A stretch of DNA of 64,000 nt from Candidatus Binatia bacterium (lineage in GTDB: Bacteria; Desulfobacterota; Binatia; DP-6), in assembly GCA_035295465.1 (NCBI GenBank), contig DATGIZ010000042.1, forward strand, positions 91,614-155,613. Reading direction: 5' to 3'. Positions 1 to 64,000 of the stretch are shown in pieces; positions within the stretch are counted from its first letter, which is position 1, and every line of letters starts with the position of its first letter. The notes beneath the pieces are model-generated. The model was given only the letters and a program-made list of their open reading frames with translations, had not been told where the DNA came from and made no database searches. A program made the translations under genes and the position numbers.

Positions 1-749
1 ACGCCGTCGACGACTTCGTCATGCGCCAGCGCGTCGAGCGCGCGGTGCGTGACCCCGCCTCGCCGATCCGCGGCCGCGAGGCGGGCGACGTCCTCGCCGC
101 GCTCGGCGCCCGGCGCGGACCCGAGCGCGCCCTCGACTTCATGCTGCGCGGCGGGCCGTACGGCGACGGCTTCGGCGCCCGGCCCGGCGGGCTCACGCTC
201 GCCGTGCTCGAGGCGCATCCGCACGGCATCGACCTGGGCCCGCTCGAGCCGCGCATCCCCGAGGTGCTGCGCACCCCCTCGGGGACGATCGAGCTCGCCC
301 CCGAGCCGCTGGTCGCCGACGTGGCGCGGCTGCACGCGGCGCTCGACCGCGCAGCGGGCGCGATGGTCCTCGTGGGACGCCGCGAGCTGCGCTCGAACAA
401 CTCGTGGATGCACAACCTGCCGGTTTTGATGAAGGGGCGGGCCCGCTGCACGCTGCACCTTCACCCCGGCGACGCGGCCCGCCTCGGGCTCGCCGACGGC
501 GCCGTCGCCCGCGTGCGCTCGCGCGTGGGCGCGGTCGAGATCCCCGTCGAGCTGACCGACGCCGTCATGCCGGGCGTCGTGAGCATCCCGCACGGCTGGG
601 GGCACGACGTTCCCGGTGTCCACCTCGGGGTGGCCACCCGCCGGCCGGGCGTGAACACGAACCTCCTCGCCGACGAGCTGGCGCTCGACCCGCTCTCCGG
701 CGACGCCGTGCTGTGCGGCATCCCGGTCACCGTCGAGCCGGCGGGCTGA
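1..749 (+). CDS. Molybdopterin oxidoreductase, C-terminal fragment; the N-terminus lies upstream of the window.
   Basis: The translation ends with motifs typical of the molybdopterin-dinucleotide-binding barrel: ...SNNSWMHNLPVLMKG...ARLGLADGAVARV...VELTDAVMPGVVSIPHGWGH. The frame is open from base 1 and the stop is at 747-749. Confidence 0.65.
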   Translation, partial: AVDDFVMRQRVERAVRDPASPIRGREAGDVLAALGARRGPERALDFMLRGGPYGDGFGARPGGLTLAVLEAHPHGIDLGPLEPRIPEVLRTPSGTIELAPEPLVADVARLHAALDRAAGAMVLVGRRELRSNNSWMHNLPVLMKGRARCTLHLHPGDAARLGLADGAVARVRSRVGAVEIPVELTDAVMPGVVSIPHGWGHDVPGVHLGVATRRPGVNTNLLADELALDPLSGDAVLCGIPVTVEPAG

Positions 750-759
750 AAGAGCGGCC

Positions 760-2922
760 TTGCCACGCGACGTCGAGCCGAAGGCCTCCGAGGCCGACCT
801 GCGGCACGCTCCGCCCCTCGCTCAGGTGCGCGTGGCCGAGCGCGCGACTGGCCTCGCCGCGGCGTACGCGGGCTTCCTGCTGCACGAGCTGGGCGCCGAG
901 GTCGTGCGCTCCGGCGCGCGGCCGCGGCATCCCGTGCTCGACCGCGGCAAGGCCGACGGTGCGCCCGCCGCGGCCGACGTGTCCCTCGCCGACGAGGACG
1001 CGCCCGGCCCCTCCGCCACCGTGTCGTGCCGCGTGCGCGCCTGGGGCGCCCGTGGCCCGCGCGCGGCGCTGCCCCCCGACCACGCGCTGCTCGCCGCGGC
1101 GACGGGGCTGGCGGCGACGCAGTGGTCGTGGAGCGGGCGGCCCGTGTGGCTGGTGACGCCGATGATCGACTACATGACGGGGATCCTGGCGGCGCTCGGC
1201 ACCGTGGCCGCGCTCTTCGCCTGGAGGCGCGGCGCGCCCGGCCAGGCGGTCGAGGTGACGGGGCTCGCCGGCGCCCTCGCGCTCGCGAGCGGCACCTACG
1301 TGACCGGGCCGAACCACGAGGGCACGTTGCTCGCGGGCGGCGAGCCGCGCGGCCTCTACCCGACCTACGGCCTCTACCGCGCGGCCGACGGCTGGCTGCT
1401 CGTGGGCGCGCTCACCCAGGCGTTCTGGGTGAAGCTCATGACGGTGCTCGGCCGCGTCGATCTCCTCGCGCACCCGCGCCTCCAGGCGAACCCGCTCACC
1501 TTCGGCCACCCCGAGCTGCGCGCGCTGGTGCGCGGCGAGCTCGAGCCGATCTTCGCCGCGCGCCCGGTGCGCGAGTGGGAGGTCGTGCTGCGCGCGGCCG
1601 ACATCCCCTGCGGCGTCGTGGCCACGCGCGCGCAGGCGCTCGAGGACCCCGGCGCGCGCGCGCTCGGCCTCGTCGTGCGGGTCGACGATCCCGCGCTCGG
1701 GCTCACCTGGCAGCCGGCGGGGCCGGCGGCGTTCTCGGCGACGCCGCTCGCCGCGCCGGGCACCGAGCCCGTCCACTGGCGTGCGCCCGCGCCGGCCACG
1801 GCGGCCACGCCGCCGCGCACGTGCCTCGCGGGCATCCGCGTGCTCGACGTGACCAGCTTCATCGCCGGCCCGTTCTGCCCGATGCTGCTCGCCGACCTCG
1901 GCGCCGACGTGATCAAGGTCGAGGGTCCCGAGGGGGACCCGTTCCGCATGACCGCCTTCGGATTCGTCGGCTGGAACCGTGGCAAGCGCTCGATCGTCCT
2001 CGACCTGCGGCGGCCGGCCGGGCGCACGGCCTTTCTCGACCTCGCACGCACGGCCGATGTCGTGGTCGACAACCTGCGTGCGGGCGCGCTCGAGCGGCTC
2101 GGCGTCGGCTGGGAGGCGCTCAGCGCCGCGAACCCGCGCCTCGTGCACACCTCGATCACGGGCTTCGGTCTCGCGGGTCCGCTCGCCGCGCTGCCCGGCT
2201 TCGATCCGGTGCTCCAGGCGCGCTGCGGCCTCATGGCGGCCCAGGGCGGGACGGACGAGCCCGTCTTCCACACCGTCCCCTACAACGACTACTGCGCCGG
2301 CGCGCTCGCGGCGCTCGCCACGATCGCGGCGCTGCTCGTGCGCGAGCGCACCGGGCGAGGGCAGCGCGTCGACGTGAGCCTGTTTCGCACGGCGCTGGTC
2401 GCGCAGGCGGCAGCGGTGCTCGGAACCCCGGCGGAGGCGGGGGGGCGCGACTATCTCGGCCCGGCGGCCGCCCGCCGCCTCTACCGTTGCGCCGACGGCT
2501 GGCTCTGCGTGGCGGCGGGCACGGCGGCCGAGGCGGCCGCGCTCGGGCGCCTCGCGGGCGTCGGGCTCGGCGGCGCCGAGGGTGCCGAATCCGCCGCCGC
2601 GGCGGCGGTCGCGCGGTGGCTCGGGGACCGGACGCGCGCGCAGGCGCTCGCGCACCTCGCCGCCGCAGGCGTTCCCGCCGCGCCGTGCCTCGACGTCGCG
2701 GAGGTGTTCGCCGATCCCCACCTCGCGGCGAACGGGGGCTTCGTCACGCTCGCCGACCCGGTGCTGGGCCCGGTCACGCTCGGCGGCCCGCTCATCGGCT
2801 TCTCCGCCACCCCGATCGCCTACCGCGGCTCGGCGCCGCCGCTGGGCGCGCACGGGGCCGAGGTCCTGCGCGGGATCGGCTACCCGCCCGAGCGCGTCGC
2901 AGCGGCGCTGGGGCGCGAATGA
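760..2922 (+). CDS. Family III (CaiB/BaiF-type) CoA-transferase, a fusion of two tandem domains (about 720 aa).
   Basis: There are two copies of the family-III N-terminal signature: LAQVRVAERATGLAAAYAGFLLHELGAEVVR and LAGIRVLDVTSFIAGPFCPMLLADLGADVIKVEGPEGDPFR. GC3 is high. The start is uncertain: TTG at 760, and the next in-frame GTG is at 826. Confidence 0.75.
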   Translation: MPRDVEPKASEADLRHAPPLAQVRVAERATGLAAAYAGFLLHELGAEVVRSGARPRHPVLDRGKADGAPAAADVSLADEDAPGPSATVSCRVRAWGARGPRAALPPDHALLAAATGLAATQWSWSGRPVWLVTPMIDYMTGILAALGTVAALFAWRRGAPGQAVEVTGLAGALALASGTYVTGPNHEGTLLAGGEPRGLYPTYGLYRAADGWLLVGALTQAFWVKLMTVLGRVDLLAHPRLQANPLTFGHPELRALVRGELEPIFAARPVREWEVVLRAADIPCGVVATRAQALEDPGARALGLVVRVDDPALGLTWQPAGPAAFSATPLAAPGTEPVHWRAPAPATAATPPRTCLAGIRVLDVTSFIAGPFCPMLLADLGADVIKVEGPEGDPFRMTAFGFVGWNRGKRSIVLDLRRPAGRTAFLDLARTADVVVDNLRAGALERLGVGWEALSAANPRLVHTSITGFGLAGPLAALPGFDPVLQARCGLMAAQGGTDEPVFHTVPYNDYCAGALAALATIAALLVRERTGRGQRVDVSLFRTALVAQAAAVLGTPAEAGGRDYLGPAAARRLYRCADGWLCVAAGTAAEAAALGRLAGVGLGGAEGAESAAAAAVARWLGDRTRAQALAHLAAAGVPAAPCLDVAEVFADPHLAANGGFVTLADPVLGPVTLGGPLIGFSATPIAYRGSAPPLGAHGAEVLRGIGYPPERVAAALGRE

Positions 2923-3734
2923 GGGCCGTGCGGCCCGACGTCGCGCTGGCGGCGACGCTGCACGATCCGACCGGCGCCCTCGCGGGCGAGGTGTGCCGCC
3001 TCCTCCCCCGCCTCTGCGCGCTCTACGCGCGGGTCGCGGTGGCGACGAGCCCGCCCACCGCGCCGCGGCTGCGCACGCTGCTGGCGCGCGCGGGCGCATA
3101 CGCGGGCACGCCCGCGCAGAACACCCGCGGGCCGCTCTACCGCCTCGCGCTGCGTCGCGCCCTCGCCCGCGGCGTGCCGCGGGTGCACTACGTCGATTTC
3201 GACCGCGCGCTCCATTGGCTGCGGCGCGCCCCGCGCGAGCTCGAGGCGGTGCTGCGGGCGGCGCGCCGCCGCCCGGTGCTCCTGCTCGGGCGCACGCCGG
3301 CCGCGCACCGCTCGCACCAGCGCCCGCTCTACGCCACCGAGACGGTCGTCAACCGGCTGCTCGCGGGACGGGCGGGGCTCGCTGGGCGCGTGGACCTCCT
3401 GGTGCCGGCGTTCGTGCTCGACGCCGCGCACGTGCGCACACTGCTCGCGCGCTCACGCGCGCGCGACGCGGCCATCTACGGCGAGTGGGCGGCGCTGCTG
3501 CTCGGCCTCGAGCCCGAGATGGCCTACCTCGAGTGCCGGGGCCTCGACTGGGAGACGCCCGACCGCGACCGCCGCCGCAGCGCGGCCGCCTGGCGGCGGC
3601 GGCTCGACACGCCGGCCGAGTGGCGCCTACGCACGGCGTTGGCAGCTGAGTTCGTGCGCGGTTTCTCCCGCGCGCTCGCGCGCCGGCCGCTCGCGCCGCC
3701 GCGGCTCGTGCGGCTGCCGCAGCGCGCGTCGTGA
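2919..3734 (+). CDS. Hypothetical protein of about 271 aa, translationally coupled to the CoA-transferase.
   Basis: Its ATG at 2919 overlaps the upstream stop (ATGA). Third-codon-position GC is consistently high. I recognise no confident family. Confidence 0.5.
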   Translation: MRAVRPDVALAATLHDPTGALAGEVCRLLPRLCALYARVAVATSPPTAPRLRTLLARAGAYAGTPAQNTRGPLYRLALRRALARGVPRVHYVDFDRALHWLRRAPRELEAVLRAARRRPVLLLGRTPAAHRSHQRPLYATETVVNRLLAGRAGLAGRVDLLVPAFVLDAAHVRTLLARSRARDAAIYGEWAALLLGLEPEMAYLECRGLDWETPDRDRRRSAAAWRRRLDTPAEWRLRTALAAEFVRGFSRALARRPLAPPRLVRLPQRAS

Positions 3735-3767
3735 CCACGCGCATCCACTACGGCTGGTGGTCGCGAG

Positions 3768-3788
3768 GGGCGGCCCGCCGGGCCGCGG
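3768..3788. terminator. GC-rich perfect inverted repeat (GCGGCCCG / CGGGCCGC) between convergent genes; candidate bidirectional terminator.
   Basis: The palindrome is seen directly in the 60-nt spacer between the stop at 3734 (+) and the stop at 3794 (-). There is no U-tract, as expected at this GC. Confidence 0.3.
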
Positions 3789-3793
3789 ACACG

Positions 3794-6700
3794 CTACGCC
3801 CCGGCCGCGGCGATCTGCGCGAGGAGCGCGTCGGCCGCGGCCTCGACGGGCCCGAGCGGCACGCCGAGCCTGCCCTTGCCCGCGGCGCTCTCGGCCGCCG
3901 CGAGGAGCTGCTGCGCCAGCTTCCCGGCCTTGGTGTAGCGCTTGCGGCGCTTGCGTGCGGGCGCCGCCGCGGCCCGCTTGAGGGCTTGGCCGAGCTTGCG
4001 GTAGCGGCGCGCGAGGTTCCGCGCGATCCGCCGCGCCTTGCGGCTCGCGGCGCCCTTCGGCGGGGGCAGCGCCGCGCCGAGCGCCGTGTAGCAGGTCTCG
4101 ATCGAGTTGCAGAGCTGCGGCAGCGTCGTCGTGGTCGTGGGGAGCGTGGCGAAGTACGGAACCACCACGTCGACCGCGACGCCGCCGAGGAGCTGGCTGC
4201 CCGCCCAGCCCTCGACGGCCACCTTCGGGTTGCTGCCCTGGGGCACCGGCGAGCCGGCGACGACGGTCACCGTCACCGGCATCTGCGCGCCGGGGGCGAG
4301 CGTCGCCTGCGCGGGGCTCACCTCGACGGCCCAGTCCGCGGGCAGGTCGACGCGCCGCGCGCGGACGTCGATCGCGGTCGTCGTGGCGAGCGGGTTCCCG
4401 AGCTGGACCGTCGTCATGGCGTCGTGGAGATGGATCATCGAGTCCGCCGGGGCCGCGGCCACCGGGCGCGCGCTTCCGGCCACCCCGCCCACGGCGGGCG
4501 GCGGCGTGAACGTGTCCGGGTGCGTGAAGGCGTCGCCGAGGCCGAGGAACGCGTCGCGCACCTGCTGGAGCTTGAGGACGAGGTCGCCGGCGAGGGCGTC
4601 CGGATCGGCGGCGATGGTCTCCTGCCGCACCGCCTCGATGTCGGCATCGTCGAGGCCGACGGCGTGGAAGGTGGCGATCTGGTCGCTGCTGAAGCCCGCC
4701 GCCACCTGCTGCTGGATCGCGACCACGTCGTCCCGCGATATCGGCGCCGAGGTGTCCCCCTCGCTCGCCGCCACGGCGAGGAGGTCGTCGATCTTCCCCG
4801 CCGCGGCGGCGAGCGCGTCCCCCATGTGCTGCTTGTACTCGAGAAGCGCCGCCGACTGGAGCGACGCCCACTGGAGATCGTGCGCGTCCGACGCGCCGCC
4901 GTAGCGGTCGAAGGCCGTGACCGCGGCGCTCCCCTGCGCGTTCACCTCGGCCATCGCGTCGTGCAGCGCGGTGAGCGCCGCCGCCCGGGCCGCGGAGAGG
5001 TTGGGACCGGGCTGGACGGGGGGAAGCGTGAGCTTCTGGGGCGCGTCGAGCTGCTGGTAGTCCTGCCGCGGGGGATCGGGGTTGAGGTTGCCGCTGATCT
5101 TCTCGGCGGCGCTCAGGTTCGCCAGGAGGCCCTGGTCCACCATCGCGCCGTGCAGCTTCGTCGGCGCCCCGGGGACCTTGCTGACCACCTTGAGCGCGTT
5201 GCGCGTCTTGTCGAGGCGGCCCCTGCCGTCGGTCGAGGACTCCGGACCCTGCTGCGTGTTGTCGTTGTGGTCCTGCTTGTTGGGCGTCTGCGGCTTCACC
5301 TGGCGGGACCGCGCGGCCACCGCCGGGCCGACGGCCGTGACGTCGTAGCTCACGCGGAAGCAGTAGTGGCCCGACACGGCAGGCACCCACGGCGCGTGGA
5401 GCGTGACGCTGCCCCCGGCGGCGATCACCTGCCCGGGGAAGTCGGCGATCGGTCCGAACGCGAGGCCGATGGCGGACTGGACGAATCCGAACGACACGTC
5501 GACGGTGATCGGCTGCGGCAGCGGGTTGACGAGCGTCGCGTTGATGGTCTCGGGGACGCCGGTCACGATGGGTCGCGGGGTCACCGTGATCTGGTTGCTG
5601 AAATAGGGCGCGGGCGAGTCCGGGAAGAGGTCGGTGATCGAGAGGGGCGTCGTGAACGTGACCTCGGCGGTGGGCGAGAGCGCCGCCTCGCAGGCGGTGG
5701 TGGCGAGCAGCGACGCGCGCACCGTGGCGTCGCCCGCGCTCGACGAGGTGAGGTAGGCGAGCGTCTTCCCGTCGGCGTCGGTGATCCCCCCGTCGACGGG
5801 GGTGCCGAGCGTCGAGGCGAGCTCGACCGTTCGCCCCGGGATCGGCGCGCCGTTGCCGTCGCGCAGCGTGACGTCGAAGTAGACGCGGGTCACGCCGTCG
5901 GCGGGCGCGAACCAGCGCCGGGGCGTGAGCGTCAGCGTCGGCGCCGCGGTGAGCGGCACGGGCGCGGTGACGTTCGGGTCGGCGAGCACCGGGCGGAAGA
6001 GCACGCCGTCGGTCACCCGGTCGCCGCCGCCGGTGCTGCAGCCCGGGACGTCGGAAGCGGGCCCGCTCGGGTCGCCCCACCAGTCGTTGCTCGCCAGCAC
6101 GGCGCGCGTGGGCTGCTTGTTCTCGACGCCGTAGCGCGAGTGGCCGACGATCTGGCCGTTGGTCACCGACACGCTCGCGTTGCTGTCGACGAGCACCCCG
6201 TCGAGCCGCCCGTTGCGGATGATGGTGTGGTTGGCGACCACTTGCCCGCCCATCACCTCGATGTTCGCCCCGGCGATGTCCCCGCCGCCGTTCTCGACCG
6301 TGACGTACTCGAGCTGCACGACGGCCGTGCCGCCCCCGCCGACGGCGAGGATGCCGTTCCACGCCCCCGGCGCCGACGTCTGCCCGGTGAACAGGATCGG
6401 CGCGCCGGCCGTGCCGAGGGCGTGCAGGGCGCCACCGATGGCGAACCCCGTGTTCGCATGGAAGTCGAGCTCGCTGCCGGGGTCGATCGTGAGCGTGTCG
6501 CCGCTTGTGTTCACGACCGGCGTGTCCACCGTGTAGGGGATGCCCGGCGCCATCCACCGCCGCTGGCCGTGCACCGTCGTGTTGACGCCGATGACGTGCA
6601 CGGCGTCGAGGCCGTTGCCGCTGGCGGTGAGCCCGCTGAGCGGCAGGTCTCCCGGCGGCTCGACCAGCCGCAGCGCATCGAGCCCGTTGCCGACGAAGGC

Positions 6701-7208
6701 CGTGGCCTCCACGTCGAGGCTCGCGTTCGTCGTGGCGTAGATGCCGCTGCCCGCGCCGTTGCGCACCACGGCGTTCGCCAGCGTGAGGGTGCCCCGATCG
6801 ACCGAGAGCACGGCCCCGAACGAGCCGTTGACCCCGCCGTACTCGATCGTGACGTACTTGAGCGTCGCGGCCGCCGGCGTTCCCGACGCGCTGATCGAAA
6901 GCCCACCCCACGACCCGGCCGAGGCCGTGGCTCCCGTGAACGTGATCGGCTGGTCGCTCGTGCCCGCGGCGAGGAGCGTGCCCTGCACGGCGAGGGTGTC
7001 GCCGACGCCCTGCGCGAACTGCACGACGACGCCCGGCTGGACGGTGAGCGTGGAGCCCGTGGGCACGACGGCGCCGGTCGCGCACACGACGTAGGGGTTC
7101 CCTGCCGGCGACCAGGTGCCGCCGGCGATCGTGCCGCAGATGGACGTGGACGCGAGACTGGGCAGTGGGCCGGCCGCCACGGCGAGCGCGGCGCCGGCGA
7201 GCGAGACG
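3794..7208 (-). CDS. Large secreted adhesin-like protein (about 1138 aa) with parallel beta-helix repeats, a bacterial Ig-like segment and a basic C-terminal tail.
   Basis: The signal peptide is MRRVVSLAGAALAVAAGPLPSLAS. Repeated beta-helix-like units recur (NG..DG..V.., GNGLDAV, NGRLDGVLV). A Big/invasin-like block follows (TLTPRRWFAPADGVTRVYFDVTLRDGNGAPIPGRTVEL...). The tail is Lys/Arg-rich (KARRIARNLARRYRKLG...KRRKRYTKAGK). A GGGGGAG ribosome-binding site precedes the ATG at 7208; the 1260-aa track ORF begins upstream with non-protein-like sequence. Confidence 0.7.
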
Positions 7209-7307
7209 ACACGACGCATGGATCTCCCCCGTGCCCGGCTGGGCCGGGCGATCGATGATGGGGAGGCGTTTAGTCGCTGGCGGCTGGCGTGTAAAGGTCC
7301 GCGACGG

Positions 7308-8651
7308 TCAGCGCGCCGGCCCGGGTCCGCCGCCGCGACGGCCCCGGCGCCGGCGCCGTCGCGGCGGCGCGCCTCCGGCCTCGGCGCGGGGCGCGGGGTG
7401 CCGGTGCGCGTCCGGGCGGCGGTGCGGCTCGCGCGGCGGGTGCTGCACGTGGGCCAGCATGTGATCGTCGGCGATCTCGAAGGGCAGCTTGAAGCCGATG
7501 TAGCGCTCGATCGCCTCGAGCCCCTCGACGTACTCCTCGCAGGCGAGGCTGATCGCCTTGCCCGATGCGCCGGCACGTGCCGTGCGGCCTGCGCGGTGCA
7601 CGTAGTCCTCGGGATCGAGCGGGAGGTCGTAGTTGACGACGTGGGTGACCCCCTCGATGTGGAGGCCGCGGGAGGCGACGTCGGTGGCGACCAGGATCGG
7701 GAGTCGGCCCTCCTTGAAGTCGGCGAGCACGCGCAGGCGCTGGCGCTGATCCACGTCGCCGGTGATGGCGGCGGCGGCGAAGCCGTTGGCCTTGAGGTAG
7801 CGCTCGAGGCGCTCGGCGGCCCGCTTCATGTTGACGAAGACGAGCACCCGCGCACCCGGCTCGCCGCGCAGGATGCCGAGCAGCAGCGCGAGCTTCTCGT
7901 GCCGGCCCACGTGATAGACGAGGTGCTCGATGTTCTCGGCGGTCACCTGCTCGGGCGTGGCCGACACCTTCACCGCGTCGTTCATGAAGAGATAGGCGAG
8001 CTCCATCACGTCGTAGCTGAGCGTCGCCGAGAAGAGCATGGACTGGCGGCGCTCGAAGGGCGGGAGCCGCCGCAGCAGGAAGCGCAGGTCCTTGATGAAG
8101 CCCATGTCGAACATGCGGTCGGCCTCGTCGATCACCAGGATCTCGACGTGGCGCAGGTCGTAGACGCGCTGCTTCCAGTAGTCGATGAGCCGCCCCGGCG
8201 TGCCGATGAGCAGGTCGACGCCCGCCTCGAGCGCCGCGCGCTGCTTGCGGTAGTCGATGCCGCCGAACACGGCGTGGACGCGCAGCGCCGTCGCCTGGCC
8301 GAGCGTCCGGGCGTCGTCGGCGATCTGCGCGACCAGCTCGCGCGTGGGCGCGATCACCAGCGCCCGCGGCGCCGCCCCGCTCTCCGCCGGACGCGCCCGC
8401 GTGAGCAGACGGGTGAAGATCGTGATCAAGAACGCGGCGGTCTTGCCGGTGCCGGTCTGCGCCTGCCCGGCGACGTCGCGGCCGGCGAGCGCGAGCGGCA
8501 GCACCTTGTCCTGGATCGGCGTGCAGCGCGTGAACCCCGCCGCGCGGATGCCCGCGCGCACGGCCTCGGGCAGCGTGAAGGCGTCGAAGGGGCGGCCCTC
8601 GGTCGCGCCCGATGCCGCCGCGGCGGCGGGCGCGCGGTCGATGGTCGTCAC
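7308..8651 (-). CDS. DEAD-box ATP-dependent RNA helicase (RhlE-like) with an Arg-rich C-terminal tail.
   Basis: It carries the Q-motif (FTLPEAVRAGIRAAGFTRCTPIQ), Walker A (AQTGTGKTAAF), DEAD (VIDEADRMFDMGF), SAT and HRAGRTARAG motifs. The tail is ...RRRRRGRRGGG. The chosen start is the GTG at 8651 (VTTIDRAP...); the upstream 95 residues of the track ORF look non-coding. Confidence 0.85.
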   Translation of the reverse strand: MTTIDRAPAAAAASGATEGRPFDAFTLPEAVRAGIRAAGFTRCTPIQDKVLPLALAGRDVAGQAQTGTGKTAAFLITIFTRLLTRARPAESGAAPRALVIAPTRELVAQIADDARTLGQATALRVHAVFGGIDYRKQRAALEAGVDLLIGTPGRLIDYWKQRVYDLRHVEILVIDEADRMFDMGFIKDLRFLLRRLPPFERRQSMLFSATLSYDVMELAYLFMNDAVKVSATPEQVTAENIEHLVYHVGRHEKLALLLGILRGEPGARVLVFVNMKRAAERLERYLKANGFAAAAITGDVDQRQRLRVLADFKEGRLPILVATDVASRGLHIEGVTHVVNYDLPLDPEDYVHRAGRTARAGASGKAISLACEEYVEGLEAIERYIGFKLPFEIADDHMLAHVQHPPREPHRRPDAHRHPAPRAEAGGAPPRRRRRRGRRGGGPGPAR

Positions 8652-8738
8652 GCTGCCGACATGCCGGCCGGCGCCGGCGCCTGTCAAGCGCCCGGCCGGC
8701 TTGACGCTCGCGGGCGACGCGTGTGAGAAGCGGGGACG

Positions 8739-8990
8739 ATGGCGGAAGTCGAGCGACCGGAGCAGGTGCGGATCATGCTCGGCTTCGTCGTGCGCCGGTG
8801 TGCGGTGGCGCTCGGCCACCCGCCGGACCCGGGCGAGCTGGCCGACTGGGCCAACAACCAGCGGGATCTCCACGGCCGCTATCGCATCTTCGGCCGGCCG
8901 ATCACGGCCGACGAGGCGCGGGTCATCCTGCGCCACCCGGGGCGCCTGGTGACGGTGCGATCGGGGCCGCGATGGGGGCTGGCGAGCTAG
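8739..8990 (+). CDS. Small hypothetical protein (83 aa).
   Basis: It starts at ATG 8739 and has very high GC3 and a varied amino-acid composition (MAEVERPEQVRIMLGFVVRRCAVALGHPPDPGELADWANNQRDLHGRYRIFGRPITADEARVILRHPGRLVTVRSGPRWGLAS). No family is recognised. Confidence 0.4.
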   Translation: MAEVERPEQVRIMLGFVVRRCAVALGHPPDPGELADWANNQRDLHGRYRIFGRPITADEARVILRHPGRLVTVRSGPRWGLAS

Positions 8991-9469
8991 ACGGCGAGCG
9001 CCGCCTTCCGGTGCTCACCGGGCGAGCCTGGACGTTCGCCGACGCGCTCGCCGCGGCCGACATCCTGCCGCTGCGCTGCGCCGCGCTCGCCGCCGCCGAG
9101 GCGGCCGGCCACCTCTTCGCGGACCTCGACGCCGGGCTCGCCGCCGCGGTGCGTCCGGGCGACGTGTTGGTCGCCGGTGCCGAGCTCGGTCGCGGCCCAG
9201 GCGGCGCGGCGGCGGCGGCGGCGCTGCGCGCGGCCGGCGTGATCGCCGTCGTCGCCCGCAGCTTCGCCGGCGATTTCGCCGCCGCCGCGCTCGCGGCGGG
9301 CCTCCCGCCGCTCGAGGTCGACGCCCCCAGCGTCTTCCACACCGGGCAGCGGCTGCGCATCAACCTCGAGGCCGGGACGATCGCCAACCTCTCGAGCGGC
9401 GACCGCCAGCCCGTGCGCAACCTCACCGACGCGCTGCTGGCGCGCCTGCGGGCCCTGATCGGGCGGTGA
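8972..9469 (+). CDS. LeuD-like (3-isopropylmalate dehydratase small subunit / aconitase swivel domain) protein with a degenerate, alanine-substituted active site.
   Basis: It aligns to the LeuD pattern: GRAWTFADALAAADILP (cf. GrvwkfGDniDTDqIiP), VRPGDVLVAGAELGRGPGGAAAAAAL (cf. GDilVaGkNFGCGSSREHApwAL) and AVVARSFAGDFAAAALAAGL (cf. AVIAeSFARIFfRNAiNiGL). The conserved GCGSSREHA and FARIF residues are replaced by Ala/Gly. No leuC partner is nearby. Confidence 0.5.
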   Translation: MGAGELDGERRLPVLTGRAWTFADALAAADILPLRCAALAAAEAAGHLFADLDAGLAAAVRPGDVLVAGAELGRGPGGAAAAAALRAAGVIAVVARSFAGDFAAAALAAGLPPLEVDAPSVFHTGQRLRINLEAGTIANLSSGDRQPVRNLTDALLARLRALIGR

Positions 9470-10772
9470 CGTCGGCGGTGAGGGAGGTGTGCGCCTGGGC
9501 GAGCGCGCGGCGCTCGTCCCCGGGGCGGTAGCCCGCGAGCGCGAGCACGCGGAGCTGAAACCAGTAGCGGCCCGCGGGCAGCCTCTGCACGTCGAGGCCG
9601 CGGTAGCCGACGAGCGGCACGGTGCCGGGCGAGCGCTCGGGCGGGGCCGCATGCTCGGCGTCGTCGCGGTAGAGGAGGCGGAGCGACACCACGCGCGTGA
9701 GCTCTTCGGACATGAGCGCCGCCACGAGCACGGCCTCGTCGCCGTGCGCGAGGAGGAACCAGTCGCCGCTGCCGTGGAACGCCTCCTCGGCAGGATCCAT
9801 GTGGCCGTCGATCGCGAAGCCCTCCGGCGGCACGCCCGGCGCGTGGTAGCGCCAGCCGCGGAGGTCACGGAAGTCGGCGCCCCCCCACGCGTTGATGTCG
9901 CGGAAGAGGATCGCGGGGGAGAACGGGAGCTTCATCGAGCCGGGGCCGAAGACGTGCTGCGCGTAGAAGTAGGTGTGCGCGAGGCCGGCGGTGAGGTAGA
10001 GCCCGGCGCCGAGGTAGACCCGGTGGCGCGAGCGGCGGACGACGCGCACCGGCCCCGCCTTCCACGCGATCAGCGCGTGCTGGCCTTGCGTCTCGTCGAG
10101 GGTCCAGTGGGCGAGATGGGCGAGCAGCGTCGCCTCCGCCCGCAGCCGCAGCCCGTCGAGCAGGTTGGGCCCGAGCGGGCCCGCGAGCGCGAGCGCGAAA
10201 TACGCGGGCAGCGCGCCCACGCAGCCGACACGGTAGCGCGCGGTGACGACCAGGTCGTGTGCCGCGTCGTAGGCGACGTAGCGGCGGTCGGTGGTCGGTG
10301 GATGCTCGGCCGCCACGAGGTAGGCGAAGCCCGCGTGGTGGTCGACGGGATCCTCGATGCGTATCTCCCGCCACGCGGAGAGGCCGTTGTCGCCGAGCGC
10401 CTGCGCGACGGCCTCCGCGCTCGCGTGCTCGCCCGCGTCGCAGGCCATGAAGACGAGCAGGTCGTCGTGGTCGAGGATGCCCGGGCTGTCGTCGATGGTC
10501 GGCTCCGGGCCGTCGGGCAGCGCCAGGTGCCGGCCGCGGCGCTCGTCGATCTGGAAGGGGATGGGCACCGCGGCACCGGCGCGGAATGCGATCAGCCCGA
10601 GCCGCGCGATCGGCGTGCCGCCGAGGTGGTCGAGCCGCTCGCCGGGAAGCTCGATCGCGTCGTAGGGCCGCGCGATCGGCCCGCACGGACCGATCGGCAC
10701 GGGGTCGGGCGCGGCGGTGGCGAGGCGGACGGCGAGCAGCGACGCCGCGACGGCGGCGGCGAGCAGGTGCAT
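9423..10772 (-). CDS. Secreted hypothetical protein (about 450 aa), translationally coupled to the upstream M16 peptidase.
   Basis: The signal peptide is MHLLAAAVAASLLAVRLATAAP. Its ATG at 10772 overlaps the peptidase stop (TGATG). GC3 is high and no family is recognised. Its 3' end overlaps the 3' end of the LeuD-like gene by 47 nt. Confidence 0.6.
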   Translation of the reverse strand: MHLLAAAVAASLLAVRLATAAPDPVPIGPCGPIARPYDAIELPGERLDHLGGTPIARLGLIAFRAGAAVPIPFQIDERRGRHLALPDGPEPTIDDSPGILDHDDLLVFMACDAGEHASAEAVAQALGDNGLSAWREIRIEDPVDHHAGFAYLVAAEHPPTTDRRYVAYDAAHDLVVTARYRVGCVGALPAYFALALAGPLGPNLLDGLRLRAEATLLAHLAHWTLDETQGQHALIAWKAGPVRVVRRSRHRVYLGAGLYLTAGLAHTYFYAQHVFGPGSMKLPFSPAILFRDINAWGGADFRDLRGWRYHAPGVPPEGFAIDGHMDPAEEAFHGSGDWFLLAHGDEAVLVAALMSEELTRVVSLRLLYRDDAEHAAPPERSPGTVPLVGYRGLDVQRLPAGRYWFQLRVLALAGYRPGDERRALAQAHTSLTADVTARSGPAGAPAARR

Positions 10773-11983
10773 CAGCCGGAGAGCACCGCGGTGAGGCTCG
10801 GCGCCACGAGTGCGGCCCGCCAGGCGGCCTCGACCTCGGCGCGGCCGATGTCCGCCACCACGCGGGCGGCGCGGGCGAGCGAGGGAAGCCCGCAGGCCGC
10901 GCGCGTGGCGTGGCTCGCGGCCCGGTCCTGCCGGGAGTCGGCGAGGCGCGTGAAGCGGTAGCGCACCTTCTTGCGCGCCCGCGCCAGCTCCTCGGAGCCG
11001 AAGCCGGCCGCGGCTTCCCGGCACACGCGGGCGACGGTCTCGCGCAGGCGACGCTCGTCGTCGCGTGCCGCGCTGGCGCTGAGCACGGCCACCGCCCAGT
11101 CGCGGCCCTGCTCGACCGTCGCCCCCAGGTCGTAGCCGAGGCCGAGGCGCTCGCGGACCTCCTGGAACAGGCGCGCGTCGGGATCGGCGCCGACGATCTC
11201 GAGCGCGAGCGAGAGGGCGAGGGCGGCCCGCGGCTCGCACGGCACCGTCATCAGCCGCACGAGGTAAGCCTGGGTGAGGTCGCGCCGGCGCAGCCGCAGC
11301 GCGCCCGTCCCGCCGCGCCGGGGGAGCGGGGGCGCGGCGCGGGCACGCGGGCCGCCGGTGGGGAAGGTGCGGCGCAGCGCGCGTCGCAGCCCGTCGCGCG
11401 AGATGCCTCCGCACGCCGCGAAGACCATGTTCGCGGGCACGAAGTGCCGGGCGAGGAACGCGCGCACGGCCGCGCACGTGATGCGCCGCACGCTCGTGAT
11501 CGTGCCGCAGACGGGATGCCCGAGCGGCTCACCGACGAAGCGCCGCCAGGCGTGCTCGTGCACGTAGTTGGCCGGATCCTCCTGGCGCCCGCGGATCTCG
11601 TCGACGACCACGCGCTGCTCCTTGGCGAGGCGGTCGGCCGGCACCGTGCTGTGGAAGAGCTGCTCGGCGAGCAGCCCGAGGGCGTCCTCGACGTCCTCGT
11701 TGAAGACCTCGAAGTGGATCGTGACGTCCTCGTAGCCCGTGTCGGCGTCGTGCTCGCCGCCGAGCTCGCCGGCGCGGCGGTTGAGGGTGGCCTGGTCGAG
11801 CCGGCGCGTGCCCTGGAAGAGCATGTGCTCGGTCAGGTGTGCGATCCCGGGGTGCGCGCCGTCGTAGCGGGAGCCGGCGCGCACCGCGACGGCGATCGCG
11901 GTGAGCGGACCCGGCATGGGATCGTGCAGCACGGTCAGGTCTCCGAGCCGCAGGCGGTGCGGCTCGCGAAGCGGGCTGGTCAC
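10772..11983 (-). CDS. M16 family (pitrilysin/insulinase-like) zinc peptidase.
   Basis: It has the inverted zinc-binding motif HxxEH in GIAHLTEHMLFQGT, the downstream EDV/E region, and a length typical of an M16B peptidase. It has no signal peptide. Confidence 0.85.
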   Translation of the reverse strand: MTSPLREPHRLRLGDLTVLHDPMPGPLTAIAVAVRAGSRYDGAHPGIAHLTEHMLFQGTRRLDQATLNRRAGELGGEHDADTGYEDVTIHFEVFNEDVEDALGLLAEQLFHSTVPADRLAKEQRVVVDEIRGRQEDPANYVHEHAWRRFVGEPLGHPVCGTITSVRRITCAAVRAFLARHFVPANMVFAACGGISRDGLRRALRRTFPTGGPRARAAPPLPRRGGTGALRLRRRDLTQAYLVRLMTVPCEPRAALALSLALEIVGADPDARLFQEVRERLGLGYDLGATVEQGRDWAVAVLSASAARDDERRLRETVARVCREAAAGFGSEELARARKKVRYRFTRLADSRQDRAASHATRAACGLPSLARAARVVADIGRAEVEAAWRAALVAPSLTAVLSG

Positions 11984-12037
11984 GCCTCTCTTCTAGCCTC
12001 GGTCGCCAGCGCGTGCGAGTGGTGCTAGGAGACGGCC

Positions 12038-12328
12038 ATGACGAGACGCGCGATCGCGGCGCTGAGCCTCGTGGCGACGCTGGCGGCGCCGGCCGCCGCC
12101 CGCACGGCGGCCGGACGGCACCGGGCCGCGGCGTGGCTGTCGGTCGCCCACCCCGGCCTCGGCGAGTACTACAACGCGGGCTGGGGCTTCTTCTTCGACC
12201 ACTGCCCGCAGAAGAAGTTCTGGCTCGGCTTCATCCCGCTCTACGGCTGGCCGGGGTACCTCCAGATCCTCTCGGCGATCGACGCCTACCACGGGCGCAC
12301 GTCGGACAACCTGCGGCCGGTCGACTGA
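12038..12328 (+). CDS. Small secreted or membrane protein (96 aa), aromatic-rich.
   Basis: It has an N-terminal signal/TM (MTRRAIAALSLVATLAAPAAA) and a second hydrophobic segment (FWLGFIPLYGWPGYLQILSAIDAY). GC3 is high. Confidence 0.55.
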   Translation: MTRRAIAALSLVATLAAPAAARTAAGRHRAAAWLSVAHPGLGEYYNAGWGFFFDHCPQKKFWLGFIPLYGWPGYLQILSAIDAYHGRTSDNLRPVD

Positions 12329-12346
12329 CGGGGACCGTCGCCGGCC

Positions 12347-13629
12347 TCAGAGCAACGCGTCGACGAGCAGCCCCGTGAAGCGTACCGACGCGAGCTGACT
12401 ACCGAACTGGGCGGCGAGCCGCTGCGGCGCGAACCCGGGCTGAAAAGGCGGCAGCGGCGCGTCCCCCGCGAGAGTGTTGCCAAGGCGGGTGGTCGCGAGC
12501 GCGTTGGCCTCGCTCGCGAGCCCGCTCACGTCGGCGAGCGCGGTCTCCACGCTGCCGAGCTGCTGGGAGACCGCCGTGCCGAGCGTCGCGCTGTCGATCG
12601 ACAGCGTGCCGTCGGAGGCGGCCGAGATGCCGACGTTGGCGAGCTCGGGGCCGAGCCGCACGACCAGCGAGGACAGCTCGGCACCAACCCCCGGAAACGC
12701 GTCGGCGTGCGCGGCGAAGAAGCTCTGTGCGCCGTTGAAGGCGTCGACGAAGCTCGCGATGGCCGCTGTGATTTGGCTCGTGTCCGGGCCGATCGTGGCC
12801 GTGACCGGCGACGTGGTCGGCGCGAGGAACGTGACGTGGAGCTGGCCCAAATCCCCGAGGAAGAGGTCGTTGCTGCTCGACGTGAGCGCGGTCCCGTTCT
12901 CGGTGAACGCCGCGTCGGCCGCCGCCGTGGTGGCGTTGGCGACCCCGGCGCTGGCGACCGCGGTGCCCGCGACGTCGCTCAGCGAGAATGCGCTCGCGGT
13001 CCCGGTGCTCGCGGCCGTGACCACGAGCTGGCTGGTCCCCGCGATCGGGTCGGTCTCGACCGCCGCGGTCACGCCGAGGCCGGGCGTGTCGTTGATCGCG
13101 GCGGCGAGGTTGGCGAGGACGGTGGCGTTCGTGTCGCTCGCACCGACGGCGAAGCTCACGTCGGTGGTGACGCCGTTCTGGGTCACGCCGATCGTGTCCG
13201 TGCCGGCGGCGAAGGTGCCCGTCCCCCCGCTCGCGAGCGCGGTGCCGACGTTCGCCTGAGCGACGGCGAGCTGGGAGACGGTGAACGTATACGTCGACTG
13301 CGGCGGCGCGGTCGATGCGGAAGAGCCCGGGATCGACTGCACCGCGATCGCCCCCGGGTTGCTGGAGGAGGCGGCGGCGGAGAAGAAGGCGGAGAGCGGG
13401 CTCGTGAGATCGAGCTGCTGCGCGGTGCTGGCGAGCCCGAGCAGGCTCGTGCGCGCGGTGCTCAGCAGGTCGACGAGCTGGCTGCCGGAGAGGCTCGCGC
13501 TCGAATCCGTGAGCGTGGACGGCAGGGCCAACGCGGCGAACGCGGCGGGCGAGAGCGCCGCACTCGCGCTCTGTCCCACGAGGTCGTTGATGAGGGTGTC
13601 CGCGAGTCCGAACCCGCTCACGCTCGCCA
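12347..13629 (-). CDS. Ala/Ser/Thr/Gly-rich low-complexity protein (about 427 aa); the termini weakly resemble a flagellar axial/cap (FliD-like) protein.
   Basis: The N-terminus is MASVSGFGLADTLINDLVGQ... The middle is long and AST-rich with no Cys, and the C-terminus is hydrophobic and heptad-like (...RLAAQFGSQLASVRFTGLLVDALL). GC3 is high. The start is taken as ATG 13629; the upstream part of the track ORF is Pro/Arg-rich and non-protein-like. Confidence 0.5.
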
Positions 13630-13641
13630 TGCGCGCCACGG

Positions 13642-13658
13642 GTTGCAACGCGTGTGCC
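13642..13658 (-). promoter_or_regulatory. Candidate sigma-54 (-24/-12) promoter, GGGCAC-N5-TTGCAA, immediately upstream of the AST-rich gene.
   Basis: The minus strand reads GGGCACACGCGTTGCAA with consensus GG-N10-GC spacing. It ends about 12 nt before the ATG at 13629. At this GC roughly one chance match is expected per window, so this is weak. Confidence 0.25.
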
Positions 13659-13960
13659 CGGCCGGATGCCGCCTCGTGGAGCACTGCACGAGCCCGCGCA
13701 GCCGCACGGGTGACGCCCCGCGCGCACGCGCCCCGCGTGTGCCGCGGCACGTCGCCCCGGTGCCGCGGCGACTGCGGCCGCGGATCGCGCGGCCCGACGC
13801 GGGGTTGGCGCGGGCCGCATGGCGAGTCGCGCGGCGGCGCCCACGCGCAGCCGCGCGGCGCCCGCCGCGTCGGAGGCCACGGTCCCGGATTGCGTCGCAG
13901 CGCCACGCCACGATCAGCCGGAGCGCACCGCAGGTGCCGTGGCGCCGCTCGGCCGCGCCG

Positions 13961-14974
13961 TCAGGGGACCGTGAGCACGACCTTGCCCACGTTGCGCCGT
14001 TCCTGGATGAAGCGATGCGCGCCCGCCGCCTCGGCGAGCGGGAACGTGCGCGCGACGACCGGCACGAGCCGGCCCGCCGCGCAGTCGCCGAGCAGCGCGA
14101 GCATCTCGCGTCGCAGCAGGTCGATGCGGTCCCACAGGTGCCCGAGGTTCACGCCGATCACGGCCTTGTTGTCGTTCATGAGCCGCACGGGATGGAACCA
14201 GGGGAGGCGCGCGAGCCGGGCGAGCGCGCGCACGCGGCTCGGCCGCATGCCGGTCACGCCCTGCGAGAACCCGAAGCAGACGAGCCGGCCGAGCGGCGCG
14301 AGGCATCGGTAGCTCTTGCGGAAGGCCCCGGTCGCGTCGAGCACGACGTCGACGCCCCGGCCACCGGTGATCCGCCGCACCTCGGTCTCGAAGTCACGGG
14401 TGCGATAGTCGATCGCGTGCGCCACGCCCGCCGCCCGCAGCGCCTCGTGCTTCCCGGCCGAGGCGGTCCCGATGACCTCCGCCCCGGCGATCCGGCAGAG
14501 CTGGATCGCCGCCATGCCCACGCCGCCGGCGGCGGCGTGGACGAGCACGCGATCGCCGGCGCGGACGTTGGCGAAGTGCCGCAGCATGAGCACGGCGGTG
14601 AGGTAGTTGACGGGCACGGCGGCGCCCGCGACGACGTCGAGCGCGTCGGGCAGCGGGAAGACCTGCGCCGCGGGCACGGCCACCGCCTCGGCGTAGCCGC
14701 CGAAGCGGGTGAGGGCGACGACGCGCGCACCCGGCACGACGCCGGTGACGCCGGCGCCCACCTCGCCGACCGTGCCCGCGACCTCGTAGCCGACCACGCA
14801 GGGGTAGGGCGGCGCGTCGGGGTAGACGCCGAGGCGGGCGGCGACGTCGGCGAAGTTCACGCCCGTCGCGGCAACCTGTACCACGACCTCGCCCGCGCGC
14901 GGCACGGGATCGGGTTGCTCGCGGACCTCGAGCACCTCGGGCGGGCCGGGACGCGGGATCCAGACCGCGCGCAT
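13961..14974 (-). CDS. Quinone oxidoreductase / zinc-independent MDR-superfamily NAD(P)H oxidoreductase.
   Basis: It has the medium-chain dehydrogenase pattern: ...GEVVVQVAATGVNFADV...GYEVAGTVGEVGAGV... and the Rossmann motif AAAGGVGMAAIQL. Confidence 0.85.
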   Translation of the reverse strand: MRAVWIPRPGPPEVLEVREQPDPVPRAGEVVVQVAATGVNFADVAARLGVYPDAPPYPCVVGYEVAGTVGEVGAGVTGVVPGARVVALTRFGGYAEAVAVPAAQVFPLPDALDVVAGAAVPVNYLTAVLMLRHFANVRAGDRVLVHAAAGGVGMAAIQLCRIAGAEVIGTASAGKHEALRAAGVAHAIDYRTRDFETEVRRITGGRGVDVVLDATGAFRKSYRCLAPLGRLVCFGFSQGVTGMRPSRVRALARLARLPWFHPVRLMNDNKAVIGVNLGHLWDRIDLLRREMLALLGDCAAGRLVPVVARTFPLAEAAGAHRFIQERRNVGKVVLTVP

Positions 14975-14977
14975 TCC

Positions 14978-15385
14978 TCAGGACCCGAGCGCCGCGCGCA
15001 CGAGCTCCGTGTCGAGGTACTCCGTGATCTCGGCGACGGCGCCGCCGCGGAAGCGGAACACGAAGCAGTACGTGTTGTCGTAGCGGCGGCCGGCCTTGGT
15101 TCGCGCGAAGCCCCGGCCCTGCATCGCGACCAGGTCGCCGTCGCCGAAGAGCGTATCGACGGCGAACCGCAGCGGGCCGTCGAGGGCGGCCATGAGCGGC
15201 CCGAGAAGCCGGCCGAGGATCTGGTCGCGGCCGACGAACGTGCCCGAGAGCGGCAGCGCGCCGATCACCGTGTAGCGCACGTCGTCGGTGAAGCTGCCGA
15301 GAAAGAGGGCGCCGTCGATGTCGCGCGCCGCCTCGCCGGGGACGCCGAAGATACGGGCGATCAGCGCCGTGTTGGGGCTCGCCAT
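14978..15385 (-). CDS. NTF2-like / SnoaL-like small protein (135 aa).
   Basis: Size and pattern fit (…VRYTVIGALPLSGTFVGRDQILGRLLGPL…YCFVFRFRGGAVAEITEYLDT). It lies 4 nt upstream of the oxidoreductase in the same orientation. Confidence 0.55.
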   Translation of the reverse strand: MASPNTALIARIFGVPGEAARDIDGALFLGSFTDDVRYTVIGALPLSGTFVGRDQILGRLLGPLMAALDGPLRFAVDTLFGDGDLVAMQGRGFARTKAGRRYDNTYCFVFRFRGGAVAEITEYLDTELVRAALGS

Positions 15386-15476
15386 GCCCGCCCCTGTCGC
15401 CCGGATGCGGCAGGCCAGTCAAGGGCGGGCGGATCCGCCCTTGCGCCGCCGCGCGGTTCTTGGTTGGCTGCCCGGT

Positions 15477-17118
15477 CATGAACCTCGCCCTTCTCCACGA
15501 GGCCATGGCCGCGGCCTATCCCGAGCGCGAGTGCGTGGTCACGCCGCACCGCCGCCTCACCTACGGGGAGATGAGCACGCGCGCGCGCCGGCTCGCCAAC
15601 CTGCTGCTGGCCCACGGCCTCGGCTGCCGTCGCGAGCGCGCCGCGCTCGCCAACCACGAATCGGGGCAGGACCACGTGGGCCTCTACATGCTCAACTGCC
15701 CCGAGTTCCTCGAGGGCATGCTCGGCTGCTATCGCGCGCGGGTCGCCCCCTTCAACGTCAACTACCGCTACGTCGAGGACGAGCTGCGCTACCTCCTCGC
15801 CGACGCCGACGCCGTCGGCCTCGTCTATCATGCGCGCTACGCGCCGGTGCTCGCCCGCATCCGCCCCGAGCTGCCGAAGCTCCGGCTGCTCCTCCAGGTG
15901 CGTGACGAGTCGGGCGAGGCGCTGCTCCCGGGGGCGCTCGACTACGAGGCCGCGCTGGCGGCGGCCCCGGCGACCCCGCCGCCGGTGGCGCCGTCCGCGG
16001 ACGACCTCTACCTGCTCTACACGGGCGGCACGACCGGGGCGCCGAAGGGCGTGCTCTGGCGGCAGGAGAACATCCTCTTCGGCGCCATGAGCGGTCGCCC
16101 ACCGGGCACCCCGTGCCCGGGGACGCTCGAGGAGTTCGTCGCCGAGGCTGAGAGCGCCGCAGTGCGCATGATGCCGACGCCGCCGCTCATGCACGGCGCC
16201 GCGCAGTGGATGGCGTTCTCGGCCTTCCACCAGGGCGGCACCGTGGTGATGCAGGGCCGCCCGGAGCGGCTCGACCCCGACGACGTCTGGGGCACGGTCG
16301 AGCGCGAGGGGGTGAACTTCCTCATCCTGGTGGGCGACGCCTTCGCGCGCCCGCTGCTCGAGGGGCTCGACCGCCGGCGCTACGACCTCTCGCGGCTCTT
16401 CGTGATCGGCTCGGGCGGGGCCATCCTCTCGCCGCACCTGAAGGAGGCGCTGCTCGAGCGCCTCCCGCACGCGATGGTGATCGACGGCTTCGGCGCCTCC
16501 GAGACCGGGGCGCACGGCTCGCTCGCCATGCGCCGCGGCGACGCGGCGCCCAAGGTCGGCGCGTTTGCGATGTCGAACACGGTCGTGCTGCGCGACGATC
16601 TCTCGGGCGTGCTCCCGCGCGAGTCGGGGATGACCGGATGGCTCGCCCGCACGGGGCACGTGCCGCTCGGCTACTACAAGGACCCGGCGAAGACCGCGCG
16701 CACCTTCCCGGTGATCGAGGGCGTACGCTACGCCGTCCCCGGCGATCACGCGCGCTGGACACCCGAGGGCGGCATCGAGGTCCTCGGCCGGGGCTCGGTG
16801 TGCATCAACACGGGCGGCGAGAAGGTCTACCCGGAGGAGGTCGAGCAGGTGCTGCGCCGCCATCCGGCGGTTTACGACGCGGTCGTGGTGGGAACGCCCG
16901 ACCCGCGCTTCGGCGAGCAGGTGACGGCGGTGGTGCAGGCGCGGCCGGGCGCGCGAGTCGAGCACGCAAGCCTGGCGGAATTCGCCGCCCAGCACCTCGC
17001 GCGCTACAAGCTTCCCAAGACGACCGTGCTCGTCGACGAGATGGTGCGCAGCCCGAGCGGCAAGCCCGACTACCGCTGGGCGAAGACGCGTGCGCTGGCG
17101 GCGCGGGGGCTCGCTTAG
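15477..17118 (+). CDS. Acyl-CoA synthetase (AMP-dependent synthetase/ligase, FadD-like).
   Basis: It has the AMP-binding motif LLYTGGTTGAPKGV, a GWL..TGD-type region and a C-terminal ...PSGKPDYRW. The ATG is at 15477. Confidence 0.85.
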
Positions 17119-17429
17119 AGCCTATCCCGCAAGGGGTGAAGGCGCTGGATCCGTAGCAAGAAACTTCGTAACGGATTAGCGCACCGCCGTTCCCCGACGC
17201 ATAGCGCGCCCCCCTCCATGGTACGGGAGGGCGCGTCGGATCGCGCTGTCCTGCGGGATAACGAGGACGGAACCCTGAGCACGGACTGTACCAGCGGCGC
17301 CGCGTCGTACGCGCTGCGTTCGCCTGTGCCATCTGTGCCGCGTCGGCTCACGCGGGGCATGTTTCAGGGACGCAGCGAGCGATCAGCGCCCGGCACTCAA
17401 GACAGGCAACCGCGCCGCTACGGGGTCCC

Positions 17430-17813
17430 TCAATGGGAGCACGACGCCCAGGCTTGCTCGTGGAACGTGTTCAGCAACGCGAAGGGAATCTCCAGCGGGA
17501 GGAACACGACGTTCATAGTCATCTCCGCTGGGGTCGTGTCACGCGGTGTGTAGCCCTCGGCTCGCATGCACGCGCACAGGAGACTGAGGTCCGTCCCGAC
17601 GCCAGCGTTCATCGTACCCGAGGCCATGCCGCCACCCGCCGCGAACCCTCCGACCGCGTACGGATGCTGCGCTTGTTGGAGGCAACGGTAGTAGGTGGGA
17701 CCAATCGCGAAATCTTGTGGACGATAATCGCCGACTCGGACGGTGCTCGGGCCCAGGCAACCTGGGAGGGCGACCAAGAGCCCCAGCGAGAGCACGGAGC
17801 ATACGGAGCGCAT
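17430..17813 (-). CDS. Lipoprotein with a glycine-zipper motif (127 aa), inside a lower-GC islet.
   Basis: The signal and lipobox are MRSVCSVLSLGLLVALPGC. The Gly-zipper is GGFAAGGGMASGTMNAGVG. A GGAGG ribosome-binding site sits 8 nt before the ATG at 17813. Local GC is about 60%. Confidence 0.6.
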   Translation of the reverse strand: MRSVCSVLSLGLLVALPGCLGPSTVRVGDYRPQDFAIGPTYYRCLQQAQHPYAVGGFAAGGGMASGTMNAGVGTDLSLLCACMRAEGYTPRDTTPAEMTMNVVFLPLEIPFALLNTFHEQAWASCSH

Positions 17814-18212
17814 AGGGGGACCTCCTTTAGGCCCCTCACGCACAGAAGTGTATCCTGTTTTGGGATATCATACCAGCAACCCATAGCGTCCGGCGCCGAC
17901 TGCCATGTCGGCGCACTCGACGGCCTACCGCCGCTTCCTCGGGCGCCTCCGGCGCTCGACGCCGGCACGGTCGTCGGCCGCCACCGTGATGCGCGCGTGG
18001 AGGTCGAAGCCCTCGAGGTGCGCCTGGCACGGGCCGCGGGAGGTGACCCACGGGGCGTCGGGCTCGCGGCCGAGCTGGAAGACGCGGGCACCGGCGCGTG
18101 CGCCGAGCGCTTCCGGCTTCACGGCCCGGCCCACCGCAACGCGGGCCTGAAACGCCGCGTTCCGGCGAGGAAGATGGCTCACCCCTCACCATCAGGTGAC
18201 GCCTTTAGGAGA

Positions 18213-19124
18213 TTAGGCGTCGAAGAGCGCGAGGGCGGGGTCGTTGCGCAACCCGCCGTACAGCTCGGCCCAGTGCTCCTTGGCGAGGAAACCGGGCGCG
18301 AACGCGTGGACCTCTTCCAGGGCCTCGGCGTGCGCGGCCCCCGTCTCGGGATCGGTGGCGCTCACGAGGCGGTCGGCCATCCCGATCACGTTGGAGAGGT
18401 CGAGGCCGAACTCCGCGGCGAGGGCCTCGTGGTGGTGGGCGACGGGGTCGACGAGCGTGGGGGGGAGCCGCCAGAGCTGGAGGAGCCAGCCGCCGACCGT
18501 CGCGTGGTGGCAGCCGAAGGCCTCGAGCTCGACCGCGGCGGTGGTCGCCTGGCGCTCGGCGGCCTCGTCGAGCATCGACCAGTAGCTCTCGCCGAGGCGC
18601 AGCCCGAGCACCAGCTTGCCGACGTCGTGCAGCACGCCCGCCGTGAACGCTTGCCCGCCGTCGAGGCCGGCCAAGTCGGCGAGCGTCTTGGCGGCCCCGG
18701 CGACCGTCGCGGCGTGGCGCCACAGGATCTTGCGGTAGCGCCGGCCCGAGGTGCTCTTGCGGTCGAGCGCGCCCCACACGGAGAGGCCGAGAACGATGTC
18801 GCGCACCCGTGCGAAGCCGAGGAGCGTCACCGCCTGCTGAATGCTCTCGACGCGCGCCCGGGTGGCGAAGAAGGAGCTGTTGGCAAGCCGCAGCAGGCGG
18901 GCGGCGAGCGATTGGTCGCGGCCGATCAGCGCGGCGAGGTCCCGCGTGCTCGCCGTCTCGCGGTTGATCGTCACCAGCATCTTCTGGGCGACCTCGGGCG
19001 ACGACGGTAGCTCGTCCACCGCCATCAGCTCGCGATAGAAGCGCTCGAGCGCGGGCGAGCTGGGCGCGGAGTCCCACGCGGGGCGCTGGCTCGCCACGCG
19101 CAAGGCGAGGGCGGGATCGGCCAT
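18213..19124 (-). CDS. HDOD (HD-related output domain) signalling protein.
   Basis: HDOD pattern: LPSSPEVAQKMLVTINRETASTRDLAALIGRDQSLAARLLRLANSSFF...VLHDVGKLVL... Confidence 0.75.
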   Translation of the reverse strand: MADPALALRVASQRPAWDSAPSSPALERFYRELMAVDELPSSPEVAQKMLVTINRETASTRDLAALIGRDQSLAARLLRLANSSFFATRARVESIQQAVTLLGFARVRDIVLGLSVWGALDRKSTSGRRYRKILWRHAATVAGAAKTLADLAGLDGGQAFTAGVLHDVGKLVLGLRLGESYWSMLDEAAERQATTAAVELEAFGCHHATVGGWLLQLWRLPPTLVDPVAHHHEALAAEFGLDLSNVIGMADRLVSATDPETGAAHAEALEEVHAFAPGFLAKEHWAELYGGLRNDPALALFDA

Positions 19125-19291
19125 CCGGGCCCATGCACAGCAAGCGTCATGCCGCCGGGGCCGCGCGCCGCGCGGCCGGATACATCCGCGGCGCGCGTCG
19201 AAAAAGTGCCGCGACGCGGCGAAGCGCCGCGCCCGGGTGACGCGCGCCGGGCTGGCACCATGTCCCTTGCCTTCGCTAGAGTCGCGGTCCC

Positions 19292-20461
19292 ATGCGCTTC
19301 GAGCTGACGCCCGCGCAGCAGGCCTGGCGGGAGGAGGTGCGCGCCTTTCTACGCACGCATCTCACGCCCGAGGTGGAGGCCGAGCTGGCCCAGGCGGGCA
19401 GCGAGGGCCGCGGCCCGCGCGCGCGGGAGTTCATTCGCACGCTCGGGGCCCAGGGGTGGTGGGGCGTGGCGTGGCCGAAGGAGCTGGGCGGCCTCGGCCG
19501 CTCGGCGTGTGACCAGTACGTCTTCATCGAGGAGCTCGAGTACGCGTTCGCGCCCTCCCTGCATCTCACGGTCACCTCGGTGGCGCCGACGATCCTGCGG
19601 GTCGGCTCCGAGGCGCTCAAGCGCGAGTGGATCCCGCGCATCCTCCGCGGCGAGGTCGACTTCGCGATCGGCTATTCGGAGCCGCAGGCCGGCACCGACC
19701 TGGCGAGCCTCCAGACCCGCGCGGTCGAGGACGGCGAGGGCTGGGTGATCGACGGCCAGAAGATCTGGAACACCGGCGCCGCGCACGCGACCCACGAGTG
19801 GCTCGCCTGCCGCACGGAGCCCGCGGCGCCGCGCCACCGCGGCATCTCGCTCTTCATCGTGCCGCTCGACGCCCCGGGCATCACGATCCAGTCGATGGAC
19901 ACGTGGGGCGGCTTTCCCACCTACCAGGTCTTCTTCGACGGCGTGCGGGTGCCGCGCGCGAACCTCGTCGGCGAGCGCGGGCGCGGCTGGGAGTACATGA
20001 CGATGGCGCTCGACTTCGAGCGGGTCGCGATGGGCTCGGTCGGCGGCCCGCGCCGGCTGCTCGACGACCTGATCGCGTGCTGCCGCACGACCGTGGTCGG
20101 CGGCCGGCCGCTCGCCGCCGACCCGGCCGTCCGCTTGGCGCTCGCCGGGCTCGACGTCGAGGTCGAGGCCGCGCGCATGCTCGGCTGGCTCAACGCGTGG
20201 ACGGTGGACCAGGGGCGCGTGCCCTTGCGCGAGGCGTCGATGGTGAAGGTCGCGAGCAGCGAGGCGCGCCAGAAGGTGTGCGACGTGGGGCTGCGGCTGC
20301 TCGGGCTCCACGGGCTGGTCGGGGAGGGGCCGTGGGCCCCGCTCGGTGGCCGCCTCCAGCGCATGTATCGCGCCTCGCCCGTGTGGCGGTTCGGCGGGGG
20401 CACGAACGAGGTGCAGCGCACGATCATCGCCCAGCACGGGCTCGGGCTGCCGCGGGGCTGA
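19292..20461 (+). CDS. Acyl-CoA dehydrogenase (FadE-like), first of a tandem pair.
   Basis: The three ACAD domains are recognisable (…GYSEPQAGTDLASLQTRA…DGQKIWNTGAAHA…GGGTNEVQRTIIAQHGLGLP). Confidence 0.9.
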   Translation: MRFELTPAQQAWREEVRAFLRTHLTPEVEAELAQAGSEGRGPRAREFIRTLGAQGWWGVAWPKELGGLGRSACDQYVFIEELEYAFAPSLHLTVTSVAPTILRVGSEALKREWIPRILRGEVDFAIGYSEPQAGTDLASLQTRAVEDGEGWVIDGQKIWNTGAAHATHEWLACRTEPAAPRHRGISLFIVPLDAPGITIQSMDTWGGFPTYQVFFDGVRVPRANLVGERGRGWEYMTMALDFERVAMGSVGGPRRLLDDLIACCRTTVVGGRPLAADPAVRLALAGLDVEVEAARMLGWLNAWTVDQGRVPLREASMVKVASSEARQKVCDVGLRLLGLHGLVGEGPWAPLGGRLQRMYRASPVWRFGGGTNEVQRTIIAQHGLGLPRG

Positions 20462-20465
20462 AGCC

Positions 20466-21545
20466 GTGGACTTCGCGCTCAGCGACGAGCAACGGCTGGT
20501 GCAGGAGCAGGCGCGCGCGCTCCTCGCACGCCACCTGCCCGCCGACGCGGTGCGGGCGCAGCGGGCGGCGGGCGGCGCCTGCCCGCCGGAGCTGTGGCGC
20601 GTCCTCGCCGCCGCCGGCTGGCCGGGCTACGGGCTCCCGCGGGCGCACGGGGGGCTCGGGGCCGACCTCGTCGATCTGGCGCTCCTTTTCGAGGAGTGCG
20701 GCCGGGCGCTCGCGCCGGCACGGCTCCGCGCGACGGTCGGCGCGGGCCTCGTGCTGGCCGCGGCCGGGAGCGCGGAGGAGCTGCCGGCGCTCGCGCGCGG
20801 CGCGCGCGTGGCGACCCTCGCCGCGGTCGAGCCGGACGCCGGTGACGATCCCGCCCGGCTCACGGCCGCGCTCGCCGGCGGACGGCTGCGCGGGGAGAAG
20901 CGCTTCGTGGTCGCCGGCGCCGAGGCCGACCTGCTCGTGGTCGCGGCCCGCGCGGAGACGGGCCTCGCGCTCGCGCTCGTGCCGCGCTCCGCGGAGGTCG
21001 CCGTCGAGCCGGTGCCCGGGTGGACCGGAGAGCCGCTCGCCCGCGTGCGCTTCGAGGCGGCCGCCCCGGCGGCGATCCTCGCCGAGGGCGCGGAGGCCGT
21101 CCGCCTGCTCGACGCGGCGCTCGCGCGCGAGAGCGTGCTCCTCGCCGCCGAGCTGGTCGGCGGCTTCGCGCGCGTCGTCGACCTCACCGTCGAGTACGTG
21201 AAGGGGCGCGTGCAGTTCGGCCGGCCGATCGGCGCCTTCCAGGCCGTGCAGCATCAGTGCGCCGACATGGCCACCGCACTGGAGGCGAGCCGCGCGCTCG
21301 TGCGCCAGGCGGCGTGGCGGCTCGCCCACGGGCTGCCCGCGGAGCGCGAGGTCGCGATCGCGCTCGCGTGGACCGCGCGCCGCTTCACCGCCGCGACGCT
21401 CACCGCCCACCAGCTCCACGGCGGGACGGGCTTCGTCACCGAATACCCGCTGCACCTCTACTCGAACCGCGCCCGGGCGGGCGAGGCGCTGCTCGGCCCG
21501 TACGCGCGGCACCTCGAGCGGATCGCGCGCGCGCGGGCACTGTGA
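20466..21545 (+). CDS. Acyl-CoA dehydrogenase family protein, second of the tandem pair (a likely partner subunit).
   Basis: The GTG start is 5 nt after the first ACAD stop. It carries ACAD C-terminal helical domain motifs (…AFQAVQHQCADMAT…HGGTGFVTEYPLHLYSNRAR). Confidence 0.8.
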   Translation: MDFALSDEQRLVQEQARALLARHLPADAVRAQRAAGGACPPELWRVLAAAGWPGYGLPRAHGGLGADLVDLALLFEECGRALAPARLRATVGAGLVLAAAGSAEELPALARGARVATLAAVEPDAGDDPARLTAALAGGRLRGEKRFVVAGAEADLLVVAARAETGLALALVPRSAEVAVEPVPGWTGEPLARVRFEAAAPAAILAEGAEAVRLLDAALARESVLLAAELVGGFARVVDLTVEYVKGRVQFGRPIGAFQAVQHQCADMATALEASRALVRQAAWRLAHGLPAEREVAIALAWTARRFTAATLTAHQLHGGTGFVTEYPLHLYSNRARAGEALLGPYARHLERIARARAL

Positions 21546-21573
21546 TCGGCGGGACAGGGCGCCCTCGCCGTGC

Positions 21574-22962
21574 TCAGCGCAGCGGCGGCGTCACCACGCG
21601 GTGCTCGGGCGCGGCCTGCTCGAGCGCGTAGGCGATGCGCAGCGCGAGCGCGTCCGCGGCCGCGGGGGCGACGATCTGGATGCCGACGGGCAGGCCGGCC
21701 GCGAAGCCGGCGGGAAGCGCGACCGCGGGCAGGCCGGCGAGATTCGCGGCCCCCGTGTAGGGGACGCATGCGCGCACGGCGGGCCCCTCGTCCGCGTCGA
21801 TGCGCGGGGCCGGGACGGGAGTCGTGGGGAGCACCAGCGCCTCGACCCTGGCGAAGGCCGCCGCGTAGTCGCGGCGGACGCGTTGCCGGTCCTGCTGCGC
21901 GCGCACCCAGACCGCCGGATCGGTGGCGATGCCCCGAGCCTGCGCGCGCGTCACCGCGGGGCTGAACAGCCGCGGCCGCTCGCCGAGCAGCGCCTCGAGC
22001 AGCACCTCGCCCTCGATGCCGAAGAGCGTCCCGATGCCGGGCAGCACGAGGTCGTGGTTCGGCATCGCGACCTCGACGATCTCCGCGCCGAGGGCAGTGA
22101 GCCGCTCGACGGTGGTCTCGAACGCGCCCCGCACGGCGGGCTCGGGTGCAGGATCGAGGAAGTCGAGGCTCACGCCGACGCGGAGGCCCGCCACGCCGGC
22201 CTCGAGGCCGCTCACGAGGTCCGGCACGGGCTCCGGTCGCGAGTAGACGTACTCGGGATCCCAGCCGGCGAGCGCCTGCGCCGCCACCGCGGCGTCGCGC
22301 ACGCTGCGCGCGAGCGGTCCGGGCGTCGAGTAGGAGGAATTGCCGTTGCCGAACTGGCCGCGGTTGCTGATGAGCCCGAGCGTCGGCTTGAAGCCGACCA
22401 CGCCGCAGAACGCCGCCGGGATGCGGATCGACCCCCCGCCGTCGGTGCCGATCTGGAGCGGTCCCATGCCCGCCGCCACGGCCGCGCCGGCGCCCCCGCT
22501 CGAGCCGCCCGGCACGTGGTCGAGGTGCCACGGGTTGCGCGTCGGACCGAAGAAGAAATTGTTGGTGGTGATGCCCTTGCCGAGCTCGTGGGTCGCGGTC
22601 TTGCCCGTGATCACCGCGCCCGCGGCCCGCAGCCGCGCGGGCACCGCGCCGTCGCGCTCGGGCACGTGATCCGCGAACATGCCCGAGCCGTAGGTCGTGC
22701 GCAGGCCGGCCGTGTCGATCAGGTCCTTCACCCCGACGGGGATGCCGTGGAGCGGGCCGCGGTAGAGGCCGCGGGCGAGATCGCGCTCGGCGGCGCGCGC
22801 GTCCGCGAGCGCCGCCCCCGCCAGCGTCGTGAACGCGTTGACGGTCGGGTTGAGCGCGTCGATGCGCGCGAGCACCGCCTCGAGCAGCTCGACCGGCGAG
22901 AGCGCGCGCCGGCGCAGCAGCTCGCCGGCCTCGACCAACGACAGCGCGAGCGGGCTCCCCAC
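21574..22962 (-). CDS. Amidase (amidase-signature family).
   Basis: It has the AS signature GGSSGGAGAAVAAGMGPLQIGTDGGGSIRIPAAFCGVVGFKPTLG and the catalytic Lys in VGVKDLIDTAG. The start is taken as the GTG at 22962; the ATG at 23043 would overlap the polB start. Confidence 0.8.
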   Translation of the reverse strand: MGSPLALSLVEAGELLRRRALSPVELLEAVLARIDALNPTVNAFTTLAGAALADARAAERDLARGLYRGPLHGIPVGVKDLIDTAGLRTTYGSGMFADHVPERDGAVPARLRAAGAVITGKTATHELGKGITTNNFFFGPTRNPWHLDHVPGGSSGGAGAAVAAGMGPLQIGTDGGGSIRIPAAFCGVVGFKPTLGLISNRGQFGNGNSSYSTPGPLARSVRDAAVAAQALAGWDPEYVYSRPEPVPDLVSGLEAGVAGLRVGVSLDFLDPAPEPAVRGAFETTVERLTALGAEIVEVAMPNHDLVLPGIGTLFGIEGEVLLEALLGERPRLFSPAVTRAQARGIATDPAVWVRAQQDRQRVRRDYAAAFARVEALVLPTTPVPAPRIDADEGPAVRACVPYTGAANLAGLPAVALPAGFAAGLPVGIQIVAPAAADALALRIAYALEQAAPEHRVVTPPLR

Positions 22963-23017
22963 GATCGACCGTGTAGCAGATCTGGTGCCGGCAGGCCCGC
23001 GGGGGGATAGTGGGCCC

Positions 23018-25327
23018 GTGGCCGCGCGCGGCTTCGTGCTCACGCCGACCTACCGCGTCGCGGCAGGCCGGCCCGAGGTGCATCTCTACGGCGTCCTCGA
23101 GGGCGGCGAGCCGGTGCTGGTCGTCGACGATCGGCTCGCGCCGTACTTCTTCGTACGCGCCGCCGACGCAGCCCACCTGGCGGACGCCCGGGTGGTCGCG
23201 ACGGACCTGCGCACCTTCGCCGGCGAGCCGGTGCTGCGAGTCGAGGTGGCCCTGCCGCGCGACGTCCCGCCGCTGCGCGCGCGGCTCGCCGCCGCCGGCG
23301 TGCCCACCTACGAAGCCGATCTGCGCTTCGCGTACCGGTGGCTGATCGACCGCGGCATCTCGGGCGCGTTCGCGGTGGAGGGGCGCTTCGAGCGCCGGCC
23401 CGGGGTCGGCCGCGTCTACCACAACCCCGCCCTCGACCCGGCGGTCTTCACGCCGAACCTGCGCGTGCTCGCGCTCGACATCGAGACCAGCCTCGACACG
23501 GGTGCCCTCTACTCGCTCGCGGTCGCGGGCGCCGGTGGCGAGCGCGTCTTCGTCGTCGGCCGAGCCCCGGTCGCCGGCGCCGAGGTGGTGCCCGACGAGC
23601 GCACCCTGATCGAGCGCTTCCTCGCCCACGTACGCGCCGCCGATCCGGACGTCCTCACCGGATGGAACGTCTGCGACTTCGACCTGGCGGTACTGCTCCG
23701 CTGCGCGCGGCGGGCGGGCCTGCGGCTGGCACTCGGGCGCGGGGACGACGAGCTCGAGCTCCAGCGCGACCCGGGATTCACGCGCGAGGCGCGGGCGGTC
23801 GTGGCGGGGCGGGTCGTGCTCGACGGGCTCGCGCTGCTGCGCTCGTCCTTCTACCGCCTCGAGGACTACACGCTGGAGACCGCCGCGCGGACCCTCGTCG
23901 GACGCGGCAAGCTCCTTGGCCCCGGCCACCGCGGCGCGGCGATCGAGGCGGCGTACCGGGACGATCCTGCGGCGCTCGCGGCCTACAACCTCGAGGACGC
24001 CCGGCTCGTGCTCGCCATCCTCGCGCGCACCGGCCTCGTCGAGCTGACGGTGCGGCGGAGCCTGCTCACGGGGATGCAGCTCGACCGGGTGAGCGCGCAG
24101 ATCGCGTCGGTCGACTCGCTCTACCTGCGCGCGCTGCGCGCCCGCGGCCGGGTGGCGCCGTCGGTGCAGAACGGGGCCGACGCGGCGGGCGCAATCGCCG
24201 GGGGGCTCGTGCTCGACTCGCGCCCGGGGCTCTACCGCAACATCCTCGTCTTCGACTTCAAGAGCCTCTACCCGAGCCTGATCCGTACCTTCAACATCGA
24301 TCCCCTCGTGTTCGTGCCCGCGCCGCCGTGGCCTGCCGCGCACGTGCGCACGCCGGGCGGCGCCGTCTTCCGCACCGACGAGGAGGGCATCCTGCCCGCG
24401 CTGGTCGCGCGCCTGTGGGACGAGCGCGCGCGTGCCCGCGCGGCGGGCGACACGGTGGGCGCGCAGGCGATCAAGATTCTCATGAACTCGCTCTTCGGCG
24501 TGCTCGGCTCGCCGGCCTCGCGGCTGTTCGCGCCCGCCGTGGCGAACGCGATCACCACCGCGGGGCAGCACGTGATCCGCCTCGCCGCCGCGGCGGCCGC
24601 CGCTCACGGCTGTCGCGTCATCTACGGCGACACGGACTCGCTGTTCGTCGACCCGGGCGAGGCCGACCCGGCGCGGGCGGCGGCGCGCGGGCACGAGCTC
24701 TGCGACGCGATCGGCGGTGCGGTGGGCGCGGCCCTCGAGGCGGAGTTCGGCTGCACGAGCCGGCTCGAGCTCGAGTTCGAGAAGGTGTACGCGCGCTTCT
24801 TCATGCCCGAGGTGCGCGGCGGCACGGCGGGGAGCAAGAAGCGGTACGCCGGCCTGGTGGTCGAGGACGGCGGCGAGCGCGTCGAGATCGTGGGGCTCGA
24901 GGCGGTGCGGCGCGACTGGAGCGCCGTGGCGCGGCGCTTCCAGCGTGCGCTGCTCGACCTCGTGCTCCACGACCGGCCGGTGGCCGACTTCGTGCGTGGC
25001 TTCGTCGCCGGGCTGCGCGCCGGCCGCCACGACGACGCGCTCGTCTACCGCAAGGCGCTGCGCAAGCCGCTCGCGGCGTACACCCGCACCACGCCGCCGC
25101 ACGTCAAGGCGGCGCGCAGGCAGGGCACGGAGGCGGGGCGGCTCGTCTCCTACGTGGTCACGCGCGCGGGGCCGGAGCCGGCGGACGCCACCACGGCGCC
25201 GCCCGACTACGACCACTACGTCGAGCACCAGCTCAAGCCGATCGCCGACGCGGTGCTCCGCTTCCTCGGCGGCCCCGATTTCGACGGGATCATCGGGGCG
25301 CGCCGCCAGCTCTCGCTCTTCAAGTGA
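23018..25327 (+). CDS. polB: DNA polymerase II (family B).
   Basis: The N-terminus [14 protein letters not shown]...[17 protein letters not shown] parallels E. coli Pol II (AQAGFILTRHWRDT...). It has Exo I (LALDIETS), motif A ([10 protein letters not shown]), motif B ([12 protein letters not shown]) and motif C (YGDTDS). Confidence 0.9.
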
Positions 25328-25382
25328 CCGCGGCCGGCCCATTCACGTCGAGCGGCCGACCTGCCGATATTCCGTCGGTTCC

Positions 25383-27629
25383 ATGGCCTCCGTCGGCGAC
25401 TTGATCCGCGATTTGCTCGACGGGGGCATCGGCCCCGACGATCCGCGGGCGGGCGATCCGGTCCTCATGCGGCGCGTGCGGACCCTCAACGGCTGCACGC
25501 TCGCCCTGCTGCTGGCCTCGCCGCTCACCGCCGCCTTCTACCTGAGCCTCGGGCTGCGCGCGGTCGCCCTCGCCGTCGTGCTCGCGATCCCGGTCAGCGT
25601 GCTCGGGATCGTGCACGTGCGCCGGGGCGGGAGCCTCGCGCGGGCGTCGCACTGCAACATGCTGGCCTTCGTCGTCGTGCTGCTGTTCATCCAGAGCCTC
25701 ACCGGCGGGATCCACGCTCCGGGCCAAGGTTGGGTCTTCGTCCCCGCGGTGACCGCGGGCCTGACCCTCGGCGTCCGCGGCGTCGCGCTCTACACGGCGG
25801 TGGGATTGGCGCAGACGGTCCTGTTCGCCGCGCTGGCGGCGAGCGGTGTCGCGGTCCCCTCGATCGTGCCCCCGGGCTTCACGGTGGCCTACGCCACGAT
25901 CGTTCAGCTCCTGCTGGGCGCAGCGCTCCTCGCGCTCGTCGGCGCCTTCCTCTCGGCGGGGCAGCGGGCGGAGCGCGACCTGCTCGCCGCCAACCAGAAG
26001 CTCACCGACGCCCGCGATCAGGCCGAGCGGGCCGCGCGCGCCAAGAGCGAGTTCCTCGCCAACATGAGCCACGAGATCCGCACGCCGATGAACGCGGTGA
26101 TCGGGATGACCGGCCTTCTTCTCGACACGCCGCTGACCGCCGAGCAGCGTGACTTCGTCGAGACCATCCGGGTGAGCGGCGATGGGCTGCTGTCGATCAT
26201 CAACGACATCCTCGACTTCTCGAAGATCGAGTCGGGCCGGATGGAGCTCGAGCAGCAGCCCTTCGAGGTGCGCACCTGCATCGAGGAGGCGCTCGACCTG
26301 CTCGCCTCCCGGGCGAAGGAGCAGGGGCTCGAGCTCGCGTACTTCTGCGCCGAGGACGTGCCGGCGGTGGTCCTCGGCGACGTCACCCGGCTGCGGCAGG
26401 TCCTGGTCAATCTGGTCGGCAACGCCGTCAAGTTCACGCCTGCGGGCGAAGTGGTCGTGGGGGTCGCGGCGACGCGGGGGCCCGACGGCCGCCACGAGCT
26501 GCACTTCGCCGTGCGCGACACCGGCATCGGCATCCCCGCCGACCGCATGGATCGGCTGTTCCGCTCCTTCAGCCAGGTCGATGCGTCGACGACGCGCAAG
26601 CACGGGGGCAGCGGCCTCGGGCTCGCGATCTCGAAGCGGCTCACCGAGCTGATGGGCGGCCGGATGTGGGTGGAGAGCGCCATGGGAGTCGGCTCGACCT
26701 TCCACTTCGCGATCCCCGCGGTGGAGGCGGCGGACGCCGGCGCGCCGCCGCCGGGCGAGGCGGCCCGGCTGCGCGGGAAGCGCGCCCTCATCGTCGACGA
26801 CAACGAGACGAACCGCCGCATCCTCGCCCTCCAAGCCCTCTCCTGGGGCCTCGAGTTCTCGGTCGCGGGGTCGGCGGCCGAGGCGCTCGAGCTCGTCGGG
26901 CGCGGCGAGCGCTTCGACGTCGCCGTCGTCGACGTGCTCATGCCCGAGATGGACGGCCTGGGGCTCGCGCTCGAGCTGCGGCGGCGGCACGAAGCGCCCG
27001 CGCCGGCGATCGTCGTGCTGAGCTCGATCGGTCGCTCGGAGCTGAAGGCGATCGCCGGCGAGCACGGCGTCGTGCTCGGTGAGGTGTTCGCCGCGATCCT
27101 CACCAAGCCGGTGAAGCCCGCGCACCTGCTCGACGCGCTCGCGAGGGCCGTGGCCGGGGGAGGCGCGCGGCGGGCGGTGCCTTCCCGGGGGCCCGCCGTC
27201 CCCGCCGGCCTGGCCGCGCGGCTGCCCCTGCGCATCCTTCTCGCGGAGGACAACGCCGTCAACCAGAAGGTCGCCCTTCGCCTCCTCGAGCGCATGGGCT
27301 ACCGCGCCGACGTCGCCGCCAACGGCGTGGAGGTGCTCGACGCGCTCGCGCGCCAGTCGTACGACGTCGTCCTGATGGACGTGCAGATGCCCGAGATGGA
27401 CGGCCTGGCCGCCACCCGCGCGATCCGCGAACGATATCCGCGCCCGGCCGGACCGCGCGTCGTCGGGATGACCGCCAACGCCATGCAGGGGGATCGCGAG
27501 GCGTGCCTCGGGGCCGGGATGGACGACTACGTCCCGAAACCGGTGCGCACCGAGGACCTCGTTGCGGCGCTCGAGCGCTGCGCCGCGGCCCGCGCCGACG
27601 GCGACGACCCGCACCCCCTGCCCGGCTAG
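25383..27629 (+). CDS. Hybrid sensor histidine kinase: an N-terminal polytopic membrane domain, HisKA, HATPase and two receiver domains.
   Basis: It has the H-box ([17 protein letters not shown]), the N/G boxes ([23 protein letters not shown]) and two REC domains ([12 protein letters not shown]...DVLMPEMDG and [12 protein letters not shown]...DVQMPEMDG). Confidence 0.85.
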
Positions 27630-28342
27630 CCGGCCAGGTACGCGTCGAAGCCCTGCTGCATCCCGTTGAGCGCGATCACCGTCCAGCGGAAGGCGTGGCG
27701 GACGAGGGCCTGCTGCTCGCGGGTCTGGACGAACGGCGCCACCGCGCGCTCGGCGTTGTCGCCGTGCTCCTCCTCCGCCTCGACATGGATGCGATAGAAC
27801 TCGAGGGCCTCCTCGGAAAGCCCGAGGCGACGGAGCGCGTGATAGAGCACCTCGGCGCCGTTCGGCCGCCCGGGCACCTGCATCTCGAGCGCCAAGCCGA
27901 ACGAGCCGAGGCCCTCGGCGAACGAGGAGCGGCAGAAGGCGCACAGGGCCGTCGTAGCGCCGACGGTCCCCGCGAGCGGCAGGTGCTCTTTGGCCTCGGC
28001 CTCGGTGATGCCGAAGCCCTCGCCGAGCAGCTTGAGGTACAGGTCCCGGTGGTCCGGCTCGCGCAGGTAGCCGAGCTCTCCCGCCAGATTGCGTGCGATC
28101 AGGCGCGCGCTCTCGCGCTCGACGGCGGTCGGCGCGTGCGCGAGCCACGCCGTCAGCGCCGGGATGCCCGGCTGGACGAAGTGGTACATGTCCTTTGCCC
28201 ACAGACGGAGCTGCGCGGGGCTCACCTGGCCCTGAACCAGCGCGGCGAGAAACCGCCCGCCGATCAGCCGCTCGCGCTTGAAGGCCACGCACTCCTCCAG
28301 GAACTCTCGCGGCGTGAGCGGCTGCTCGGTCATGAAGGCCAT
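27626..28342 (-). CDS. TenA/PqqC/CADD-like iron-containing redox enzyme family protein (haem-oxygenase-like fold).
   Basis: Size and helical pattern fit (…[20 protein letters not shown]…[14 protein letters not shown]…). A GGGAGG ribosome-binding site precedes the ATG at 28342. Confidence 0.55.
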
Positions 28343-28589
28343 GGCGGATCCTCCCCTCAGGCCTTCTAGCGCCCCGCTTCGGGGAGAGGCAACGCCTCCG
28401 AGCGGTTCTCTTGCTCGCGCGCCTGCCCGATCCTGCAGCGATGCGGGCCCCCTTGGGGGCGGCGGGCGATGGCGTCAAAGAGGCATGCGCCGCTGCACGA
28501 CCTTTTCAGCCATGCAAGACTACCTGCATCGTAGCCGCCTCGGCAAAGCGTCATCAGGCTGGCATCGGAGTTGCGTTCTCGGACCCCCC

Positions 28590-30356
28590 ATGCGCAGATT
28601 CCCTGCCGTCCTCGTCGCCGCCTCTACCGGGCTCGCGGCCCTCGTGCTCCTGGGTCGCGCCACCCCCGGGGGCACGGTTACGACCCTCCTCCAGGCGCTC
28701 CCCGACCCCAACACGACCGGAATCGCCGGCGACGAGTTCGGGACGTCGGTCGCCGTCGGCGGCGGGCTCGTCGTCGTCGGCGCCCCGCTCGAGGATTCGG
28801 TCGCCACCCGCTCGGGGGTCGCGCTCGTCTTCGACGTGCGCAGCGGCCAGCAGCTCCAGCGCCTCAAGAAGGCGCTGCCGGTGCGGGATGATCGGATGGG
28901 CGCCGCGGTCGCGGTGATCGGCTCGAGCACGGTCGCCGTCGGCGTGCCGGGCGACAACGGGACGTCGAGCAGCACCACCGTGCACTACGGCGCGGTCCTG
29001 CTGTTCGACGCGACGAGCGGCGCCCTCGTCCGCACCCTCCGGGCGCCGGTGCAGAATCAGAACGCCCACTTCGGCACGGCGCTCGCCGCCGTCGGGCCGT
29101 CGCTGCTGGCGGTGGGCGCCCCCGACGATCAGGTCGGCACCGTGACCGGTGGCGCCGTGTACCTGTTCGACCTCACGAGCAGCGCGGCGCCGCAGGTGCT
29201 CACCGAGCCCAGCCCGGCCGCCAACGACGAGTTCGGCACGGCGCTGGCCGCGGTCGGCAGCAACCTGCTCGTCGGCGCGCCCGGGCCCGTGGGAGGCAAC
29301 AAGGCGGGCGCCGCCTATCTCTTCACCCCGGGCAGCGGGGACCCGCCGGTGCCGTTCGCCAACCCCGATGCGAGCACGGGCTCGCTCTTCGGCGCGGCCG
29401 TGGCCGGCGTCGGCGGCAACGTGCTCGTCGGGGCGCCGCAGGACAGCACGGGCCGCGGCGTCGCGTGGTTGTTCCGGCCCGACGGCACGTCGATCCGGGA
29501 CCTGTGCAGCGGGCTGGCGCACACCACCGACAACTGCGGCGCCGCGGTGGCCGGCCGGGGAGCCGACGCGCTCGTCGGCGCACCCAAGACCACGGTGGCG
29601 CAGAAGAACGGCGCCGGGGTCGTCTACTTCGTGGCCGCCGATGGCAGCGTCGAGACCATCGTCGACCCGGCTCCGGCGGGCAAGAATGATCACTTCGGGC
29701 AGGCGGTGGCGGCCCTCGGCGGCTTCCTCGCGTTGGCGGCGCCCGACCGCGCCGTGGGCCAGCTCGCGGACTCGGGCTACGTCTACGTCTACGGCGCGCC
29801 GCTGCCGCCGGGCACGTGCGCGCAGGACGCCGACTGCCCAGAGGGCGAGACGTGCAGCGCCACGGGCATGTGCGTGACGCCGCCGCCGGGTGGCGGTGGC
29901 GGTGGGGGTGGCGGCGGGGGCGGCGCGGACTGCCGGACCGCGGGGCCGACGGCCTGCGACGACGGCGACCTGTGCACGGTGGACACGTGCGAGGCCGGTA
30001 CCGGCGAGTGTGTCCACGCCGCCCAGGAAGGCATCGGGGCGGTCGACTGCCGAGTCGCGCGGATCGCCGCGCTGCTCGCCCCCAACATCGGCGCCTTCCG
30101 GGGGCCGCTGGTGCTCAAGGTGAGGAAGCTCGTCTCCCAGGCGCAGCTCGAGGTGAGCGCCGTCGAGACCGCACCGTCGAAGCGACTCGCTCGGCGCAAC
30201 CTCAACCGGACCGGGGCCACGCTCACGACCTTCCTGCGCGCGGTCAAGCGCGCGGGCAAGCATGGGCGCATCGACTCGGGGCTCGCGGGCGAGTTCGTGT
30301 CGCTCGCGAGCGACGCGCTCGCGCAGATCCCCGCGGCGCGCCGGAGCCTGCGCTAG
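28590..30356 (+). CDS. Secreted FG-GAP (integrin-alpha-like) repeat protein with C-terminal Myxococcus-type Cys-rich repeats and a Gly12 linker.
   Basis: The signal peptide is MRRFPAVLVAASTGLAALVLLG. FG-GAP-like units recur (FGTSVAVGGG, FGTALAAVG, FGAAVAGVG, FGQAVAALG). Cys-rich modules follow (CAQDADCPEGETCSATGMC and CDDGDLCTVDTCEAGTGECVH). The alternative ATG at 28512 lacks a signal peptide. Confidence 0.7.
   Translation: MRRFPAVLVAASTGLAALVLLGRATPGGTVTTLLQALPDPNTTGIAGDEFGTSVAVGGGLVVVGAPLEDSVATRSGVALVFDVRSGQQLQRLKKALPVRDDRMGAAVAVIGSSTVAVGVPGDNGTSSSTTVHYGAVLLFDATSGALVRTLRAPVQNQNAHFGTALAAVGPSLLAVGAPDDQVGTVTGGAVYLFDLTSSAAPQVLTEPSPAANDEFGTALAAVGSNLLVGAPGPVGGNKAGAAYLFTPGSGDPPVPFANPDASTGSLFGAAVAGVGGNVLVGAPQDSTGRGVAWLFRPDGTSIRDLCSGLAHTTDNCGAAVAGRGADALVGAPKTTVAQKNGAGVVYFVAADGSVETIVDPAPAGKNDHFGQAVAALGGFLALAAPDRAVGQLADSGYVYVYGAPLPPGTCAQDADCPEGETCSATGMCVTPPPGGGGGGGGGGGGADCRTAGPTACDDGDLCTVDTCEAGTGECVHAAQEGIGAVDCRVARIAALLAPNIGAFRGPLVLKVRKLVSQAQLEVSAVETAPSKRLARRNLNRTGATLTTFLRAVKRAGKHGRIDSGLAGEFVSLASDALAQIPAARRSLR
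29889..29924 (+). repeat. (GGN)12 simple-sequence tract encoding a Gly12 linker inside the FG-GAP protein.
   Basis: The sequence reads ggt ggc ggt ggc ggt ggg ggt ggc ggc ggg ggc ggc. Confidence 0.8.
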
Positions 30357-30365
30357 ACACGCCGC

Positions 30366-33300
30366 TCACCGGTAGTCGTGCTCGCCGGGCGGCGCGCCGG
30401 CCGCCTCGAGCCGTCGCAGCCGCTCGGCCCGCACGTGCGTCACGCCGTCGCGGCGCTCGAGGCGACCCGCCACCTCGATGAGCGGGGCCGTGTTGAGGAG
30501 CACGCGCCAGCGCTCGTAGAGCGGCGGGGTGAGGAACGCGTTCGCCGTCCCGGTCTCGTCCTCGAGCGTGAGGAAGCACATGCCCTTCGCCGTCCCCGGC
30601 CGCTGGCGGACGATCACGTGGCCGGCGACGCGGACCTGCCCGCCGTGCGGGACCCGGGCCAAGTCGCGCGTCGCGCACACGCCGGCGGCGGCGAGCCGCG
30701 AGCGCAGGTGCGCCATCACGTGCGGGCCCGTGGTGAGCTGCGTCGCCGCGTAGTCGGCGGCGGTCTCCTCGAGCGGGGTCATCGGCGCGAGCGGCGCCGC
30801 CGCCTCGGGGCGCACGTGGGCGAGCAGCGACGCCGGATCCCGCTCGGCGGCGGCCGCCTGCCAGAGCGCCGCGCGGCGCGCGAGCCCCAGGCCGGCGAAC
30901 GCGCCCGCGTACGCCAGCGCCTCGACCTCGTCGCGGGCGAGCTCGCCCGCCTGCGCCGCCTCGGCGACGCTCGCGAAGGGGCGCCGGGCGACGAGCCGCT
31001 CCGCCGCCTCCCGCCGCAGCCCGCGCACGTAGCGCAGGCCGAGGCGGACCGCGAGCCCGCTCTCGCCCGCCTCGAGCGTGCACTTCCACCGCGAGCGGCC
31101 GGCGTCGATCGGCCGGAAGACCACGCCGTGGCGCTCGGCGTCCTTCACCAGCGTCGCGGGGTGGTAGAACCCCATCGGCCAGCAGTTGAGCAGCGCGCAG
31201 ACGAAGGCCGCCGGATGGTGCGCCTTCAGGTACGCCGAGGCATAGGCGATCAGCGCGAAGCTCGCCGCGTGCGACTCGGGGAAGCCGTAGAGCGCGAACG
31301 ACGTGATGCTGCGCACGATGTCGTCCTGCACGGCGCCGGTGATGCCGCGCGCGGCCATACCGGCGCGCAGCCGCGCCTCGATCGCCGCCATGCGCTCGAC
31401 CGAGCGCTTGAAGCCCATCGCGCGGCGCAGCTCCTCGGCCTCGCCGCCGCTGAAGCCGGCGACCGCCATCGCGATCCGCAGGAGCTGCTCCTGGAAGAGC
31501 GGGACGCCGAGCGTGCGGGCGAGGATCGGCTCGAGCGCGGGGTGCGCGTAGGTGACCGGCGCGAGCCCGGCGCGGCGCCGGAGGTAGGGATGGACCATCT
31601 GCCCCACGATCGGCCCGGGGCGGATGATCGCCACCTCGACGACGAGATCGTAGAAGCGCGCCGGCTTGAGCCGTGGCAGCGTCGCCATCTGCGCGCGGCT
31701 CTCGACCTGGAAGACGCCGATCGTGTCGGCCTGTTGGAGCATCGCGTAGACCCTGGGGTCGTCCGGGGGGAGATGCGCGAGGTCGAGGTCGACCCCCTCG
31801 TGCGCCCGCACCAGCGGGAGCGCCTCCTCGAGCGCCGCCAGCATGCCGAGGCCGAGGAGGTCGACCTTGATGAGGCCCAAGTCGGCACAGTCGTCCTTGT
31901 CCCACTGGACGACGTGGCGGCCGGGCATCGCGGCGGGCTCGAGCGGGACGACCTCGTCGAGGCGGCCGGCGGCGATCACGAGGCCGCCGGTGTGCTGGCC
32001 CAGGTGTCGCGGCAGCCCTTGGATGCGGCGCACGAGGTCGACCAGCAGCGCGATGCGCGGCGCCGCCGGGTCGACGCCGCCGTGGCGGAGCTGCGCCGCG
32101 AGCTCGTCGTGCGCGTCGTGCCAGCCGTGCGCGCGCAGCAGCCTCGTGAGCCGGTCGACCTGCTCCGCCGCGAGGCCGAGCGCCTTGCCGACCTCGCGCA
32201 CGGCGCTGCGCGTGCGGTAGGTGACGACCGCGGCCGTCATGGCGGCTCCGCGCTCGCCGTAGCGGCGGTAGACGTACTGGATGACGTCTTCGCGGCGCTC
32301 CCCGCTCGGGAGGTCGAGGTCGATGTCCGGCCACTCCCCGCGCTCCTCGGAGAGGAAGCGCTCGAAGAGGAGGTCCATCGAGACCGCGTCGACGGCGGTG
32401 ATGCCGAGCGCGTAGCAGACCGCGCTGTTGGCGGCCGAGCCGCGGCCCTGCACGAGGATGCCGCGCTCTCGGCAGAAGCGGACGATGTCCCACACGATGA
32501 GGAAGTAGCCCGCGAGGCCGAGCCGCTCGATGACGCCGAGCTCGTGCGCGAGCTGGCGGCGGACGCGCGGGCCCGGCGGCCGCCAGCGCTCGCGCGCGCC
32601 CGCCTCCGTGAGGGCGCGCAGCCGGCCGATCGGCGTCTCGCCCGGCGGCAGCGCGGGCTCGGGGAAGCGGTAGCCCAAGTCGGCGAGCGTGAACGCGCAG
32701 CGCTCGGCGATCCGCCGGCTCGCGCGGATCCACGCGGGCCGGTCGCCGAAGAGCGCCGCCATCTCCGCGGGCGCCTTCAAGTGCCGCTCGGCGTTGGCGA
32801 GCAGCCGGCGGCCGGCGGCGTCGAGCGTCGTGCCCAGCCGGATGGCGGTGAGCACGTCGAGGAGCGGGCGCGCGCCGGGCGTGGCGTGGCGGACGTCGTT
32901 GGTGGCGACCACCGGCACGCCGTGGGCCTCGGCCAGGTCGGCGAGCCGGCGCATGGCGCGCTCCTCGGCGCGCTCGCGGTGGCGGTGGACGTCGACGGCG
33001 AGGCGGGCCGGGAAGAGCGCGCGCAGCCGGTCGAGGATCGCCGCCGCGTCGGGGCCGGCGAGCGGGCCGTCCGTGCCGCCGGCGAGGCAGAAGAGGCCGC
33101 CCGCGTGCTCTTCGAGCTGCGCCCAGTCGACCACGCCCGCGCCCTTCGGCCGTCCCATCGCGGCGTCGGTGAGCAGCCGGCAGAGGCGGCGGTAGCCGTG
33201 GCGGTCCTCGACCAGGAGGAGGATGGTGCCGCCGGCCGCGAGCGGGACCTCGGCGCCGACGAGCGCGCGCATGCCCGCGCGGCGCGCCGCCTGGAAGAAG

Positions 33301-33458
33301 CGCGGCGCGCCGTAGACGCCGCCGCGGTCGGCGAGCGCGAGCGCGTCGTAGCCGAGCGCCGCGGCGCGGTCGGCCAGGTCCTCGGGCAGCGAGGCACCGG
33401 TGAGGAAGCTGAAGGCGCTGCGGCAGCGCAGCTCGACGTAGTCAGTCGTAGACCCCAT
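30366..33458 (-). CDS. dnaE2: Error-prone DNA polymerase III alpha-subunit paralog DnaE2 (ImuC).
   Basis: The N-terminal PHP motif (YVELRCRSAFSFLTGAS), the approximately 1030-aa length, and the position downstream of imuA-imuB all fit. Confidence 0.9.
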   Translation of the reverse strand: MGSTTDYVELRCRSAFSFLTGASLPEDLADRAAALGYDALALADRGGVYGAPRFFQAARRAGMRALVGAEVPLAAGGTILLLVEDRHGYRRLCRLLTDAAMGRPKGAGVVDWAQLEEHAGGLFCLAGGTDGPLAGPDAAAILDRLRALFPARLAVDVHRHRERAEERAMRRLADLAEAHGVPVVATNDVRHATPGARPLLDVLTAIRLGTTLDAAGRRLLANAERHLKAPAEMAALFGDRPAWIRASRRIAERCAFTLADLGYRFPEPALPPGETPIGRLRALTEAGARERWRPPGPRVRRQLAHELGVIERLGLAGYFLIVWDIVRFCRERGILVQGRGSAANSAVCYALGITAVDAVSMDLLFERFLSEERGEWPDIDLDLPSGERREDVIQYVYRRYGERGAAMTAAVVTYRTRSAVREVGKALGLAAEQVDRLTRLLRAHGWHDAHDELAAQLRHGGVDPAAPRIALLVDLVRRIQGLPRHLGQHTGGLVIAAGRLDEVVPLEPAAMPGRHVVQWDKDDCADLGLIKVDLLGLGMLAALEEALPLVRAHEGVDLDLAHLPPDDPRVYAMLQQADTIGVFQVESRAQMATLPRLKPARFYDLVVEVAIIRPGPIVGQMVHPYLRRRAGLAPVTYAHPALEPILARTLGVPLFQEQLLRIAMAVAGFSGGEAEELRRAMGFKRSVERMAAIEARLRAGMAARGITGAVQDDIVRSITSFALYGFPESHAASFALIAYASAYLKAHHPAAFVCALLNCWPMGFYHPATLVKDAERHGVVFRPIDAGRSRWKCTLEAGESGLAVRLGLRYVRGLRREAAERLVARRPFASVAEAAQAGELARDEVEALAYAGAFAGLGLARRAALWQAAAAERDPASLLAHVRPEAAAPLAPMTPLEETAADYAATQLTTGPHVMAHLRSRLAAAGVCATRDLARVPHGGQVRVAGHVIVRQRPGTAKGMCFLTLEDETGTANAFLTPPLYERWRVLLNTAPLIEVAGRLERRDGVTHVRAERLRRLEAAGAPPGEHDYR

Positions 33459-34926
33459 CGACGAACCAGCGCGCCGAGTCGCATTCCCGGTAGCAGCGGT
33501 AGATGCCGCCGTCGGTGAGCTCCAGGTCCCAGTAGTCGCGCGCGAGCGGCGCCGCGCTCCACCACTGTGCGGCGATCCGCCATGGCCCCGCGGCGCCCAC
33601 GACCCGCCCGCCGAGCCCGTCGCCGCGCACGAAGGCGGGCGCGTCGCGCTCGGCGAACACCTCGATCGCGCGCGGCGGGCGCAGCGCGCGCACCACGAGG
33701 CGGCAGCAGGTCGCTGCGGCGGCGGGCGACCCCGGCGCGTCCGCCGGGGCGGGCGCGAAGGGCACGACGGCCGCCGCGCCGGGACGGTGCGTGTCGACCG
33801 GGGCGGGCGCGCCGACGCGGTCCGCGCCGCAGAGCGCGGAGAGCCGGGCGAGCGTGGTGGCGAGCCGCTCCGGCGCGGGGCCCGGAGGAACGAAGAGCCC
33901 GAGCTGGACGGGCCGCACCGTGGCGGGCACCACGACGAGCCGCACGTGCTCGACCGCCGCCCGCGGCGGCTGCGCCTCGATCGCGACGCGGAGACAGGCG
34001 AGGAGCGTCTTCCCGTCGCGCGTCGAGGCGGCGAGCGCGATCCCGCGCGCGTCGCGGCTGCGGTCGCCCAAGCCGAGCACGAGATCGACGCGCGCGCAGC
34101 CGGCGCCGGTGAGCGCGAGCCGGGCGACGGCCCGCTCGATCAGCCCGCGCAGCACGAAGAGCAGCGGCTCGAGCGCGTCGATCGGGTGCTCGAGCGTCGT
34201 CGTCTCCTCGACCGTGCCGTCCGCCGGCCGGGGAGCGAGCGGGCGCTCGTCCTCGCCGCGGGCGGCGGCGACGAGCGCGGCGCCGGCGCGGCCGAGCCGG
34301 GTGGCGACCTCGGCGCCCGGGAGGCGCGCGAGGTCGCCGAGACGCGCGACGCCCCAGCGCGCGAGCGTGGCGGTGACGTCGGCGGGCGGCGCGAGGCAGG
34401 CGAGCGGGAGCGGCGCCAGGAAGCCGCGCTCCGTCCCCGCCGGGACGACCTGTGCGCCGTCGCCGTGGAGGGCCGCCAAGCGGGCGACGGTCATGCTCGC
34501 GCCCACGCCCGCGCGCGCGGCGAGCCCGACGCGTGCCGCGCGGGCGACCAGCGCGGTGGCGAGCCCGGCTTCGCCGGCGACGAGATGGGCGCCGCCCGCG
34601 GCGTCGAGGAAGACGGCGCCGTCGGCCGCCACCTCGATCCGCTGCGCGAGCGAGGCCGCCACGTCGGCGAGCGCGAGCGCGGCCGAGCGCTCGCCGGCGA
34701 GGTCGCGCGGGCGGACGGCCACGTCGGCGGCCGCGGCGCGCGCCTGCGTGGCGGTCAGGCCGGGACGGATGCGGCGGGCCCGGGCCGCGGCCGAGACGGC
34801 GACGACCCGGGCGTGCGGCCCGCGCCCGTCGGTGAGGGCCAGCGGCCGGTCGGCGAGGTCGGGATCCGCGCGGCAGGCGGCGGCGACGGCGAGATCGGGA
34901 ACCAGGACGCAGGCGATGCGCGGCAT
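33442..34926 (-). CDS. imuB: ImuB, a Y-family polymerase-like mutasome subunit.
   Basis: It has a UmuC-like N-terminus (MPRIACVLVPDLAVAAACRADPDLADRPLALTD...). It overlaps the dnaE2 start by 17 nt and sits 12 nt after imuA. Confidence 0.85.
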   Translation of the reverse strand: MPRIACVLVPDLAVAAACRADPDLADRPLALTDGRGPHARVVAVSAAARARRIRPGLTATQARAAAADVAVRPRDLAGERSAALALADVAASLAQRIEVAADGAVFLDAAGGAHLVAGEAGLATALVARAARVGLAARAGVGASMTVARLAALHGDGAQVVPAGTERGFLAPLPLACLAPPADVTATLARWGVARLGDLARLPGAEVATRLGRAGAALVAAARGEDERPLAPRPADGTVEETTTLEHPIDALEPLLFVLRGLIERAVARLALTGAGCARVDLVLGLGDRSRDARGIALAASTRDGKTLLACLRVAIEAQPPRAAVEHVRLVVVPATVRPVQLGLFVPPGPAPERLATTLARLSALCGADRVGAPAPVDTHRPGAAAVVPFAPAPADAPGSPAAAATCCRLVVRALRPPRAIEVFAERDAPAFVRGDGLGGRVVGAAGPWRIAAQWWSAAPLARDYWDLELTDGGIYRCYRECDSARWFVDGVYD

Positions 34927-34938
34927 CGGACGCGCTCC

Positions 34939-35607
34939 TCACGCACAGGCCTGCCTCACGACGAACACCTGTCCCGACGGCCCGACCCGGCTCAGCGCAA
35001 CCGTGATCCGCGCCTCGATGCCGTCGAGCAACGCGAGCCGCCCCGGGCCGCCGCTCCAGCGCACCCGCCGCGCCGTCGTCTCGAGGGCGAGCGCCGCCCC
35101 CGATCCCGCCACCCGCTCGGGAGCGACGACGAGCAGCGTGCTGCGTGTCGCGGCCGCCGCCCGCGCGAGCCGCAACGCGCGCTCCCGCGGCACGCGCGGC
35201 GTGTCGAGGTCGAGCACGACCAGCCCGAAGCCGCCGGCGCCGAGCAGCACCTCGGCGGCCCGCAACGCGTCGAGCGGGGCAGGGGGCCGGACCCAGAGCG
35301 TGCGGTCGAGCCGCACGCCCGCGGCGGCGAGGGCCTCGGGGTCGAGCGCGTCGGCCGGGTCGACCCAGGCGATCGTCTCGCCCGCCCGCGTGGCGCTCGC
35401 CGCCACGTGCGCGGCGAGCCCCGTGCGCCCCGTGCTTCGCGGCCCCACCAGCTCGGTCATCCGCCCGCGCGGCAGCCCGCCGCCGAGCGCCCGGTCGAGG
35501 GCCGCGAGCCCGACCGGCAGGCGGCGGACCGCCCCGGCGGGCTCCGTCCCGAGGCGCAGGCTCCCCGGCCTGCCGAGCCGATCGAGGAGAACGGCGGCGG
35601 CGGACAT
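34939..35607 (-). CDS. imuA: ImuA, a RecA/SulA-fold mutasome component.
   Basis: It has the pattern LPVGLAALDRALGGGLPRGRMTELVGPRSTGRTGLAAHVAA...IAWVDPADALDPEALAAAGV and sits first in the imuA-imuB-dnaE2 order. Confidence 0.75.
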   Translation of the reverse strand: MSAAAVLLDRLGRPGSLRLGTEPAGAVRRLPVGLAALDRALGGGLPRGRMTELVGPRSTGRTGLAAHVAASATRAGETIAWVDPADALDPEALAAAGVRLDRTLWVRPPAPLDALRAAEVLLGAGGFGLVVLDLDTPRVPRERALRLARAAAATRSTLLVVAPERVAGSGAALALETTARRVRWSGGPGRLALLDGIEARITVALSRVGPSGQVFVVRQACA

Positions 35608-35640
35608 GGGGCCATGTATTTCGCCTTTTATTCGCCCCCG
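35608..35640 (-). promoter_or_regulatory. AT-rich 32-nt spacer with the tandem direct repeat GGCGAATAAAA / GGCGAAATACA between the enoyl-CoA hydratase stop and the imuA start; candidate operator/promoter (possible SOS box).
   Basis: The minus strand reads TGA CGGGGGCGAATAAAAGGCGAAATACATGGCCCC ATG. It is the only AT-rich patch in the region. TTGACG straddles the upstream stop codon. Confidence 0.35.
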
Positions 35641-36483
35641 TCAAGACCGGCGCCACCAGGGATAGAAGGGAGGCATGTCCGTGCTCGGCCGCATGGTGAA
35701 GCGGGCGGGCCGCTTCTCGAGAAAGGCGGCGACGCCCTCGCGCGCGTCGGCCGAGCGGCCCATCCAGTAGATGGCCTTCGAGTCGACGCGGTGCGCCTCC
35801 AGCGGGTGGTCGGCGCCGAGCATCCGCCAGAGGAGCTGGCGTGCGAGAGCCACCGAGACCGCCGAGGTGTTCTCCGCGATCTCGCGCGCGATCGCGCGCG
35901 CCGCGGCGAGCAGCGCCTCGGGGGCGACGACGCGGCTGACGAGCCCGGCGGCCAGCGCCTCCTCGGCCGGGAAGATGCGCCCCGTGTAGACCCATTCCGC
36001 GGCCCGCCCGATCCCCACCACCCGCGGCAAGAACCAGCTCGAGCATGCCTCGGGGACGATCCCCCGGCGGGTGAACACGAAGCCCATGCGCGCCGCCGTC
36101 GAGGCGATCCGCACGTCCATCGGCAGCGTCATGGTGACGCCGACGCCGACCGCCGCGCCGTTGATCGCCGCGATCACCGGCTTGGTCGACTCGAAGATGC
36201 GCAGGGCCACCTGCCCGCCGCCGTCGCGGTGCTCGTCGATCGTCTCGTGCGCGGAGGCGTCGAAGGTGCGCGCGCCGGCGCCGAGATCGGCTCCCGCGCA
36301 GAAGGCCCGGCCGGCGCCGGTGACGATCACCGCACGCACGGCGTCGTCGGCGTCGGCGCGGTCGAAGGCGTCGATCAGCTCGCGCATCATGCGCGCGGTG
36401 AAGGCGTTGAGCCGCTCGGGCCGGTCGAGCGTCAACGTGAGAACGCCGTCGGCCGTCTCGTAGCGGATCTGCTCGTAGGTCAT
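35641..36483 (-). CDS. Enoyl-CoA hydratase/isomerase (crotonase family).
   Basis: Crotonase motifs are present (VIVTGAGRAFCAGADL, ...KPVIAAINGAAVGVGVTMTLPMDVRIAS). A GGAGGG ribosome-binding site precedes the ATG at 36483. Confidence 0.85.
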   Translation of the reverse strand: MTYEQIRYETADGVLTLTLDRPERLNAFTARMMRELIDAFDRADADDAVRAVIVTGAGRAFCAGADLGAGARTFDASAHETIDEHRDGGGQVALRIFESTKPVIAAINGAAVGVGVTMTLPMDVRIASTAARMGFVFTRRGIVPEACSSWFLPRVVGIGRAAEWVYTGRIFPAEEALAAGLVSRVVAPEALLAAARAIAREIAENTSAVSVALARQLLWRMLGADHPLEAHRVDSKAIYWMGRSADAREGVAAFLEKRPARFTMRPSTDMPPFYPWWRRS

Positions 36484-36668
36484 GCGCCCTCCGTGACCTT
36501 CGCGAGCTCGTAGTCGAGCTCCTCGGTCGTGCCCCCGTCGTCGAGGGTGACCGTGTAGCTCCACGCGCCATTGGAGGCCGTCAGCCGCTCGCCGACCACG
36601 CGCCCGCGCCGCCCGTCGCGCAGCACGACTCGGTCGCCGATCTCGATGCGTCCCGCCGGTGGTTGCAT
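36480..36668 (-). CDS. Small protein (62 aa), DUF1918-like, translationally coupled (ATGA) to the enoyl-CoA hydratase.
   Basis: The sequence is MQPPAGRIEIGDRVVLRDGRRGRVVGERLTASNGAWSYTVTLDDGGTTEELDYELAKV. Its stop overlaps the hydratase ATG. Confidence 0.5.
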   Translation of the reverse strand: MQPPAGRIEIGDRVVLRDGRRGRVVGERLTASNGAWSYTVTLDDGGTTEELDYELAKVTEGA

Positions 36669-36677
36669 GCGCGGAGC

Positions 36678-37079
36678 CTACCTGCCCACGGCCTCGACGT
36701 GAAACGAGCGGATCGCGGGGTCGTTCGGCAGCGCGACCACGAACGTCGCCGTGCGGCCGGGCGGCACCGCCTGTGGCGTCGGCAGGGCCTCGGCGCGCGC
36801 CACCACCGCGCCGTGGGCGTCGAGCCCCTCCACCCACACCGCGAGGTCGCGGCTCGCGCGCGAGCCGGTGTTGTGCACGGTCCCCTCGACGTAGAGCTCC
36901 CGGCCGTCCGCGCTCGGCGTCTGCTCGAGGTCGGCCCCGATCGTGAAGTCCGCGGTGGTCGACGGCGGGAGCGGCTGCTCGCCGAGCGGCGGGGCGGGAG
37001 CGGGGGGCGGCGCCGGCGGGGGCCTCGAGACCGGCGCGCAGCCCGCGAGGAGCAGCGCCGCCGCGACGAGACCCCTCAG
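36678..37079 (-). CDS. Lipoprotein with a C-terminal beta-sandwich-like domain, possibly FxLYD-like; the start codon is uncertain (possible CTG).
   Basis: The lipobox is LVAAALLLAGC and a Pro-rich linker follows. The domain reads ...DGRELYVEGTVHNTGSRASRDLAVWVEGLDAHGAVVARAE...ATFVVALPND. There is no in-frame ATG/GTG/TTG near the signal peptide. A GGAGG lies 7 nt before an in-frame CTG that overlaps the MaoC stop. Confidence 0.45.
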   Translation of the reverse strand: MRGLVAAALLLAGCAPVSRPPPAPPPAPAPPLGEQPLPPSTTADFTIGADLEQTPSADGRELYVEGTVHNTGSRASRDLAVWVEGLDAHGAVVARAEALPTPQAVPPGRTATFVVALPNDPAIRSFHVEAVGR

Positions 37080-37909
37080 GTCGCCACCTCCGCCGCCGCG
37101 GCGGAGAGCACGACCTCGCCCCGCTCGGTGACCGCCGTGAGCACGATGCGCCCCGGCGCCACCTGCCACATGTTCGTGGTGATCGTCTCCCCGGGGAAGA
37201 CCACGCCCGAGAAGCGCACCTCGAACGCCTTGAGCCGCGCCGGGTCGTTCCCGCACCATGCGCGCAGCACCGCGCGCCCGGCGTGGCCGAAGGTGCACAG
37301 CCCGTGGAGGATCGGGCGGTCGAAGCCGCCCATGCGGGCGAAGTCGGGGTCGGCGTGCAGCGGGTTCATGTCGCCCGAGAGGCGATAGAGCAGCGCCTGT
37401 TGCGGCAGCGTCTTCATCGCGACGACCTGGTCGGGGGCGCGATCGGGCGGGACGTTGCGCGCGCCGCTCGGGCCGCGGTCGCCGCCGAAGCCGCCCTCGC
37501 CGCGGACGAAGATGCTCGATGTGTTGCGGAAGAGCAGCGCGCCCCGCGCGTCGACCGTATCGGTCTCGACCACCACGACCGCTCCCTTGCCCTTGTCGTA
37601 GACCGCCCTGATCGTCGGTGTGGTGGTCACGGTGCCGCTCGTCGGGATGGTCGCGTGCAGCTCGATGCGCTGCTCCCCGTGGAGCACCATCGCGGGGTTC
37701 ACCTGCATCGCGCCGCCGAGGTTCATCATCGCCGGGAAGGACGGGATCACCGCGAAGGTCGGCAGCACGCGCAGGTCGCGCTCGTAGACGAACCGGAGGT
37801 CCTCGGGACCGGCGCCGACGCCGAGCGCGTAGAGCATCACGTCGCGCTCCGTGTAGGCGTGGGCCACCGGTGACAGCTTCTTGCCAACGTAGGACAGATC
37901 GATCGGCAT
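37076..37909 (-). CDS. MaoC-like (R)-specific enoyl-CoA hydratase with two hotdog folds.
   Basis: It has the hydratase-2 motif (...LYRLSGDMNPLHADPDFARMGGFDRPILHGLCTFG...) and an N-terminal degenerate hotdog. A GGGAGG ribosome-binding site precedes the ATG at 37909. Confidence 0.8.
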   Translation of the reverse strand: MPIDLSYVGKKLSPVAHAYTERDVMLYALGVGAGPEDLRFVYERDLRVLPTFAVIPSFPAMMNLGGAMQVNPAMVLHGEQRIELHATIPTSGTVTTTPTIRAVYDKGKGAVVVVETDTVDARGALLFRNTSSIFVRGEGGFGGDRGPSGARNVPPDRAPDQVVAMKTLPQQALLYRLSGDMNPLHADPDFARMGGFDRPILHGLCTFGHAGRAVLRAWCGNDPARLKAFEVRFSGVVFPGETITTNMWQVAPGRIVLTAVTERGEVVLSAAAAEVAT

Positions 37910-37939
37910 GGCGCCTCCCGGGGCGCGAGAGTTCCGCGA

Positions 37940-37956
37940 TTGACGGGTCAGGTCAA
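37940..37956. promoter_or_regulatory. Inverted/direct repeat TTGACGGGTCAGGTCAA in the 67-nt divergent region between the MaoC-hydratase and SDR genes; candidate operator/promoter.
   Basis: TTGAC...GTCAA is an inverted repeat, and GGTCAGGTCA is a direct repeat. TTGACG is also a good -35 for the + strand gene. Confidence 0.25.
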
Positions 37957-37976
37957 GGCCGCCTACAACCGCCGCC

Positions 37977-38720
37977 GTGGCGGGCGAGCTCGCGGGGCGC
38001 TGCGCCGTGGTGACGGGCGCGTCGAGCGGCATCGGGGCGGCGGCTGCGCGGGCGCTCGCACGCGCCGGGGCCGCGCTGGTGCTCGGCGCGCGGCGCGCCG
38101 AGCGGCTCGACGCGCTCGCCGCCGAGCTGCGTGCGGCGGGCGCCGCGGTGGCGACGCGGCGGACCGACGTGCGGCGCGAGGAGGACGTGGTCGGGCTCGT
38201 CGCGCTCGCGCGCGAGCGCTTCGGCGGCGTCGACGTGCTCGTCAACAACGCGGGGCTCGGCCGGGCCGCGCCGGTGAGCAGCGCGCCGACGGAGCCCTGG
38301 CGCGAGATGCTCGAGGTGAACGTGCTCGGGCTGCTGATCGCCACCCGCGAGGCGATCCGCGACATGGAGCGTCGCGGCGTGGCCGGCCACGTGGTGAACG
38401 TCGCCTCGATGGCGTCCCACCGCGTACCCGGCCCGGACGCGGCGGTCTACGCCGGGACCAAGTTCGCGGTGCGGGCGATCACCGAGGGGCTGCGCCAGGA
38501 GCTGCGCGCGCGCCGGAGCCCGATCCGCGTCTCGGCCGTGTCGCCGGGGCACGTCGAGACGGAGTTCGCCGAGGGGTTCTCGGGGTCGAGCGAGGTGTAC
38601 CGCCGCCTGAAGGCGCTCGCGGCCGACGACGTCGCCGCCGCGATCGTCTGGATCGTGACCCGCCCGGCCCACGTCGAGGTCCACGACGTGCTCGTGCGCC
38701 CGACGGCGCAGCGGAACTGA
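37977..38720 (+). CDS. Short-chain dehydrogenase/reductase (SDR).
   Basis: It has the cofactor-binding motif TGASSGIGAAAARALA, the NNAG motif and a YAGTK catalytic motif. The start is GTG. Confidence 0.85.
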   Translation: MAGELAGRCAVVTGASSGIGAAAARALARAGAALVLGARRAERLDALAAELRAAGAAVATRRTDVRREEDVVGLVALARERFGGVDVLVNNAGLGRAAPVSSAPTEPWREMLEVNVLGLLIATREAIRDMERRGVAGHVVNVASMASHRVPGPDAAVYAGTKFAVRAITEGLRQELRARRSPIRVSAVSPGHVETEFAEGFSGSSEVYRRLKALAADDVAAAIVWIVTRPAHVEVHDVLVRPTAQRN

Positions 38721-38815
38721 CCCGGCTCGCCGCGCGCCGCACGCAGCGCCCTCGGTCGGTGAATACGGCGGCCCGTATTGACGTCGACGGTGAGGTGCGA
38801 CACGTTGGGGGAGCG

Positions 38816-40264
38816 ATGGGCGCATCCGGCCGTGTCGTGATGGTGTCGCATCGCGCACCGGTGGAGGTCGAGCCCGACGGGGGCGGCGGGCGCATGAAGC
38901 GCACCGTTGGCGGCCTCGCCACGGCGCTCACCGACGCGCTGCGCGCGCCGGGTGGCACGTGGGTGGCGTGGGCCGGCGAGGCCGCCCCCGACGTGCTCGT
39001 GCCGGACGCCACCGGGCTCTCGTTCCCGATCCGCGCCGTGCCGCTCGACCGGCACGAGATCGACAACTACTACGCGGGGTTCGCCAATCAGGTCCTCTGG
39101 CCGCTCTGTCACATCTTCCCCGACCGCTGCCACTTCAGGCCCGCCTTCTGGGAGTCCTATCAGCACGCCAACGAGCGCTTCGCCGGCGCGGTCCGCGCGG
39201 AGGTCCGCCGCGGCGACCTCGTGTGGGTGAACGACTTCCACCTCTGCCTCGTCCCGGGCCTGCTGCGGGCGAGCGCGGTGCCCGCGCGCCTGGGCATCTT
39301 CTGGCACATCCCCTTCCCGCCGCCGGCGGTCTTCGGCATCTGCCGCTGGCGGGCCGAGCTGCTCGCCGGCCTGCTCGGCGCCGACGTCATCGGGCTGCAG
39401 ACCGCCGCCGACGCCCGCAACTTCGCCGCGTGCGTCCGGCAGTTCCTCGAGCTGCCGATCCTCGACGACCCGCTGCGGGTGCGGCTGCCGGGCCGCGACG
39501 TGCACCTGCTCGTCCTGCCGGTGGGCGTCGACGCCGCCCGCTTCCGCGCCCAGGCGGCCGACCCCGCGATCCGCGAGCAGGCCGCACGCGTGCGCGCCAA
39601 CCTGGGGACGGACCTCGTCTGCCTCGGCGTCGATCGCCTCGACTACACCAAGGGCATCATCGAGCGGCTGCTCGGCTTCGAGGCGTTCCTCGAGCGGCAT
39701 CCTTCGTGGCGAGGCCGGGTGGGCCTCCTCCAGATCACCGTACCCTCCCGCTTCCGCGTGCCCGACTACCGCGACATGAAGCGCACCATCGACGAGACCG
39801 TCGGCCGCATCGTCGGTCGCTTCACGCACGAGGGGCGTGCACCGCTCGCCTACCTCTACACGGCGTTCGACCACGAGGAGCTGGCGGCCTACTATGTCGC
39901 CGCCGACGTCGCGCTGGTCACTCCGCTGCGCGACGGCATGAACCTGGTCGCGAAGGAGTACGTCGCCTGTCACGCCGGCGGGGACGGTGTGCTCGTCCTT
40001 TCGGAGTTCGCGGGCGCCGCCGACGAGCTGCGCGAGGCCCTGCTCGTCAACCCGTGGGACGCGCAGACGATCCGCCGCCAGATCGACCTGGCCGTGACCA
40101 TGACCGACGGCGAGCGGCGCCGGCGCATGGGCGCGCTCGCGGCGAGGGTGTGCGCCCGCGACGTGCGCTGGTGGGCGGCCGCTTTTCTCGCGGCGCTCGC
40201 CGACGGCGCGGATGCTTCTCCGGAGGCGCGGCACGACGACCTCGAGCTGCCGGGCCTCGCCTGA
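38816..40264 (+). CDS. otsA: Trehalose-6-phosphate synthase (GT20, OtsA).
   Basis: The N-terminus RVVMVSHRAPV...GGLATAL...WVAWAGE parallels E. coli OtsA (RLVVVSNRIAP...GGLAVGIL...WFGWSGE). GT20 blocks are present (…YYAGFANQVLWPLCH…WVNDFHL…). Confidence 0.85.
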   Translation: MGASGRVVMVSHRAPVEVEPDGGGGRMKRTVGGLATALTDALRAPGGTWVAWAGEAAPDVLVPDATGLSFPIRAVPLDRHEIDNYYAGFANQVLWPLCHIFPDRCHFRPAFWESYQHANERFAGAVRAEVRRGDLVWVNDFHLCLVPGLLRASAVPARLGIFWHIPFPPPAVFGICRWRAELLAGLLGADVIGLQTAADARNFAACVRQFLELPILDDPLRVRLPGRDVHLLVLPVGVDAARFRAQAADPAIREQAARVRANLGTDLVCLGVDRLDYTKGIIERLLGFEAFLERHPSWRGRVGLLQITVPSRFRVPDYRDMKRTIDETVGRIVGRFTHEGRAPLAYLYTAFDHEELAAYYVAADVALVTPLRDGMNLVAKEYVACHAGGDGVLVLSEFAGAADELREALLVNPWDAQTIRRQIDLAVTMTDGERRRRMGALAARVCARDVRWWAAAFLAALADGADASPEARHDDLELPGLA

Positions 40265-40270
40265 CGCCGC

Positions 40271-40942
40271 ATGCCCTCGGTCGCCTCTGCGCCCTTCCAG
40301 TTCCGGACGCGCCTCACCCTTACCAAGCTCACCGGCCGGCAGGCGGCGGATCTCCCCCAGCTCGTCGGCCACCTGCGGGCCGTGCCGCTGTCGGTGGTCT
40401 TCCACCACACGCACCACTTCCTCGTCCAGCACCTCCACCTCTCGCCCGAGCCGCCCAACGACTTCGCCTTCTGGGTGACCAACGTGCTCCAGGAGGACCA
40501 GCTCGGCGAGCAGCTCGCGGCGATCGACACCGTCGGATTCGCGACGCTCGCGGCGCTGCGCGACCGGATCGTGGCCGTGATCGAGGCCTACCTCGAGCAG
40601 AGCCGCTCGCTGCGCGAGGCACCCCCCGGCGAGGAGTTCCACTTCCGCGACGGCATTTCCTTCGTGCTGCCGACGGCTTATCGCGTCCGCACGCTCGAGG
40701 AGTTCGCCGAGGCGCTGCGTGCGGTCGGCGCGGCGACCATCGCCTACCACCTCTTCGAGGCGCGGCTGCGGCTCGGCGCCGACGACAACGACTTCTCGCG
40801 CTGGCTCGAGCAGGCGCTCGGCGAGCGCGAGGCCGCGGCGGCGATCCGCCGCCTCGATCCGTACACGTTCACGATGGAGGGCCTGCGCCGGCGGCTGATC
40901 GAGCTGGTCGCGCCGGGGCCGGCGGGCCGGGGCGCGCGGTGA
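40271..40942 (+). CDS. Hypothetical protein (223 aa) between otsA and treT; possibly DUF5752-like.
   Basis: It starts 6 nt after otsA and ends in a GTGA overlap with treT. It is His-rich near the N-terminus (VVFHHTHHFLVQHLHL). GC3 is high. Confidence 0.5.
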   Translation: MPSVASAPFQFRTRLTLTKLTGRQAADLPQLVGHLRAVPLSVVFHHTHHFLVQHLHLSPEPPNDFAFWVTNVLQEDQLGEQLAAIDTVGFATLAALRDRIVAVIEAYLEQSRSLREAPPGEEFHFRDGISFVLPTAYRVRTLEEFAEALRAVGAATIAYHLFEARLRLGADDNDFSRWLEQALGEREAAAAIRRLDPYTFTMEGLRRRLIELVAPGPAGRGAR

Positions 40943-42165
40943 CGGTGGGGCTCGACGACTACGAGCCGTTCGTCGGGCGCGGCACCCTCGACGAGCTGCG
41001 GCTGCTCGGCAAGGCGCTGCACGGCCGGCGCGTCCAGCACGTCAACTCGACCGCGGTCGGCGGCGGGGTCGCCGAGATCCTCACGCGGCTCGTGCCCCTG
41101 CTGCGCGAGCTCGGCGTGGAGACCCGCTGGGACGTCATCCACGGCGGCGAGGAGTTCTTCGCGGTGACCAAGAAGCTCCACAACGCGCTGCACGGCCAGC
41201 CGCTCGTCTTCGACGCCCGCGACGCGGAGGTCATGCGCGAGACCACCGCCGAGAACCTCCGCAGTCTCGACCTCGGCCCGGACATCGTGTTCATCCACGA
41301 TCCGCAGCCGGTCGAGCTGGTCGCCGGCGCGCCGAGGGGCTCGCGCTGGCTCTGGCGCTGCCACATCGACGTCTCGGCCCCGGCGCCGTCGGCGTGGGAG
41401 TTCCTGCAGCCGTGGGTGGAGCGCTACCGGGCCGCGGTCTTCTCCGCGCCGCAGTTCGCCCGTCCGCTCTCGATCGACCAGGTGCTGATCGCGCCGTCGA
41501 TCGACCCGCTCACCGAGAAGAACCGCGAGCTCGACGCGGCGACGATCGCCAAGGTCGTCACCGGGCTCGGCATCGACCCCGAGCGCCCGCTCGTCACGCA
41601 GGTCTCGCGCTTCGATCGCCTGAAGGACCCGCTCGGCGTGATCGAGGCGTACCGTCTGGTGCGCCGCTACAACGACTGCCAACTGCTGCTCGTCGGCGGC
41701 TCGGCCACCGACGACCCCGAGGGGAGCCAGGTGCTCGCGGAGTGCCGCGCGGCCGCAGCGGACGATCCCGACGTGCACGTCGTCGAGCTGCCGCCGACGG
41801 CGAACCTCGAGATCAACGCGCTCCAGCGGGCGTCGACGGTGATCGTGCAGAAGTCGCTGCGCGAAGGGTTCGGGCTCACGGTCGCCGAGGCGCTGTGGAA
41901 GGGCAAGCCGGTGGTCGCCGGCGCGGTGGGCGGCATCCCGCTCCAGGTCACGCACCGCTACTCGGGCATCCTCACGCACACGATCGAGGGCTGCGCCTAC
42001 TGGCTCAAGCAGCTCCTCAACGCCCCCGAGTTCGCCCGCCGCCTCGGCGAGAACGGGCGCGAGCACGTGCGCAACAACTTCCTGATGACCCGTCATCTCC
42101 GCGACTACATGCTGCTCTTCCTCTCGCTCGACCACCCCGGCGAGAGCCTGGTGCGTCTCGGCTAG
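40939..42165 (+). CDS. treT: TreT-like GT4 glycosyltransferase (trehalose glycosyltransferring synthase).
   Basis: The N-terminus GTLDELRLLGKALHGRRVQHVNSTAVGGGVAEILTRLVPLLRELGVETRWDVIHGGEEFFAVTKKLHNALHG closely parallels archaeal TreT (…RILHINSTSFGGGVAEIL…LVPLLRS…FFEITKKIHNALQG). There is also a C-terminal GT4 E-x7-E-like region. Confidence 0.75.
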   Translation: MTVGLDDYEPFVGRGTLDELRLLGKALHGRRVQHVNSTAVGGGVAEILTRLVPLLRELGVETRWDVIHGGEEFFAVTKKLHNALHGQPLVFDARDAEVMRETTAENLRSLDLGPDIVFIHDPQPVELVAGAPRGSRWLWRCHIDVSAPAPSAWEFLQPWVERYRAAVFSAPQFARPLSIDQVLIAPSIDPLTEKNRELDAATIAKVVTGLGIDPERPLVTQVSRFDRLKDPLGVIEAYRLVRRYNDCQLLLVGGSATDDPEGSQVLAECRAAAADDPDVHVVELPPTANLEINALQRASTVIVQKSLREGFGLTVAEALWKGKPVVAGAVGGIPLQVTHRYSGILTHTIEGCAYWLKQLLNAPEFARRLGENGREHVRNNFLMTRHLRDYMLLFLSLDHPGESLVRLG

Positions 42166-42797
42166 ACGGCGGCCTGCCGGGCGAGGAACGCCGCGGTGCG
42201 TTCCCACATGGGCTCGAGCACCTCGGTGAGCTCGTGGCCCGCGTCGAGCACGACCAGTTCCCGGTTCGGTCTTGCGGCAGCGAAGCGCTCGACGGCGGCG
42301 AGCGGCACCGCGTCGTCGCGCCGGCCGGCGAAGACGAGCGCGGGACAGGGGGGATCGGGCCAGGCGGGATGCGCGCGCGCGTCGTCGAGGAGGGCGATCG
42401 CCAGCGGGACCTCGCGCCCGAGGCCGTAGTGCATCACCGGCGTCGTGCCCGCGGCGCGCCAGCGGGCGAGCGCCGCCGACCCGAGGCGCTCTTCCCAACG
42501 CCGGGCGAAGTCGAACGCCGGCGCGAAGAGCACGAGGGCGGGCACGCGCGCGGGCGCACGCGCGGCGGCGAGCGCGGCGAGGTAGCCGCCGAGGCTCGAG
42601 CCGAGCAGCACCGTCGGCGCCTGCGCGAGCAGCGGCTCGACGATCCCGAGCATGCCGCTCACCGTGACGTGGGTGAAGTCGGGGGCGAGGTCGGGGACCG
42701 CGAGCGCGAGCCCGCGCTCGGCCAAGCGGGCGCGGAAGAACCGCGCCTTCGTGCTCGCCGGGCCCGAGGCGAAGCCGTGGAGGTAGGCGGCGGTCAC
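42162..42797 (-). CDS. Alpha/beta-hydrolase, YqiA-like esterase.
   Basis: Pattern: MTAAYLHGFASGPASTKA...LLGSSLGGYLAA...GHEL. Confidence 0.65.
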   Translation of the reverse strand: MTAAYLHGFASGPASTKARFFRARLAERGLALAVPDLAPDFTHVTVSGMLGIVEPLLAQAPTVLLGSSLGGYLAALAAARAPARVPALVLFAPAFDFARRWEERLGSAALARWRAAGTTPVMHYGLGREVPLAIALLDDARAHPAWPDPPCPALVFAGRRDDAVPLAAVERFAAARPNRELVVLDAGHELTEVLEPMWERTAAFLARQAAV

Positions 42798-42804
42798 GCG
42801 GCGC

Positions 42805-43950
42805 TCAGTACCCGTCGATCGTCGCCAGGCGCTCGCGGTGGAAGCGGGGATCGCCGAACAGCGCCTCGCTCAGGTGCGCGCGCTTGAACCACAGGTGCAG
42901 ATCGTGCTCCCACGTGAAGCCGATGCCGCCGTGCACCTCGACGGCGCGGCGGGTGGTGCGGCTGTAGACGTCGCCGAGGCTCGCCTTCGCCATCGCCGCG
43001 AGCCGCGCGGCCTCGCGCGGGCGGCGATCGAGCGCGTGGGCGGCGTACCACACGAGCGAGCGCGCCGGCTCGACCTCGGCGACCATCTCCGCCAGCAGGT
43101 GCTTGATCGCCTGGAAGGAGCCGATCTTCCGCCCGAACTGCTCGCGCACCTGCGCATAGGCGACGGCCATCTCGAGCGCGCGCGCGGCGCCGCCGAGGCT
43201 GTCCGCCGCGACGCCGACGCAGGCGACGTCGAGCAGGCGCGCGAGCAGCGGCCAGCCTCCGCCGTCGGGCCCGAGGAGCGCGTCCGGTCCCACCTCGACG
43301 TCGTGCAGCACGACCTCGCCGATCCTTCGCGTGAGGTCCATCGTCTCCTGTGACCGCACGCGTAGCCCCGGGGCCGCGCGCTCGACGAGGAAGAGCGACA
43401 CGCCCGCCGACCCCGGCCCGGCCTTCCCGCGCGCGGCCACCAGCAGCACGTCGGCGCCCGGCGCCTCGAGCGCGAAGAGCTTGGTTCCCCCGAGCCGCCA
43501 GCCGCCGCGGGTGCGGCGCGCGGTCGCCTCGATGCCGGCCGGGTCGTGCTGGTCGCTCTCCTCGAGGTAGGCGAGCGCGGCGAACGCTTCGCCCGCCGTC
43601 AGGCGGGGCAGCCAGGCGCGGCGCTGGGCCGCGCTGCCCGCGCGCACGAGCGCGGCGATCACGAGCTGGGTGGAGAGGAACGGCCCGGGCGCCGCGACGC
43701 GGCCCAGCTCTTCGAGCACGAGCGCCAGGTCGAGAATCCCGAGCCCGACGCCGCCCTCGCGCTCGGGCACGAGGAGCCCGAACCACCCCTGCTCGGCCAT
43801 CCGCCGGTAGAGCCCGCGCGGCACGCCGTCGGCTGCCTTCGCCGTCTCGCGCACCAGCGCCGGGGGGCACTCGGCCGCGAGGAGCTCGCGCGCCGCCGCC
43901 TGGAGCGCGGTCTGCTCCTCGGAGAGGCCGAAGTCGATCATCGCACGCCC
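42805..43950 (-). CDS. Acyl-CoA dehydrogenase family protein, downstream member of a second tandem pair.
   Basis: ACAD motifs are present (…FLSTQLVIAAL…FQAIKHLLAEMV…HGGIGFTWEHDLHLWFKRAHL). Its ATG at 43950 overlaps the upstream ACAD by 13 nt. Confidence 0.8.
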   Translation of the reverse strand, partial: GRAMIDFGLSEEQTALQAAARELLAAECPPALVRETAKAADGVPRGLYRRMAEQGWFGLLVPEREGGVGLGILDLALVLEELGRVAAPGPFLSTQLVIAALVRAGSAAQRRAWLPRLTAGEAFAALAYLEESDQHDPAGIEATARRTRGGWRLGGTKLFALEAPGADVLLVAARGKAGPGSAGVSLFLVERAAPGLRVRSQETMDLTRRIGEVVLHDVEVGPDALLGPDGGGWPLLARLLDVACVGVAADSLGGAARALEMAVAYAQVREQFGRKIGSFQAIKHLLAEMVAEVEPARSLVWYAAHALDRRPREAARLAAMAKASLGDVYSRTTRRAVEVHGGIGFTWEHDLHLWFKRAHLSEALFGDPRFHRERLATIDGY

Positions 43951-45146
43951 TCCGGCCGCGGCTCGCGCGGCAGGCCGAGCCCGCGCTCGGCGATGATGTT
44001 CTTCTGGATCTGCGCGGTGCCGCCGCCGATGACGAGCCCGAGCGAGAACATGAAGTCGAGCGGCCAGAGCCCGTGGTCGCGCACGCGCCGATCGTTCTTC
44101 GCGAGCCAGCCGTAGGAGCCCATGAGCTCGATGGCGGCGCGGGCGAGGTCGTGGTTGAGCTCGCAGGAGACGAGCTTGTTCACCGACGCCGAGATGCCGG
44201 GCGGCCGCTTGCGCAGCGCGTCGGTGAGCTGGCGGTAGGCCTCGAGCTTCATCGTCTCGACGCGGATCGCGAGATCGGCGAGGCGCTGGCGCACGAGCGG
44301 GTCCTCGCTCGCCGGCCGCCCGGCGCGCCGCTGCGCGCGCGCGAGCCGCCGGAGGGCATCGAAGCTCTGTTGCGTACGCGTCGTCGAGCCGAGCATGTTG
44401 CGCTCGTGGAACAGCGTCGCGTTGGCGACGTGCCAGCCGTTGTTGAGCCCGCCGACGACGTTCTCGCGCGGCACGCGCACGTCCTCGAAGAACACCTCGT
44501 TGAAGCCGGCGTCGCCGGTCATCTGCACGAGCGGCCGCACCGCGATGCCCGGCGTCCTCATGTCGATGAGGAGGTAGGAGATGCCGCGGTGCTTCGGCGC
44601 CTCGGGGTCGGTGCGCACCAGGCAGAACATCCAGTCGGCGTAATGCGCGTTCGAGGTCCAGATCTTCTGTCCGTTGACCACGAAGTGGTCGCCGACCAGC
44701 TCGGCGCGCGTGCGCAGCGAGGCCAAGTCGGAGCCGGAGCCGGGCTCGGAATAGCCTTGACACCAGATCTCCTCGGCGGTGAGGATGCGCGGGAGGTAGC
44801 GGCGGCGCTGCTCCTCGGTGCCGTGCGCGATCAGCGTCGGGCCCACCATCTGGATGCCCATCATCCCGATGATCTGCGGTGCGTGCGCCCGCGCCAGCTC
44901 CTCGTTGACGATGGTCTGGCGCATGACGTCCGCGCCCTGGCCGCCGTACTCCCGCGGCCAGCCGAGCGCCAGGTAGCCGGCTTCGTGGAGCCGGCGCTGC
45001 CAGTCCTTGGCGCGCGCGATGCGCCGCGGGTCGCCGGACTCGAACGCCGAGCGCTCGCCGCGCTCACGCTTGGGAAGGTTGCGCCGGAGCCACGCGCGCA
45101 CCTCGCGCTGGAAGGCCCGCTCCTCGGGCGTGTAGGCGAGGTCCAT
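43938..45146 (-). CDS. Acyl-CoA dehydrogenase (FadE-like), upstream member of the second tandem pair.
   Basis: Motifs: …WCQGYSEPGSGSDLASLRTRA…NGQKIWTSNAHYAD…GGGTAQIQKNIIAERGLGLP. Confidence 0.85.
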   Translation of the reverse strand: MDLAYTPEERAFQREVRAWLRRNLPKRERGERSAFESGDPRRIARAKDWQRRLHEAGYLALGWPREYGGQGADVMRQTIVNEELARAHAPQIIGMMGIQMVGPTLIAHGTEEQRRRYLPRILTAEEIWCQGYSEPGSGSDLASLRTRAELVGDHFVVNGQKIWTSNAHYADWMFCLVRTDPEAPKHRGISYLLIDMRTPGIAVRPLVQMTGDAGFNEVFFEDVRVPRENVVGGLNNGWHVANATLFHERNMLGSTTRTQQSFDALRRLARAQRRAGRPASEDPLVRQRLADLAIRVETMKLEAYRQLTDALRKRPPGISASVNKLVSCELNHDLARAAIELMGSYGWLAKNDRRVRDHGLWPLDFMFSLGLVIGGGTAQIQKNIIAERGLGLPREPRPEGVR

Positions 45147-45206
45147 CGGCCGGTTCGCCTAGCACGCGCAGCGCGGCGTTGCCAGGACGCAACCGGCGCG
45201 ACCGGG

Positions 45207-46067
45207 TCAGCGATAGAGCAGCTTCGCCAGCTCGCCGCGGTAGCGGTCGACGAGCGGGTCGTCGCTGCCGAGCACCGCGAAGACGTCGACCATCGCCTTG
45301 CGGGCGGCGCCGTCCTCGAACCCGACGTCGCGGCGCACCACCTCGAGGAGCTGGGTCAAGGCCGTCTCGTACTGCCGTTTCGCCGCGAGCGCGCGCCCCA
45401 GCGCCAGGCGGGCGGCGAGGTCACCGGGCTCGGCGACGACACGCGCGCGCAGCGCCGCCTCGTCGCCCGCGCCGTCGAGCCGGGTGCGCAGCTCGGCCGC
45501 GAGGCGCTCGGCCTCGGGGGCGACGGAAGCGTTCGGCGGCACGCGCTCGAGGAGCGCCTGCGCCTCGGCGAGCGCGCCCCGGTCGGCGAGCAGGCGCGCC
45601 AAGCCGAGCAGCGCGGGCGCGTGGCGCGGCTCCTCGGCGAGCGCGGCACGGAGCTGCGCCTCCGCCGCGGCGACGTCGCCGCCGGCGGCGAGGGCCTCGG
45701 CCGCGCGTGCGAGCCGGTCGGCCGCGGTCGGCAGCACGGCCGCGAGGAACCGGCGCACGACCGTCTCGGGCTGCGCGCCGGTCAGCTCGGCGACGATGCC
45801 CCCGGCGCGGAAGCCCTTCACCGCCGGGATGCTGCGGACCGCGTATGCCTGCGCGAGCGCCGGCGCGCGGTCGACGTCCACCTTGGCGAGCACGAAGGCG
45901 CCGGCGTGCTCGGCGGCGAGCCGCTCGAGCACCGGGCCGAGCACGCGGCACGGTCCGCACCATGCGGCCCAGAAGTCGACCACCACCGGGACCTCGCGCG
46001 AGCGCAGCAGCACCTCGCGCTCGAAGTCCCGTTCGTCGACGTCGACGACCCAGGGCTTCTCCGCCAT
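45207..46067 (-). CDS. Thioredoxin-domain protein with a C-terminal TPR-like helical domain (YbbN/CnoX-like).
   Basis: The WCGPC active site is in VVDFWAAWCGPCRVLGP. The C-terminal half is Ala/Leu-rich and helical. Confidence 0.8.
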   Translation of the reverse strand: MAEKPWVVDVDERDFEREVLLRSREVPVVVDFWAAWCGPCRVLGPVLERLAAEHAGAFVLAKVDVDRAPALAQAYAVRSIPAVKGFRAGGIVAELTGAQPETVVRRFLAAVLPTAADRLARAAEALAAGGDVAAAEAQLRAALAEEPRHAPALLGLARLLADRGALAEAQALLERVPPNASVAPEAERLAAELRTRLDGAGDEAALRARVVAEPGDLAARLALGRALAAKRQYETALTQLLEVVRRDVGFEDGAARKAMVDVFAVLGSDDPLVDRYRGELAKLLYR

Positions 46068-46089
46068 GCAGCCACGTTGCGGGATCGCG

Positions 46090-46119
46090 GCCGCGATGAC
46101 AAGCGCGCGGTGTCCGGAT
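46090..46119 (+). promoter_or_regulatory. Candidate sigma-70-type promoter, TTGACG-N18-TATAAG, upstream of kdsB.
   Basis: It is seen in the divergent spacer, and a T-run (gcggttttttcg) precedes the kdsB ATG. Confidence 0.3.
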
Positions 46120-46148
46120 TTGACGCCGGCCGGGGGCGGCCCCTATAA

Positions 46149-48655
<2,507 letters not shown>

Positions 48656-48656
<1 letters not shown>

Positions 48657-49495
48657 TGGCGGCGGCACGCGCGGTCCGCGTGGGCCCCGTCCGCGTCGGC
48701 GGCGGGGCGCCGCTCGCGCTGATCGCCGGGCCCTGCGTGATCGAGTCGCGCGACGCGGCGCTGCGCCACGCCGAGCGCCTGGCCGCGCTCGCCGCCCGCG
48801 CCGGGCTCCCGCTCGTCTACAAGTCGTCCTTCGACAAGGCCAACCGCACCGCGCTCGACGCGTTCCGCGGGGTCGGCCTCGACGCGGGGCTCGCGATCCT
48901 CGCCGAGGTGCGGCGCGAGCACGGGCTGCCCGTGCTCACCGACGTCCACGAGCGCGAGCAGATCGCGGCCGTGGCCGCGGTCGTCGACGTGCTCCAGACC
49001 CCGGCCTTTCTCTGCCGGCAGACCGACTTCATCCGGGCGGTCGCGGCGGCGGGCAAGCCGGTGAACTTGAAGAAGGGGCAGTTCCTCTCGCCGTGGGAGA
49101 TGGCGCGCGTGGTGGAGAAGGCCCGCTCGACGGGCAACCCCGACGTGCTCGTGACCGAGCGCGGGTTCATGCTCGGCTACAACAACCTGGTCGCGGACAT
49201 GCGCGCGCTGCCCGTGCTCGCCGAGACCGGCTGCCCGGTAGTGTTCGACGCGACGCACAGCGTGCAGCGCCCCGGTGGGCTCGGCAGCGCGTCGGGCGGC
49301 GACCGGGTCTTCGTGGCGCCGCTTGCCCGCGCGGCGGTCGCCGCCGGGGTCGACGCGGTCTTCCTCGAGGTGCACGAGGACCCCGCGCACGCGCCCTCCG
49401 ACGGCCCCACGAGCGTGCCGCTCGACGCGCTGCCGGCGCTGCTCGCGCAGCTCGTCGCCGTCGACCGCGCGGTGCGCGGGCGGGGCGCGCCGTGA
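48656..49495 (+). CDS. kdsA: 2-dehydro-3-deoxyphosphooctonate aldolase (Kdo8P synthase).
   Basis: Motifs: …[10 protein letters not shown]…[12 protein letters not shown]…VFDATHSVQ… The GTG start overlaps the last base of the pyrG stop. Confidence 0.9.
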
Positions 49496-50487
49496 GCGCC
49501 GAGCGCCTCGGCCGCGCGCGGCGCGTCCTCGAGCTCGAGGCGCGCGGCCTCGCGGCGCTGCGCGATCGGCTCGACGAGCGCTTCGCGCGCGCGATCGACG
49601 TGCTGGTCGCGTGCCGCGGCAAGGTGATCCTCACCGGCGTCGGCAAGTCGGGCATCGTCTGCCGCAAGATCGCCGCCACCTTCGCCTCGACCGGGACGCC
49701 GGCCTTCTTCCTGCACGCCGGCGAGGGCAGCCACGGCGACCTCGGCAGCCTCGAGCGGGGCGACGTGCTGGTCGCGGTCTCGTACACCGGTGAGAGCGAA
49801 GAGGTGCTGCGCCTGCTGCCGGTCGCACGCCGCCTCGGCATCCCGCTGATCGCGCTCTGCGGCGCGCCGGACTCGACGCTCGCCCGCAACGCCGACGTCG
49901 CGCTCGACGTGAGCGTGCCCGAGGAGGCCTGCCCGCTCGGGCTCGCGCCCACCGCGAGCACGACGGCCACCATGGCCATGGGCGACGCGCTCGCGGTGGC
50001 GCTCTTCGAGGAGCGCGGCTTTTCGGCCGAGGACTTCGCGCTCCTCCACCCCGCCGGCGCGCTCGGCCGGCGGCTGCGCCGCGTCGAGGACCTGATGCAC
50101 CGGGGCGACGCCGTGCCGCTCGTGCCGGCGGACGCGTCGCTCAAGGACACGCTCGTCGAGATGACGTCGAAGCGCCTCGGCGTCACCGGGGTGGTGGACG
50201 CGGCCGGCGAGCTGATCGGCGTCGTCACCGACGGCGACCTGCGCCGCGGCCTCGAGCACGCGGGCGACGTCCGGACGCTCACGGCGCGCGACTTGATGAC
50301 GCGCTTCCGCCGCGCGGATCGCAGCGGGGAGCCGCCCAAGACGATCGCGGCCGGGGCGCTCGCGGCCGAGGCGGTGGCGGTGATGGAACGCCACAAGATC
50401 ACCTCGCTCTTCATTCTCGCCGACGGGACACGGCGCCCGCTGGGGGTCATCCACCTCCACGACCTCCTGCGAGCGGGCATCGTCTGA
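49492..50487 (+). CDS. kdsD: Arabinose-5-phosphate isomerase (SIS plus tandem CBS domains).
   Basis: Motifs: …[33 protein letters not shown]…; two CBS domains are present. It has a GTGA overlap with kdsA. Confidence 0.9.
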
Positions 50488-50492
50488 CGCTC

Positions 50493-51482
50493 GTGGCCCC
50501 GGCTCCGCCCAGGCGGCGTACCCTCTGGCGCCGGCTGCGCCGGGCGACGCGCGGTCCGCGCAACGCGGCGCTCGCGCGCGCCATCTACGGGAGCGCGCGC
50601 GCTCTCGGCGCGCTGCCGATCCCGCTGGCGCTCGGCGTGGGGCGCGCGCTCGGTGCCGGCGCCCACGCGCTCCTCGCCCGCGACCGGCGCCTCGCGCTCG
50701 CCCACGTCGCGGCGGCGTTCCCGGAGCTGGCGCCGCCGGCGCGCGACGCGCTCGTGCGGGAGACCTTCCGCCACGCCGGGCAGTCGTTCGCCGAGCTGGC
50801 GCTCTGGCCCCGGCTCGTCCACCGGCCAGGCTGGATCGACGTGACGGGACGGGAAGCGGCCGACGCGGCGCTGGCCGGGGGCCGTGGCGCCATCGCGGTC
50901 ACGGGCCACGTCGGCAACTGGGAGCTGCTCGCCGCCACGATGGCGCAGTGCTACCCGCTCACGGTGGTCGCCCGGCGGGTGAACGACGCCCGCTTCGACG
51001 CCCTGATCGTGCGCTTCCGCCGGGCGGCGGGCGTCGAGATTTTGGTGCGCGACGACACGCGCTTTTTCGCGGGGGTGCGCGACGCGCTCGGTCGCAACCG
51101 CATCGTGGCGCTGCTGATCGACCAGGACACGCGCGGGGCCGGCGTGTGGGTGCCCTTCTTCGGGCGGCCCGCACGCACCCCGGCCGGCGCGGCCGTGCTC
51201 GCGCTGCGCCTGCGCGCGCCGCTGCTCACGGCGTTCATCGAGCGGCGGGACGACGGCCGCCACCTCGTCCGCATCGCGTCGGTCGCGGCGCCCGCCGACG
51301 GCGGGCGCGGGCGGATCGGGGCGCTCACCGTCGCGCTCACCGCGGCGATCGAGGCGCAGATCCGCCGTGCGCCGGCGCAGTGGGTCTGGTGGCACGAGCG
51401 CTGGCGCCGGCAGCCGGGCGAGGCCGATTCACCTTTACTCCCGCCGGGGTGCGTGGTACCTGTGTCGGCGGCCAGGGAATAG
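50493..51482 (+). CDS. Lipid A biosynthesis late acyltransferase (LpxL/HtrB family).
   Basis: The family NX4H-like motif is in ITGHVGNWELL. Its position after kdsD and before lptC also fits. Confidence 0.7.
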   Translation: MAPAPPRRRTLWRRLRRATRGPRNAALARAIYGSARALGALPIPLALGVGRALGAGAHALLARDRRLALAHVAAAFPELAPPARDALVRETFRHAGQSFAELALWPRLVHRPGWIDVTGREAADAALAGGRGAIAVTGHVGNWELLAATMAQCYPLTVVARRVNDARFDALIVRFRRAAGVEILVRDDTRFFAGVRDALGRNRIVALLIDQDTRGAGVWVPFFGRPARTPAGAAVLALRLRAPLLTAFIERRDDGRHLVRIASVAAPADGGRGRIGALTVALTAAIEAQIRRAPAQWVWWHERWRRQPGEADSPLLPPGCVVPVSAARE

Positions 51483-51484
51483 CC

Positions 51485-52075
51485 ATGCGCAGGACACGGG
51501 TGCGCGCCGCGTTGCTGGTCGTGGTGGCCACCGCCCTCGCCGGCATCGGGTACGAGGTCTCCCGCAGCGTCGCGGCCCGGCACGCGCGCACGCCGCTCGA
51601 CCTCGGCGCCGACTTCCTACCGGAGGCCGCGCAGCACATCCAGACCTTCAAGCGGATCAAGGTCGAACGCGGGCGAACGGTGTGGGAGATCACGGCGGAC
51701 GATGCGCGCTACTTCGAGAAGCAGGACGGGATCGTCGTGCGCGAGCCGCGCGTCACGCTCTTCCTCGAGAGCGGGCGTCAGGTGCACATCCGAGGCACCG
51801 AGGGCCAGCTCGGGCTCGAAGGCGGCCACGACCTGCGTACGTTCATGCTGCGGGGTGAGGTGGTCGTGCAGCTCGACGACCTCGAGCTGCACACCGACCA
51901 GGCGACCTACACCCGCGCGAACGATCTCATCACCGCCCCGGGCGCGGTCACGATCCATGGCAAGACCCTCGACGTGTGGGGCACGGGCATGGAGGTGGAG
52001 GTGACGCCGCAGAAGATCCGCCTCCTGCGCGACGTGAAGACCCGGGTGCGAGGGGCCGATGCTGCCACGTCGTGA
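51485..52075 (+). CDS. lptC: LPS export system protein LptC.
   Basis: It has an N-terminal TM anchor and a periplasmic beta-jellyroll-like region, and sits immediately upstream of lptA-lptB. Confidence 0.6.
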   Translation: MRRTRVRAALLVVVATALAGIGYEVSRSVAARHARTPLDLGADFLPEAAQHIQTFKRIKVERGRTVWEITADDARYFEKQDGIVVREPRVTLFLESGRQVHIRGTEGQLGLEGGHDLRTFMLRGEVVVQLDDLELHTDQATYTRANDLITAPGAVTIHGKTLDVWGTGMEVEVTPQKIRLLRDVKTRVRGADAATS

Positions 52076-52754
52076 GCTGCTGGCCGTGCTCCTGTCGCTG
52101 AGCGTGCTCGCCGCCCGCGCGGACGCGGCGCCCGCGAACGACGCGGCGACGGCGCCGGGCAGCCCGGGCCTCTTCGACCTGGGCGGCGTCGGCCACTCGA
52201 AGGAGCCGATCACGGTCACCTCCGACCGGCTCGACTACGACTACAAGGCGAACGTGGTCGTGTATCGGGGCAACGTCGAAGCGGTGCAGGGGCAGGCGAC
52301 GCTCAAGAGCGACACGCTGACGGTCACGTTCGAGAACGACAAGACGAACGACAAGCCGGCCGCGGGCGCGGTCGCCGACCCGCCGCCGGCGTCCGCCAAG
52401 AAAGCGCCCAGCGCGGACCCCGGCGACAAGGGGACGAGCCGGGTGAAGGAGATCGTGGCGGTCGGCAGCGTGCGCATCGACCAGGGCACGCGTTGGGCGA
52501 CCGGCGGCCACGCGGTCTTCGACCAGGGCACGCGCACCGTCGTGCTCACGGAGAACCCGGTGCTTCACGACGGGCCGAACGAGGTCGCAGGCGATAAGGT
52601 CATCGTCTACCTCGACGAGAACCGCAGCGTGGTCGAGGGCGGACGCAAGCGCGTGAAGGCGGTGATCCACCCGGGCACCAACGCGACGAACACCGCGGCG
52701 AGCGCGGCCGGCGGCACGGCGGCGGCCCCGGCGGCGGAGGTCGCGCACCCGTGA
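52059..52754 (+). CDS. lptA: LPS transport periplasmic protein LptA (OstA-N domain).
   Basis: It has a signal peptide, the OstA-like pattern ([23 protein letters not shown]…TLKSDTLTV…) and an Ala-rich tail. Confidence 0.7.
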
Positions 52755-53506
52755 ACGCCAACGGGCAGGGCAACGGGCGCGATCGCGCGATCCTCCGCGG
52801 CGAGCACCTCACCAAGCGTTACGGCGGGCGGTGCGTGGTGAACGACGTCTCGGTCGAGGTGCGGGCCGGGGAGGTGGTCGGGCTGCTCGGCCCGAACGGC
52901 GCGGGGAAGACGACGACGTTCTACATGATCGTCGGGCTCGCGCGCCCCGACTCCGGGCACGTCTTCCTCGACGGCGCGGACATCACGACGCTGCCGATGT
53001 ACGAGCGCGCACGCCGCGGGGTCGGCTACCTGCCGCAGGAGCCGTCGGTGTTCCGCAAGCTCAGCGTCGAGGAGAACCTGCTCGCGATCCTCGAGACGCT
53101 CGACTTGACGGCGGCCGAGCGCCGCCAGCGGCTGGCGGCGCTGCTCAGCGAGCTCGGCATCACGCGGGTGGCGAAGAGCAAGGCGTTTTCCTTGTCCGGT
53201 GGCGAGCGGCGGCGGGTCGAGATCAGCCGTGCGCTGGTGATCTCGCCGTCGTTCATCCTGCTCGACGAGCCCTTCGCGGGCATCGATCCGATCGCCGTGG
53301 TTGACATTCAGGGCATTGTGACTCAGTTAAAAGAACGCGGTATCGGAGTTCTCATCACGGACCACAACGTGCGCGAAACGCTCGGGATCTGCGATCGGGC
53401 GTACATCCTGAACGAGGGCACCGTGCTCGAGGAGGGTGTCCCCTCCCACATCGCCGCGAGCCGCCAGGCGCGGGAGATCTACCTCGGTGAGAAGTTCCGC
53501 CTGTGA
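52751..53506 (+). CDS. lptB: LPS export ABC transporter ATP-binding protein LptB.
   Basis: It has Walker A (GPNGAGKTT), the ABC signature (LSGGERRRV) and Walker B ([11 protein letters not shown]). Confidence 0.9.
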
Positions 53507-53524
53507 GCGGGCGAGTCTGAGCTG

Positions 53525-54991
53525 ATGGCCGCCGAGACCCGCATCGTCCTCCAGCAACGGCTGTCGCAGCAGCTCGTGATGACGCCGCAGCTCCGGCAGG
53601 CGATCAAGATCCTGCAGGTGTCGCGCGCGGAGCTCGAGACGCTCATCGACCAGGAGCTGGCGGAGAACCCGGTTCTCGAGGAGAACGCCGACGAGAAGGC
53701 CGAGGCGGAAGCCGAGGTCCCCACCGTCGACGGCAACGGCACCGAGGAGTACCAGACCGCCGCCGACGGCGAGCACGAGGCGCAGAGCGTCGGCGAGATC
53801 GACTGGAAGGAGTTCGCCGAGAACTACGCGAACGACATGCACGGCGGTACGGGCGGCAGCGCCCCCGACGACGACGACGAGCGGCGCCCCGCGCTCGAGA
53901 ACATCCTCGTCAAGCGCACGCTGCTTCCCGAGCACCTCATGTGGCAGCTCCGGCTCACCGACCTCTCCGCCGAGGAGCGCGAGCTGGGCGCGCTCATCAT
54001 CGGCAGCCTCGACCCCGACGGGTACCTCACGCTCTCGCTCGAGGAGATCGCCTTCCTCGCCAACACCTGGCCGGACATCGCCGCCGTCGAGCGCGTGCTG
54101 CGCCGGATCCAGGAGTTCGACCCGCCCGGGGTCGCGGCGCGCGACCTCGCGGAGTGCCTGCTCACGCAGCTGCGCCAGCTCGGGCTCGATGCGGATTCGT
54201 TGCCTGCGCGCATCGTCCGCGACCATCTCGCGATGCTCGAGAGCCGCCGCTTCGATCGTCTAGCGCGCGATCTCGGCGTCGCGATGGAGCAGATCGCCGA
54301 GGCCACGAAGATCATCTCGGTGCTCGAGCCCAAGCCCGGCCGCGACTTCGGCGACGGCGAGACCCGCTACGTGACGCCCGACGTCTACGTGCACAAGGTC
54401 GGCGACGAGTACGTGGTCACGCTCAACGAGGAAGGGCTGCCGCGGTTGCGCGTGTCGCAGTTCTACCGCCGCATGCTCGGCGGTGAGGGGTCGGCCGAGG
54501 CCCGGGGCTACATCCAGGAGAAGATGCGGGCCGCCGCCTGGCTCATCAAGTCGATCCATCAGCGCCAGCGCACGCTCTACATGGTCACCTCGAGCATCGT
54601 GAAGTTCCAGCAGGAGTTCCTCGACAAGGGCGTGGCGCAGCTCCGGCCGCTGGTGCTCAAGGACGTCGCCAACGACATCGGGATGCACGAGTCGACCGTG
54701 AGCCGCGCGACGGCGGGCAAGTACGTCCATACCCCCCAGGGCACGTTCGAGCTCAAGTACTTCTTCACCTCGAGCCTCCGTAGCGGGCACGGCGAGGAGG
54801 TTTCGGCAGAGAGCGTGAAGGAGAAGATCCGCACGATCATCGCCAAGGAGGACCCGAAGAAGCCGCTGAGCGACCAGTACATCGCCGAGATGCTGGCCAA
54901 GGAGCAGATCGACATCGCGCGGCGCACGGTCGCGAAGTACCGCGAGCTGATGGGGATACTCCCGTCCTCGAAGCGCCGCCAGGTGTGCTGA
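53525..54991 (+). CDS. rpoN: RNA polymerase sigma-54 factor.
   Basis: It has an N-terminal Gln/Leu-rich activator-interacting region, an acidic linker, and the C-terminal RpoN box ARRTVAKYRE. Confidence 0.95.
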   Translation: MAAETRIVLQQRLSQQLVMTPQLRQAIKILQVSRAELETLIDQELAENPVLEENADEKAEAEAEVPTVDGNGTEEYQTAADGEHEAQSVGEIDWKEFAENYANDMHGGTGGSAPDDDDERRPALENILVKRTLLPEHLMWQLRLTDLSAEERELGALIIGSLDPDGYLTLSLEEIAFLANTWPDIAAVERVLRRIQEFDPPGVAARDLAECLLTQLRQLGLDADSLPARIVRDHLAMLESRRFDRLARDLGVAMEQIAEATKIISVLEPKPGRDFGDGETRYVTPDVYVHKVGDEYVVTLNEEGLPRLRVSQFYRRMLGGEGSAEARGYIQEKMRAAAWLIKSIHQRQRTLYMVTSSIVKFQQEFLDKGVAQLRPLVLKDVANDIGMHESTVSRATAGKYVHTPQGTFELKYFFTSSLRSGHGEEVSAESVKEKIRTIIAKEDPKKPLSDQYIAEMLAKEQIDIARRTVAKYRELMGILPSSKRRQVC

Positions 54992-55019
54992 CGCATCCCT
55001 CGGCGGAGGGGAGGGGGCG

Positions 55020-55571
55020 ATGCAGATCAGCGTCACGTTCCGGCACGTCGACCCCACGCCGGCGCTCCGCGCCTACGCCGAAGAGAAGCTCGAACGGGTG
55101 AAGAAGTACCTTCGCCGGCCGGTCGACGCCCACGTCATCCTCGGCGTCACCAAGGAGCGGCACACGGCGGAGATCACCCTCCAGGCGGACCACGTGACGA
55201 TGTTCGCCAAGGAGGAGACGCACGACCTCTATTCGGCGATCGACCTCGCCGTGGACAAGCTCGAGCATCAGGCGCAGAAGCTCAAGGCGAGGCGGCGCGA
55301 TCACAAGGACCAGGCGAGCGTGCGCTCGGGCGAGCTGCCGACGGTCACCACGACCGTGCTCTCGGTCGCCCGCGGTGCGCCGACGGTCGTTCGCACGCAA
55401 CGCCTGCCGGCGCGGCCGATGCTCGTCGAGGAGGCGCTCGACGAGCTGGCCGCGTCCCGCGAGGAGTGCGTGGTGTTCGTCAACGCGCGGAGCCAAACGC
55501 TCGCGGTCCTCTATCGGCGCAAGGACGGCGACTACGGGTTGATCGAGCCGGAGGGCTTCAGCGGACCATGA
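55020..55571 (+). CDS. hpf: Ribosome hibernation-promoting factor (long HPF).
   Basis: The sequence MQISVTFRHVD… is HPF/YfiA-like and carries a C-terminal extension. Confidence 0.85.
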   Translation: MQISVTFRHVDPTPALRAYAEEKLERVKKYLRRPVDAHVILGVTKERHTAEITLQADHVTMFAKEETHDLYSAIDLAVDKLEHQAQKLKARRRDHKDQASVRSGELPTVTTTVLSVARGAPTVVRTQRLPARPMLVEEALDELAASREECVVFVNARSQTLAVLYRRKDGDYGLIEPEGFSGP

Positions 55572-56029
55572 AGATCGGCGACATGCTCACGGAAGACCTG
55601 GTGAGCGCCGCGCTGGCGGGCCGGACGAAGAGCGACGTGATCGAGGAGCTGGCGGCCCTCGTGGTGCGCCGCCATCCGGAGATCGACCAGGCGCGCCTGG
55701 TGCAGGCGCTCGAGGACCGGGAGCGGCTCAACTCGACGGCGCTCGGCGAGGGGGTCGCGATCCCGCACGGCAAGCTGCCGATGGTCGGGCAGGTGGTGGC
55801 CGCCTTCGGCCGCAGCGTGGCCGGCGTGGACTTCCAGTCGCTCGACGGCAAGCCGACGCACCTCTTCTTCCTGCTGGTGGCGCCCGAGGGGTCCGCGGGC
55901 GCGCACCTGAAGGCCCTCGCACGCATCTCGCGCCTGCTGAAGGACGAGGGCTTCCGGCGTCGCCTGATGGAGGCCGCGGACGCGCACGAGCTCTACACCA
56001 TCATCCGCGACGAGGACGCGCGCTATTGA
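55568..56029 (+). CDS. ptsN: PTS IIA-Ntr (PtsN).
   Basis: It has the EIIA-fructose-type fold with an active-site His (…GVAIPHGK…). It has an ATGA overlap with hpf. Confidence 0.85.
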   Translation: MKIGDMLTEDLVSAALAGRTKSDVIEELAALVVRRHPEIDQARLVQALEDRERLNSTALGEGVAIPHGKLPMVGQVVAAFGRSVAGVDFQSLDGKPTHLFFLLVAPEGSAGAHLKALARISRLLKDEGFRRRLMEAADAHELYTIIRDEDARY

Positions 56030-56982
56030 CGGTGACGGTGCGCGCGCTGCTCGAGGCGGCCGGGCCGGTGCTCGGGCTCCGGCTCGTGGCGGGCGGGCGC
56101 GGCCTCGAGCGGTCGATCGCGCAGCCGCGGCTGCAGCAGCCCGGCCTCGCGCTGGCGGGCTTCCTGCCGCAGCTCCACCCGGACCGCATCCAGGTCCTCG
56201 GCAACAGCGAGGTCGCCTACCTGGGGACGCTGCGACGTGCCGAGGCGCGGGCGGCGGTGGAGCGCGTCGCACGTGCGGGTGTGGCGTGCTTCGTCGTGAC
56301 CAACGGCGCGCGCGTGCCGGCGTTCGTGCGCGCCACGGGGGACGCGGCGCGGGTGGCGGTGCTGGCGTCGCGGCTGCGCACCGCGGACTTCATCCGCCTC
56401 GCCGCCGCGTGGCTCGAGGAGCGGCTCGCGCCCGAGACGTCGCTCCACGCCAACCTCGTCGAGGTCGAGGGGGTCGGCGTCCTCATCCGCGGCGCCAGCG
56501 GCATCGGCAAGAGCGAGGCCGCGCTCGACCTGCTCGCGCGCGGCCAGCGGCTCGTCGCCGACGACGTCGTCCTCGTCCGCCGCATCTCGCCCACCGAGCT
56601 GCGCGGCCGTGCCGCCGCGTTGCTGCGGCACCACATGGAGATCCGCGGCCTCGGGGTGATCGACGTCGAGACGCTCTTCGGCACGCTCGCCACGCTCGAC
56701 GAGCGCCGGATCGACCTGGTGGTCGAGCTGGTGGAGTGGTCGGAGGGCGTCGATCGCCTCGGGCTGGTCGAGGAACGGATGACGTTGCTCGACACGACGC
56801 TCCCGCTCGTGCGCCTCCCGGTCCGGCCGGGCCGCAGCACCGCGCTGCTCATCGAGACCGCGGCCCGCAACCACCTGCTGCGGGCCCGCGGGCTTCACAG
56901 CGCGCGGGAGTTCGTGCTCCGCGTGGACCGGGCGGCGGCCGGAAGCGGGCGCCGGCGCCGCGCGAGCTGGCGGAGCGCATGA
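56026..56982 (+). CDS. hprK: HPr kinase/phosphorylase.
   Basis: It has a P-loop (GASGIGKSEAALDL). The start is uncertain: TTG at 56026, or GTG at 56032 or 56038. Confidence 0.85.
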   Translation: MTVTVRALLEAAGPVLGLRLVAGGRGLERSIAQPRLQQPGLALAGFLPQLHPDRIQVLGNSEVAYLGTLRRAEARAAVERVARAGVACFVVTNGARVPAFVRATGDAARVAVLASRLRTADFIRLAAAWLEERLAPETSLHANLVEVEGVGVLIRGASGIGKSEAALDLLARGQRLVADDVVLVRRISPTELRGRAAALLRHHMEIRGLGVIDVETLFGTLATLDERRIDLVVELVEWSEGVDRLGLVEERMTLLDTTLPLVRLPVRPGRSTALLIETAARNHLLRARGLHSAREFVLRVDRAAAGSGRRRRASWRSA

Positions 56983-57842
56983 GGCGCCCGCTGCACGTGC
57001 TCGTGGTCACGGGGATGTCGGGCTCGGGCAAGAGCACCGCGCTGCACGTGCTCGAGGACCTCGGCTTCTACTGCATCGACAATCTGCCGGTGGCGCTGGT
57101 GCCGCGCTTCCTCGAGCTGTGGGAGAGCTCGCGCGAGGAGGTCCGGCGCGTCGCGTTGGGCATCGACGTGCGCGCGGGGCGGTTCCTGCTCGACTTCCCC
57201 CGCGTGTTCGCCGAGCTGCGCGCGGCGGGCGCCGTCGTCGAGGTCCTCTACCTCGAGGCCAACGACGACGTGCTCGTGCGCCGCTTCAGCGAGACCCGGC
57301 GCCCGCACCCCGCCGCCGAGGGCGGCTCGGTCGCCGACGGCATCCGCCGCGAGCGCGACGCGCTGCTCGCCCTGCGCGAGGTCGCCGATCGCATCCTCGA
57401 CACGAGCGCCTTCACCACCCACGAGTTGCGCGCGGCGTTGCGCGACCTCGTCGAGCGTCCCGACGCGGGCACGATGACGGTGGCTCTGGTCTCCTTCGGC
57501 TACAAGCACGGCCTGCCGAGCGACGCCGACCTCGTGATCGACTGCCGGTTCCTCCCCAACCCCTTCTTCGTCGAGGAGCTGCGGCACCGTACCGGGCTCG
57601 ACACGAGCGTCGCAGACTGGGTGCTGCGGCGCGACGACACGCAGGAGTTCCTCGACCGCGTCGACGCCCTGCTGCTGTTCACGCTGCCGCGCTACCAGCG
57701 CGAGGGGAAGAGCTACCTCACGATCGCGTTCGGCTGCACGGGGGGGCGCCATCGCTCGGTGGTGCTGGTCGAGGAGCTGCGCCGCCGGCTCGAGGAGGCC
57801 GGGCAGCACGTCCTCGTGCGCCATCGCGACGTCGAGCGCTAG
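56979..57842 (+). CDS. rapZ: RNase adapter protein RapZ (YhbJ).
   Basis: It has Walker A (VVTGMSGSGKSTAL) and the C-terminal pattern …GCTGGRHRSV… It has an ATGA overlap with hprK. Confidence 0.85.
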   Translation: MRRPLHVLVVTGMSGSGKSTALHVLEDLGFYCIDNLPVALVPRFLELWESSREEVRRVALGIDVRAGRFLLDFPRVFAELRAAGAVVEVLYLEANDDVLVRRFSETRRPHPAAEGGSVADGIRRERDALLALREVADRILDTSAFTTHELRAALRDLVERPDAGTMTVALVSFGYKHGLPSDADLVIDCRFLPNPFFVEELRHRTGLDTSVADWVLRRDDTQEFLDRVDALLLFTLPRYQREGKSYLTIAFGCTGGRHRSVVLVEELRRRLEEAGQHVLVRHRDVER

Positions 57843-57906
57843 CGCGGCCGCGCGCGCCGCCGCGGCTTGCTCGCCCCCCCGTGGGGAAGGTAGGGTTTTC
57901 GCCGGG

Positions 57907-58326
57907 ATGGTCGGGATCGTCGTCGTCGGCCACGGCCGTCTGGGCGCGGAGATGGTCCAGGCGCTCGAGAGCGTGCTCGGCCCGGTCGAGGCGATGGAGG
58001 CCGTCGTCACGCTCGCGGGCGAGCCACCGGAGGACATCGCGGCGCGCATCCGCGCGGCGATCGCGCGCGTCGAGAGCGGCTCGGGCGTGCTCATCCTCAC
58101 CGACATGCTGGGCGACACGGCCACCAACCAGAGCGTGGCGGTGGCCCGGCAGTCGCCGGGTCGTGTGGAGGTGGTCGCCGGCGTCAACATGCCGATCCTG
58201 ATGAAGCTCGCCACCGCCCGCGACGACATGGACGCGCGGGCGCTGGCCGGCTTCCTCAAGCGCTACGGCCAGGAGCACATCTGCTGGGCGACCGAGCCGC
58301 CACGGCCGGCGGCGCCCCAGACCTGA
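57907..58326 (+). CDS. PTS EIIA component, mannose/fructose family.
   Basis: The sequence MVGIVVVGHGRLGAEMVQALESVLG… has the active-site His10. Confidence 0.75.
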   Translation: MVGIVVVGHGRLGAEMVQALESVLGPVEAMEAVVTLAGEPPEDIAARIRAAIARVESGSGVLILTDMLGDTATNQSVAVARQSPGRVEVVAGVNMPILMKLATARDDMDARALAGFLKRYGQEHICWATEPPRPAAPQT

Positions 58327-58334
58327 GGCCGGCC

Positions 58335-58622
58335 ATGGGCGTCGAGCGGCGTGAGCGGCGCGCCACCCTTGTCATCCGCAACCGCCTGGGGCTGCACGCG
58401 CGGGCGGCGGCGCTCCTGGTGCAGACCGCGAATCGCTTCGAGGCCGAGATCACGGTCAGCAAGGACGGGCAGACCGTGAACGGTCGCAGCATCATGGGGA
58501 TCATGATGCTCGCCGCGGAGCAGGGCAGCGCCATCGAGGTCGTGAGCAGCGGGCCACAGGCCGAGGAGGCGCTGAGCGCGATCCGCGCGCTGGTGGAAGC
58601 CCGCTTCGAGGAGCCCGAATAG
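58335..58622 (+). CDS. ptsH: Phosphocarrier protein HPr.
   Basis: It has His15 (…[12 protein letters not shown]…) and the seryl-phosphorylation-region G(R)S motif, [11 protein letters not shown]. Confidence 0.85.
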
Positions 58623-58719
58623 CGCGCGGACGCTGTGCGGCGCGCGGCTTGCCGGGGCCGACGCCATTCGGCTATACGAATCGGTCGCCCTGCCCGCCCG
58701 GCGAGGAGGTCCACCCCCC

Positions 58720-59904
58720 ATGCTCAAGGACTACGTCTTCACGTCAGAATCCGTGAACGAGGGACACCCCGACAAGGTCTGCGACCAGATCTCGGACGCG
58801 GTGCTCGACGCGCTGCTCGCGCAGGATCCCGACAGTCGGGTGGCGTGCGAGTCGTTGATCAAGACCGGCCTGGTCGTGATCGCCGGCGAGATCACCAGCC
58901 AGACCAAGGTCGACTTCGGCGAGATCGCGCGGCAGGTGCTCCGGGACATCGGCTACACCACGGCGGAGAGCGGCTTCAACTGCGAGAGCTGCACGGTCGT
59001 GACCGCCATCGAGCGGCAATCGCCCGACATCTCGCAGGGCGTCACCGAGGGCCAGGGGTTGTTCAAGGAGCAGGGCGCCGGCGACCAGGGGATGATGTTC
59101 GGCTACGCGTGCGACGAGACCCGCGAGTACATGCCGTTCGCGATCTACACCGCGCACCGCATCGGCCAGCGCCTCGCCGAGGCGCGGCGGTCGGGCGCGC
59201 TGCCCTTCCTCCTCCCCGACGGGAAGTGCCAGGTGTCGGTCGAGTACCGTGATGGCCGCGCGGTGCGCGCGCGGACGGTCGTCGTCTCGTCGCAGCACAA
59301 GGCGGACGTGAGCCACGCGACGCTGCGCGAGGCGATCGTCGAGGAGGTGGTGAAGCGGGTCGTGCCGCCGGAGTTCCTCGACAAGGACACCGTCTACTAC
59401 ATCAACCCCACGGGGAAGTTCGTCGTCGGCGGCCCGCAGGGTGACTGCGGGCTCACCGGGCGCAAGATCATCGTCGACACCTACGGCGGCTACGGGCGCC
59501 ACGGCGGCGGGGCCTTCAGCGGCAAGGACCCGAGCAAGGTCGACCGCAGCGCCGCCTACATGGCGCGCTACGTCGCCAAGAACGTGGTCGCCGCCGAGCT
59601 CGCGGCGCGCTGCGAGGTGCAGGTGGCCTACGCGATCGGCGTCGCCGACCCCGTGTCGGTCCTGGTCGACACGTTCGGGACGGGAGCGATCCCCGACGAG
59701 CGGATCGGCGCGCTGGTGCGCGAGCTGTTCGATCTCAAGCCCGCGTCGATCATCCGCACGCTCGGCCTCAAGCGCCCGATCTACCAGCGCACGGCCTCTT
59801 ACGGGCACTTCGGCCGCGTCCCCGACGGCCCGTACTTCACCTGGGAGCGCACCGACCGGGTCGACGACCTGCGCGCGGCCGCCGGCCTCGGGCGCCGCGG
59901 CTGA
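58720..59904 (+). CDS. metK: S-adenosylmethionine synthase.
   Basis: Motifs: …[21 protein letters not shown]…, …[12 protein letters not shown]… and …[28 protein letters not shown]… A GAGGAGG ribosome-binding site is present. Confidence 0.95.
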
Positions 59905-59939
59905 CCCGGGGGCACCCGGATCGAGGGATGGAGGGACCA

Positions 59940-61420
<1,481 letters not shown>

Positions 61421-61429
61421 GGCGCCCGC

Positions 61430-61855
61430 GTGCGTGTGCGGCCGGCGGTCTCCGCGGTCATCCTGAGCGCGGACGGCGTGCTGCTCCAGCGGCGCGACGA
61501 CAACGGGCTCTGGGGCCTCCCGGGCGGCGCCGTCGAGCCGGGGGAGTCGGTGCGCGAGGCGCTGGCGCGCGAGGTGCGCGAGGAGACCGGCCTCGAGGTC
61601 GAGCCGGTGCGCCTGATCGGGGTGTACTCGGCGCCCGAGCATCACCAGATCGTCACCTACCCCGACGGCAACGTGACCCACTACGTCAGCACGGTGCTCG
61701 AGTGCGTGATCGTCGGCGGGCGGCTCGCCTGCGGGCCCGAGTCGCTCGCGCTCGCGTGGCACGATCCCGACGCGCTCGGCGAGGAGGTCATGCCCGTCGT
61801 CCGCATCCGCATCCGCGACGCGCTCGCCCGCGAGGCCGCGGCGTTCGTGCGCTAG
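61430..61855 (+). CDS. NUDIX hydrolase.
   Basis: The Nudix box is [26 protein letters not shown]. The start is GTG. Confidence 0.75.
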
Positions 61856-63006
61856 ACGAAGGTTGCGGCGACCGAGTCGGCGAAGAGCAGCCCGCGCGCG
61901 GTGAGCCGCAGGTGGCGGCCCGCGGACTCCTCGACGAGGCCGTCGGCGCGCAGGCGCGCGACGTGGGGGAAGACGGCGGCGAGCGGGTGCACGAAGCGGC
62001 GCTCGAACTCGACCAGGTCGACACCGACGATCCGCCGCAGCCCCGTCAGCACGAACTCGCCGCGCGCCTGCGCCGCGGTGAGCCGCTCCTCCTCGGCGAC
62101 GCCGCTGCCCCGCGCTGCGACCGCGGCCCGCCACTCCGCCGGCAGGCGCCGGTTCGCCCAGCGGCGGCCCGGGGCGGGAGCCGCCGCGAACGAGTGGGCG
62201 CCGGCGCCCACGCCGAGGTAGTCCGAGCCGTCCCAGTAGCTCGCGTTGTGGCGCGAGGCGAAGCCCGGCCGCGCCCAGCTCGAGATCTCGTAGCGCTCGT
62301 AGCCCGCGGCTGCGAGCGTCGCGGCCGCCGCCTCGGCCATCGCCGCCTCCGTGGCCTCGTCGACCGTGCGCACGCGCCCGCGCGCCCGCCGCGCGTAGAG
62401 CGGCGTGCCCTCCTCGTAGGTGAGGCCGTAGGCCGAGACGTGCTCGGGGCCGAGCGCGATCGCCCGGGCGAGGTCGGCCTCCCAGTCGGCGCAGGTCGTC
62501 CCCGGGACGGCGAAGATGAGGTCGAGGCTCACGTTGGCGATGCCTGCTGCGCGCGCGGCGGCGACCGCGGCGGCGGTGTCGCCGGGGGTGTGATCGCGGC
62601 CGAGGACGCGCAGCGCCGCCGGCGCGAAGGACTGCGCCCCGAGCGAGAGGCGGTTCACGCCCGCGGCACGGTACCCCGCGAGCCGGCGGCGATCGACGGT
62701 GCCGGGGTTGGCCTCGATCGTCACCTCGGCCGCGGCGACGAGACCGAAGACCGCCGCCGCGGCCTCCAAGATGCGGCCGATCGCCGCAGGCGAGAACAGC
62801 GACGGCGTCCCGCCGCCGAGGTAGACGCTGCGCACGCGCCGGCCCGCCCACGGCTCGGCCGCGCCCCGCGCGGCGATCTCGGCCACCAGCGCTTCGGTGT
62901 ATGCGCCTTCGGGAGGCCGCCGGCTCGCGTACACGTTGAAGTCGCAGTAGGGGCAGATGCGGCGGCACCACGGGACGTGCACGTAGAGCGCGAACGACGT
63001 GCTCAT
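61852..63006 (-). CDS. hemW: Radical SAM family haem chaperone HemW (coproporphyrinogen-III-oxidase-like).
   Basis: It has the CxxxCxxC motif in [16 protein letters not shown] and HemN-like downstream blocks. Its ATG at 63006 forms an ATGA overlap with the upstream HAD gene. Confidence 0.8.
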
Positions 63007-63656
63007 CGGGGCGCGTCGAGAAGGGCGGGCAGCACGGCTTCGAGGTCGAGCACCGACGCCACCGTCGCGTCGGCCTCCGCCACGGCGTCGGTGCCCACGT
63101 AGACCGTGCGCATGCCGAGCTGGCGGGCGGCGCGCAGGTTGACCGCCGTGTCCTCGACGAGCACGCAGTCGCGCCCGCGCGCGTGCAGGTCGGCGAGCAC
63201 CGTCTGATAGGCGTGCACGTAGGGCTTGGGCAGGTAGTGCAGGCGCTCCAGCGCATAGAGCCGGAAGAAGAGCGTGCGCACGCCGAGGCGCTCGAGCACG
63301 GTGCGGGCGTGAGCGAGCGACCCGTTGGTGACCGCCACCTTGACGAGCGGGAGGCGGGCGAGCAGCGCAGCGAGCGCCGGGTCGGGTGCGAGCAGGTCGG
63401 CCAGATCGATCGCGTGCACGAAGGCGAGGTAGTCGTCGGGGTCGACGCCGGGCCGGCTCATGAGCCCATGGAGCGTGGTGCCGTATTCCCGCCACATGCG
63501 CCGGCGGGTCCCGTCGACCTCCGCCGCGGGGATGCCCGCGCGCTCGACGAGGTAGCGGTTGATGAGGGCGTCGACGCGCTCGACGACCCCGCACGTGGGC
63601 GCATAGAGCGTGTTGTCGACGTCGAGGAGGAGGAACGGACGCGCCACGCCCGTCAC
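63003..63656 (-). CDS. HAD-family hydrolase (pyrimidine-5'-nucleotidase-like).
   Basis: It has HAD motif I (LLLDVDNTLY) and a C-terminal VEDTAVNL…G motif. Its GTG start forms a GTGA overlap with the lexA stop. Confidence 0.7.
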   Translation of the reverse strand: MTGVARPFLLLDVDNTLYAPTCGVVERVDALINRYLVERAGIPAAEVDGTRRRMWREYGTTLHGLMSRPGVDPDDYLAFVHAIDLADLLAPDPALAALLARLPLVKVAVTNGSLAHARTVLERLGVRTLFFRLYALERLHYLPKPYVHAYQTVLADLHARGRDCVLVEDTAVNLRAARQLGMRTVYVGTDAVAEADATVASVLDLEAVLPALLDAPR

Positions 63657-64000
63657 CGGTAGCGCCGCAGCAGCCCTACCACGACGCCGCGCACGACGAC
63701 GTCCTCGGCCGCGGCCACGATCGGCGCGAGGCGCTCGTTGGCGGGCACGAGGCGCACGCGCCCGCCGCGCTCGCGGTAGAGGCGCTTCACGGTGGCCTCG
63801 CCGCCCACGAGCGCGACGACCGTCGCGCCGTCGGGCGCGTCGGCCCGCGCCTCCACCACCACCAGATCGCCGTCGAGGATGCCGTCGCCGATCATCGAGT
63901 CCCCGCGCACGCGCAGCGCGAAGGTCTCGCCGCGGCCGAGGAGCTCCTCGGGGAGCGCCACCGTCTCGCGCACCTCGACGGGCTCGACGGGCGCGCCGGC
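63653..64000 (-). CDS. lexA: LexA repressor, C-terminal S24 peptidase domain; the N-terminal DNA-binding domain lies beyond the window end.
   Basis: The frame is open to base 64000. It reads …AGAPVEPVEVRETVALPEELLGRGETFALRVRGDSMIGDGILDGDLVVVEAR…KRL… The Ala-Gly cleavage site, the Ser nucleophile (GDSM) and the catalytic Lys region are all visible. Confidence 0.75.
   Translation of the reverse strand, partial: AGAPVEPVEVRETVALPEELLGRGETFALRVRGDSMIGDGILDGDLVVVEARADAPDGATVVALVGGEATVKRLYRERGGRVRLVPANERLAPIVAAAEDVVVRGVVVGLLRRYR

Follow-up and report, generated by a model that had tools for sequence, protein, structure and literature searches.

The closest described counterpart of the locus analysed here is the LexA-regulated imuA-imuB-dnaE2 (imuABC) cassette, known from many Proteobacteria, Caulobacter crescentus among them (Galhardo 2005 and Erill 2006, as relayed in PMC4951493 and PMC9578287). 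The box to which LexA binds in alphaproteobacteria is a direct repeat, GTTC-N7-GTTC; in Caulobacter one such box reads GTTCttgttatGTTC (PMC12700426). We compared a 64-kb stretch of DNA (the window) with related Binatia-type loci. As in the known cassette, the window carries the three genes in the same order and tightly coupled, with a single predicted operator directly upstream of imuA that also occurs at lexA. It differs from the known cassette in its host, which belongs to the uncultured class Binatia, and in its promoter, which measures only about 37 nt, looks leaderless and overlaps the preceding gene at its stop codon. These comparisons make it very likely that imuA, imuB and dnaE2 form a mutasome operon of the ordinary SOS type, which has retained its own dedicated promoter and operator. 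Since the gap in front of imuA holds the same compact promoter and repressor site as in about 50 relatives, the locus reads as a damage-controlled cassette that happens to stand beside a neighbour. What goes beyond the ordinary is a putative direct-repeat LexA box for Binatia, which is absent at recA. The sequence of the host, an uncultured organism, comes from a metagenome-assembled genome.

The cassette and the genes around it

The features of the locus are collected in Table 1. DnaE2 reached 1281 bits against the NCBIfam model NF004225 'error-prone DNA polymerase' (cut-off 939) and contains the Pfam domains PHP, DNA_pol3_alpha, finger, HHH_6 and OB, and the replicative DnaE models stayed below their cut-offs on this product. 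As in the described cassettes, DnaE2 is an error-prone paralogue of the Pol III alpha subunit. ImuB matched Pfam IMS (56.6 bits) and IMS_C; DinB models reached at most 74 bits on it, far under their cut-offs of 256-399. By eye, VLVPDL stands in place of the DinB DMD, and AADG in place of SIDE. ImuB thus appears to be of the kind expected in such a cassette, a Y-family fold devoid of the catalytic carboxylates. ImuA matched Pfam RecA with 75 bits over residues 10-141, which correspond to the RecA-like N-terminal domain, and its N-terminus MSAAA.LLDRLGRPG is kept in relatives. It departs from the known cassette in that it scored 74.7 bits against NCBIfam ImuA_translesion, under the curated cut-off of 150, and in that arginine replaces the P-loop lysine; its RecA-like domain and its position directly upstream of imuB fit the assignment.

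Table 1. Features of the locus and related genes in the window (positions are those of the window)
Feature	Position	Strand	Basis or remark
polB (DNA polymerase II)	23018..25327	+	NF004421, 755 bits vs 570
dnaE2 (imuC)	30366..33458	-	1030 aa, error-prone Pol III alpha paralogue
imuB	33442..34926	-	494 aa, Y-family polymerase-like; Pfam IMS
imuA	34939..35607	-	222 aa, RecA-fold accessory protein; ATG start
Predicted LexA-type operator GGGCGAATAAAAGGCGAAAT	35618..35637	-	direct repeat; out-of-sample matrix, 33.7 bits
Predicted -35 hexamer TTGACG, imuA promoter	35639..35644	-	TTGAC position conserved in relatives
Enoyl-CoA hydratase (ECH)	35641..36483	-	280 aa; NF006109, 459 bits vs 320; Pfam ECH_1
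62-aa conserved protein	36480..36668	-	gene call
FxLYD-domain lipoprotein	~36678..37079	-	NCBIfam NF038353, 39 bits vs 23; lipobox LLAGC
MaoC/MFE-2-type (R)-specific enoyl-CoA hydratase	37076..37909	-	277 aa; Pfam MFE-2_hydrat-2_N + MaoC_dehydratas
Divergent short-chain dehydrogenase	37977..38720	+	gene call with adh_short
lexA, C-terminal part (S24 peptidase)	63653..64000	-	TIGR00498, 188 bits vs 111

An earlier note on this DNA, made from the sequence, had placed the cassette behind four other genes on the minus strand, with polB and the C-terminal half of lexA in the same window, and every one of these genes lies where it was put. The order is MaoC hydratase, FxLYD lipoprotein, 62-aa protein, ECH, imuA, imuB and dnaE2, the MaoC hydratase being the first gene of a four-gene MaoC-ECH run. 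The note described the junctions as co-directional and tight. This holds for the CTGA overlap of MaoC and lipoprotein, the ATGA overlap that sets the stop of the 62-aa gene on the ECH start, the 12-nt gap between imuA and imuB, and the 17 nt by which the dnaE2 start overlaps the imuB stop; the lipoprotein and 62-aa genes are separated by 9 nt. The spacer between the hydratase and imuA is as short as proposed, but measures 33 nt (35640..35608) instead of 32.

Upstream, the run is bounded by the short-chain dehydrogenase, across a divergent intergenic region of 67 nt, and the same divergent neighbour is found in L093 and L095. The lipoprotein gene probably starts at the CTG that overlaps the MaoC stop: no ATG, GTG or TTG was found upstream of its lipobox, and the CTG-TGA overlap is kept in L085 and L095. 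The 62-aa protein gave no family match in the profile search; its homologues, 66-80% identical, are found at the corresponding place in L085, L093, L095 and L132.

The regulatory module upstream of imuA

The 33-nt gap between ECH and imuA is a complete conserved regulatory module. In 52 distinct Binatia-type imuA upstream sequences, the last 35-40 nt ahead of the start codon take the form cTTGAC(a/g)-N3-6-GGCGAAnnAAAnGCGAAa-N7-10-ATG/GTG, and the sequence farther upstream is unrelated among them. The module is found at about 50 distinct Binatia imuA loci, regardless of the upstream gene. Of the 52 relatives, 50 have TTGAC at a distance of 34-39 nt ahead of the imuA start (44 of them at 35-37 nt), and GCGAA-N6-GCGAA is present in all 52 upstream regions as well as in five lexA promoters. 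In the window, the ECH stop TGA (35643..35641) lies within the TTGACG hexamer. The direct repeat GGCGAAtaaaagGCGAAA follows this hexamer, and the distance from TTGAC to the imuA ATG is 37 nt. The half-sites GCGAA (35635..35631) and GCGAA (35624..35620), six nucleotides apart, give a period of 11 bp, and the repeat extends from just past the -35 into the -10 region, where no TANNNT could be recognised. A generic sigma-70 scan called no promoter at the ECH-imuA junction.

We built a 20-nt matrix from 44 relatives, leaving the window site out. On the 64-kb window it returned a single site of at least 12 bits, the operator of Table 1, and the next best site had 9.1 bits. Across all Binatia-type loci searched, the matches of at least 16 bits all precede imuA, lexA or dnaE2. 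The dnaE2 match comes from a split cassette (L004), where dnaE2, 4 kb from imuAB, has its own TTGAC and a repeat of 26.9 bits whose end is 1 nt from the ATG; a detached dnaE2 with an operator of its own, here predicted, is a further likeness to the imuABC systems.

The Binatia site resembles the GTTC-N7-GTTC box in being a direct repeat and not a palindrome, with an 11-bp period, a TTC core in each half-site, a T-rich spacer and a position over the core promoter. Read on the other strand, the window repeat is TTTC-N7-ATTC. The half-site differs from that box in being TTCGC(C), since the leading G is not conserved: TTC is invariant, but the base ahead of it is not (TTTC…ATTC at imuA of the window, TTTC…GTTC at lexA), and the bases GC(C) are conserved in addition. 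It differs also in that recA has no such site, and that LexA is here the presumed, not the demonstrated, binding protein.

The repeat could instead belong to the promoter itself, for example as elements recognised by an alternative sigma factor; its second half-site overlaps the expected -10 position and provides the A that is conserved at -10/-11. Sigma elements, however, depend on orientation, and the repeat can point either way while TTGAC and the start codon keep their places: it is inverted, with TTGAC unmoved, in five imuA loci (L127, L128, L129, L133 and L163), and inverted as well at all five lexA loci, which argues against this reading and leaves it extremely improbable. An inverted repeat beside a fixed TTGAC fits a protein-binding site, that is, an operator, rather than a sigma-factor element.

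Leaderless transcripts are common in Actinobacteria and Deinococcus, and the imuA promoter shares several of their features. The distance from the -35 to the imuA start equals that usual between -35 and +1. A Shine-Dalgarno core at -17 to -5 was found in 1 of 52 imuA genes versus 18 of 49 imuB genes, the window imuA having an ATG start without one. The ATG or GTG follows a pyrimidine (C at -1 in 44/52), and A occupies -10 in 45/52. The Binatia promoters differ from those of the leaderless genes in having no -10 recognisable as TANNNT. From promoter-to-start geometry and the absent Shine-Dalgarno sequence taken together, we regard the imuA promoter as probably leaderless. It is most likely dedicated and LexA-repressed. 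The earlier note had weighed read-through from the lipid-catabolic promoter, a damage-inducible promoter of the cassette's own in the spacer, or both. A dedicated promoter within the spacer is strongly supported, with TTGAC and the repeat in about 50 relatives whose upstream genes are unrelated and the repeat at five lexA promoters.

An operon controlled in this way would work as follows. LexA would bind the repeat and block RNA polymerase, and DNA damage would free the promoter through RecA-stimulated self-cleavage of LexA. Transcription would then start at the imuA ATG or a few bases from it, giving a leaderless mRNA without a Shine-Dalgarno sequence. The imuB start is preceded by GAGGAG, from which it would be translated, and dnaE2 would be translated by coupling through its overlap with imuB.

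Sites at lexA and the lack of one at recA

The lexA fragment in the window shows the Ala-Gly cleavage site, the GDSM serine and the VKRL lysine. The complete gene with its promoter lies beyond the window end (L083, 5411..6004), with the operator GAGCGAACGGAAGGCGAAAA at 5378..5397 of that locus. Each of five lexA loci (L083 and L165-L168) has one matrix site of 19-31 bits, and the repeat is inverted at all five, as at the five imuA loci above. In the four of these promoters that were read, those of L083, L166, L167 and L168, the site fills the 17 nt that separate TTGCNN from a TAGGNT-type -10. A predicted SOS-repressor operator common to imuA and lexA, as expected of the cassette, is present, with LexA as its presumable binder.

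In contrast, no site of at least 8 bits was found within 1.5 kb of recA in four Binatia genomes (L169-L172); recA there has a different conserved promoter-like element, CTGGAGAsTC…TAsAGT. The usual in-silico signature of lexA, recA and imuA is thus found in two of its three parts. This gap, together with LexA-independent control of dnaE2 as documented in Myxococcus xanthus (PMC12288472), would suit another DNA-damage regulator, either of the XRE type like Myxococcus DdiA or an activator, acting on lexA and the mutasome. We hold this to be very unlikely. In each of the four lexA promoters read, the site falls within the core promoter, the classic signature of autoregulation; its location between the -35 and the start codon fits repression and not activation; and an 11-bp direct repeat with a TTC core belongs to a known class of LexA box. 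In several delta-type lineages, moreover, recA is said to escape LexA control. For polB no operator was detected, there being no matrix match of at least 5 bits near its start.

Origin of the ECH-imuA adjacency

The earlier note had suggested that mutagenic repair might here be wired to a metabolic operon in an unusual way, and had named a synteny comparison among its checks. This comparison speaks against the suggestion: the module is conserved whatever gene lies upstream, and in most related genomes the gene there is unrelated and usually divergent. Apart from the window, ECH directly abuts imuA at 33 nt only in L085 and L173, with ImuA 83-84% identical, so that an operon fusion with the MaoC-ECH run is not conserved across related genomes. 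In five loci at about 70% identity (L093, L095, L103, L104 and L132) the same run stands 1.1-2.1 kb farther upstream, and the opposite-strand genes in between vary in content.

A second view is that the operon has its own SOS promoter but also receives meaningful read-through from the MaoC-ECH promoter, so that growth on acyl-CoA substrates raises the basal level of the mutasome. The genes are co-directional across the 33-nt gap, no terminator-like hairpin was found in 34900..38200, including between ECH and imuA, and the junction is retained in L085 and L173 despite 16% divergence of ImuA. The lack of a terminator makes some co-transcription physically likely, and the persistence of the adjacency indicates that it is at least tolerated. 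However, the adjacency is limited to the closest relatives, while lineages with the run nearby keep varied opposite-strand genes in between and most others have unrelated neighbours. Furthermore, imuA lacks a Shine-Dalgarno sequence at which ribosomes could initiate internally, and an occupied operator would lie directly in the path of the polymerase. Unrelated genes also abut imuA in L105 and L114; in L114 a co-directional gene ends exactly 33 nt before imuA, so its stop lies inside TTGAC. Tight packing is therefore a property of the compact promoter and not of the lipid genes. On this balance we consider such joint control rather unlikely. It is likewise quite improbable that the loss of intervening genes gave the cassette a second, LexA-independent input by transcription through the gap; if it did, growth on the relevant lipids would raise the error-prone polymerase without DNA damage. 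Nothing marks read-through as a selected feature, and a selected function for it is unlikely. Under an ordinary SOS-type operon, read-through from ECH would be incidental, and bound LexA and the missing ribosome-binding site of imuA would probably damp it.

We infer from the same comparison that 1-2 kb of opposite-strand genes were lost in this lineage, which brought the operon up against the 3' end of the MaoC-ECH run. The loss would have been so tight that it cost ECH its native stop, so that the gene is now terminated by the TGA within the -35 TTGACG of imuA. In agreement with this, the ECH C-terminus in the window is shortened and rewritten, reading …FYPWWRRS* versus the ancestral …FYPWW(P/E)ER(K/T)F(K/R/T)*. 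The ECH of L085 has the tail …SPRPFKAPA*, and both proteins end at the TGA inside TTGAC.

Gene content of the cassette and its neighbourhood

Gene calls on the same contig and family searches bore out the minus-strand gene order described in the earlier note, as well as the presence of polB and of the C-terminal part of lexA in the window. The overlaps and gaps at the junctions also matched that description, except that the gap between the enoyl-CoA hydratase gene (ECH) and imuA is 33 nt (35640..35608), not 32 nt.

Genes of the imuA-imuB-dnaE2 cassette and other features in the window
Feature	Coordinates	Strand	Basis
MaoC/MFE-2 hydratase	37909..37076	-	contig gene calls and family searches
FxLYD-domain lipoprotein	~37079..36678	-	contig gene calls and family searches
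62-aa protein	36668..36480	-	contig gene calls
ECH	36483..35641	-	contig gene calls and family searches
imuA	35607..34939	-	RecA-like N-terminal domain
imuB	34926..33442	-	Y-family protein
dnaE2	33458..30366	-	curated "error-prone DNA polymerase" model
polB	23018..25327	+	family search
lexA, C-terminal S24 part	63653..64000	-	family search

The G+C content of the window is about 74%, and its ImuA is identical to a protein in the annotation of a metagenome-assembled genome named "Candidatus Binatia bacterium". DnaE2 passed its curated model (1281 bits, cut-off 939), ImuB scored far under every DinB cut-off, and ImuA reached 74.7 bits, below the curated ImuA cut-off of 150. The P-loop of ImuA reads GPRSTGRTG (window 35430..35456, residues ~52-63), with the Walker A lysine changed to an arginine that is near-invariant across the Binatia family. 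The ImuA of the window may not hydrolyse ATP, in contrast to Myxococcus ImuA, which is reportedly an ATPase.

The lipobox of the FxLYD lipoprotein, LLAGC, is clear, yet no ATG, GTG or TTG precedes it (window 37076..37082; ~3245 in L085 and ~1272 in L095, two loci from relatives). In these three diverged loci, the sole plausible start is a CTG overlapping the MaoC stop (CTGA), which suggests a conserved non-canonical start with translational coupling. An Rfam search of 30000..39000 returned no RNA family.

A conserved, predicted promoter-operator module before imuA

The 33-nt gap between ECH and imuA is an A+T-rich island within a very G+C-rich genome, and reads tcTTGACGggGGCGAATAAAAGGCGAAATACATGGCCCC-ATG on the coding strand. 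For this genome, we retrieved the complete lexA gene (locus L083 5411-6001, encoding a 197-aa LexA) via its downstream neighbour, and its upstream region includes TTTTCGCCTTCCGTTCG, which is the direct repeat of the imuA spacer on the opposite strand (TTTCGCCTTTTATTCG at 35619..35634).

In order to compare relatives, genome contigs were scanned with the full ImuA alignment; 77 of the 80 loci proved to be recA of other phyla because one of the two peptide patterns used also matches RecA, and only L003-L005 were usable. These three, together with a metagenome scan using the ImuA-specific C-terminal half, gave about 80 Binatia-type imuA loci. A comparison of 52 distinct upstream regions showed that the 35-40 nt immediately preceding the start codon follow the consensus cTTGAC(a/g)-N3-6-GGCGAAnnAAAnGCGAAa-N7-10-ATG/GTG, and the DNA beyond differs from locus to locus and is unrelated. 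Five imuA loci have the repeat in the opposite orientation, with TTGAC and start codon unmoved, an arrangement that fits a protein-binding operator and not a sigma-factor element.

The T of TTGAC and the start codon's first base are 35-37 nt apart in 44/52 sequences (37 nt in the window), base -1 is C in 44/52, and base -10 is A in 45/52. A Shine-Dalgarno core at -17..-5 was found before 1 of 52 imuA genes, versus 18 of 49 imuB genes; in the window, a GAGGAG precedes the imuB start by 8 nt, and the imuB and dnaE2 genes share 17 nt. These are indications of a leaderless imuA transcript that would start at the ATG/GTG itself; the promoter-proximal half-site would then coincide with the -10 region. 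A generic sigma-70 scan of 34900..38200 called no promoter, so the imuA promoter call rests on comparison and not on consensus; the generic scan for promoters and terminators speaks neither for nor against it.

In more distant imuA loci of about 40% identity (L143, L148, L153, L155, L156 and L158-L161), a similar box, A(C/T)ACGAATAAAA(A/G)GCGAA(A/G)(A/C), precedes the estimated start of imuA by ~60-80 nt, and the motif class may therefore extend beyond Binatia.

Distribution of the predicted operator

A 20-nt matrix was built from 44 relatives, with the window's own site left out. On both strands of the 64-kb window (~128,000 positions) it found a single high site, at 35618..35637 with 33.7 bits, the next best reaching 9.1. 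The short pattern KTTC-N7-RTTC gave 2 matches in the window against 1.4 expected, which is chance level; specificity is confined to the longer matrix. Within the Binatia-type loci collected, all matches of at least 16 bits lie just before imuA, save those at lexA and at dnaE2 of L004. Each of the five lexA loci (L083, L165-L168) has one site of 19-31 bits; in L083, L166, L167 and L168, a TTGCNN -35 and a TAGGNT-type -10 are 17 nt apart, and the site occupies exactly that spacer. In L004 (8188..12129), where ~4 kb separate dnaE2 from imuAB, dnaE2 is preceded by a TTGAC and repeat of its own, which stop 1 nt short of the ATG.

Its occurrence inside the core promoter of lexA, ahead of the mutasome operon and ahead of a detached dnaE2 makes the predicted site look like a LexA box. 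That LexA, rather than another damage regulator, binds it is well supported but short of proven; in Myxococcus, dnaE2 is controlled independently of LexA (PMC12288472). The Binatia repeat shares 11-bp phasing and a TTC core with the alphaproteobacterial GTTC-N7-GTTC box, a known direct-repeat LexA motif (PMC4951493; PMC12700426; PMC9578287), whereas its half-site is conserved as TTCGC(C) and not as GTTC. A by-product of the analysis is a candidate LexA-binding motif, TTCGC-N6-TTCGC, for the unstudied class Binatia.

We expected recA to bear the box as well, but it does so in none of the four genomes: no matrix site of at least 8 bits occurs within 1.5 kb of recA in 4/4 Binatia recA loci (L169-L172). 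All four share another conserved, promoter-like element, CTGGAGA(C/G)TC…N…TA(G/C)A(G/T)T, which precedes recA by ~40-90 nt (~1410-1470 in the loci); a strong ribosome-binding site, GGGGGAGGG, comes after it, and Binatia recA may be under other control. In L102 and L111, recA lies 4 kb upstream of imuA. We also considered polB as an SOS gene and rejected it, finding no matrix site near it in the window. Because recA and polB have no site, the inferred regulon seems to comprise lexA and the mutasome. Mildly new here are the putative LexA box of Binatia and the finding that recA apparently lacks it; no paper in the literature library searched names Binatia together with LexA.

Several further features of these loci were recorded. 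The called LexA start in L165 (216 aa) is upstream of the operator, which places the operator within the annotated gene (L165 2001..2060); translation probably begins ~19 codons further on, as in L083. In L166 (210..2000) and L168 (195..2000), lexA and a gene for an ATP-dependent DNA ligase point away from each other, and because only 50-100 nt separate the two, the lexA operator may also control the ligase. Between imuB and dnaE2 there are 0.5-0.8 kb in L113, L119, L130 and L136. In L088 (6663..7087), L089 (5827..6251) and L098 (4197..4636), the match to DnaE2 is interrupted at residue 728 and picks up again ~420-440 nt later, which indicates an insertion of ~140 aa that may represent a mini-intein or an added domain.

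The ECH-imuA junction

Three options had been raised for the cassette: read-through from the lipid-catabolic operon, a damage-inducible promoter in the spacer, or both. The conserved module supports a dedicated damage-type promoter. The cassette had also been thought to depart from the usual separate LexA-controlled operon; here too it most likely forms such an operon, with a predicted operator-bearing promoter in the spacer and simply no DNA to spare upstream.

The proposed unusual wiring to a metabolic operon found no support in the comparison. ECH adjoins imuA at 33 nt only in the window and in L085 and L173 (ImuA 83-84% identical). In L093, L095, L103, L104 and L132 (~70% identical), the MaoC-lipoprotein-62aa-ECH block with its divergent short-chain dehydrogenase gene lies 1.1-2.1 kb upstream, and the minus-strand genes in the interval vary: one lineage has an acetyltransferase-like gene together with genes for small membrane proteins, and another encodes a 637-aa membrane protein there. 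In the remaining loci, the gene upstream of imuA is unrelated and mostly divergent. The ECH tails differ likewise, from the ancestral …FYPWW(P/E)ER(K/T)F(K/R/T)* to …SPRPFKAPA* in L085 and …RRS* in the window. Given this synteny and these tails, the adjacency is best read as a derived compaction in one small clade, made possible by the very short promoter.

In the window and L085, the ECH stop is the TGA within the imuA -35 TTGAC. Since a complete predicted promoter and operator can be packed into ~37 nt, to the point of providing the adjacent gene with its stop codon, lying 33 nt past a metabolic operon does not have to mean wiring to that operon. A selected link of the mutasome to lipid catabolism is not supported. 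Read-through from ECH into imuA is possible because a terminator scan of 34900..38200 found none, but the polymerase would meet the predicted occupied operator, and the resulting mRNA would present the imuA coding region without a ribosome-binding site. The answer in favor of a dedicated promoter is deflating, and its by-products, among them signs that the SOS genes studied here are leaderless, are of modest value for studies of SOS evolution.

Unrelated co-directional genes lie 33-57 nt from imuA in L105 and L114; in L114 (919..955), the gene ends 33 nt before imuA, and its stop is again the TGA inside the -35 TTGAC.

Follow-up and report, generated by a model that had tools for sequence, protein, structure and literature searches.

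A candidate direct-repeat LexA operator overlaps the probable promoter of an imuA-imuB-dnaE2 cassette in Candidatus Binatia

In the genome of an uncultured Candidatus Binatia bacterium, the short spacer between an enoyl-CoA hydratase (ECH) gene and imuA is very probably the imuA-imuB-dnaE2 operon's own promoter, overlapped by a Binatia-type LexA operator. We analysed a 64,000-nt stretch of this genome, referred to here as the window. LexA is most probably the protein that binds the repeated element in the spacer, because the same repeat occurs in the genome's own lexA promoter and in 15 related lexA promoters and lies upstream of an error-prone polymerase cassette. An earlier note on this DNA had proposed the repeat as a candidate LexA operator, and its presence at these lexA promoters and also at 15 related imuA loci strengthens that proposal. 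Binding of LexA would be expected to repress transcription of the imuA operon. A literature search found no published description combining Binatota and LexA, and the imuA site appears to extend the known direct-repeat LexA boxes by a new sequence variant, undescribed for the uncultured phylum Binatota.

The cassette and the elements upstream of it occupy the following positions in the window.

35641..36483, minus strand: enoyl-CoA hydratase (ECH) gene upstream of imuA, with its stop codon inside the -35 hexamer
35639..35644, minus strand: -35-like hexamer TTGACG, which includes the ECH stop codon TGA (35641..35643)
35608..35640, minus strand: ECH-imuA spacer, 33 nt, without a Shine-Dalgarno sequence
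35619..35636, minus strand: candidate LexA operator, GGCGAATAAAAGGCGAAA on the imuA sense strand and TTTCGCCTTTTATTCGCC on the plus strand
35631..35636, minus strand: half-site 1, GGCGAA, promoter-proximal
35620..35625, minus strand: half-site 2, GGCGAA, 11 nt downstream of half-site 1
35605..35607, minus strand: imuA start codon ATG
34939..35607, minus strand: imuA-like gene, first of the cassette, encoding a RecA-fold protein of 222 aa (NF033429, PF00154)
33442..34926, minus strand: imuB, encoding a Y-family polymerase-like protein of 494 aa (PF00817, IMS)
30366..33458, minus strand: dnaE2, encoding an error-prone DNA polymerase of 1030 aa (NF004225, 1281 bits against a cut-off of 939)

Read on the minus strand from 35640 to 35608, the spacer is CGGGGGCGAATAAAAGGCGAAATACATGGCCCC. 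Its 33 nt correct the 32 nt given earlier, and the window as a whole is 74.2% GC rather than roughly 72%. The two GGCGAA units (35636..35631 and 35625..35620) are 11 nt apart and thus separated by one helical turn, and TTGACG (35644..35639) straddles the upstream stop by including the ECH TGA, both as previously described. Half-site 2 overlaps the position expected for a -10 element. A simple sigma-70 and terminator scan of 35300..36000 returned nothing, and no canonical -10 was found there. Also as claimed, imuA lacks a Shine-Dalgarno sequence: none of the GGAG/GAGG type is present in the 20 nt before its ATG, and about 60% of the neighbouring genes have one.

The spacer had been called the sole AT-rich patch of its surroundings. 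This holds locally, since it exceeds every other 33-mer from 30 to 42 kb in AT content, but patches at ~17.1-17.9 kb and at 53.3 kb equal or exceed it. The most AT-rich patches of the window (17146..17178 and 17843..17875) fall in a lower-GC stretch between two genes (17119..18212), which contains a 137-aa ORF (17430..17843, minus strand) with a lipoprotein-like signal (LVALPGC) and has no Rfam match. An Rfam scan of the whole window gave zero matches, and a reading of the spacer as an RNA element was dropped. The window has one tRNA-Glu, distant from the imuA spacer.

The exact repeat GGCGAA-N5-GGCGAA (35620..35636, minus strand) occurs once in the window, compared with 0.03 occurrences expected by chance. 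For the alternative reading of the same letters as GAAT-N7-GAAA, the looser form GAAY-N7-GAAM matched at chance level, with two matches against 1.44 expected in the window; it is not significant by itself, and we replaced it with the 6-mer repeat. Allowing two mismatches in GGCGAA-N5-GGCGAA was uninformative (15 matches against 14 expected).

The gene calls, namely a RecA-fold ImuA-like protein, ImuB, DnaE2 and an enoyl-CoA hydratase, were all borne out. The ImuA-like protein scores 74.7 bits with the NF033429 ImuA model and so falls below the 150-bit cut-off of this curated model; it matches the RecA fold equally well (79.5 bits; 75 bits with PF00154). The first cassette gene is termed ImuA-like here on the basis of its position and fold. 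NCBI protein VKW76_15780, which comes from a metagenome-assembled genome of Candidatus Binatia, has exactly the same sequence (100% identity). The three genes follow one another on a single strand as imuA, imuB and dnaE2, and their junctions are short or overlap. Since the upstream neighbour of the cassette is the ECH gene and lexA is ~28 kb away, the cassette does not have the lexA2-imuA-imuB-dnaE2 form. Adjacency of ECH and imuA is restricted to the window and its closest relatives, at 83% identity (locus L104), and is absent from two other related loci (L108 and L109).

Two further features of this neighbourhood were observed. Between the MaoC dehydratase and ECH genes are two small ORFs of 66 and 62 aa without a Pfam match (36484..36900), and the pair is kept in all relatives that have this neighbourhood (L001 1730..2128; L104 8719..9110). 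About 5 kb from dnaE2 lies a homologue of PolB, a family-B DNA polymerase (~23020..25327, plus strand), assigned by its 86% nucleotide identity to a PF00136 gene of L104.

The window ends inside lexA, and the genes and site concerned are placed as follows.

63653..64000, minus strand: 3' part of lexA (S24 peptidase domain), with the rest of the gene and its operator beyond the window
61852..63656, minus strand: two genes after lexA, encoding a pyrimidine 5'-nucleotidase (HAD) and a HemW-type radical SAM protein, with overlapping stop and start codons
virtual 64261..64278 (L112 3562..3579): site in the lexA promoter, just beyond the window

As stated earlier, the lexA promoter is outside the window, which encodes only the C-terminal part of the protein (63653..64000). 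Contig L112 matches window positions 53653..64000 at 100.000% identity over 10,348 nt and extends 3.8 kb past the window end. Another contig, L003, proved to come from a strain 98.7% identical to the window rather than from the same genome; the window is continued exactly by L112. In this genome, the promoter of lexA reads GCATTGCTTTTCGCCTTCCGTTCGCTCACGATGGGGCCGC-GTG. It contains TTCGCC-N5-TTCGC, the imuA repeat in the opposite orientation. The site itself, TTTCGCCTTCCGTTCGCT, scores 27.7 bits with the weight matrix described below, directly follows the -35-like hexamer TTGCTT and lies 15-32 nt upstream of the GTG start.

The LexA protein (197 aa, L112 3594..4187) is predicted to be canonical and cleavable. 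It scores 188 bits with TIGR00498 (cut-off 111) and has a wHTH and an S24 domain, and its sequence shows AAG (Ala-Gly) for cleavage together with GDSM and VKR, which contain the catalytic Ser and Lys. The order lexA-(HAD)-HemW is kept in relatives L113 (10001..11762) and L115 (10001..12393), the counterpart in L112 being 3594..5988. The HAD and HemW genes are probably co-transcribed with lexA and would thus share its operator, and because the gene order is kept in relatives they may be inducible by DNA damage. Divergent from lexA, and sharing the intergenic region that contains the operator, is a gene for a 287-aa protein without a Pfam or NCBIfam match (L112 2623..3486). In L113 (8210..9898) and L117, an ATP-dependent DNA ligase gene occupies this position, and the gene for the unmatched protein comes after it.

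We then compared lexA promoters across relatives. Among GTDB species representatives, the LexA loci nearest to that of the window have titles naming Candidatus Binatia, Binatota or Binataceae, and 15 further lexA promoters of such Binatia-type genomes contain TTCGCC-N5-TTCGC(C/T). In these 15, a -35 element (TTGCGT or TTGACT) precedes the repeat and a -10-like element (CATGAT or TATATT) follows it. A motif-free test found exact 6-mers repeated at a spacing of 11 in 12 of the 15 lexA promoters, and in 0-1 at the other spacings from 7 to 16. From 14 distinct lexA-promoter sites we built a weight matrix, leaving out the imuA site; the training sites score 24-34 bits. These sites were selected by a regular expression composed after the imuA site was known, which makes the matrix mildly circular, but this is offset because the motif-free spacing test agrees with it.

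When both strands of the window were scanned with this matrix (128,000 positions), the imuA spacer (35619..35636) scored 26.1 bits and the runner-up 11.6. The tail probability at 26.1 bits is 1.5e-9 per position, corresponding to 2e-4 hits expected in the window. Weaker matches of 15.6-17.7 bits (e.g. GGCGAAGAGTTTGCGAAA) were seen at three lexA loci (L014 4101..4118, L015 4102..4119 and L021 4027..4044), where they precede a gene convergent with lexA by ~40 nt; in L021 this gene is histidine-kinase-like. Secondary matches also lie between ruvX and an M23 peptidase gene in L115 and L116; taken together, the secondary matches of these five loci score 14-18 bits. None of them has a counterpart in the window's lineage.

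The repeat is likewise conserved upstream of imuA. Scanning metagenomes with ImuA yielded 15 loci that could be used, with protein identities of 49-72%. Eleven have distinct sequences and several are near-duplicates, so that counts over these loci overstate the number of independent observations. At all 15, the best matrix match of the entire locus (17-26 bits, the next being at most 11) lies 4-47 nt upstream of imuA, and this is equally so in the three longer loci L104, L108 and L109. The common layout is TTGACR, 2-5 nt, GGCGAA-nnAAA-GGCGAA-A, 7-11 nt, and ATG or GTG. Neither half-site departs from GCGAA in any of 14 imuA upstream sequences (14/14), and 13-14 of them keep the AAA preceding half-site 2.

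The earlier note had regarded TTGACG as a -35-like hexamer, and conservation of TTGACR at a fixed distance from both the repeat and the start codon supports this assignment. Of 14 related regions upstream of imuA, 13 contain TTGACR or TTGACC. This hexamer precedes the repeat by 2-5 nt (10 nt in L093), and its end is separated from the start codon by 28-33 nt. The block is intact both where a co-directional ECH gene lies upstream (the window and L104) and where the upstream gene is divergent (L108 and L109). The latter case argues that imuA has its own promoter and that the spacer is no passive coupling gap, contrary to the alternative, raised in the earlier note, that the patch is a mere translational-coupling spacer.

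In two of the imuA loci, L093 (1978..1995) and L100 (550..567), the identical 18-mer TTTCGCCTTTTATTCGCC is present in inverted orientation, ~8 nt closer to the imuA start. This is a natural inversion of the putative operator. The lexA and imuA promoters likewise have the repeat in opposite orientations, and the -35 element stays on the same side. Such inversion between promoters fits an operator for a protein and argues against a sigma-factor element.

If the repeat were instead the operator of a regulator other than LexA, then a second damage-responsive repressor or activator would control both lexA and the imuA operon. Analogues of such a second regulator are PafBC in Actinobacteria and DdrO in Deinococcus, and lexA promoters of other phyla can hold its sites, as they do for mycobacterial PafBC. 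A sequence by itself cannot name the protein bound to it, and recA of three relatives, described below, is without the motif, which would fit this explanation. We nevertheless consider it unlikely. The repeat is the sole conserved non-promoter block across the 16 lexA promoters, and to our knowledge lexA autoregulation is near-universal. The half-site core TTCG/CGAA is also the core of the Firmicutes LexA box, and the LexA alpha3 helix is Firmicutes-like, since the Binatia helix SLATVHKHL is similar to that of B. subtilis LexA, which we take to be SSSTVHGHL. Furthermore, alpha3 and the repeat change together from clade to clade, SLATVHKHL occurring with TTCGCC and SLGTVQNYL with TTACGCA. No candidate second regulator is linked to the loci examined. 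These data point to LexA as the probable binding protein.

A second explanation is that the repeat serves the promoter only, either as an element for RNA polymerase or an alternative sigma factor or as a UP-like or spacer feature rich in AT, without a repressor. The repeat does lie between the -35 and the expected -10 position, and with no canonical -10 present, part of it could act as an unusual -10. However, promoter elements are orientation-dependent, and the repeat is inverted between lexA and imuA as well as between the window and L093/L100. Moreover, an 11-bp direct repeat of a 6-mer is unlike any -35/-10 pair, and the motif is found at a single place in each 5-20 kb locus examined, where a general promoter element would recur. 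We therefore regard this explanation as very unlikely. Least probable of all is that the spacer is a passive gap for translational coupling or read-through in which the repeat arose by chance. In the window and its closest relatives, ECH and imuA do run in the same direction, separated by 33 nt that contain no terminator. This reading is nonetheless hardly credible: chance would produce 0.03 copies of the exact repeat and 2e-4 hits at the matrix score, the repeat and TTGACR are conserved where the upstream gene is divergent or different, and the motif also occurs in the genome's own lexA promoter.

Under the favoured reading, a promoter overlapped by a LexA operator, RNA polymerase would use TTGACG as its -35 element. 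GGCGAA-N5-GGCGAA would provide two half-sites, one helical turn apart, that fill the promoter spacer and the -10 position. A bound LexA dimer would then exclude RNA polymerase and keep the error-prone polymerase off. Upon DNA damage, RecA filaments would trigger self-cleavage of LexA, for which the Ala-Gly site and the catalytic Ser and Lys are present, and the operon would be derepressed. With the start codon at this distance past the -35 element and no Shine-Dalgarno sequence, the transcript would be leaderless.

We put the chance that the imuA mRNA is leaderless, starting at or just before the ATG, at about even. This possibility is suggested by the missing Shine-Dalgarno sequence and by a start codon placed as far from the -35 element as a transcription start usually is. 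For both the promoter and the leaderless transcript, the evidence is the conserved TTGACR and its spacing, there being no canonical -10.

The earlier note had suggested looking for the motif at other SOS genes, and the outcome was divided. The motif is present at the genome's own lexA but absent from recA in three relatives and from the polB region. Specifically, no other site in the window exceeds 11.6 bits, the region upstream of the PolB homologue included, and the regions upstream of recA in L116, L117 and L119 have no motif, with a best score below 7 bits. These recA genes were reached through their pgpA neighbours in the cluster pgpA-cinA-ligT-recA, and they start at 12979 in L116, 12689 in L117 and 12436 in L119; the last of these loci is ~83-87% identical to L003 at the nucleotide level. 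The three recA upstream regions have in common a promoter-like block, CTGGAGA-N17-TA(C/A)A(G/C)T. The sole RecA-like match of the metagenome scan, L103, was set aside as a locus from outside Binatia; its box is the actinobacterial CGAAC-N4-GTTCG.

Because recA in the three relatives and the polB region are without the motif, the regulon looks small, consisting of the lexA operon and the error-prone polymerase cassette and leaving out recA. Small regulons without recA have been reported in Acidobacteria, some Deltaproteobacteria and Opitutae (PMC4951493). The same work has lexA and imuA-imuB-dnaE2 as the recurrent core of SOS regulons and as their two most constant members (PMC4951493).

LexA boxes of the direct-repeat kind are already well known from Alphaproteobacteria (GTTC-N7-GTTC), Acidobacterium capsulatum, Patescibacteria and Balneolaeota (PMC4951493, PMC7739468, PMC9578287). 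Like the Binatia repeat, the alphaproteobacterial GTTC-N7-GTTC box, which is also found in Acidobacterium capsulatum, is a direct repeat with 11 bp from TTC to TTC (PMC4951493, PMC9578287). Both occur in either orientation and at the promoters of lexA and imuA-imuB-dnaE2. They differ in that the Binatia repeat conserves GCC 3' of TTC and varies in the 5' base, whereas the alphaproteobacterial box conserves the 5' G. The half-sites in the window read ATTC and TTTC rather than GTTC, and the site is thus not a GTTC box. A scan seeded by a few peptides ranked 80 LexA loci as closest, and Alphaproteobacteria appears in none of their titles.

Patescibacteria (Sanchez-Osuna 2017, cited in PMC7739468) and Balneolaeota (TTACACATATTTTWTACATA; PMC7739468) also have non-canonical direct repeats like that of Binatia. 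Their boxes were inferred from the promoters of lexA and translesion polymerases, and their regulons, as seems to be the case in Binatia, are small and centred on error-prone polymerases (PMC7739468). The Binatia half-site TTCGCC differs from those of both groups, Patescibacteria being compared here through lexA promoters that we fetched. These patescibacterial promoters contain TTTCGG-N5-TTTCGG, with the same 11-bp period as in Binatia. The Firmicutes and Actinobacteria box, CGAAC-N4-GTTCG, has the CGAA/TTCG half-site core in common with the Binatia box. Its half-sites are however inverted and 4 bp apart, whereas those of Binatia are direct and one helical turn apart. GAAC-N4-GTTC is absent from the imuA spacer and from the genome's own lexA promoter.

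We extended the comparison to lexA upstream regions of other clades (L022, L027, L029, L030, L032, L035, L036, L039, L073, L026, L031, L041, L054, L070, L038 and L045). Desulfuromonadales and Bdellovibrionales lexA promoters contain TTACGCA-N4-TTACGCA, again with an 11-bp period. TACGAA was found in those of Oligoflexia and TTACGCC/TATCACC in those of Thermoanaerobaculia, and Patescibacteria also have GTTC-N7-GTTC. Each clade with such 11-bp-period lexA repeats has a distinct LexA alpha3 helix. It is conceivable, although we would sooner bet against it, that the Binatia box is a branch of one large family of direct-repeat LexA operators with an 11-bp period and a T(T/A)CG core. The proposed members are Binatota, Desulfuromonadales, Bdellovibrionales, Oligoflexia, Thermoanaerobaculia and Patescibacteria, and possibly the alphaproteobacterial box. 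If this is true, head-to-tail binding by LexA would be an old and widespread mode inherited by many phyla. Direct-repeat LexA boxes have been presented as a rarity that arose independently several times (PMC7739468).

The cassette itself can be compared with the imuA-imuB-dnaE2 cassettes of Caulobacter, Verrucomicrobia and Pseudomonas lexA2 (PMC4951493, PMC8072749). It has the same gene order, and its candidate SOS box likewise lies at the first gene. Unlike the lexA2 cassettes, it contains no internal lexA, the single lexA lying ~28 kb away. It also departs from the known cassettes in that its ImuA has a RecA fold and fails to reach the cut-off of the curated ImuA model, its promoter abuts a metabolic gene and its mRNA, with the even odds given above, would be leaderless.

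LexA boxes vary by clade, and reading an SOS regulon from a genome requires prior knowledge of its box. For Binatia, the imuA and lexA sites together yield a testable 17-18 bp motif, TTCGCC-N5-TTCGCC. A promoter of its own upstream of imuA would correct the impression, given by annotation, that the cassette is co-transcribed with a fatty-acid gene. For the debated question of how dimeric repressors evolve from inverted to tandem half-sites, the Binatia box would be a further example with direct repeats. For the organism, the motif predicts a minimal regulon made up of the lexA operon and the error-prone polymerase cassette, without recA.
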